Below the pieces are notes generated by a model that did not search any database, was not told the DNA's origin, and saw only the letters and a program-made list of their open reading frames with translations. Both the position numbers and the translations under genes were made by a program. A stretch of DNA of 36,307 nucleotides from Rickettsiales bacterium (lineage in GTDB: Bacteria > Pseudomonadota > Alphaproteobacteria > Rickettsiales > UBA3002), in contig JBILFK010000001.1 in the NCBI GenBank assembly GCA_044351685.1, forward strand, positions 1-36,307, given 5' to 3'. Of this stretch, positions 1 through 36,307 are shown piece by piece. How positions within the stretch are numbered: the first letter of the stretch is position 1; every line of letters starts with the position of its first letter.

Positions 1-52
1 AAATTTTAAGAAAGCTTTGTTAACTTTACACTAGGTAAGACTAGGGTTAACA

Positions 53-562
53 ATGCGCGCTATGGCAAAAAAATCACTACTGAAGAACTCCGAGGGCGCC
101 GCCGCTTTGGAATTTGCACTGGTATTCCCGGTGATGATTTTCTTTGTGATGGCCATTATCGAATTTGGCCTGATTATGCATGTCAACACGCTGGTCGATA
201 ATGCTACGCACGAAGGCGCACGCTTAGGCACCACCGGCAACACCTATGCTGACCTCAACGCCACCGGCTTAGAGCGCAAAGAATTTATCGATAGTTATAT
301 TCGCGATCAATTAGGTAACTGGGTGCGCAGTAGCGACCAGTTAAACGTGACCACCAAAATTATCGGCGCCAACATTGGTGCTGTGGGAAATAACTTAACC
401 ACGGTGGGGCATCAGGGATTTGGTAGTGGCGGCGAGGCCGTTGTCTATAATGTGCAATATAAGTGGCAAATTCTTACACCGATTATGGCCAATATCATTG
501 GCGAAGATGGCAATTTTCTTATGACCGCTACTGCTGTCGTGAAGAACGAAAATTTCAAATAG
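53..562 (+). CDS. TadE-like Flp/Tad pilus pseudopilin (minor pilin)
   Basis: 169-aa ORF. The N-terminal 'EGAAALEFALVFPVMIFFVMAIIEFG' hydrophobic segment followed by 'NATHEGARLG' is the classic TadE-like N-terminal domain. It sits beside further Tad-type genes. Confidence 0.8.
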   Translation: MRAMAKKSLLKNSEGAAALEFALVFPVMIFFVMAIIEFGLIMHVNTLVDNATHEGARLGTTGNTYADLNATGLERKEFIDSYIRDQLGNWVRSSDQLNVTTKIIGANIGAVGNNLTTVGHQGFGSGGEAVVYNVQYKWQILTPIMANIIGEDGNFLMTATAVVKNENFK

Positions 563-578
563 GCATATACCAACAGAG

Positions 579-1157
579 ATGACACAGAAAAAGCAGAGGA
601 TATTAGAACGATTCTACCGTGACGAAGGCGGTGTCGCCTTCCTTGAATTCGTGTTTATGCTGCCGGTATTTATTATCATTTTTTATGGGCTTATTGAAGT
701 ATCGCGACTCATTCAAATGCACCAAAAAATGGGAAATGCTGCGCATTCTGTCACCAATCTTATCAACCAGAATTTTAACATCAGCAATGCGCTGATTAAC
801 GAATATGCCAGCACACTTCCCGCGATGGTTTCGCCGTTCGATTCCGAAGGGGTGGGCATGATAGTCACTGCGATTGAAGTGCCGCTTACTGCCACGCAAC
901 CCATCACGGCGTGGCAACGCCAATCAGGCGTGGTGCGCGCCAGTCGCGTATCGGGCGGACAAGGCGCAGTGCCGACGCTGCCTTCGCTAGCGCTGGTGCC
1001 AGGAGATCAGGTGATTGCGGTGGAGATTTTCCTCGACTACCGCCCCATATTGGATAATGATACAGTGCGAACGATGCTAGGAATCTCGCCTGAAGGAGTG
1101 TATAAAGTAAGCATTGCACGGCCGCGCTTTGGCGCATTTAATTTACCACCAGCCTAA
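579..1157 (+). CDS. TadE/TadF-like Flp/Tad pilus pseudopilin
   Basis: 192-aa ORF with a second copy of the TadE-like N-terminus ('GGVAFLEFVFMLPVFIIIFYGLIEVSRL'). Same strand, 16 nt after the previous gene. Confidence 0.75.
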   Translation: MTQKKQRILERFYRDEGGVAFLEFVFMLPVFIIIFYGLIEVSRLIQMHQKMGNAAHSVTNLINQNFNISNALINEYASTLPAMVSPFDSEGVGMIVTAIEVPLTATQPITAWQRQSGVVRASRVSGGQGAVPTLPSLALVPGDQVIAVEIFLDYRPILDNDTVRTMLGISPEGVYKVSIARPRFGAFNLPPA

Positions 1158-1189
1158 ACGACCACCATTTAGAGAAGTGAAGGTGTGAC

Positions 1190-1933
<744 letters not shown>

Positions 1934-1981
1934 GAAAATATAGTGATGCGTGCGTGTAATATCGTTTTAGGGGAGATTCCT

Positions 1982-2962
1982 GTGAACCAGATGAAATGGC
2001 GTAATCGCGTAGCAGGTGCCGTGCTATGCCTCAGCACCGTGTTTGCTTTGACCATGTTACCGCATGCAACCTATGCAGCCACACTGAACAGCGATGCTGG
2101 CTTTGATGTGGCCGTGTTCATGCAGAACGATATCAACGTCAACGCCGATGGCGGTGGTGGCGGCGGTGTTGGTGGCGGCGGCGGTGGTGGTGGCGGTGTA
2201 CCACCCGTACCGCCTCCTGTTGGGCCGGTGTGCCAACCTGCGCAAATTCCTGCCGTTGTTGGCACCATCGATGCTGCCATTGCTGCGATGAACAATCTGG
2301 CACGCAATAGTGGCCAATTAAACGCCACCAAAGCCGCGCTCGATGCCGTGAGTGCAGTGAACAGTGAAGCGAACACCAGTGGCGGCATGCGCCAGCTGCA
2401 AGATGCGTTGCAGTTAGAATATGATTATCTACGAACCCTGAGAACCATCACCGTGCAGGAAGCTTACTGCGCACCTGCGGGAACCATGGTAACCACCTAC
2501 CCGCGCGAAGGCTGCATTCTTTCTGGCACGCCCATCACGCTTGCTGATGGCACCACCAAACCCATTGAAGCTCTGAACCTGAACGATGAGGTAAAGGGCT
2601 ATCTGGGGCCGGTGAAAATTATCGCGCTCAACAAATTCACCCAGCGCGAAGACTTCATGTACAGCATCAATGGTGGTGAAGCCTTCTTCACGGTAGAACA
2701 CCCGATTCTGACGCCGAAGGGCTGGAAATCGATCGATTCAACAATCACTTCCGTGAAAAGCGATATTAAAATTATCGGCACACTTAAAGTGGGCGATACC
2801 GTGCTGACGGCCGACCGCAAGGAAGTGGTAGTGAAATCGATTGATAAACACAAAATTTCCAAAGGTGTCGATGCGTACAACATCTCCACCGAAGGCGATG
2901 GCAGCTTTGTTGCCAATGGCTACATTATGAAGGGCTTCAAAAACGTGCAGATGCATTATTAG
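1982..2962 (+). CDS. Secreted protein with poly-Gly/Pro linker and C-terminal Hint (Hedgehog/intein-like, BIL-type) autoprocessing domain
   Basis: The ORF is open from 1943. GTG 1982 lies 6 nt after a GGGGAG Shine-Dalgarno; ATG 1991 is an alternative start. Signal peptide 'MKWRNRVAGAVLCLSTVFALTMLPHATYA'. Hint blocks: 'G|CILSGTPITLADGTTKPIEALNLNDEV' (Cys codon 2513-2515), 'FFTVEHPILT', 'LKVGDTVLT' and 'GSFVANGYIM'. Confidence 0.7.
   Translation: MNQMKWRNRVAGAVLCLSTVFALTMLPHATYAATLNSDAGFDVAVFMQNDINVNADGGGGGGVGGGGGGGGGVPPVPPPVGPVCQPAQIPAVVGTIDAAIAAMNNLARNSGQLNATKAALDAVSAVNSEANTSGGMRQLQDALQLEYDYLRTLRTITVQEAYCAPAGTMVTTYPREGCILSGTPITLADGTTKPIEALNLNDEVKGYLGPVKIIALNKFTQREDFMYSINGGEAFFTVEHPILTPKGWKSIDSTITSVKSDIKIIGTLKVGDTVLTADRKEVVVKSIDKHKISKGVDAYNISTEGDGSFVANGYIMKGFKNVQMHY
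2150..2197 (+). repeat. (GGN)n tract encoding G6-V-G9, followed by a Pro-rich linker
   Basis: GGT/GGC codon run interrupted by one GTT, directly after the signal peptide region of the Hint-domain protein. 'VPPVPPPVGPV' follows. Confidence 0.9.
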
Positions 2963-2987
2963 GCAGCACATGATCAGGAGAACAGCT

Positions 2988-4394
2988 ATGAAACCTATGC
3001 ACCATATGATCCGTACGCTGATTGCTGATACGCGGGGAAGTATCCTGATTGTGGGGGGTTTCTCGGTTATGACCCTCACTACGCTGGCCGCGGGTGCTAC
3101 CGAATTCGCCAATTTCGTGAACCGCAAAAACATGATTGAAAATGCCGCCGATAGCGCGCTGCTTGCTGCGGCAACCGTGTCGCGCTCGCAGGATATCAAC
3201 GCGGTGGTCACCAAGTTTTTCAATGCCAATATTCCGGATGAATACAAAGATTCAATTGAGCTGGGCGCCATCACGGTGACCACCAACCCCGATACGCTCG
3301 AATGGTCGGCCACCATTGATGCTAAAATTAAAACCAAACTCGCAAAATTCATTGGCTTTGATAATTTTAACATGCGGCACAAAGTTTCTGTGGCTTGGGA
3401 TATTTCCAAGCGCTTAGAGACGGTGTTTTTGGTCGATAGCTCGGCCTCGATGTGCACGAATACCGTGCGTTCAGAAAAAGAAGATGGCGCGTTCGTGCTA
3501 AAATATGAACCCGACTTTACCTGCAAAAAACTCACCGCCATGAAGCGTGCGATGAGCTACGTGATTGATAATGGCCTCTCGAGCATTCAGGGGCTTGGTG
3601 GGCCAGCATTCTATGCAGGTATTATACCCTTTAACCACAAGGTGCGCCTGCCGAATCTCGATTCAGCACCGGAAGCATTGATTGGCAGCGAAAAGAACCT
3701 GACTGCTGAAAAAACCGGCCTCGATAAAAACAAATTCAGCACGGGGGATGCTAACTACTTCACCGATTTCACCGACGCCGAACCACTCTCGCCAGTGATT
3801 CCGCTAAAATCATTGAATACGGACGCCGATAAACAGGAACTGAAGGCGTTGATCAATGGCATTAACCAAAGCCCGGTTGGCCGTGGCTGGACACGCTCGA
3901 ACATTGCCGCCCTAACGTCTGCGCTGATGTTGGATCCGGATAATTATGCCGCATTCGGCGGCGAGAAGCCGAATGCGTTTGAGCCCGGTAAAACCGATAA
4001 AATCGTCATCATGATGACCGATGGCGCCAATATCGGTTGCTGCTATGCCGCACACCCGGAAGGCAATTACGATAATCAGTATTTGTATCTCTACGAAGTT
4101 GATAACGCGCACATGGTGGGGCTTGAAAACATGCCGGAACTGGCACGTTATCAGCAAAAATATAATATCCCGCAAAAAGGTCTCTGCTCAGAAATGAAAG
4201 AGCAAGGCATCACCATTTACTCCGTGGTGTATGATGTGGATGACCGTGACCCGGGCGGCAGAGCGATTAAAAATGTGTATGAGCAATGCGCATCGAGCGA
4301 GCAGCATTATTTCGATGTGCACGATGAAGAGCAGTTGCAGCTGGCGTATAAAACCATTGCACAATCGCTACTGCGTCTGCGTATCACCTACTAA
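2988..4394 (+). CDS. TadG-like pilus assembly protein with von Willebrand factor A domain
   Basis: The ORF is open from 2970. ATG 2988 is preceded by AGGAG at 7-nt spacing. N-terminus 'TRGSILIVGGFSVMTLTTLAAGATEFANF...ENAADSALLAAA' is the TadE/G-like pilus-assembly N-terminal motif. vWA MIDAS 'VFLVDSSASM' and 'KIVIMMTDGAN'. Confidence 0.8.
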   Translation: MKPMHHMIRTLIADTRGSILIVGGFSVMTLTTLAAGATEFANFVNRKNMIENAADSALLAAATVSRSQDINAVVTKFFNANIPDEYKDSIELGAITVTTNPDTLEWSATIDAKIKTKLAKFIGFDNFNMRHKVSVAWDISKRLETVFLVDSSASMCTNTVRSEKEDGAFVLKYEPDFTCKKLTAMKRAMSYVIDNGLSSIQGLGGPAFYAGIIPFNHKVRLPNLDSAPEALIGSEKNLTAEKTGLDKNKFSTGDANYFTDFTDAEPLSPVIPLKSLNTDADKQELKALINGINQSPVGRGWTRSNIAALTSALMLDPDNYAAFGGEKPNAFEPGKTDKIVIMMTDGANIGCCYAAHPEGNYDNQYLYLYEVDNAHMVGLENMPELARYQQKYNIPQKGLCSEMKEQGITIYSVVYDVDDRDPGGRAIKNVYEQCASSEQHYFDVHDEEQLQLAYKTIAQSLLRLRITY

Positions 4395-4462
4395 CCCGTT
4401 ACTTCAAAGTCCTTCGGCTACGCCTCAGTGTACTTTGAAGCAGATCAACGAATCGGGTGGCA

Positions 4463-4520
4463 CGAGTCTGCCTAGAGCCAGCGAAGCGTCGCGAAAGCCA
4501 GCACGGTGCCTGCTCGGCCG
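4463..4520 (-). repeat. Dispersed intergenic repeat, core module (copy 1, inverted)
   Basis: The reverse complement 'cggccgagcaggcaccgtgctggctttcgcgacgcttcgctggctctaggcagactcg' matches the cores at 16266 and 21054. Hand count against 21054..21111: 11 mismatches in 58 nt. It lies between the convergent tadG-like and rodA genes. Confidence 0.8.
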
Positions 4521-4527
4521 GGGCACA

Positions 4528-5652
4528 TTAAAACTTTGGCAGGTTCAGTTCGCGGTTCATATAGACATGCATCAGCAGTCCGCACGCCGCAAGCGTGGCA
4601 ATCATGAACGAGCCACCATAGGAAAGAAACGGTAACGGCACCCCCACCACGGGAATCATGCCCATGACCATCGCCATATTAATGAAGATGTGCACAAACA
4701 GCATGGCCGCCACCCCCACCGCAATCATGCGGCCAAAGGCGTGGCGCGTGCGCACCGCAAGCATGATGGCAAACCACAGCACCGCGCCATACAATACCAG
4801 CAATATCAGTGCGCCAAAAAACCCGAGCTCTTCGGCAAGCATCGTGAAAATAAAATCGGTTTGTTTTTCGGGTAGAAAATCGAGCTGCCCCTGCGAACCA
4901 TTGAGCAGGCCTTTGCCAAAAAATCCGCCCGAACCAATAGCGATTTTCGATTGAATAATGTTATACCCCGCCCCCAGCGGATCGCTCGCGGGGTCGAGAA
5001 ATGTCATTACGCGTTTTTGTTGGTAGGGGTGCAAAAACTGGTAAATAATCGGCACGGCTGCAAGCGCCGCCGTGATGGTTCCGGCGAAATACCACCAGTG
5101 AATACCCGCCATAAAACACATAATATACGCGACCATCGCCAGAATGGTTGCCGTGCCCAGATTTGGTTGTAGCAAAATCAGCACCGCCGGAATTGCCAGC
5201 AGCACAATGGGCACCATCAGCACCAGCAAATGCCGTGTGCCATCGAGTGTGGCGCTGTGAAAATATCGCGCCAGCGCGATAATTAGGCCAAGCTTCATCA
5301 GTTCAGAAGGTTGCAGCGTAATAAACCCGATATTCACCCAGCGCTGTGCGCCACCGCCGATCATTCCCATCGCTTGCACCACCACCAGCAACAGCACGCA
5401 CAGCACATAAAATAGGTAGCTGCTCGCAAGCAGCGTGCGCGTGGGCAGCAAGCTGATGCCAACAAACAGCACCATGCCCACCACCCATTTGGTGGCTTGC
5501 GGAATGGCAAACACAAACGGGTCGCCGCCTGAAGCAGAATATTGCATCACCATGCCATACGCTGAAAGCAGCAGCACCAGTAGTAAAAACCCGCCATGCA
5601 TATCTTGTAGGCGCCGCTGCAGGCGTTTCCATTTATGTGAAGCAAAAATCAT
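4528..5652 (-). CDS. rodA: Rod shape-determining SEDS-family peptidoglycan polymerase RodA
   Basis: 374-aa polytopic membrane protein with an FtsW/RodA/SpoVE-type sequence ('SELMKLGLIIALARYF', 'DFIFTMLAEELGFFG', 'PLPFLSYGGS'). ATGA overlap with the upstream PBP2 gene. Confidence 0.92.
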   Translation of the reverse strand: MIFASHKWKRLQRRLQDMHGGFLLLVLLLSAYGMVMQYSASGGDPFVFAIPQATKWVVGMVLFVGISLLPTRTLLASSYLFYVLCVLLLVVVQAMGMIGGGAQRWVNIGFITLQPSELMKLGLIIALARYFHSATLDGTRHLLVLMVPIVLLAIPAVLILLQPNLGTATILAMVAYIMCFMAGIHWWYFAGTITAALAAVPIIYQFLHPYQQKRVMTFLDPASDPLGAGYNIIQSKIAIGSGGFFGKGLLNGSQGQLDFLPEKQTDFIFTMLAEELGFFGALILLVLYGAVLWFAIMLAVRTRHAFGRMIAVGVAAMLFVHIFINMAMVMGMIPVVGVPLPFLSYGGSFMIATLAACGLLMHVYMNRELNLPKF

Positions 5653-7445
5653 GCGCCCGTTACCTCCAGCGTTTTGCGCATGACATCACGCGCAATGGGT
5701 GCAGCCGTTGATGCGCCACCGCCGCCATGCTCGATCATCACGGCGCAGGCATAGGTGGGGTTCCAGCTAGGCGCGTAGCCCACAAACAAGGCGTGGTGGC
5801 GGAAGCGCCAAGGAATCAGGTTTTGGTTTTGCCCGCGCACCGTAATGCGCCGCACCTGCGAGGTGCCAGTTTTACCGGCAAATTTATAGGCTTCTTCTTT
5901 AATGGCGCTGGCATAGGCTGTGCCAACCGGGCTATTCACCACCAAATCCATACCGTTAATCACTTCACGCAGATGCGCTTCTTCGATGTCGATGAAGCTA
6001 TATTTTTTCAGGTCTTCTTCGGTTGCTGGCAGCAAGCGCGGGTGAATTTTTTTGCCGCCATTCACCATGCGCGCGGTCATCACCGCAAGCTGTAGCGGGG
6101 TGGTCAACACATCGCCCTGACCGATGGCGGCATTAATGGTTTCGCCCGGATTCCAGCCAGCGTTACGCGTCGCCATTTTCCATGCCGGGTCGGGGATAAT
6201 GCCGGGGCGTTCACCCTTCAGCCCCAGCCCGGTGGACACACCTAAGCCAAATTCGCGCGCCATATCGGCAATACCCTGAATGCCCACAGCACGCCCCACG
6301 GTGTAAAAATACGTATCGCAGGAACCGGCAATCGCTTCTTGCAGGTTCACATGCCCGTGGCCTTCGGGCTTCCAGCAATTGGCGCGGTGATTGCCCAACA
6401 TGTAAAATCCGGGGCAGAAAATGCGCGTTTGTGCATTCACTTTTCCGGCAGCCAAACCGGCAAGGCCGGTAATCATTTTAAAGGTCGAGCCGGGCGGGTA
6501 TTGCCCGGCGATGGCTTTGTTGAGCAGTGGGTTTTTTTCATCTTTCAGCAAACTATCCCAGTAATTCTGGTGAATGCCTTTACTAAATTCATTCGGGTCG
6601 AAGCCAGGCACCGAAACCAGCGCTAAAATTTCGCCGGTATGCACATGCATCACCACCACTGCGCCGGATTGACCCACCAGTTTTTCAATAATAAATTCCT
6701 GCAGGGCAGCATCGACCGTGAGCTTCAACGTGTCGCCGGCCACGGGCTCCTGCGTTTTTAAAATGCGCACCGGCATGCCGCGCACATTCACTTCCACGTG
6801 CCGCGCACCTGCTTTGCCTTGCAGCTCTTTTTCAAACATCACCTCGACGCCATTTTTGCCGATTTTCATTTCCGGCAGATTCAGCAGCGGTTCATCGGGC
6901 TTCACATCGTTCTGCGCCACCCGCCCTACATAGCCAAGCAAATGCGCGGCATGGTCGCTAAAGGGATAATTGCGCCACTGCCCTTCTTCGATGCTTACCC
7001 CTGCCAACTCGGGCAAATGAAATTCGATGGCGGCCATTTCCTGCCATAATAAATGTTCACGAATCAGCATGGGCGGCGCGGGGCGCTGCTGCGGAATTTG
7101 TGCATGCAGTTTTTGCCATTCGGTTTTCGGCCAGTTGAGCAGGCGGTAAATACGCTTTAGGGTGCGGCGCGCTTCATCGGGGCGTTCGCGGTCGAGCATT
7201 AGGCGGTAGTTAATATCGTTCCCCGCCAGCACCACCCCTTGCCTGTCGGTGATAATGCCGCGCGGCGGCATTAATAGCTGCACTTTAATGCGGTTGCCTT
7301 CGGCCTCGGTTAGATACTCGTCGCCTTTAACGAATTGCAGATAATAGAGCCGTGAAAGCAGTGCCGTGGCACCCAGCGCCTGCACCCCGCCCAGCACAAA
7401 GGCGCGGCGAGTAAGCATACGTTGTTGATCCAGTAAGCGCGACAT
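5649..7445 (-). CDS. mrdA: Penicillin-binding protein 2 (elongasome transpeptidase)
   Basis: 598 aa with an N-terminal TM anchor. Transpeptidase motifs 'STFK' (in 'PPGSTFKMIT') and 'KTGT' (in 'FAGKTGTSQV'). Located between mreD and rodA. Confidence 0.92.
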   Translation of the reverse strand: MSRLLDQQRMLTRRAFVLGGVQALGATALLSRLYYLQFVKGDEYLTEAEGNRIKVQLLMPPRGIITDRQGVVLAGNDINYRLMLDRERPDEARRTLKRIYRLLNWPKTEWQKLHAQIPQQRPAPPMLIREHLLWQEMAAIEFHLPELAGVSIEEGQWRNYPFSDHAAHLLGYVGRVAQNDVKPDEPLLNLPEMKIGKNGVEVMFEKELQGKAGARHVEVNVRGMPVRILKTQEPVAGDTLKLTVDAALQEFIIEKLVGQSGAVVVMHVHTGEILALVSVPGFDPNEFSKGIHQNYWDSLLKDEKNPLLNKAIAGQYPPGSTFKMITGLAGLAAGKVNAQTRIFCPGFYMLGNHRANCWKPEGHGHVNLQEAIAGSCDTYFYTVGRAVGIQGIADMAREFGLGVSTGLGLKGERPGIIPDPAWKMATRNAGWNPGETINAAIGQGDVLTTPLQLAVMTARMVNGGKKIHPRLLPATEEDLKKYSFIDIEEAHLREVINGMDLVVNSPVGTAYASAIKEEAYKFAGKTGTSQVRRITVRGQNQNLIPWRFRHHALFVGYAPSWNPTYACAVMIEHGGGGASTAAPIARDVMRKTLEVTGA

Positions 7446-7503
7446 GGAGTATAGTTACCCGGCTGAGGGGTGCGGTGGCCAGAGTAATTTGTAGTTTATT
7501 CGC

Positions 7504-8004
7504 TTAGGTATGGGGCATGCGACGCAACAGATAGCTGTAGCCGTGATGCACCAACGGATAGAACAGTATGGTGCTTGCCAGATACGGCAGGCTTGCGTGC
7601 AGCGTGCCATGCTCCAGATCAAGCAGCCTTACCGCCGCATACGCCGCCAGCGTATAGCCAACGGCCACCACCGCAAAGCTTGCCCATAGCACCCGAAAAA
7701 CTTGCCGCGAAAGCAACCTACGGGCAGGTTCCATAGCAAGTTGCAACACCACCGACAGCGTGGCATTCAGCCCCATCGGTGCGCCGAGCGTGATATCGGC
7801 CAGCGCGCCCAACAAAAAAACCGCCAACACCGGCATGGTTGCAGGCGCATAGAGCGTGAAAAAAAACACTGTCATCAGCAACATGTTTGGGTAGATGGGC
7901 AGCCAGCTAAAGGGCGCAGGTGTCACCGCCAGCAGCAGCAAAAAGCCGCACACCAGCACCGGCACCGCATTGCGTAACTGCGCCGAAATGTTAGTTTGAT
8001 TCAT
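7504..8004 (-). CDS. mreD: Rod shape-determining protein MreD
   Basis: Small polytopic hydrophobic protein directly after mreC. I prefer the ATG at 8004 ('MNQTNISAQL'), which overlaps the mreC stop by 14 nt, over the longer ORF start at 8058. Confidence 0.75.
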   Translation of the reverse strand: MNQTNISAQLRNAVPVLVCGFLLLLAVTPAPFSWLPIYPNMLLMTVFFFTLYAPATMPVLAVFLLGALADITLGAPMGLNATLSVVLQLAMEPARRLLSRQVFRVLWASFAVVAVGYTLAAYAAVRLLDLEHGTLHASLPYLASTILFYPLVHHGYSYLLRRMPHT

Positions 8005-8878
8005 GGCGCGGGGAGATGTTCCCTTCATACTGCACAATGCGCACATAGCCTGGCGCATCCAGCGGGCGAATCGGCTTCACGAGAATGGCATCATCGCTGA
8101 CACTAAAAATTTTGCCCACCATAATTCCCGAAGGCACGAGCGCACCATCATCGGTGGTGAGAATCATTTCGCCGGGCTTCGGTGCAGCATGCGGCGCAAC
8201 AAACGATAATTTTAGCATCTCGCCGCCAGTGCCGGTGAGAATCGCGCGCGTATCCGATTTACTAGTGACCACCGGAATGCGCGAATTCACATCAGTAATG
8301 CTTAGCACGCGTGCATGATGGCTGCTCAATTCCATCACCCGACCTATCAGGCCATACGCATCGATCACCGGCTGGTAGCGGGCAATACCATCGCGGCTAC
8401 CGGCATTGATCAGCAGGCTATGCGCATTGCCTGACTGCAAATCGGCGATCACTTTCGCGCTGGTGTAATGCAGTTGCGCCACGGGCTGATACGCCATCAG
8501 TTCGCGCAGTGCTTTATTTTCCTGTTCCAGTGCCACGGCCACCGCTTGCCAGCGGCGTAGCCCATCGTTTTCCTGTTGTAATTGCGCATTGAGTGCGTGG
8601 GCAGAAGCCATATCGGCAAGGTACGCCTGCGCATTGCGAAAGCTTTCGACCGGTGCGCGCACCGCTTCAAACACTGGCGCCAAGGTGGAAAGCACCTGTA
8701 TACGCGCCTCAGCAAGCGCCGGATGGTTGGCGCGGCCTAGCACCAGCAAGGTCACGCCCGTGACTAAACAGGCAACGAGTAAACCGCGTTGAATCAATAG
8801 CTTAGGTGAAGCACTTGCCTGTGCAATATCGCGTAATCGGCTCATGGGTGGTGTCTGCGCGCTATAATATTGTTTCAC
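7991..8878 (-). CDS. mreC: Rod shape-determining protein MreC
   Basis: 295 aa with an N-terminal TM segment, the coiled-coil stretch 'LQQENDGLRRWQAVAVALEQENKALRELM', and a beta-rich C-terminal part 'GLIGRVMELSSHHARVLSITDVNSRIPV'. Located between mreB and mreD. Confidence 0.85.
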   Translation of the reverse strand: MKQYYSAQTPPMSRLRDIAQASASPKLLIQRGLLVACLVTGVTLLVLGRANHPALAEARIQVLSTLAPVFEAVRAPVESFRNAQAYLADMASAHALNAQLQQENDGLRRWQAVAVALEQENKALRELMAYQPVAQLHYTSAKVIADLQSGNAHSLLINAGSRDGIARYQPVIDAYGLIGRVMELSSHHARVLSITDVNSRIPVVTSKSDTRAILTGTGGEMLKLSFVAPHAAPKPGEMILTTDDGALVPSGIMVGKIFSVSDDAILVKPIRPLDAPGYVRIVQYEGNISPRHESN

Positions 8879-8958
8879 TTACTATGTGAAATTGCTGGAT
8901 TTTCTGCAAGCGTTTTCGCAAAAAACCGTGCCTGCGCAGCATTTTTAAAAAAGGGGAA

Positions 8959-11191
<2,233 letters not shown>

Positions 11192-11195
<4 letters not shown>

Positions 11196-12562
11196 CGCGT
11201 CACTCCGGTATCGTGGGCGGCGGCAAGCTCTTTCGGGTAAGCTGGCTGCACACTCGCTTTTTGCCGTATGATGGCGGGAGCGAAGGTGCTGGTTTGCCCC
11301 ATGTAAATCGTGGCATCGCCCGCCAATGCATCCACACCCGCATGGCGCTGTTTGGCATTGGTGATAATCGGTGCATCACGAAACCCGGAGCCAAACGCCC
11401 CACGCAACCCAGTTTCCTCTAGCACCTGTTCGCTAACCGGTGGAATGTTATTCTTTGGGTTGCCAAACATCAACCGATCGTAAAAGCGTTGCACCACGGT
11501 TTCATCCATCGATGGGATACCGGTTAGCGATCGATGCGGTTGCAGCATCATGCCGTTTTCTACCCGCATATCATGATCATGAATGTTATAGGCCAAGGCA
11601 AATTTGGCGGCATCGGTAATAGCGGCAATGTCTTCGGGCTTAAAGGGATCATCCTTGCGTAACGCCTCCAGATACCCACGCACCGCATCGCGCATATGCG
11701 CATCGCGGCCTTCATTGGATTTTTCAAACGCCGCCTGCTCGGCGCGTGCCAACACGTGATTCACGTTGATCGTGTTCCAGTGCGGTGTGAGCAGTTCAAG
11801 AATGTTCGAGCTATAGACATGCCCCACCGCAAATGGCTTGCTGGCCGATGGTGGTTGATAGCTGGCAATCGCATCGTGCAGTGTTTTGCAATCTTTGGCA
11901 TTCGTGATATCGACCAGCACAGCCGCCATACGGCCTGAAGTGGCAAGCTGATGCAAATGCGCATAGCCTTGCAGCTCACCATCTTCGCCGCGCAAGCTTG
12001 GGCATTCCTGCGTGAAATCATCAAAATTCATCTGCGCCAATATGCCGGGTTTTTCAACATATTTTTTACCGTTAAAATCCCAGCCCAGATTGGTCGGCCA
12101 CTCTGGATTCAGATACTGATTGCGCACCGTCTTGGTTTCAAACGCGCGCTTCAATGCTTCGGGCGAATCGAAATCGCGCAGCATGGCAATGAAACCTTTG
12201 TAGTTTCCCTCGCCTTTCCAGAAGGCAATCTGGTTCGGATTGATATCGATGAACACGCAGGCATCGGCGCGGCTGCGCACCGCCATATCGAGGTTGAAAA
12301 ATCCGGCAGCGCCCACATGCACATGCTGCGCATCGCGCGTTTCCGGGCGCACATAACTATCGGCGACATGTTCTAAAATGGCTTTGCGGCTACGCGATTC
12401 GCGCACCGGAAAGGTGTGAATGTAATGCGGCTTCACATCATACGGGCCGAACTGGCACTGCATATCGAGATATGCCTGCAACTCGCCCGGGTGCGCTTCG
12501 CTGGGTTTATCGGGCTTTTTGCCCCACCCCAAAATAATACGGTTTTTCGGAAACATCCCCAT
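11192..12562 (-). CDS. Hypothetical protein, possibly Rossmann/SAM-dependent-transferase fold
   Basis: 456-aa ORF. 'HVHVGAAGFFNLDMA...ACVFIDINPNQ' and 'VGHVYSSNILELL' loosely resemble class-I methyltransferase-fold motifs I/II and a late motif. No family recognised with certainty. A second ATG lies at 12556. Confidence 0.5.
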
Positions 12563-12680
12563 ACTGTACCAGCAAAATATGACAGTTTTGTGAGGAATGC
12601 GCTTATTTTCAGGCAGTTAGTGGGGTGATTTGTCATGCAATCATCACATTTCTTGGCGATGATTTTGCGTAAAATACACT

Positions 12681-13085
12681 ATGCCGTTACCACGCCCACC
12701 GCTTACATGCCGCATGCTTTCGCCCGCCGAATTTTTGGCGCTTTCGCCGAGCGCGGAAGCGTTCCCGACCTTCATGAAAGATTTCAGGCACGGCCCAAAC
12801 ACACAGGTTTTTTGTGCCTTTGCAGGTGAAGAATTGGTGGGCATCACCAAACTTACCGTTCTTGCAAGCAATACCAATATCGAGTTTCTGGAAACTTCGG
12901 CCAGCAGCCGCAATCGCGGCGTTGCCAAAGAAATGATGCGGCAGTTATTCGAACACGCCGAGCAGAATGGCGCCGCGCTCACCAATCAGGGATTCACCGG
13001 CGATGGGCAGGACTATTTGCTGCGCGAACTGGCGAAGCTGGAATCGGAATTCCCCGGGCGCTTCCACCATGTTTCCAGCATGTAA
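12681..13085 (+). CDS. GNAT-family N-acetyltransferase
   Basis: 134 aa. 'SSRNRGVAKEMMRQLFEHAEQNG' fits the GNAT motif A (R/Q-x-x-G-x-A/G) acetyl-CoA binding loop. An alternative start lies at 12714. Confidence 0.65.
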   Translation: MPLPRPPLTCRMLSPAEFLALSPSAEAFPTFMKDFRHGPNTQVFCAFAGEELVGITKLTVLASNTNIEFLETSASSRNRGVAKEMMRQLFEHAEQNGAALTNQGFTGDGQDYLLRELAKLESEFPGRFHHVSSM

Positions 13086-14762
13086 CTACACGTGAAACGG
13101 CTTGTATTTGATGCGGGTTGGCACCAGCGATTCGGCGCCTAAGCGTTTTTTGCGGTCTTCTTCGTAATCGGCATAGTTGCCCTCGAACCATTCAACATGG
13201 CTATCGCCCTCGAACGCTAAAATATGCGTGGCGATACGATCAAGAAACCATCTATCGTGCGAAATCACTACCGCGCACCCGGCAAAATCGAGCAGCGCAT
13301 CTTCGAGTGCACGCAAGGTTTCGACATCGAGATCGTTGGTGGGTTCATCGAGCAGCAGCACGTTGGCGCCCGATTTCAGCATTTTTGCCAAATGCACGCG
13401 GTTGCGTTCGCCGCCCGATAACATGGCAATGGTTTTCTGCTGATCGGAACCTTTGAAGTTAAACGCCGAACAATAGGCGCGTGATTTCATTTTCACTTTT
13501 CCCAGCTCGACTTCTTCCGCGCCGCCAGAAATTTCTTCCCACACCGATTTTTTATCGGTCAGCGCATCGCGCGATTGATCCACATAGCCAAGCACCACCG
13601 ATTCACCCACTTTGAAGGTGCCGCCATCGGGCGTTTCGCTGCCGGTGATCATGCGGAACAGCGTGGTTTTACCCGCACCGTTTGGCCCAATCACCCCCAC
13701 GATACCGCCTTTCGGAAGGCTGAAGGATAGGTTTTCAATCAGCAACCGGTCGCCAAAGCCTTTATTCAGGTTTTGCGCTTCAATCACGTTATCGCCAAGG
13801 CGCGCGCCGGGCGGAATAATAATTTGTGCCGTGCCGTTACGCTTCTCTTGTTGCTGCGACACCATTTCATCGTAGGCTTTAAGGCGTGCCTTCGATTTGG
13901 CTTGGCGGGCTTTGGGCGAACTGCGCACCCATTCCAGTTCTTCGGCGATTGCTTTCTGGCGGCTGGATTCTTCTTTTTCTTCCTGCTGCAGTAATTTCTT
14001 TTTCTGCTCGAGCCAGCTGGTGTAATTGCCTTCAAACGGTTTGCCTTCGCCTCTGTCCAGTTCCAATGTCCATGCCGTCACGTTATCAAGGAAGTAACGG
14101 TCGTGGGTTACCATCACCACGTTGCCAGCATAGTTGCGCAGATAATGTTCCAGCCACGCGACTGATTCCGCATCCAAATGGTTGGTGGGTTCATCGAGCA
14201 GTAACATATCGGGTTTTTCAAGCAGCAATTTCGCCAGCGCGATGCGGCGTTTTTCGCCGCCAGAAATTTTCGATACATCGGCATCGCCCGGTGGGCAGCG
14301 CAAGGCTTCCATCGCCAGTTCGATCTCGCGGTCAAGTTCCCATGCGCCAGCCACTTCGATTTTTTCCTGCAGCTCGCCCTGTTTTTCAATCAGCGCCATC
14401 ATTTCATCGTTGTCGGTCACTTCGCCGAGTTTCTCGGAAATGGCGTTAAAATCATCGAGCAATTGCTTCTTTTCTTTCAGCCCTTCCATCACGTTTTCGA
14501 AGGCGTTTTTGGTTTCATCGAGTTTGGGTTCCTGCGCCAGCAAGCCTACTTTGACGCCTTCGGCGGCCCATGCTTCGCCGTTAAATTCGCGATCAAGCCC
14601 CGCCATGATTTTAAGCAGGGTCGATTTCCCTGAACCGTTATGGCCAACAATGCCGATTTTGGCGCCGGGGTAAAACGACAGCCAGATATCTTTCAGCACG
14701 GTTTTGCCGCCCGGATAGGTTTTGGAAAGCCCCTTCATCACGTAGCTATATTGGTTCGACAT
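13086..14762 (-). CDS. ettA: ABC-F translational throttle ATPase EttA
   Basis: 558 aa with two ABC cassettes (Walker A 'GHNGSGKST' and 'GPNGAGKTT'; signatures 'ISGGEKRR' and 'LSGGERNR'). The N-terminus '[31 protein letters not shown]' and the length are typical of EttA/YjjK. Confidence 0.9.
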
Positions 14763-14975
14763 GGTAGCCCCCTTGCGCGGATGCGCGGGTTAATAAATTG
14801 ATTTTCCATGACTTAACACGCCGCAAAAATGGCGCAACCCCTATCACCGCGCAATCGTCACACAAATATCATAAAATTTTATCTAATTATCTGTATGATG
14901 GAAATTGGAGTGAACTACGCCCTTCGTGTGCCTGCGCGCCTGCGCATGCCATGGGGGTGTGAACAAAGGAGAAGC

Positions 14976-16250
14976 ATGGTACACAGGCCACAGAGTCTTT
15001 GGGATACCATCGAGGATGTGTTTACCACCACCGACGACGAGCGCGTGGAGACCGCCCGCGCACGCGTTGAGCGCGAGATGTTTTCGACCCCCGAGGCACT
15101 GGCATGGGCACAAAGCCAGGGGCTGAATGTGGCCGCGCAGCAGCGTGGGCCAGAAGGGCTGCGTAACGAAGCCAGCCGCGATTCGGTGCTGTATAGCATG
15201 ATCAATAATTTCTATAGCTGTCACGATAACCTTGAAACCATCCGCAGCCGCTACCGCGAACAAGGCTTCGATAATGGCACCACCACCAAAACCTATTTCT
15301 TCAATATGGGGCCGGGCACACTTGGGCGCGGCGCAAGCAACCATGAAGCCGCCATGGTGGTCGATGAAAGCCAGAACCCGCCCATTATCACGCTCAATTT
15401 CCGTGGCAGTAATTTAAGCGGCTCGCCTTCCGCGTGGCGCGAGGGAGCCGCAGGCAATAATATTTTCAGCAAGATATTTGATATGGGCATGTACCTGTTT
15501 ACCGGGCGCATGGGCAATACACCGATTCCCGAATGGTTAAGCCACCTGAAAGGCTTCATGAGCTACCTAACCGGGCAGGAAGTGCAAAGCTACGATGTAC
15601 AAAGCGAAGCCTTCTGGCGCGATGCCGGACCAGATATCCAGCGTATCATGCAAGAAGTATCTGCGCGCCACCCCGGTGTGGCACCGCAAATTATTATTGC
15701 CGGGCATTCGTATGGGGTCGATGGTGCCACGCGCATGGTACCCCACCTTGCCGAAGCCTTCCCGCAGTGGCGCGAGAATATTTCGCTGGTCGGGTTTGGT
15801 GGTGTGCCGAGCTTTAGTGCGACCGAACAAGAACGTATTTACGGCCTGCTTGGCAATAACCCCGAGCGCGCTCGCCAATATGGCAATCAGGGCGATTGGA
15901 TCGATCCGGTAGCGTTTGTGCAGCAATATATTCCGATTTTTAATCTGCAATCGATGCTCGGCACCACCGGGTCGGTGGGCGAACGCCGCGTGATGATTGG
16001 CGGTAACGGCCATGATTATACGGTGTCATCGCAGATGCATGCGATGATCGAAAGCATCGAGCGCGATATCGCGCGCGACCCAGCCAATGCCGATGCCCGC
16101 GCCCGCGCCATTATCGATAATTACCGCCGCGATCCAAGTTCCGCGCTTAGCCAGCTGGCGCAATATGCCACCGGTAACACGGGCGGTAGCACACCACCGA
16201 ATGTTGCGCCGCGTGGCAGCGAGCGCGGGGCAGTGCCGGTTCCGGCCTAG
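14976..16250 (+). CDS. Alpha/beta-hydrolase (lipase-like) fold orphan protein
   Basis: The ORF is open from 14829. ATG 14976 follows AAGGAG at about 4-nt spacing. A nucleophile-elbow-like 'IIIAGHSYGVDGA' (G-H-S-x-G) is present. There is no signal peptide, and the C-terminus is Ala/Arg/Pro-rich and looks disordered. Confidence 0.45.
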   Translation: MVHRPQSLWDTIEDVFTTTDDERVETARARVEREMFSTPEALAWAQSQGLNVAAQQRGPEGLRNEASRDSVLYSMINNFYSCHDNLETIRSRYREQGFDNGTTTKTYFFNMGPGTLGRGASNHEAAMVVDESQNPPIITLNFRGSNLSGSPSAWREGAAGNNIFSKIFDMGMYLFTGRMGNTPIPEWLSHLKGFMSYLTGQEVQSYDVQSEAFWRDAGPDIQRIMQEVSARHPGVAPQIIIAGHSYGVDGATRMVPHLAEAFPQWRENISLVGFGGVPSFSATEQERIYGLLGNNPERARQYGNQGDWIDPVAFVQQYIPIFNLQSMLGTTGSVGERRVMIGGNGHDYTVSSQMHAMIESIERDIARDPANADARARAIIDNYRRDPSSALSQLAQYATGNTGGSTPPNVAPRGSERGAVPVPA

Positions 16251-16265
16251 TGATTGTTTGTGCTA

Positions 16266-16369
16266 CGGTCGAGCACATTCTGTGCTGACCTTCGCGTAGC
16301 TCCGCTAGCTCTTGGCAGACTCGCGACGTGCTGTCGCTCGAATCACAAAATAATCTTCAATGCGAGCAC
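16266..16369 (+). repeat. Dispersed intergenic repeat (copy 2: core plus part of right arm)
   Basis: The first 58 nt differ from 21054..21111 at 6 positions (hand count). Weaker similarity continues to 'tgcgagcac'. It lies between the convergent lipase-like gene and tadA. Confidence 0.85.
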
Positions 16370-16386
16370 AATAAAGAAGCGGCGCG

Positions 16387-16845
16387 TTATCTTTTTAAAC
16401 GAAAGAACTCCTTCAAGAGTGCTGCGCATTCCGCTTCCATTACCCCGCCAATAATTTCGGGCGTGTGGTGGCAGGTGGGTTGCGAAAATATCCGCGCGCC
16501 ATGTTCTACACCGCCGCCTTTGGCATCGTAGGCACCAAAAATTAGTTTGCCGATTTTTGCATGCGCAATTGCCTGCGCGCACATGGCGCAGGGTTCGAGC
16601 GTGACCACTAGGGTGCAATCGGTCAGGTATTTTTCGCCGCGCGCAGCGCATGCTTTTTGAATAGCGATTAGTTCGGCATGCGCAGTGGCATTTTTTTGCG
16701 CCTCCACTTCGTTGGTGGCTTCAGAAAGCACATTCCCCTGCGCATCGAGCACGCAGGCAGCAATCGGCACTTCGCCGCGCGCAGCGGCGTGCCTTGCAAG
16801 TGTGAGAAGATGCTGTACCTTAGAAATTGTCATGTCGTGCCGCAT
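16387..16845 (-). CDS. tadA: tRNA adenosine(34) deaminase
   Basis: 152 aa with CMP/dCMP-deaminase zinc motifs 'HAELIAI' and 'PCAMCAQAI'. Size and sequence are typical of TadA. Confidence 0.88.
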   Translation of the reverse strand: MRHDMTISKVQHLLTLARHAAARGEVPIAACVLDAQGNVLSEATNEVEAQKNATAHAELIAIQKACAARGEKYLTDCTLVVTLEPCAMCAQAIAHAKIGKLIFGAYDAKGGGVEHGARIFSQPTCHHTPEIIGGVMEAECAALLKEFFRLKR

Positions 16846-16876
16846 TCATTGCGGCATCCGTGTAGCAGAGAGCAGA

Positions 16877-16895
16877 CCCCGCAACAAGTGCGGGG
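16877..16895 (-). terminator. Possible weak intrinsic terminator after sspB
   Basis: On the minus strand: CCCCGCA-cttgt-TGCGGGG (7-bp GC-rich stem) followed by TCTGCTCTCT. The U-tract is poor. Confidence 0.3.
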
Positions 16896-16980
16896 TGACA
16901 ACATAGTGTCGTAGTGGGAAACAGCCATGAGCCCGCGAAGCGGCGCGAAGGACTAGCGAAGCGATGTCCGCAGCAAAAAA

Positions 16981-17490
16981 CTAACGTTTGCGGAAGGCTT
17001 CTAACGACACCACTTTTTCATCGTTGGCGGCGGTGGCATCATCTTTGGGTTCTTCTTCTTCGAAGCTGGCGCTTGATGGTTTTTCGCGGCCGGTTTTGCC
17101 GGTGGCGGGGCAGGCCACTTTTTCATCGACAGGTTGTTTGCCATGAAATTGTAGGCCGAATTTAATCGAAGGGTCGGCAAACGCCGTCAGCGCATCGAAC
17201 GGCACGACAAGTTTTTCGGGGATATTATTGAAGCTGAGCATGAGTGAGAAATACGTATCGGTCATGTGCAGATCCCAGAACTGGTGCTGCACCACGATGG
17301 TGATTTCCTCGGGGTAGCGCGCCTTTAACTGCGGCGAAATTTGCACACCCGGATAATGCGTTTGAAACGAAATGAAGAAATGATGTTCGCCCGGCAGGCC
17401 GTATTGCTGCACATGGGTCAGCGCTTGCCGCACCACGCTGCGCATGGCGGTGTCGATCATCAGCGGATAGTCTATTGTTTCATTCGTCAT
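16981..17490 (-). CDS. sspB: ClpXP adaptor SspB (alpha-proteobacterial type)
   Basis: 169 aa. 'LPGEHHFFISFQTHYPGVQISPQLKARYPEEITIVVQHQFWDL...PFDALTAFADPSIKFGLQF' closely parallels my recollection of the Caulobacter SspB-alpha substrate-binding domain. The acidic/flexible tail ends in a short basic ClpX-binding-like 'LEAFRKR'. Confidence 0.85.
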   Translation of the reverse strand: MTNETIDYPLMIDTAMRSVVRQALTHVQQYGLPGEHHFFISFQTHYPGVQISPQLKARYPEEITIVVQHQFWDLHMTDTYFSLMLSFNNIPEKLVVPFDALTAFADPSIKFGLQFHGKQPVDEKVACPATGKTGREKPSSASFEEEEPKDDATAANDEKVVSLEAFRKR

Positions 17491-17545
17491 AGCGCCGTTT
17501 TTAGCCTGTTTATGTTTCGTTTGCTACTTAAATTATAGCGTAAGC

Positions 17546-17849
17546 GGCCATTGCTTCTGTTGCCCGGTGCAATGGCCAAAACCGCGTTACGAGCTAGAGC
17601 TCGTCAAGCCACACTAAGCGGCCAGACGGGCTGCTACGACGTTGTTGTCGTTAGCTGCAACGAGTGCTACGTTGTCGTTTGCACTTAAAAAGTGACCGAT
17701 TACAGCAGGTCACGCTGGGCAAAAGCCACATCTTTATTGCGTCTGTCGAAGCTAACTCGGCCCCGTAAATGGTGGAGCCGCCGGGTTCTGCCCCCGGGTC
17801 CAAATCGCCTATGCCATGTAGTGTTTATCGCCATAGTTCCCGAAGGAAC
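17546..17849 (-). ncRNA. ssrA: Two-piece (circularly permuted) tmRNA gene
   Basis: Minus strand: the acceptor piece ends '...GGAC-CCGGG-GGCAGAA-CCCGG-CGGCTCC-ACCA' (CCA 3' end at 17770). A 5-nt spacer TTTAC follows. The coding piece then starts 'GGGGCCGAGTTAGCTTCGAC' at 17764. GGGGCCG pairs with CGGCTCC, giving G3:U70 plus discriminator A. The tag reading frame is 17682..17614, GCA AAC GAC AAC ... = ANDNVALVAANDNNVVAARLAA-stop. The outer boundaries are approximate. Confidence 0.85.
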
Positions 17850-17855
17850 GCGTGC

Positions 17856-17884
17856 ATTATATAGCGTTGTGCGTCGGTAGTCCA
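17856..17884 (-). promoter_or_regulatory. Sigma70-type promoter candidate for ssrA
   Basis: Minus strand: TGGACT (17884..17879), a 17-nt spacer, then TATAAT (17861..17856). It is placed just upstream of the predicted start of the acceptor piece. Confidence 0.55.
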
Positions 17885-17972
17885 GCACAACGAGGGCTTA
17901 GCATCACGACACCTCACCCCCAGAATGTGACAATTCGGTGAAATGCGCAATTCCATCAAATTTTAGGCATTA

Positions 17973-18006
17973 TTGTCATCATGCTGTCACAGAACCACTG
18001 TAAAAC
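17973..18006 (+). promoter_or_regulatory. Pho-box-like direct repeat plus -10-like hexamer upstream of the 662-aa orphan
   Basis: TTGTCAT-CATG-CTGTCAC (17973..17990), a 10-nt spacer, then TAAAAC (18001..18006). The two heptamers match the E. coli Pho-box heptamer CTGTCA(T/C) at 13 of 14 positions with the canonical 4-nt spacer. The same 18-mer, differing at one base, occurs at 23356. Confidence 0.55.
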
Positions 18007-18031
18007 TGGAATTGTATAAAATTTTAAGAGA

Positions 18032-20020
18032 ATGCGTATGACAGTATTTTCAGCAGCACCAACGGCAACCTCACCCGCTCCGGCAGCTCCGGCTCCGGTT
18101 GCACCAGCAGCAGCGGCTCCAGCCCCTGCGGCAGCATCCGTCATTACTATCGGCGGGCAACAGGTGAATCTTGCGAATTTAAGCGTGGAAGATGGGCTTG
18201 CCATCTACCAAATGCTGACGCCAGAGCAAAAACGTCAGGCCGATACCATCGCTGGGTTCGTGCAAAACCACGAACGTACGCTCAATGTTGATATTCCTCA
18301 GAACCTGACACTCGAAAACGCGTATTCACAATATATGGCAGCATTGCGTACCGGTGGTGGCCAGCTTACCGACACCGCAGAGGGCTGGATGCGGCAGATG
18401 GATGCCGCTGTCGGCAATCAGGTACGCGGACAAATGCGTGAACAAATTCCTGGCTATGCTGCTGCAGAAACCGCTGGAAATACCGTTTCTTTCCTTGCCA
18501 ATGCAGGAAGCGCAGCTGTTGAAACGTTTTTCATGGTGCCGTTGTGGAGCCGTGGGCCTGGAGTCATCAGCAATCTGTTTTCTGAAGGTGCAGGGGCAAT
18601 CGGTCAAGGTGCAAGCCCCGAGCAAGCACATGCCTTTGCTGCTGCCTATGTGGCTGCACAAGCCGATGCTGATCGCCAGAATGCGGCCCCGAACGCTTCA
18701 CCTACCCAGCAAGCTCCAAGCTGGATAGATTCTGGCGTGGCGTGGGTGCAAGCTGCCTTCACCTGGTTGATGCATACCGTGCCGTTCATTCCACAAGTGT
18801 TCGAATGGATTGGCAGCGGCTTTGGCAGCTGGGCAGAAGCAGGCAACCGCGTGCATGAAAAACAAGCGCAAGAGCTGCGCGATTTAGGTGGCAACCTGGA
18901 TATTGGTAGCATGCAGCAACGTATTTTAAGCCGCAACGTGACACAGAGCACCGCCGAACGCACACGCCACACCGCAAGTGATATTTTAACCGCTGCTGGC
19001 CGTGTCGCTGATCTTGATGCAGCACCGATTGCAGGCTTGCTTGCCAATGGTGGTTTCTATCAGCGCCAAGATGGTACTCGTGCACGCGTGCGCCCCTTCA
19101 ATGGCACCGCGCTTCAAGAAGAAGTGCTGATGAACCCACAAACCGGTGAGCCAATCACCCGCCTGGATCGTGCGGGGAATGATGTTAGCTCGCTTATTCC
19201 TGGTAACGCTGATGGCGGTAGCTTTGATTTGACAAGCACTGCTGTGGGCACGGTTGCTGGTGGCGCGCTTGCTGCAAAATATCGCGTTCCTCAGCGTGTT
19301 GGTGGATTCATTAACAACAGAATTATTAGCCCGGTGACGGGTCTGGTTGGTCGTGAAGCAACAACGATTCGCACGGCGGCAAATGAAACCGCAGCACTCA
19401 GTCGCGCGGGCTATCTTGGGTTTGCTGGACAAGCGGCATCACCGCTGCTGCGTCGTGCAGGCTACGTGGGCGTAGCGATTGGTGCCGTAGGCGATGCCGT
19501 GTCAGTTGGCGATTCGGCCATCCATGGTGATGGTGCCGGTGTCGCAGTTCACGGCTCCGAGCTGGTAGGCACAGCTGCGGGCGGAGTAGGTGGTGCTATC
19601 GGTGGTGGTTCTGTAGGCGGATGGATTGGTGCTGGAGTAGGCACGGTTATTAGTGGCGTTGTCGGTTTCTTCTCGGGTGGAACGGGATTAGTTGCAGCAC
19701 CTGCCATTATTTCCGCTAGTACGGCCATCGGAACTGTTGCCGGTAGCGTTGCTGGTGGCTGGTTCGGTGCCGATGCAGGCCGGAACGTTGCGGGTGGCAC
19801 CGCGCGCGCACTAGTGGGAGAATCCGCAGTCGATGCGCGTAACAGAGAACAAGCTGATGCATCGGCACGCGTCGAAGCCGCCCGCGATCAGGCGAATGGT
19901 GCCACCGGCGGCTTCCGTTGGCCGTGGGAATCGGCAAGTGCCGATGCACCAGTAGACCCACGCGCTGTTGGTGCAGCAGCACCTGCACGTGGTACACCAA
20001 CCTTACTCGCCGCTGTCTAA
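18032..20020 (+). CDS. Orphan protein with Ala/Pro-rich N-terminus and C-terminal glycine-zipper membrane region
   Basis: 662-aa ORF. ATG 18038 has better spacing to the AAGAG Shine-Dalgarno than 18032. The N-terminus is 'APTATSPAPAAPAPVAPAAAAPAPAAA'. The C-terminal ~130 aa carry GxxxG/AxxxG repeats ('GGVGGAIGGGSVGGWIGAGVGTVISGVVGFFSGGTGLVAAPAIISASTAIGTVAGSVAGGWFG'). No Sec signal. Confidence 0.7.
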   Translation: MRMTVFSAAPTATSPAPAAPAPVAPAAAAPAPAAASVITIGGQQVNLANLSVEDGLAIYQMLTPEQKRQADTIAGFVQNHERTLNVDIPQNLTLENAYSQYMAALRTGGGQLTDTAEGWMRQMDAAVGNQVRGQMREQIPGYAAAETAGNTVSFLANAGSAAVETFFMVPLWSRGPGVISNLFSEGAGAIGQGASPEQAHAFAAAYVAAQADADRQNAAPNASPTQQAPSWIDSGVAWVQAAFTWLMHTVPFIPQVFEWIGSGFGSWAEAGNRVHEKQAQELRDLGGNLDIGSMQQRILSRNVTQSTAERTRHTASDILTAAGRVADLDAAPIAGLLANGGFYQRQDGTRARVRPFNGTALQEEVLMNPQTGEPITRLDRAGNDVSSLIPGNADGGSFDLTSTAVGTVAGGALAAKYRVPQRVGGFINNRIISPVTGLVGREATTIRTAANETAALSRAGYLGFAGQAASPLLRRAGYVGVAIGAVGDAVSVGDSAIHGDGAGVAVHGSELVGTAAGGVGGAIGGGSVGGWIGAGVGTVISGVVGFFSGGTGLVAAPAIISASTAIGTVAGSVAGGWFGADAGRNVAGGTARALVGESAVDARNREQADASARVEAARDQANGATGGFRWPWESASADAPVDPRAVGAAAPARGTPTLLAAV

Positions 20021-20039
20021 GCAGCTAACTCTGGATAAC

Positions 20040-20076
20040 ACGCACGCGGGCATTGCCTTGCGTGCGTTTGCGTTTT
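20040..20076 (+). terminator. Rho-independent terminator candidate
   Basis: ACGCACGC-(12-nt loop)-GCGTGCGT, an 8-bp stem followed by TTGCGTTTT. It starts 20 nt after the stop of the 662-aa gene. Confidence 0.6.
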
Positions 20077-20098
20077 AATCTGCGGCATCATTCACTTT

Positions 20099-21040
20099 GT
20101 GCGAGATGAACCCATGTCCGCTGCCATCAAATACCCTGACGCTTCCGAACCGGCTGAAACCTTCACCACCAAACGCGCCACCGTGCCCGCCATTGAGGCC
20201 TTGCTTGGCGAAGCCATCCCTGTGCTCGATCATGGGTTTGTGCGTGTGGTCGATTATATGGGCGATGATAGCGCGATTGTGCAGGCTGCGCGCGTTTCGT
20301 ATGGCAAAGGCACCAAGCAGGTGAATCAGGATAAAGGCCTGATTAACTACCTGATGCGCCACTGGCACAGCACGCCGTTTGAAATGTGCGAAATGAAATT
20401 CCATGTGAAATTGCCGATGTTCGTGGCGCGGCAATGGATTCGCCACCGCACCGCTAACGTGAACGAATATTCGGCGCGCTATTCAATTCTAGATAAAGAA
20501 TTTTATGTGCCCAAGCTCGAACATTTAAGCCCACAATCGAAGCAGAACCATCAGGGTCGTAGCGAAGAAAGCCTAAGCGAGCAAGAAGCACAGCATGCGT
20601 TGCATCTGCTGAAATCCGATGCGCTACAAACCTATGCGCATTACGAAGAACTTATGAACTGCGACCGCGACGGCAATGTGCTAGATGAAAGCAAACAAGG
20701 CCTGGCGCGCGAACTGGCGCGCATGAACCTTACCATGAATTATTATACGCAGTGGTATTGGAAAATTGATCTGCATAACCTGATGCATTTTTTAATGCTG
20801 CGTGCTGACGCGCATGCGCAATATGAAATTCGCGCTTACGCCGATGTGATGATTGATATCATGAAGCAATGGGTGCCGTTTGCGCACGAAGCCTTCGAGG
20901 AACATCGCCAGCACGGCACGCGCCTTTCGCGCAGTGGTTTGGCGGTAGTGAAGCGCATGATCGCTGGCGAAAAAGTGACGCAAGAAACCAGCGGCCTCAC
21001 CAAACGCGAGTGGGAAGAGCTGCAAGCTTCGCTTGCATAA
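20099..21040 (+). CDS. thyX: FAD-dependent thymidylate synthase ThyX
   Basis: 313 aa (GTG 20099; alternative ATG 20114). ThyX signature '[15 protein letters not shown]' (RHRxxSxxxxSxRY-type) and '[24 protein letters not shown]'. Confidence 0.9.
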
Positions 21041-21049
21041 TTCTTTTTT
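21022..21049 (+). terminator. Possible terminator overlapping the thyX stop
   Basis: GCAAGC-ttc-GCTTGC followed by ATAATTCTTTTTT. The stem is short, but there is a 6-T run. Confidence 0.4.
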
Positions 21050-21053
21050 GCTG

Positions 21054-21227
21054 CGGCCGAACACATACTGTGCTGGCCTCCGCGTAGCTTCGCTAGCTCT
21101 TGGCAGACTCGCTTCTACTGAAGCTCGAATAACGAATGTTCTTGTGATGCGAGCGCAGTAGCGCGAGCCAGTCATGAACATGCGAAGCATCGCCTCATAG
21201 CGATTTCAGTAGAAATCGCTGGAGGCA
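21054..21227 (+). repeat. Dispersed intergenic repeat (copy 3, longest: core + right arm + terminal hairpin)
   Basis: Core 21054..21111. The right arm 21112..21192 is matched in inverted orientation at 23221..23296. Terminal hairpin GCCTC-at-AGCGATTT-cagtag-AAATCGCT-g-GAGGC lies at about 21193..21227. It sits between the convergent thyX and msrB genes. Confidence 0.85.
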
Positions 21228-21233
21228 TTAAAA

Positions 21234-21797
21234 TTACTTCTTATCGAACAGATGGCTGTAATCTTCGTAGCCCTCATCGGCCAGTTTTTCCTTCGGCACA
21301 AATTTCAGCGCCGCCGAATTGATGCAATAGCGCATGCCGCCTTTTTCTTTGGGGCCATCGTTGAACACATGGCCTAAATGCGAATCGCTGCTTTTGCTGC
21401 GCACTTCGGTGCGCTCCATGCCGTAGCTGCGATCGGTTTTATCGACAACTTCTTGCGCATCGATCGGCTTGGTAAAGCTGGGCCAGCCCGAGCCGGAATC
21501 AAACTTGTCGGTGGAAGCGAATAGCGGCTTGCCCGAATGCGCATCGACATAAATACCATCGGCTTTGTTATCCCAGTATTTGTTGCGGAATGCGGGTTCG
21601 GTGCCATTCTCTTTGGTGACGTAGTGGGTCATATCATCGGTGGGGGCGTGTTTGAAAATAGCCATAGATTCCTCACTGTTCGTTTTAGGGGTTGGTTCGG
21701 CGAATGCTTCCGATTGCTGCAAGGCAACGCTCGCCATGCCAACAGAAAGCGTGGTGGCAAAAACAAAAATGAAGCCGGTAAAGAAAGGCGAATGCAT
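21234..21797 (-). CDS. msrB: Peptide-methionine (R)-S-oxide reductase MsrB with N-terminal export signal
   Basis: 187 aa with SelR/MsrB motifs 'GSGWPSF', '[10 protein letters not shown]' and 'RYCINS'. The N-terminal '[29 protein letters not shown]' looks like a signal peptide. The ATG at 21797 has GGAGG at 5-nt spacing. An internal ATG (Met45) with a weaker Shine-Dalgarno would give a cytoplasmic-size protein. Confidence 0.85.
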
Positions 21798-21854
21798 GAT
21801 AACCTCCGTGTTACCAACTAATTCGTTGCCGAGGGCATAATAGTTACATAGCGT

Positions 21855-23180
21855 GTGCTAGAAATGCACGCAACCAACCACTATCATATACTGCACACGC
21901 TTCCCGCCCTTGAGGCATGGGAGATGCCGCCCTTGCTGGAACAGCAGGCACGGCAACTGGTAGAATCGGGCAGGCTGCGCATTAATGCCGATTATGAGCG
22001 CAACTTTGTACGCCATGTCAGCGGCGAAACCGATTTATGTTTCACCGAGCGCGAACTGACCGACCCGATTTTATTGCTGCGCACCAAAACCGCGCTTGCC
22101 AAATCGGTGCCGCGCGGCATGGGGCCGATGGCCGTGAACAGCCTGATTGCCGATTTGCTGAAGGAAATGAAAAAGGCCCGCGGCATCGACCCTGAGCGCG
22201 AAATGCGCATTGCCCGCCTGATGGTGCAGGCCACCCACCCCGCCGTAATTGCCACCTTACTGCGCGAAAGCACCGAGCTATTTGTTTCGTATAGTCACAA
22301 TGTCAGCGATTTAATGGCGCTGCATTTCTGGCAAACGCATGGCACCGCCAGCGGCATGCAAACCAGCTGCGATAATGGCTCGGCGGTGTATGTTTCCTGC
22401 GGCGGTGATCCGTTTTTTGAGGGCGACCCTAAAAACAAAACCTACACCACCGATGGCTTTCCCTCACTCGCGCGGCTGATGATTATTGCCGGGCAGGAAC
22501 TGGGGCACTATGCCGATTTGCGGCGCGAGCCGAATGTAGGGATTGTGGGCCGCTTCTCGGCACATCTGGATAGGTTACGCCCTACTGAACCTTATAAGCG
22601 CGCGCGTGACCGCGATATCGCCCGCGTGCAGGCCTTCCACCATATGCTGGCCAAACGCGGCTTTGCGGCATTGCTGAAAGCCGAGCACGGCGTGGCGTTT
22701 TTTAGTAAGCGCCTGAAATACACCCCACCCTGGATGCTGGCGCAGCTCTGGCGCTTTGCCTGCTGGCTGAGTTTTACCGTGCGCACGATTGCGCTGCCCC
22801 TACCACCGTACACTCACACCACGCCGTACCTTCGCTGCGGCGAATATTACCACACACTGCTTGCCGATATGGCATTCAACCTTGCCCCCGAAGCCGATGC
22901 CTACCGCCGCAGCAACCCGGTGCATGAAGAAGCTATCGCCTGTATCGAAGCGCTCGCCCGCGTGCCGCAGCAGGTGCATAAATGGGGACATGAAGTGACC
23001 GCGCTTTGCATGGCTGACTTATATAAATTGTATTATGGGGAAGTGATTCCCGCGCTGGAAAGTGGCTTATCCGCCAATTTGCGCAAGCAACTACCCACCG
23101 CACATCGGCTGCCATTGCATCGGTTGATGTTCAAATACGTGCGCCAAAGCTTCCGCAAGCGCCCCGATTATTTGAGGTAA
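21855..23180 (+). CDS. Hypothetical protein (orphan)
   Basis: 441-aa ORF (GTG 21855 or ATG 21864) with coding-like composition. No signal peptide and no recognisable domain. Confidence 0.55.
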
Positions 23181-23296
23181 CCATTGTGCCCTGCGATTTT
23201 TCCTAAAATCGCAATGGCACGTGCTTCGCAGTTCATGACTGGCTCCGGCTACTACCGTCGCATCACACAAAGAATAAGCCTTGAGCTTGGCTGAAG
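23181..23296 (-). repeat. Dispersed intergenic repeat (copy 4: hairpin + right arm, inverted)
   Basis: Hairpin CCATT-gtgccc-TGCGATTTT-tcct-AAAATCGCA-ATGG (23181..23217) shares the GCGATTT/AAATCGC stem with copy 3. 23221..23296 ('gtgcttcgcagttcatgactggctccggctact...') aligns to the reverse complement of 21112..21192 at roughly 80 percent by eye. Confidence 0.75.
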
Positions 23297-23355
23297 CAAA
23301 ACCAACATTCCTTCTTCACAAAACTGTAACAAAAATCCTCAGCATTTTGGCCGTT

Positions 23356-23389
23356 TTGTCATGATGCTGTCACATAAGATTGGTAGATT
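23356..23389 (+). promoter_or_regulatory. Pho-box-like direct repeat plus -10-like hexamer upstream of the 786-aa orphan
   Basis: TTGTCAT-GATG-CTGTCAC (23356..23373), a 10-nt spacer, then TAGATT (23384..23389). The geometry is identical to 17973..18006. A weaker box, TCTTCAC-AAAA-CTGTAAC, lies at 23313..23330. Confidence 0.55.
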
Positions 23390-23484
23390 CAGGGTAACAA
23401 TAAAAGCAATACTGTATTTAACAGCGCAAATGGATACCGCACAGATGACGAAAGCATCAACAGTAATAATTCTCGGAGGCAACC

Positions 23485-25845
23485 ATGGCTGATGGTGACG
23501 CCCAGCAGCCGAGCGCTACGGATACCAGTGGTATCAGCCGCCAGCTCCGTGAAGCCAGAGAAACCATGGATAACGCCGGTGGTATCTTTGGTACCATCAT
23601 GGGCTTCATTCCCTGGATTCTGATTGCCCTTGTAGCTTTACCTTTTATCAGCATGATCCCCGGCATCCGCGAATCTGGCTTTGGCCAATGGGTACGCGGC
23701 ATGGTCGATCAGGGCATGATGATGGCAGAGAACATGACCAATGGTGGCCTGTTTAGCGGCACTACCCAACGCGTACTTGATGCTGCAACTCCCGAAAACC
23801 GCGCCAACATTCTTGAGCAGGGCGGGCTTCCCGAAGCCGCCGCTGCCTATATTGCAGATAACGCCAACTACACCGCCATTAAAGCTGCGGTGGGTGGCAA
23901 TATCCGCACCCTTAGCACTGCGGCCGGTATGGCGCAGTTAATTGAGCGCGCCCCCACCCATGCACGCGGCCTGATCGATGCCTTTGCCCGCGGTCGGGCT
24001 ACCGCTACCACCACCACCGCACTGCCCCCCGCGATCACCGGCCTGCTGCAAGATCAAACCGCATTTGCCCGCCTGATGGGCAATGCCAAATCACGCGGCG
24101 TTATTTTACACGCCGTAGAAGTACTTGGCCCCCGCCGCGAAGGCAGCACCACCGAACCGATGATGACCAGCGCCCAGCTTGAAGGCCTGCTGAGTGGCGC
24201 CACGCCTGCATTAAGTGTCGAAGATTTCCGCAGCCTTGCTGTACGCGCACTGCGTGGTGAAAATATTTCAGCCGATGTAGCACGCCTTGCTGGCGTAATT
24301 GCCGCCACCGCCCCTGTTGCCGATGTCGCTGCACAAATTGTACCTGAAACAGCTTCTGCCGAAGTACGCGGCAATGTAGAGCGCATGATCACCGATTTAC
24401 GCGCACATTTCACCACCGAACAAGTTACCACCATTACCGCATCGCTCACCGGCACCGGTGCCATCAACCCAATAGCTATCATTCAATCGATGTATGCAGC
24501 GAATGCTGAAGGCGCGAACGCCTTCTTAAGCAATGCCGATAACCTCGCTGCTATTAACGCCCTGATTTCTGCGCGTACACCAGCAACTACCACAGAACCC
24601 ACTGCACCGCAGCCTTTGGCAACGGCTCTTCTGGGCAATGCAACTGGCCGCACAGCGATTGCTGGCCTAGTGCGTGATTTGGCGGCGATTGACCCGCAGG
24701 CGCCTGCCCAACTGATGACCATTCTGGCGATGCCTGCAAATAATCCTAACGAAGTCAATGCTCGTAACACACAACTGTTGCGCTTACTCAATGCTGGCGG
24801 TGACGCAACCAAAGCGCAAGGATACATCGCAGCTTTCACTAGCTTCTCGCAAGGCATCAGCGGCATTGACGCCCCTGCCGGCTCTGAACTCGATACTCTT
24901 AAAACAACATTAAGCACCACTATGGTTGGCTTAACACCACCACGCCTACGCGCCGTTGCTGACGCAGCTGAAAATGCGCCAGCATTGTTGGGTGCTGTAG
25001 ACCGTATCCGTGCCAATAGCACAAGGCTTGAGTTTGGTCTGGTGGAAGCGCTAATGAATGATGAAGACCGTCGTGGTTTGCTGGGTCGCAACGCGCAAAC
25101 AGGTGCAGAAAATTCGGTGCAGCCATTAGGCGATGTGTTGCGCAGCGAAGCAAGAAATACTAGCTTAGATGCGAATACTCGCGCTGCACTCAACATGCTT
25201 ACTCAGCGGTTCCGCGTGAATAATGTCGAAGGCTATCATAACTTAGCTGCGGTCGTGAATTTGGTGGAAAGATTAGACACCATCACCGGCCAAGAAGCAG
25301 GGCAAAACGAACAGCAAGCCGACCAACAAAATGCTCGCATGTTAAGCTTTGTTGTTGGCATGATGAATGGCGAAAAAATTCACTGTGTTAACCCAGGCGC
25401 TTCTAACAGCGAGCTGCGCTTCAGACTCGATTCATGGGAATATACGCCGGGCGGAGCAACCAACCAAACGGTTTCTGCAACTGAGATTGCTACATTCTTC
25501 CGCAACGATTCACAGCGCGCTGCAATTTACAGCCTGATTAATACCATGCAACCTGCGGCAGGTGAGGCTGGGGCCTTCCTTCGCTTCCTGAAAGAAGGCG
25601 GCCCAGGCAACAACAACTGGTGGCGCGATAGCAACCGTGATGGAACGGTGTCGAGGGATACGTGGCTTAATGCCAACGAAGGCTTCGTACAGGTGCTTAT
25701 GGATGCAAATGCAATAGGATATGTTTTGCGCAGCCGTTCTGATGCGCATAACGGTCACACAGATTATGTAGGCGCCGTGAGTGCCGCACTCATTGGCAAC
25801 AGGGACATTCTGGACCGCATGAGTGCGATGGCTCCCGCTCGCTAA
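23485..25845 (+). CDS. Large Ala-rich orphan protein with one N-proximal hydrophobic segment
   Basis: 786-aa ORF with GGAGG 5 nt upstream of the ATG. The hydrophobic stretch 'GGIFGTIMGFIPWILIALVALPFISMIPGI' spans about residues 32-61. The rest is Ala/Thr/Asn-rich and looks helical. No recognisable domain. Confidence 0.7.
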   Translation: MADGDAQQPSATDTSGISRQLREARETMDNAGGIFGTIMGFIPWILIALVALPFISMIPGIRESGFGQWVRGMVDQGMMMAENMTNGGLFSGTTQRVLDAATPENRANILEQGGLPEAAAAYIADNANYTAIKAAVGGNIRTLSTAAGMAQLIERAPTHARGLIDAFARGRATATTTTALPPAITGLLQDQTAFARLMGNAKSRGVILHAVEVLGPRREGSTTEPMMTSAQLEGLLSGATPALSVEDFRSLAVRALRGENISADVARLAGVIAATAPVADVAAQIVPETASAEVRGNVERMITDLRAHFTTEQVTTITASLTGTGAINPIAIIQSMYAANAEGANAFLSNADNLAAINALISARTPATTTEPTAPQPLATALLGNATGRTAIAGLVRDLAAIDPQAPAQLMTILAMPANNPNEVNARNTQLLRLLNAGGDATKAQGYIAAFTSFSQGISGIDAPAGSELDTLKTTLSTTMVGLTPPRLRAVADAAENAPALLGAVDRIRANSTRLEFGLVEALMNDEDRRGLLGRNAQTGAENSVQPLGDVLRSEARNTSLDANTRAALNMLTQRFRVNNVEGYHNLAAVVNLVERLDTITGQEAGQNEQQADQQNARMLSFVVGMMNGEKIHCVNPGASNSELRFRLDSWEYTPGGATNQTVSATEIATFFRNDSQRAAIYSLINTMQPAAGEAGAFLRFLKEGGPGNNNWWRDSNRDGTVSRDTWLNANEGFVQVLMDANAIGYVLRSRSDAHNGHTDYVGAVSAALIGNRDILDRMSAMAPAR

Positions 25846-26097
25846 ACATTCCCCCTTTTCATTTTCGCGCAGCGTGCTATACTTTGTCTGTTCCTAATGT
25901 ATAGGCGGTGCGGCAAGGTAAGCAGCATCAAAGTTCACATGTAGGCTGCGTGTGTTACGTAAACACCCGCGCACACGGCTTTTGCAGCACACGAAGTGAA
26001 GCAAAATCCACGCACGTAGCATCGGTTGAACATGACGTTCGATTTTTATTTAAGGTTCGATGATTCGTTGAAGCTTGCCACCATGTGGCGGGGGCGT

Positions 26098-26112
26098 TGG
26101 CATTTGTTTGGC
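26098..26112 (+). promoter_or_regulatory. Sigma54-type (-24/-12) promoter candidate for the flagellin gene
   Basis: TGGCAT-TTGTT-TGGC has GG and GC at the canonical 10-nt separation (consensus TGGCAC-N5-TTGC). It ends 31 nt upstream of the preferred ATG at 26144. Confidence 0.35.
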
Positions 26113-26143
26113 CCGTTGCGGCATGAGCGTACGGGAGCACATC

Positions 26144-28453
26144 ATGACGATCTCATCCTTCAACCAATCGAGCAATTATAACGCAGCACTTTTTCCACTT
26201 TCGCGCGGTGCAGGCGCGATTGCAGATTCCACATACCGGCTAGCCTCGGGCAGCCGCTTCGCACGCGCAGGCGATGATGTGGCGGCGCTTTCCATTTCCA
26301 CGCGCCAGCAAAGCCAGCTTAGTTCGCTGCGGCAATCACTCGTCAATTCAGCGCAGGCGAATTCACTGCTGCAGGTGGCCTATGGCGGGCTATCGCAGGT
26401 TTCCGATTTGCTGACCAACCTGAAGGCGGTGGCCACACAGGCCAATTCCGGCACGCTCACTAATACCGAGCGCACCTTCCTGAACCAGCAATTCACCAGT
26501 TATCTGGATGAAATTGATCGTATCGCCAGCACCACCAGCTTTGGTGATGTAAAATTGCTCGATGGTTCCATCAGCAACGATAACAGCCTCACCACTGGCA
26601 ATGTCAGCGCCACCAACGCTACGGGTCAGCTGATATTCAACGCCAATATCGGTGCCGGGCAAACCGTGGTGTTAAACGGCGTAACATTCACCGAGGGCGT
26701 GAATTTTGCCGCAGGCATCACCACCAATGATTCGGTGCAGAATTTAGCCAATGCACTCAATACCAGCACCAACACGCTGCTTAGCGGCGCATCGTATCTG
26801 GCGGTCGGCGCATCGCTGAATATCACGGCCAAAGCCGGCGGCGAATTGGGGCGGCTTTACCGTATTTCTACCACCGGCACGGCCAACGATTCAGCCATCG
26901 GCAGCACCACCAATATTGCCACCACCGTGCTGCTGCAAGGCGGCAGCGATAACGGTATTTCGGCAGGCAGCACGCTGGCCAGCGGCACCATTGGCGATAC
27001 GATTTTAAACACCCAATCGCAGACAGCGGCCTTCAGCAATCTGGTGTTTTCCGGCAATGCTGCGGGTGGCCAAACCCTTACCATCGATAACGGCAATGGC
27101 GGCAACATCACCTTTAACTTTGTGGTGGGTGCGCCAGTAACCAATACGCAAATTCAGGTGGGCGCCACCACGCAGGATACCATTCGCAATATCGTTGGCA
27201 CGCTGAGCAATTACAGCGGCACCGACGATTATGTGATTCGCCAGCTGCAATACGATGTAAACGGCACCACCCTCACCATTCGTGGCCGCCTGCCCGGCAC
27301 CGTGAATGATCTGGTTTCCGTTGCCGCAAACGTTGGCGAAACCATTGCTAACGCGGTATTTTCCAACGGTGCGCTTAATAACGGTACTGCTACCGGCGTC
27401 AGTACCGTGGGTATCAGCAACCCCGATTTTGTCGGTAGAATTTCGGGCTTCAGCGGCACGTTTTTGGGTGCCGATAACATCACTCTTAGCCTCACGGTGG
27501 GCGGCAGCACCTATAGCGGCACCATTGCCGATACCACGCCTGCAGCCAACACCACAGTGCGCTTGAACTCAACGAATGGCGGCTATTTTGACATTGAACT
27601 GCGCGCAGCCAGCGGGCTTACCGTGAATAACGCCAGCGATGCCACCGCCTTTGCCGCGCGCATTGATAACGCATTTTCGACATTGAATTTTACGCAGGAA
27701 CGTGCGGTCACCAGCCTTACAGGTGCGGGTGCATTGGCGGGCGGCAGCGCGTTTTTTCGCGGCGAAGATTTTTCGGCGCGGCGCATTGATAGCATCGATG
27801 TCACCGAAAGTGCTGCTGGCGATGCGCGCATTGTGATTAGCGTGAACGGCGAAACCTTCCGCAGTCAAAGCGGCATTGGCAATGCCGTGGGTGCGCGCCA
27901 GCGATTAACACTGGTAAGCGATAGCGATGCTAACCGCAGCCTCACGATCGTGAATGGCAGCGTGGGTAGCAGCCTTACCAACAGCACAGAGGCCAGCGAT
28001 TTCGAGGCCGATTTGCGCGCCAGTTTTGGTACCGATTACGCAGGCAATGGCACACTGACTTTTGCAGTGAGTGAGGGCAGTGATATTGGCGTGCGCATTC
28101 GCGGTGCGGGAACCGAGCGGCTGTTTAACAGCAGCATCCCCAGTGTGGAAACGCAGGTGAATGCTGGTAACGCAATTAGCGCCATTGACGACGCCGCCGA
28201 TGTGTTAGGCGAGGTGCTTGCAGAGGTAAGCAGCAGCCAGGCACGCCTGCAATTTAACGATGCGAATTTATCGAGCAGCATTAGCAATATCGATGCGGCG
28301 CGCAGCGTGCTGGCCGATACCGATATCGCCACCGAATCGACACGCTATGCGAGTTTGCTGGTGCAGCAACAGGCTGGCATTGCGGTGCTGGCACAAGCGC
28401 AATCGCTGAGCAGCAGCCTGCTGGAATTGGTGCGGGTGAAGCTGCTTAGCTAG
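26144..28453 (+). CDS. Giant flagellin-family protein (~770 aa)
   Basis: The ORF is open from 26075. ATG 26144 follows GGGAG at 6-nt spacing. The N-terminus 'RLASGSRFARAGDDVAALSISTRQQSQLSSLRQSLVNSAQANSLLQVAYGGLSQVSDLLTNLKAVATQANSGTLTNTERTFLNQQFTSYLDEIDRIASTTSFGDVKLLDGS' follows the flagellin D0/D1 pattern. The C-terminus 'SSSQARLQFNDANLSSSISNIDAARSVLADTDIATESTRYASLLVQQQAGIAVLAQAQSLSSSLLELV' follows the flagellin C-terminal pattern. The central ~500 aa are Thr/Asn/Gly/Ser-rich and include 'flagellin IN'-like segments such as 'VVLNGVTFTEG...NDSVQNLANALNTS'. Confidence 0.8.
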   Translation: MTISSFNQSSNYNAALFPLSRGAGAIADSTYRLASGSRFARAGDDVAALSISTRQQSQLSSLRQSLVNSAQANSLLQVAYGGLSQVSDLLTNLKAVATQANSGTLTNTERTFLNQQFTSYLDEIDRIASTTSFGDVKLLDGSISNDNSLTTGNVSATNATGQLIFNANIGAGQTVVLNGVTFTEGVNFAAGITTNDSVQNLANALNTSTNTLLSGASYLAVGASLNITAKAGGELGRLYRISTTGTANDSAIGSTTNIATTVLLQGGSDNGISAGSTLASGTIGDTILNTQSQTAAFSNLVFSGNAAGGQTLTIDNGNGGNITFNFVVGAPVTNTQIQVGATTQDTIRNIVGTLSNYSGTDDYVIRQLQYDVNGTTLTIRGRLPGTVNDLVSVAANVGETIANAVFSNGALNNGTATGVSTVGISNPDFVGRISGFSGTFLGADNITLSLTVGGSTYSGTIADTTPAANTTVRLNSTNGGYFDIELRAASGLTVNNASDATAFAARIDNAFSTLNFTQERAVTSLTGAGALAGGSAFFRGEDFSARRIDSIDVTESAAGDARIVISVNGETFRSQSGIGNAVGARQRLTLVSDSDANRSLTIVNGSVGSSLTNSTEASDFEADLRASFGTDYAGNGTLTFAVSEGSDIGVRIRGAGTERLFNSSIPSVETQVNAGNAISAIDDAADVLGEVLAEVSSSQARLQFNDANLSSSISNIDAARSVLADTDIATESTRYASLLVQQQAGIAVLAQAQSLSSSLLELVRVKLLS

Positions 28454-28475
28454 GCGGCAATACCGCGCACACCAT

Positions 28476-36307: not shown

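What the first reader, a model, noticed from the sequence alone, without database searches (positions are those of the whole stretch)
1943..2962. Hedgehog/intein-type (Hint/BIL) self-processing domain on a secreted protein wedged inside the Tad pseudopilin gene block
Seen: the ORF has its own Shine-Dalgarno and a Sec signal peptide. A G6-V-G9 tract and a VPPVPPPVGPV linker follow, then a ~95-aa Ala/Leu/Asn-rich segment. At Gly190|Cys191 (TGC 2513-2515) it reads 'CILSGTPITLADGTTKPIEALNLNDEV', followed by 'FFTVEHPILTPKGW' (T-x-x-H block), 'LKVGDTVLT' and 'DAYNISTEGDGSFVANGYIMKG'. Established: this block order defines Hint domains of inteins, Hedgehog C-terminal domains and bacterial intein-like (BIL) domains, and Hedgehog also cleaves at Gly|Cys. 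The terminal His-Asn and a +1 nucleophile are missing, and only ~10 residues follow. Splicing is therefore unlikely. Inference: the chemistry allows N-terminal cleavage, or transfer of the ~145-aa upstream cargo onto a nucleophile. This gene is not part of the canonical tad layout as I know it. Its position between the TadE-like and TadG-like genes suggests a self-cleaving, pilus- or surface-associated cargo.
Basis: partly seen in the sequence, partly recalled or inferred. Interest (0 to 1): 0.75.

Follow-up and report, generated by a model that had tools for sequence, protein, structure and literature searches.

The report
Self-cleaving Hint protein in Tad pilus-tip cassette
A secreted protein ending in a Hedgehog/intein-type self-processing (Hint) domain is a conserved fourth gene of a Tad minor-pilin "tip" cassette (TadE-TadF-X-TadG) in uncultured Rickettsiales-like alphaproteobacteria; in this genome the gene has been split into two secreted halves, and no such Hint-pilus link turned up in the literature I could search.

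Summary
ORF 1943-2962 encodes a signal peptide, a G6-V-G9 tract, a Pro-rich linker, a roughly 95-aa helical segment and a 141-aa Hint domain starting at Cys191 (TGC 2513-2515). It ends in an 8-aa tail.

A family profile matches the solved Tetrahymena BUBL BIL2 domain end to end (E 6e-12). The AlphaFold model (Hint part pLDDT 77-96) gives BIL2, a Clostridium BIL domain, mini-inteins and Hedgehog as top Foldseek hits. Cys1 and the T-x-x-H block are invariant. The intein His-Asn/+1 nucleophile is replaced by Lys-Gly/Phe, so only the N-terminal acyl shift and cleavage, or transfer, is chemically possible.

1. In 15 of 15 related loci the gene sits next to a TadG-like VWA gene. TadE-TadE pairs are present wherever enough flank exists, with one exception. 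It is therefore a conserved member of a stand-alone Tad tip cassette.
2. The window gene is only half of the family protein. The upstream ORF 1190-1933 is the family's Cys-rich N-terminal domain. The split is conserved in a second genome, and both halves are under purifying selection.

Cleavage itself is untested. I rate this a new variant of a known kind, with moderately high interest.

The parts
53..562 (+). TadE-like minor pilin (169 aa); N-terminus SEG|AAALEFALVFPV is of prepilin type
   Evidence: Pfam TadE E 3.7e-16. It is conserved upstream of the Hint gene in 10 loci. dN/dS against L001 is 0.09.
579..1157 (+). Second TadE/TadF-like minor pilin (192 aa)
   Evidence: Pfam TadE E 8.6e-10, with a weak TadF hit. 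It is conserved in 10 loci.
1190..1933 (+). ORF1 (247 aa): the split-off, Sec-exported, Cys-rich N-terminal domain of the family. Signal peptide 1190-1255 (AWA|VS). Motifs WPQAPLACLPDRAERW 1262-1309, CHCPPPEFCP 1334-1363 and RCCDHICPDG 1685-1714. C-terminal helix, then a Gly14 tract at 1883-1924. TAG at 1931-1933.
   Evidence: 33% identity to residues 35-259 of the single-chain homologue P0009, E 6e-34. Seven invariant Cys residues. phmmer finds only 34 cluster representatives among 1.84 billion, and 30 of the 33 real ones carry the C-terminal Hint. No Pfam or NCBIfam hit. AF2 pLDDT 65 with no Foldseek match. dN/dS 0.11.
1934..2149 (+). Segment specific to the split genes, lying between two Gly-codon tracts. 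It holds the intergenic spacer, SD-like sites (AGGA 1932-1935, AGGGGAG 1969-1975), candidate starts (GTG 1943, ATG 1946, GTG 1982), the signal peptide (to Ala45, nt 2077) and about 24 aa of mature N-terminus.
   Evidence: It is absent from the 16 single-chain homologues in alignment A1 and present in L001. The flanking Gly-codon tracts are detected as direct repeats.
1943..2962 (+). ORF2, the finding: a secreted Hint-domain protein of 339 codons counted from GTG 1943
2150..2230 (+). G6-V-G9 tract (2150-2197) and Pro-rich linker VPPVPPPVGPV (2198-2230)
   Evidence: Read directly from the sequence. AF2 pLDDT is below 50, so the segment is predicted disordered.
2231..2512 (+). Cis cargo or stalk: Cys97, three predicted helices (residues 99-121, 126-143, 148-164), the family-invariant Cys176 (2468-2470), and the invariant R188-E189-G190 at the -3 to -1 positions
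   Evidence: AF2 helices with pLDDT 69-88. C176, R188, E189 and G190 are invariant in A1. dN/dS 0.24.
2513..2935 (+). Hint domain, Cys191-Gly331. Block A is CILSGTPITLADG. Block B is T250-V-E-H253 (2690-2701). The F-like block is AYNISTEGDGSFVANG (2873-2920). The degenerate G block YIMKG has Lys330-Gly331 in place of His-Asn.
   Evidence: Profile against PDB: BIL2 5.7e-12, PI-SceI 2e-5, RecA mini-intein and the Clostridium BIL domain also matched. AF2 pLDDT 77-96 by 10-residue block, with Foldseek BIL2 at 1.3e-12, 2lwy at 1.6e-8 and Hedgehog 1at0 at 5e-5. Pfam Hint-clan hits in 18 of 18 members. dN/dS 0.09.
2936..2962 (+). Conserved 8-aa C-terminal tail FKNVQMHY plus the stop codon. Phe occupies the +1 position, so there is no nucleophile.
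   Evidence: F332, Q336, H338 and Y339 are invariant in 18 members. The tail pattern F-x-x-[VM]-[QE]-[IM]-x-Y is kept in 29 of 30 Hint-bearing representatives.
2970..4394 (+). TadG-like large minor pilin with a VWA domain. N-terminal hydrophobic Tad segment. MIDAS-type DSSAS at 3435-3449.
   Evidence: Pfam VWA 8.5e-5 and Tad 3.2e-3. Adjacent to or near a Hint gene in 15 of 15 loci at 31-84% identity. dN/dS 0.08.

Best explanation
The five genes at 53-4394 form one operon. It encodes a stand-alone Tad minor-pilin 'tip' cassette: TadE, a TadE/F-like protein and TadG-VWA, plus a family-specific non-pilin accessory protein.

In most relatives this accessory is a single Sec-exported precursor. It consists of a signal peptide, a Cys-rich N-terminal domain, a helical stalk and a C-terminal Hint domain. 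In this genome and one relative it has undergone fission into two translationally adjacent, separately exported proteins: ORF1 (the N-domain) and ORF2 (stalk plus Hint).

Proposed mechanism:
1. After export, the Hint domain catalyses an N-to-S acyl shift at Gly190-Cys191, assisted by Thr250 and His253.
2. The resulting thioester is resolved by water or by another nucleophile.
3. This releases the upstream polypeptide from the Hint domain. The released part is the stalk here, and N-domain plus stalk in the fused forms.
4. There is no splicing and no C-terminal cleavage, because the His-Asn/+1 nucleophile apparatus is absent.

The released, rapidly diverging part is proposed to act with, or on, the TadE/TadF/TadG tip complex. 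Precedents are non-pilin proteins that ride on minor pilins, such as TcpF on TcpB.

Shown: the Hint fold and its homology, conservation of the step-1 catalytic residues, loss of the step-3 residues, obligatory synteny with the Tad minor pilins, the gene fission, and purifying selection on both halves.

Inferred: export, actual cleavage, the operon structure, and any physical link to the pilus.
For: Hint identity:
- The family profile matches BIL2 at E 5.7e-12 over 144 of 154 positions, and also matches PI-SceI, RecA mini-inteins and the Clostridium BIL domain.
- The AF2 Hint region has pLDDT 77-96 by 10-residue block. The top 30 Foldseek PDB hits are all Hint domains, and BIL2 has TM 0.76-0.80.
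- All 18 close members hit Pfam Hom_end_hint and Vint.

Catalytic inventory:
- Cys1 is invariant in all 30 Hint-bearing representatives.
- T250 and H253 are invariant in the 18 close members. His is kept in the divergent members as [ST]-x-[DE]-H.
- BIL2's penultimate His aligns with Lys330 and its Asn143 with Gly331.

Context:
- Hint and TadG genes are adjacent or near in 15 of 15 loci.
- TadE-TadE pairs occur in all loci with enough flank except L013.
- There are one to three Hint paralogues per cassette, and two tandem cassettes in L002 and L008.
- No other gene family is shared by more than four of the loci.

Operon:
- Intergenic gaps are 16, 32, 9 and 7 nt.
- The scan found no convincing internal terminator.

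Fission:
- ORF1 corresponds to the N-terminal 225 aa of the fused homologues.
- The same split occurs in L001 at 73% and 64% identity.
- dN/dS is 0.11 for ORF1 and 0.20 for ORF2.

Precedents:
- TadE/F/G form heterotrimeric pilus tip complexes, encoded by several stand-alone cassettes per genome, and the minor pilin TcpB docks the soluble factor TcpF (PMC12075869).
- B-type BIL domains lack the intein C-terminal motif yet cleave at their N-terminus (PMC7765530).
Against: - No biochemical evidence exists for cleavage or for a pilus association.
- The window protein alone does not reach any Pfam gathering score.
- The invariant Asn313 sits where canonical inteins have the F-block Asp. That alignment to Ssp DnaB is by eye and from memory. 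The substitution might slow or alter step 1.
- No core tad machinery genes (CpaC/E/F, TadB/C, Flp) lie within about 10 kb in any locus examined. That these organisms make Tad pili at all was therefore not shown.
- In the split form the conserved N-domain is no longer a Hint substrate. This fits poorly with a simple 'release the N-domain' function unless the two halves reassemble.
- Signal peptides were judged by eye, because no predictor was available.
Confidence: 0.6

Rival explanations
1. Covalent loading. The Hint thioester is not hydrolysed. It is attacked by a specific nucleophile, such as a Lys, Cys or N-terminal amine of TadG, TadE or ORF1, or a lipid, peptidoglycan or host-surface group. 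The cargo would then be permanently ligated by an ATP-independent reaction outside the cytoplasm. This resembles cholesterol transfer by Hedgehog or isopeptide conjugation of ubl4 by BIL2.
For: - The closest solved relative, BIL2, conjugates its N-terminal ubiquitin-like domain to Lys side chains of other proteins (PMC8616854).
- The 8-residue tail (F332, Q336, H338, Y339) is strictly conserved and has no role in plain hydrolysis.
- R-E-G at positions -3 to -1 is invariant.
- Co-inheritance with TadG-VWA is obligatory.
Against: - No acceptor has been identified.
- There is no sterol-recognition-like region, only 8 residues after the domain.
- BIL2 retains the terminal Asn, which this family lacks.
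- Hydrolysis is the default fate of a Hint thioester.
Confidence: 0.15
2. Non-catalytic Hint. The domain has lost autoprocessing and serves as a constant docking or scaffold module, for example binding TadG or the tip complex, that carries variable N-terminal regions.
For: - The C-terminal catalytic residues are lost.
- Asn replaces the F-block Asp.
- The Hint domain is the most conserved part of the protein (58-82% identity against 28-35% for the N-region), as expected for an interaction module.
- Sub-threshold similarity to the non-catalytic AXH module.
Against: - Cys1 is invariant in all 30 Hint-bearing representatives, and T-x-x-H is retained. This is hard to explain without catalysis.
- The -1 residue is small (Gly or Ser) in most members.
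Confidence: 0.15
3. Polymorphic effector. The variable N-terminal region is a secreted toxin or effector exported through a Tad/T2SS-like pseudopilus built from TadE/F/G. The Hint domain acts only as a release or maturation module, as PT-HINT does in polymorphic toxins.
For: - There are several paralogues per cassette with fast-evolving N-terminal and stalk regions and a constant Hint.
- BIL domains typically sit in hypervariable secreted proteins (PMC7765530).
- T2SS and TcpB-type minor pilins load soluble cargo (PMC12075869).
Against: - The architecture is the reverse of PT-HINT, because nothing follows the Hint.
- There is no PF07591 hit in any member.
- No immunity-like small ORF is conserved next to the genes.
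- The N-domain has no toxin-family or structural match.
Confidence: 0.08
4. Artefact or decay. ORF2 is a pseudogene fragment, a degenerate intein remnant, or the product of an assembly or frameshift error in a poly-G tract.
For: - ORF1 and ORF2 are in the same frame, separated by a single TAG.
- They are flanked by slippage-prone Gly-codon repeats.
Against: - The same split, with its own SD and signal peptide, exists in an independent metagenome at only 64-73% identity, and there the two ORFs are in different frames.
- dN/dS is 0.11 and 0.20.
- There is no host protein and no homing endonuclease.
Confidence: 0.02

Closest known systems
BIL2 domain of the Tetrahymena thermophila BUBL1 polyubiquitin-like locus (PDB 6tmm, 6y75)
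   Same: It is the best sequence-profile hit (E 5.7e-12, near full length) and the best structural hit (Foldseek 1.3e-12, TM 0.76-0.80). It shares the Gly|Cys junction, the T-V-x-H block B and the F-A-N-G motif. Its thioester chemistry is used to transfer the N-terminal cargo (PMC8616854).
   Different: BIL2 is eukaryotic and cytoplasmic, is flanked by ubiquitin-like domains on both sides, and keeps the penultimate His and terminal Asn143. The window domain is bacterial, Sec-exported and C-terminal, has Lys-Gly at those positions, and carries a conserved 8-aa tail.
Bacterial intein-like (BIL) domains, types A and B (Amitai et al. 2003, as summarised in PMC7765530); Clostridium thermocellum BIL, PDB 2lwy
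   Same: These are Hint domains in non-conserved, hypervariable, often secreted bacterial proteins. They autocleave rather than splice. Type B lacks the intein C-terminal motif yet cleaves at its N-terminus. 2lwy is the second-best structural match (1.6e-8).
   Different: No family member hits the Pfam PT-HINT model. Only 5 of 18 give sub-threshold Hint_2 hits. The family has its own C-terminal signature (K-G-F-x-x-x-Q-M-H-Y), its own N-terminal domain and a fixed Tad gene neighbourhood, none of which I found described for BILs.
Hedgehog C-terminal autoprocessing (Hog/Hint) domain (PDB 1at0)
   Same: A secreted precursor with an N-terminal cargo and a C-terminal Hint. It has a Gly|Cys scissile bond and a T-x-x-H block, undergoes N-terminal cleavage only, and can transfer the cargo to a nucleophile. 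Foldseek E 5e-5.
   Different: The window protein has no sterol-recognition region after the Hint. The similarity is much weaker than to BIL domains and inteins. The window protein is bacterial.
TadE/TadF/TadG minor-pilin tip cassettes (Myxococcus KilLMN Tip1-4; PMC12075869) and non-pilin tip passengers (TcpF on TcpB)
   Same: Stand-alone cassettes of two small minor pilins and one large one, away from the machinery genes and sometimes in several copies per genome. The large TadG-like subunit carries a modular C-terminal domain, here VWA.
   Different: The passages of that paper I read describe Tip cassettes of three pilin genes and mention no Hint-domain gene. Here a non-pilin Hint protein, in one to three copies, is a constant additional member.
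Other bacterial secreted 'Cys-containing N-terminus + C-terminal Hint' proteins (Burglin 2008, PMC2362128; P0019-P0025)
   Same: They share the overall plan of a signal peptide, a Cys-rich N-terminal part, a C-terminal Hint and a short tail.
   Different: Those proteins keep V-H-N or V-H-D at the Hint end. They have unrelated N-terminal domains, and I know of no Tad context for them.

Membership tests
Hint superfamily (Hedgehog/intein fold) | Hint fold (compact all-beta horseshoe) | tested here: met
   The AF2 model of residues 191-331 has pLDDT 77-96 by 10-residue block and is all beta. The top 30 Foldseek PDB hits are Hint domains, with TM up to 0.80.
Hint superfamily (Hedgehog/intein fold) | Block A with an N-terminal Cys/Ser nucleophile, and block B T-x-x-H | tested here: met
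   Cys191 is invariant in 30 of 30 Hint-bearing representatives. T250 and H253 are invariant in 18 close members. They align to the T and catalytic H69 of BIL2 (PMC8616854).
Hint superfamily (Hedgehog/intein fold) | Significant profile similarity to known members | tested here: met
   Family profile against PDB gives 5.7e-12. All 18 members hit Pfam Hom_end_hint and Vint, best 7e-9. The window protein alone is below the gathering scores.
Intein (protein-splicing element) | Penultimate His and terminal Asn/Gln (block G) | tested here: not met
   Lys330-Gly331 align with BIL2's penultimate His and its Asn143 (Ala in the crystallised mutant). Across the family the pair is K/H/R/Q followed by G/S/A/P.
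Intein (protein-splicing element) | C-extein starting with Cys/Ser/Thr, and insertion in a host protein | tested here: not met
   The +1 residue is Phe332, and only 8 residues follow before the stop. There is no host protein and no endonuclease domain.
Hedgehog/Hog domain | Sterol-recognition region C-terminal to the Hint module | tested here: not met
   Only an 8-aa tail follows the Hint module. Pfam Hint (PF01079) scores E 0.17.
A-type BIL / PT-HINT (PF07591) | Match to the family model; conserved C-terminal His-Asn | tested here: not met
   No PF07591 hit at E<=0.01 in any of 18 members. His-Asn is absent.
Hint_2 (PF13403) / B-type BIL | Match to the family model; intein motifs present except the C-terminal one; N-terminal autocleavage | tested here: inconclusive
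   5 of 18 members give sub-threshold hits, best 1.9e-5, and the window protein scores 0.041. The motif pattern fits the description in PMC7765530. Cleavage cannot be tested with these tools.
Vint (PF14623) of VWA-Vwaint-Vint proteins | Match to the model; VWA and Vwaint domains upstream in the same polypeptide | tested here: not met
   Only model positions 1-71 of 166 match, at 22.3 bits against a cut-off of 27. The solved Vint structure 8r2c ranks only 21st. The VWA domain is in the neighbouring gene, not in cis.
Tad pseudopilin / minor pilin (TadE/TadF/TadG) | N-terminal TadE/Tad hydrophobic prepilin-like segment | tested here: not met
   Neither ORF1 nor ORF2 hits PF07811 or PF13400. Their N-termini look like Sec signal peptides with an A-x-A-type site. 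They are therefore accessory proteins, not pilins.
Tad minor-pilin tip cassette (gene-neighbourhood membership) | Conserved co-location with tadE, tadF and tadG-like genes | tested here: met
   15 of 15 loci have TadG. Ten of the 14 related loci clustered have both TadE genes, as does the window itself. The other four are truncated at the Hint gene (L007, L011, L012) or lack them (L013).
Autoprocessing activity (functional membership) | Cys1-dependent N-terminal cleavage | not testable with these tools
   This needs expression of wild type against C191A and H253A, followed by SDS-PAGE and MS.

The most novel reading that the evidence does not exclude
The Hint domain acts as a one-shot, ATP-independent ligase working outside the cytoplasm. 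Its thioester would be attacked by a residue of the TadG/TadE/TadF tip complex, by the split-off ORF1 domain, or by a host-cell surface group. The variable cargo would then be covalently welded to the Tad pilus tip or to the target. This would be a bacterial, extracytoplasmic counterpart of BIL2-mediated ubiquitin-like conjugation and of Hedgehog cholesteroylation. The conserved F-x-x-x-Q-M-H-Y tail would serve as the acceptor-recruiting element.
Probability: 0.15. Interest if true: 0.85.

Novelty: new variant of a known kind. Interest (0 to 1): 0.62.

Why it matters
How Tad pili acquire tip-specific functions is a current open question. TadE/F/G tip complexes were only recently shown to be modular and exchangeable.

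A Hint autoprocessing protein that is an obligate member of such cassettes would add post-translational self-cleavage, or possibly covalent transfer, to the known ways of building or arming a type IV filament tip. It would also give the Hint superfamily a new, well-defined bacterial context with a clear genetic partner set.

The family is small: about 30 clusters at 50% identity among 1.84 billion representatives. It is restricted to uncultured Rickettsiales-like alphaproteobacteria, many of which are probably host-associated, so the cargo may mediate host contact.

The natural gene fission provides a ready-made experiment on which part of the precursor the Hint domain really needs. The claim can be tested directly with recombinant protein.

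Tried and rejected
- Pfam and NCBIfam on ORF1 gave no hit.
- The AF2 model of ORF1 reached only pLDDT 65, and Foldseek against PDB returned nothing with E below 1.9. The N-domain fold remains unknown.
- The weak Foldseek hit of the ORF2 stalk to a four-helix-bundle pectin methylesterase inhibitor (E 0.14) was judged not significant.
- Literature searches for 'bacterial intein-like'+TadE, 'Hint domain'+'Tad pilus' and 'intein-like'+'minor pilin' each returned zero papers.
- The genome-contig scan did not retrieve the window's own genome. Host taxonomy therefore rests on relatives' record titles and on a DUF2748 gene.
- The archaeal and other hits of that scan (L014-L031) are ordinary inteins or unrelated Hint proteins and were set aside.
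- The promoter and terminator scan of 1-4700 found fewer sites than its shuffled controls and was uninformative.
- The composition profile shows no island-like anomaly.
- Stop-codon read-through of TAG 1931-1933 was considered because ORF1 and ORF2 are in frame. It was rejected as a conserved mechanism, because in L001 the two ORFs are in different frames with two stops between them.
- The pseudogene reading was rejected on dN/dS.
- The PT-HINT polymorphic-toxin reading was rejected on architecture and on the absence of PF07591 hits.
Full report
**1. Observation**

ORF 1943-2962 (+) exists as described. Numbering below is from GTG 1943.
- A positively charged stretch (K18-R22) is followed by a 17-residue hydrophobic core (V23-L39) and P-H-A-T-Y-A|A. 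This is a Sec-type signal peptide judged by eye, with predicted cleavage after Ala45.
- G6-V-G9 is residues 70-85 (2150-2197).
- VPPVPPPVGPV is residues 86-96.
- An Ala/Leu/Asn-rich segment follows, which AlphaFold models as three helices (99-121, 126-143, 148-164; pLDDT 69-88).
- The R-E-G|C junction follows, with Cys191 at TGC 2513-2515.
- After the last Hint strand (ANGYIMKG, ending at Gly331) only FKNVQMHY follows.

The start codon is ambiguous. GTG 1943 and ATG 1946 are preceded by AGGA. GTG 1982 is preceded by AGGGGAG at 6 nt (AGGAGG in the orthologous locus L001) and gives a conventional signal peptide. The ATG at 1991 is ATA in L001.

**2. Is it a Hint domain?**

Yes.
- The single protein gives only sub-threshold hits: Pfam Vint 1.2e-4, Hom_end_hint 3.8e-3, Hint_2 0.04, Hint 0.17. 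NCBIfam intein_Cterm scores 15.9 bits against a cut-off of 15.6.
- A search of 5.8 billion proteins found 18 close relatives. Their C-terminal 154 residues are 58-82% identical to the window's (A2).
- A profile of that alignment hits solved structures. The Tetrahymena BUBL BIL2 domain (6y75/6tmm) scores E 5.7e-12 over profile positions 3-146. PI-SceI scores 2e-5. The Mtu RecA mini-intein is matched end to end (6-145 against 1-138). The Clostridium thermocellum BIL domain, the Prp8, DnaB and gp41-1 inteins are also hit.
- The AF2 model has pLDDT 77-96 by 10-residue block over residues 191-330. Its top 30 Foldseek PDB hits are all Hint domains: BIL2 1.3e-12 (TM 0.76-0.80), 2lwy 1.6e-8, mini-inteins about 1e-7, and Hedgehog 1at0 5e-5.
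- All 18 members hit Pfam Hom_end_hint and Vint, best 7e-9.

**3. Catalytic inventory**

- Cys191, Thr250 and His253 are invariant in the 18 close members.
- Cys1 is invariant in all 30 Hint-bearing cluster representatives of the wider family.
- In the HMMER alignment to BIL2, T-V-E-H aligns with T-V-N-H. That His is BIL2's catalytic H69 (PMC8616854).
- At the C-terminal end, BIL2's ...A-N-G-V-L-A-H-[N143A] aligns with A-N-G-Y-I-M-K-G. The penultimate His is therefore Lys330, the terminal Asn is Gly331, and the next residue is Phe332.
- Across the family these positions are K/H/R/Q, then G/S/A/P, then F.
- BIL2's F-block His aligns with the invariant Gly320.
- Asn313 is invariant. It lies where, by my own by-eye comparison with Ssp DnaB (sequence from memory), canonical inteins have the F-block Asp.

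The apparatus for the first step (N-to-S acyl shift) is therefore conserved.

The 8-residue tail is itself strongly conserved: F332, Q336, H338 and Y339 are invariant, and the pattern F-x-x-[VM]-[QE]-[IM]-x-Y is found in 29 of 30 representatives. It is unexplained.

**4. The gene is half of a split gene**

- Sixteen of the 18 close relatives are 377-503 aa. They carry, ahead of the helical region, a signal peptide and a Cys-rich domain with the motifs W-x-x-A-P-x-A-C-L-P-x-R-A-x-R-W, P-C-H-C-P-P-x-x-x-C-P and C-C-D-x-x-C-P.
- That domain is the window's upstream ORF 1190-1933: 33% identity to P0009 residues 35-259, E 6e-34, with seven invariant cysteines.
- ORF1 ends in a helix and a Gly14 tract (1883-1924), then TAG.
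- ORF2 begins 9 nt later, in the same frame. After its own signal peptide and about 24 residues, it carries a second Gly tract (2150-2197).
- The two Gly-codon tracts register as direct repeats. They bracket the segment that is absent from the fused homologues.
- Mature ORF1 to about residue 231 plus ORF2 from about residue 97 add up to roughly 450-470 aa, the normal length of a fused homologue. Nothing seems to have been lost.
- The same split exists in an independent metagenome contig (L001: ORF1 73%, ORF2 64% identity). There the two ORFs are in different frames, so read-through is not a conserved feature.
- Nei-Gojobori dN/dS between the two genomes is 0.11 for ORF1 and 0.20 for ORF2 (Hint 0.09, stalk 0.24). 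The flanking TadE and TadG genes give 0.08-0.11. dS is 1.2-1.8, near saturation, so the ratios are approximate.
- The fission is therefore old and both halves are maintained.

An exhaustive phmmer search with ORF1 against 1.84 billion cluster representatives found only 34 hits, one of them spurious. Thirty of the 33 real hits end in the Hint domain. The N-domain has no Pfam or NCBIfam match, a low-confidence AF2 model (pLDDT 65) and no structural neighbour.

**5. Genomic context**

- In the window the order is TadE (53-562; Pfam 3.7e-16), a TadE/F-like gene (579-1157; 8.6e-10), ORF1, ORF2, and a TadG-like gene with a VWA domain and a DSSAS MIDAS motif (2970-4394).
- Gaps between these genes are 16, 32, 9 and 7 nt.
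- Convergent rodA-mrdA-mreD-mreC-mreB genes follow.
- On the 114-kb source contig the genes upstream are an OmpA-family gene and two unannotated genes, not tad machinery.

I examined 14 further loci carrying family members. Five came from protein look-ups, eight from a scan of GTDB representative genomes, and two carry very divergent members (one locus was found by both of the first two routes).
- In every one a TadG-like gene (31-84% identity) lies adjacent to or close to the Hint gene or genes.
- TadE and TadE/F-like genes are present wherever enough flanking sequence is available, except in L013.
- The usual order is TadE-TadE-Hint(1-3 copies)-TadG. Variants are TadE-TadE-TadG-Hint-Hint (L009), Hint-Hint-TadE-TadE-TadG (L032), and a divergently transcribed TadE pair (L010).
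- L002 and L008 carry two complete cassettes in tandem.
- All-against-all clustering of neighbouring ORFs found no other real gene family shared by more than three loci. The only four-locus clusters were antisense ORFs overlapping the TadG and Hint genes.
- The genome-derived loci come from uncultured Alphaproteobacteria, Rickettsiales and Rhodospirillaceae MAGs.
- The window also carries a DUF2748 gene and thyX.

**6. Interpretation**

Recent work shows that TadE, TadF and TadG are minor pilins that form a heterotrimeric tip complex priming the Tad pilus. Genomes can hold several stand-alone tip cassettes with different large subunits. Minor pilins of related systems dock soluble passengers, for example TcpF on TcpB (PMC12075869). 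The cassette here fits that description, with one extra and constant member: a non-pilin, Sec-exported Hint precursor.

The most economical mechanism has three steps.
1. The precursor is exported.
2. The Hint domain catalyses an N-to-S acyl shift at Gly190-Cys191.
3. The thioester is resolved, releasing the upstream polypeptide, which then functions with the tip complex.

The pattern of a highly conserved Hint domain with fast-evolving upstream parts, and one to three paralogues per cassette, resembles BIL-containing hypervariable secreted proteins (PMC7765530). The closest solved relative, BIL2, uses its thioester to conjugate its cargo to lysines of other proteins (PMC8616854). Transfer to an acceptor is therefore a live but unproven alternative. 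The invariant tail and the R-E-G motif might serve it.

The fission is a puzzle for the simple 'release the N-domain' idea. In the split form the N-domain is made separately, while the Hint keeps only the stalk. Either the stalk is the functionally relevant substrate, or the two halves reassemble, for example by the ORF1 C-terminal helix packing with the ORF2 helices. This is speculation and could be tested with AlphaFold-Multimer.

**7. Comparison with known families**

- The domain is a member of the Hint superfamily by fold, motifs and profile statistics.
- It is not an intein: there is no His-Asn, no +1 nucleophile and no host protein.
- It is not a Hog domain, because there is no sterol-recognition region.
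- It is not PT-HINT/A-type BIL, because no model hit was found and His-Asn is absent.
- It is not a Vint protein, because only the N-terminal part of the model matches and there is no VWA domain in cis.
- It behaves on paper like a B-type BIL: intein motifs except the C-terminal one, with N-terminal cleavage expected. Matches to Pfam Hint_2 are only sub-threshold, in 5 of 18 members.
- Other bacterial 'secreted Cys-rich N-terminus + C-terminal Hint' proteins were noted by Burglin (PMC2362128) and appear as distant hits P0019-P0025. Those keep V-H-N or V-H-D and have unrelated N-domains.
- I found no paper linking Hint or BIL domains with Tad or minor pilins. The searchable library is incomplete.

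**8. Verdict**

- The finding is a new, narrowly distributed Hint subfamily with its own N-domain and C-terminal signature.
- It is an obligate member of Tad tip cassettes and is naturally split in this genome.
- Autoprocessing and the pilus association are inferred, not shown.
- Novelty: new variant of a known kind. Interest: 0.62.

Noticed in passing
window 1190-2197: ORF1 and ORF2 are in the same reading frame, separated by a single TAG (1931-1933). Two Gly-codon tracts (1883-1924 and 2150-2197) bracket the inserted stop/SD/signal-peptide segment. An in-register recombination or slippage between them would regenerate a fused, ancestral-type gene.
   Followed up: partly
window 26075-28453 (+), and 23485-25845 (+): A 792-aa 'giant' flagellin (Flagellin_N at 35-165, Flagellin_C at 701-785) has a central region of about 530 aa with no family hit. 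It is preceded by a 786-aa ORF with no Pfam hit.
   Followed up: no
window 28476-32582 (-): A 1368-aa ORF with no Pfam family at E<=1e-5.
   Followed up: no
window 33110-36275 (-): A gene trio: a sugar-transfer-associated ATP-grasp, an inactive transglutaminase fused to 7TM, and a putative Zn protease (PF14397, PF14400/PF14402, PF05618). This is a recurrent but poorly understood gene neighbourhood.
   Followed up: no
window 20099-23180: thyX (Thy1) and a DUF2748 protein (E 2.5e-97), the latter a family I recall as typical of Rickettsiales. Together with the MAG titles of related loci, this suggests a Rickettsiales-like alphaproteobacterial host.
   Followed up: partly
window 2684-2810 (ORF2 residues 248-289) and the family profile: 17 of 18 family members give sub-threshold Pfam AXH (ataxin-1/HBP1) hits. 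The Hint profile hits ataxin-1 AXH structures (1oa8, 4j2j) at E about 6e-4 over profile positions 8-110. This may be a remote AXH-Hint relationship around the E-H-P...G-W-x-S...V-G-D stretch.
   Followed up: no
L003 14465-14779; P0046, P0049: Stand-alone copies of the N-terminal W-P-x-x-P-x-A-C-L-P...C-H-C-P-P motif without a Hint domain. One is a 104-aa ORF just after the third Hint paralogue in L003. The others are two proteins of about 238 aa.
   Followed up: no
L003 5293-6948; L009 233-3168; L013 10621-10995: An unannotated protein family of about 550 aa recurs near the cassette in 3 loci. A sigma-54 activator plus a response regulator recurs in L003 and L009. These may be regulators or further partners.
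   Followed up: no
window 10062-12562 (-) and 14829-16250 (+), 18032-20020 (+): Four sizeable ORFs (377, 456, 473 and 662 aa) have no Pfam hit at 1e-5.
   Followed up: no

Follow-up and report, generated by a model that had tools for sequence, protein, structure and literature searches.

Pho-box-like promoter elements upstream of lineage-specific genes in an uncultured Rickettsiales bacterium

The window analysed here is a 36,307-nt stretch of DNA from an uncultured Rickettsiales bacterium. It carries two nearly identical strings, each upstream of a large gene of uncharacterised function (orphan 1 and orphan 2), and the question raised by the locus is whether these strings are promoter elements of a phosphate-responsive regulator and which genes such a regulator would control. 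In a Pho box, a heptamer close to CTGTCAT occurs twice in direct repeat with a 4-nt spacer in between, which gives two 11-nt units (PMC4415409). The original prediction had assigned both genes to a PhoB-type regulon or, alternatively, to another OmpR-family regulator with an identical half-site. The PhoB-type reading was supported in silico by the match to a PhoB matrix, the 11-nt repeats, the 10-nt spacing, the missing -35 element, the intergenic location, the conservation before distant orthologues and the use of the same box at Pho genes elsewhere.

Sequence, position and spacing of the two strong boxes

The two strings that had been quoted are present in the window; their first bases are 17960 and 23344, so that the coordinates originally given are each too high by one. 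The divergently oriented ssrA (minus strand) and orphan 1 are separated by 150 bp, and this spacer contains site 1; site 2 is found in the 304 bp that separate orphan 2 from the DUF2748 gene (Table 1). At both sites the heptamer pair was followed by exactly 10 nt and a TA-initiated hexamer, as had been noted originally. The pattern TTGTCAT-N4-CTGTCAC gave two matches in the whole window with up to two mismatches tolerated, compared with an expectation of 0.21 from dinucleotide-preserving shuffles. With CATG and GATG as their 4-nt spacers, the two strong boxes are less A/T-rich in this part than E. coli boxes are. The 10-nt gap recurred in the boxes of the window and its relatives, and the hexamers behind it were TAAAAC, TAGATT, TAGTGT, TAGGTT, TAGATT and TACAGT; the putative -10 of site 1, TAAAAC, is without the usual final T.

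A TTGACA-like -35 element was sought 16-18 nt upstream of each putative -10 by reading the sequence, and none was found at either site. The half-sites themselves were rejected as an ordinary sigma-70 -35 because the distance to the -10 is wrong for such an element, being 22 nt for TTGTCA and 11 nt for CTGTCA. A generic promoter scan of the plus strand gave no match at either site. The consensus elements of sigma-54 and ECF promoters are GG-N10-GC and GGAAC/CGTT, respectively. These elements were absent from the sequence as read, and both promoter types were discarded.

The second site had been described as an almost verbatim duplicate of the first. The strings are indeed near-identical, but no duplication was found, as the two proteins are not paralogues and the 18-mer recurs at Pho-regulon genes of unrelated bacteria. 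Hence, the shared box is no by-product of gene duplication, which was rejected as its source. A repeat or mobile element was likewise rejected because the two sites resemble each other over no more than about 35 nt.

To evaluate the strength of the boxes, both strands of the window were scored with a log-odds matrix; the 59 sites behind it are those listed for E. coli PhoB in a ChIP-seq study (PMC10294691, Table 1). The matrix is gammaproteobacterial and the host is an alphaproteobacterium. When the sites of the matrix were scored by leave-one-out, 2 of the 59 (those of E. coli pstS and phoB) reached the level of the two boxes. The maximum score of randomised windows was 13.9 ± 1.9 bits, and one window in 200 reached 20.14 bits. 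The chance estimate of about 0.01 in the original prediction was of the right order.

Table 1. Candidate Pho boxes, putative -10 elements and associated genes of the window.
Feature	Position	Strand	Description
Proximal Pho box, orphan 1 (site 1)	17973-17990	+	TTGTCAT-CATG-CTGTCAC = TTGTCATcATGCTGTCAC; 20.51 bits, rank 1 in window
Putative -10, orphan 1	18001-18006	+	TAAAAC (or AAAACT, one base on); 10 nt past box
Orphan 1, 660 aa	18038-20020	+	Helical N-terminal domain (~30-390), then glycine-zipper hydrophobic C-terminal region
Inverted box	17926-17943	-	TTTCACCGAATTGTCACA; 17.87 bits, rank 4; 48 nt upstream of site 1 box, faces ssrA
ssrA, two-piece alphaproteobacterial tmRNA gene	17546-17888	-	Rfam RF01849, 174 bits; divergent from orphan 1
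Proximal Pho box, orphan 2 (site 2)	23356-23373	+	TTGTCAT-GATG-CTGTCAC = TTGTCATgATGCTGTCAC; 20.14 bits, rank 2 in window
Putative -10, orphan 2	23384-23389	+	TAGATT; 10 nt past box
Distal box, orphan 2	23313-23331	+	(T)CTTCAC-AAAA-CTGTAAC(A), CTTCACAAAACTGTAACA (23314-23331); 18.41 bits, rank 3; 43 nt upstream of site 2 box, same strand
Orphan 2, 786 aa	23485-25845	+	N-terminal hydrophobic segment; ~90-nt conserved leader
Box, lipase-like gene	14856-14873	+	CGTCAC-ACAAA-TATCAT(A), CGTCACACAAATATCATA; 15.64 bits; precedes 451-aa lipase-like gene
Lipase-like protein, 451 aa	14895-16250	+	GHSYG nucleophile-elbow motif; start codon uncertain
Box, DUF7790 gene	12578-12596	-	(T)CCTCAC-AAAA-CTGTCAT(A), CCTCACAAAACTGTCATA (12578-12595); 14.23 bits; precedes 456-aa DUF7790 gene and 377-aa operon partner
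Putative -10, DUF7790 gene	12563-12568	-	TACAGT; 10 nt past box; ATG 6 nt later (12556)
Two-gene operon, 456-aa DUF7790 and 377-aa proteins	10062-12562	-	Start and stop codons overlap
Weak box	12631-12648	+	TGTCATGCAATCATCACA; 13.69 bits, at noise ceiling; precedes GNAT acetyltransferase gene

Further boxes in the window, in relatives and in other bacteria

The seven best matches of the matrix (at least 13.5 bits) were all intergenic. The intergenic share of the window is 6.7%, and the seven matches fell in 2340 nt, compared with 0.088 expected from composition-matched randomisations, none of which reached this number (0/2000). Matches of at least 13.5 bits were sought in the roughly 34 kb of coding DNA of the window, and none was found. 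According to these scores and to the sequences in Table 1, the candidate regulon appears to exceed the two promoters named originally and would include at least four promoters within the window. The weak box before the GNAT gene is doubtful as a Pho box; the nearest good -10 (TAAAAT) is 22 nt away, which is not the canonical spacing. The role of the inverted box at site 1 is uncertain because it is present in L008 and absent from L002 and L065.

The boxes were kept ahead of orthologues with 34-80% protein identity in four relatives (L001, L002, L064 with two sites, and L065). For the orphan 2 orthologue of L001 (44%), the proximal box TGTCATCATGCTGTCACA occupied the orthologous position and scored 20.51 bits, and a distal box of 16.48 bits was found at the same 43-nt offset as in the window. 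The -10 of L001 was TAGTGT, which has A2 and T6 in common with the TAGATT of the window. The entire upstream stretch of about 170 nt was approximately 85% conserved in L001, and the box there was no better kept than its flanks. This was the exception. The flanks had diverged at three of the four promoters and were unalignable in L002 and L064. The orphan 1 orthologue of L002 (80%) had a 17.7-bit box in the same place in an otherwise unalignable promoter, with four half-sites at an exact 11-nt period (CCTTCAC, CTATCAC, CCGTCAT and CCGTCAT) that were followed by 10 nt and TAGGTT. In L065, a relative with 61% GC, the orphan 1 orthologue (34%) was preceded by CGTCATCAAACTGTCACA with 19.45 bits, compared with 5.6 bits for the runner-up, and by TAGATT after a further 10 nt. 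The contig of L066 begins 2 nt past the box and was unusable for box scoring.

The other two promoters were also compared with those of relatives. The box of the DUF7790 orthologue in L064 (49%) was identical at 18 of 18 positions and was followed by TAGAGT, 6 nt and ATG. The top match for the lipase-like orthologue of L064 was CGTCATACAAATATCATA (15.71 bits), which stood in an isolated 39-nt island of 92% identity, and the lipase-like orthologue of L002 had a 13.2-bit box upstream. The half-site variants of the relatives, CGTCAT, CTTCAC and TATCAC, all occur among the PhoB-bound sites of E. coli, for example at phnC, pnp and rhsE. Functional PhoB sites are conserved and strictly spaced, and inert sites are mostly intragenic and unconserved (PMC10294691). 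Judged by position and conservation, the boxes of the window would fall in the conserved, spacing-correct, intergenic class.

The exact 19-mer TTGTCATNATGCTGTCACA was searched in 185,579 GTDB species genomes, and metagenome contigs were also scanned. The species genomes contained 20 matches, which is about the chance number for 18 specified bases. Neither these 20 nor the 33 metagenome matches, all single, came from the source lineage. Matches outside Proteobacteria were mostly inside genes. The proteobacterial intergenic matches were located upstream of pstS, the exopolyphosphatase gene ppx, phoB, the Porin_O_P phosphate porin and, in two Sphingomonas, the PHO4 transporter. At the five activator-type Pho-regulon promoters with the 19-mer, the hexamer 10 nt past CTGTCAC was TAAATT for pstS, TATCGT for ppx, TCTAAT for phoB, and TTAAAT and TATTAT for the porins. 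The arrangement in the two Sphingomonas was of another kind: the Pho box lay about 35 nt ahead of the PHO4/PiT start codon (L024, 5620-5665; L020, 3070-3114), no -10-like hexamer stood at activator spacing, and three tandem half-sites were present in L024. From its layout, this may be a repressing arrangement.

Genes behind the boxes and their surroundings

Orphan 1 had been given as a 662-aa reading frame. The start at 18038 is likelier and gives 660 aa, in agreement with an AAGAGAA Shine-Dalgarno sequence and the public gene call. The name orphan has to be withdrawn in part. When residues 1-481 of orphan 1 were used in an exhaustive HMMER search, its N-terminal region of about 400 aa had homologues in at least 51 representative clusters (450-1291 aa), and a single homologue with 44% identity was found for orphan 2, on L001. 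The matches in the orphan 1 family were always N-terminal, and the C-terminal glycine-zipper pattern was kept in the family consensus. Comparison of orphan 1 with Pfam and NCBIfam gave no family, and Pfam across the family gave DUF6861 alone, in 4 of 42 members. The N-terminal domain was modelled by AlphaFold with pLDDT above 90, and a Foldseek search of the model against the PDB found no neighbour (best E 0.77). The domain is thus predicted to have a confident fold that is unmatched in the PDB.

The alleles of orphan 1 were mosaic or hypervariable. The promoter and 5' end in L008 and L066 were identical to those of the window, and the proteins behind them were 59% (L008, full length) and 43% (L066, N-terminal 481 aa) identical. 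A second allele, P0006 (86% over 55%), was present in the same sample, and several assemblies break at or beside the orphan 1 box (loci compared: L002, L008, L009 and L066). The mosaic alleles, the co-occurring second allele and the assembly breaks suggest diversifying selection or recombination at orphan 1.

The divergent neighbour ssrA was missed by an ARAGORN run for tmRNA. Its 5' end is fitted by a sigma-70-like promoter, TGGACT-17-TATAAT, at 17884-17856 (minus strand). The gene adjoins sspB (16981-17490, minus strand), which encodes the adaptor for ssrA-tagged proteins. The synteny of ssrA and orphan 1 was kept in L002, L008 and L065, and the order sspB-ssrA-orphan 1-thyX was kept in relatives. 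A 57-nt GC-rich element (…CCATGAGCCCGCGAAGCGGCGCGAAGGACTAGC…) lies at 16922-16978 between tadA and sspB; L001 has two tandem copies (863-919 and 927-983) with 95-98% identity just upstream of the orphan 2 promoter. By its sequence and placement, the element looks like a small dispersed intergenic repeat.

Orphan 2 had no match among Pfam and NCBIfam families or PDB sequences. Its leader (23396-23484; 1078-1166 in L001) was about 85% conserved, compared with 68-75% for the flanking coding DNA, and contained a small palindrome, CTGT-N5-ACAG. An upstream open reading frame was rejected, as the 20 codons in the window are not kept in L001, and so was an RNA structure (-6.3 kcal/mol, no covariation).

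The AlphaFold model of the DUF7790 protein had a pTM of 0.67 and a core that was predicted to be Rossmann/methyltransferase-like. Foldseek matched this model to 6ulo at E 3.5e-4 and to SAM methyltransferases at weak scores; an uncharacterised Leptospira protein was the only match apart from the methyltransferases. Betaine-lipid synthesis is a classic Pho function, and a BtaA-like role was considered for DUF7790 and found to be unsupported. The 377-aa partner had a glutamine-synthetase-C match below threshold (22.6 bits, cutoff 24). Because a -10-like hexamer, 6 nt and ATG occur both in the window (12556-12568) and in L064 (4306-4319), the DUF7790 mRNA is probably leaderless and starts at 12556. 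In that case, translation would begin at the second ATG (12556), which lies two codons within the annotated reading frame.

The 451-aa protein is a possible class-3 lipase, as judged from its sequence. A Lipase_3 match around its GHSYG motif was below threshold (E 0.067; 13.5 bits, cutoff 22). The GxSxG serine was invariant in three orthologues with SYGVD kept, the motif being GHSYG in two and GYSYG in L002. A recognisable phosphate-related function was sought among all box-preceded genes with Pfam, NCBIfam, PDB sequence and Foldseek searches, and none was found.

The window also carries tadA, ettA, thyX, msrB, the DUF2748 protein gene, mreBCD and Tad pilins. The same genes as in the window were found on two contigs of JGI sample 3300059473. 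The region 53-4394 (plus strand) contains two TadE-like pilin genes followed by genes of three proteins with sub-threshold (Vint, VWA) or no Pfam matches, and a Tad pilus locus probably ends here; no other secretion-system genes were found in the window. A giant flagellin of 776-792 aa (26075-28453, plus strand) has Flagellin_N and Flagellin_C ends and an insert of about 530 aa. A 1368-aa protein without detectable family (28476-32582, minus strand) is encoded downstream of a RimB-like/7TM-transglutaminase/ATP-grasp cluster. The matrix scan placed no PhoB-type box at the giant flagellin gene or the 1368-aa protein gene. In the flanking DNA, 10 kb to either side, his, aro and pur genes and a large PAS histidine kinase are present, and phoB, phoR, pst and phoU were not found there. 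The his, aro and pur genes and the kinase indicate that the genome is not strongly reduced, and a PhoR/PhoB system is therefore plausible.

Proposed regulation, alternatives and comparison with known Pho systems

The boxes are most readily explained as binding sites of a response regulator of the PhoB type. This regulator would most likely be the organism's own PhoB orthologue, and the explanation as a whole is given a probability of roughly 70%. From the observed sequences, scores, geometry, location and conservation we infer the regulator, its signal and a mode of action by activation rather than repression. Under phosphate scarcity, PhoR would phosphorylate PhoB, and a PhoB dimer would bind the two 11-bp repeats head-to-tail in place of the missing -35. 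The bound dimer would contact region 4 of sigma-70 and recruit RNA polymerase to the -10, which lies 10 bp downstream. At least four transcription units would be switched on in this way, namely, orphan 1, orphan 2, the DUF7790/glutamine-synthetase-like operon and the lipase-like gene. At sites 1 and 2, the additional boxes further upstream may permit cooperative binding, as at E. coli pstS. A motif alone is no guarantee of regulation, as many E. coli PhoB sites are transcriptionally inert, and the definition of a regulon needs binding-site and expression data together (PMC10294691).

The architecture of 11-nt direct repeats that replace the -35 is common to the whole OmpR/PhoB family. The boxes may thus belong to a different member of this family with a TGTCA half-site, which would respond to a different cue, for instance one from a host or the envelope, and regulate lineage-specific envelope or secreted proteins. 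The box-preceded genes would suit such a regulator, as all of them are uncharacterised and lineage-specific, and no phosphate-acquisition gene is among them. However, the half-sites of OmpR, PhoP, PmrA, CpxR, KdpE and CtrA differ from those of PhoB, and the boxes outscore 57 of 59 genuine PhoB sites. Moreover, pstS, phoB, ppx, porin and PHO4 genes of other Proteobacteria, including Alphaproteobacteria, are preceded by the identical 19-mer. Control by a different family member is considered unlikely on balance. It was also asked of site 1 whether its box serves the divergent ssrA instead of orphan 1. The box is 85 nt from the ssrA 5' end, and the inverted 17.9-bit box faces ssrA. Nevertheless, strand, spacing and -10 layout of the strong box relative to the protein gene are those of site 2, where no RNA gene is present, and ssrA has a good sigma-70-like promoter of its own. 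L002 and L065 lack the inverted box; L008 has it in a promoter that matches that of the window except for the hexamer behind this box. Service to ssrA is hardly credible on these grounds.

The boxes may also be remnants of a promoter cassette that was copied by duplication or recombination and has no current role, or they may be bound but transcriptionally inert. A few bases beyond the core are common to both sites (ATTTT-GGC upstream and A-AA downstream), and the mosaic alleles of orphan 1 place identical promoters on coding regions that are 43-59% identical, both of which favour such a cassette; inert PhoB sites, for their part, are common in E. coli. The copying of a cassette is opposed by the absence of paralogy between the two proteins and by the short reach of the upstream similarity, which ends within about 35 nt. 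Both forms of this explanation are opposed by the persistence of the boxes ahead of orthologues that are 34-49% identical, with diverged flanks at three of four promoters (not L001). Furthermore, inert sites are typically intragenic and unconserved, whereas the boxes of the window are intergenic, conserved and correctly spaced. A copied or inert element is judged very improbable.

If binding by a PhoB-type regulator is correct, at least five proteins whose function is wholly unknown would gain a first functional handle, namely, induction by phosphate starvation. Orphan 1, one of these proteins, is the founder of a family that comprises at least 51 clusters and has an unmatched fold. More speculatively, phosphate limitation or a PhoB-like signal may be a master cue for rapidly diversifying lineage-specific envelope or exported proteins, including the undescribed orphan 1 family, in which a helical domain is joined to a glycine-zipper membrane segment and mosaic alleles stand behind a frozen promoter beside ssrA. 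The proteins would in that case be factors of competition or host interaction and not phosphate-scavenging enzymes. If the PhoB-type explanation is right, the E. coli ChIP-seq matrix would also prove to be well transferable to a distant lineage and able to delimit a regulon from one metagenomic contig.

The arrangement was compared with known systems. Like the boxes described here, the E. coli pstS, phoA, phoH and phoB promoters have two CTGTCAY repeats, a 4-nt spacer, no -35 and 10 nt to the -10, and tandem extra boxes are found in some of the E. coli Pho promoters as well. The box TGTCATCATGCTGTCACA resembles those of E. coli phoH, TGTCATCACTCTGTCATC, and phoA, TGTCATAAAGTTGTCACG. The locus differs from the E. 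coli Pho promoters in its uncultured alphaproteobacterial host, its less A/T-rich spacers and its genes without known phosphate function. PmrA boxes precede Dot/Icm effector genes in Legionella and Coxiella. PhoB-activated virulence factors are reported for EHEC (PMC3978041). As in the window, the EHEC PhoB boxes and the PmrA effector boxes are OmpR-family direct repeats that stand directly ahead of the -10 in many genes that are unrelated to each other, evolve fast and have no known function, so that a regulon can be predicted from the box; unlike in those systems, the Tad pilus genes are the only secretion-system genes in the window. The Pho regulons of Caulobacter crescentus and Sinorhizobium meliloti share the regulator family and the box type (PMC4415409; PMC11208175). 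Those regulons were defined by ChIP-seq and expression, whereas the present one is proposed from DNA sequence. The composition of Pho regulons differs strongly between species (PMC11208175). In sequence, the element matches the defining features of PhoB-dependent promoters in E. coli and Alphaproteobacteria. No new regulatory principle is revealed. The switch itself is of a known kind, and what is new is the set of cargo genes placed behind it.
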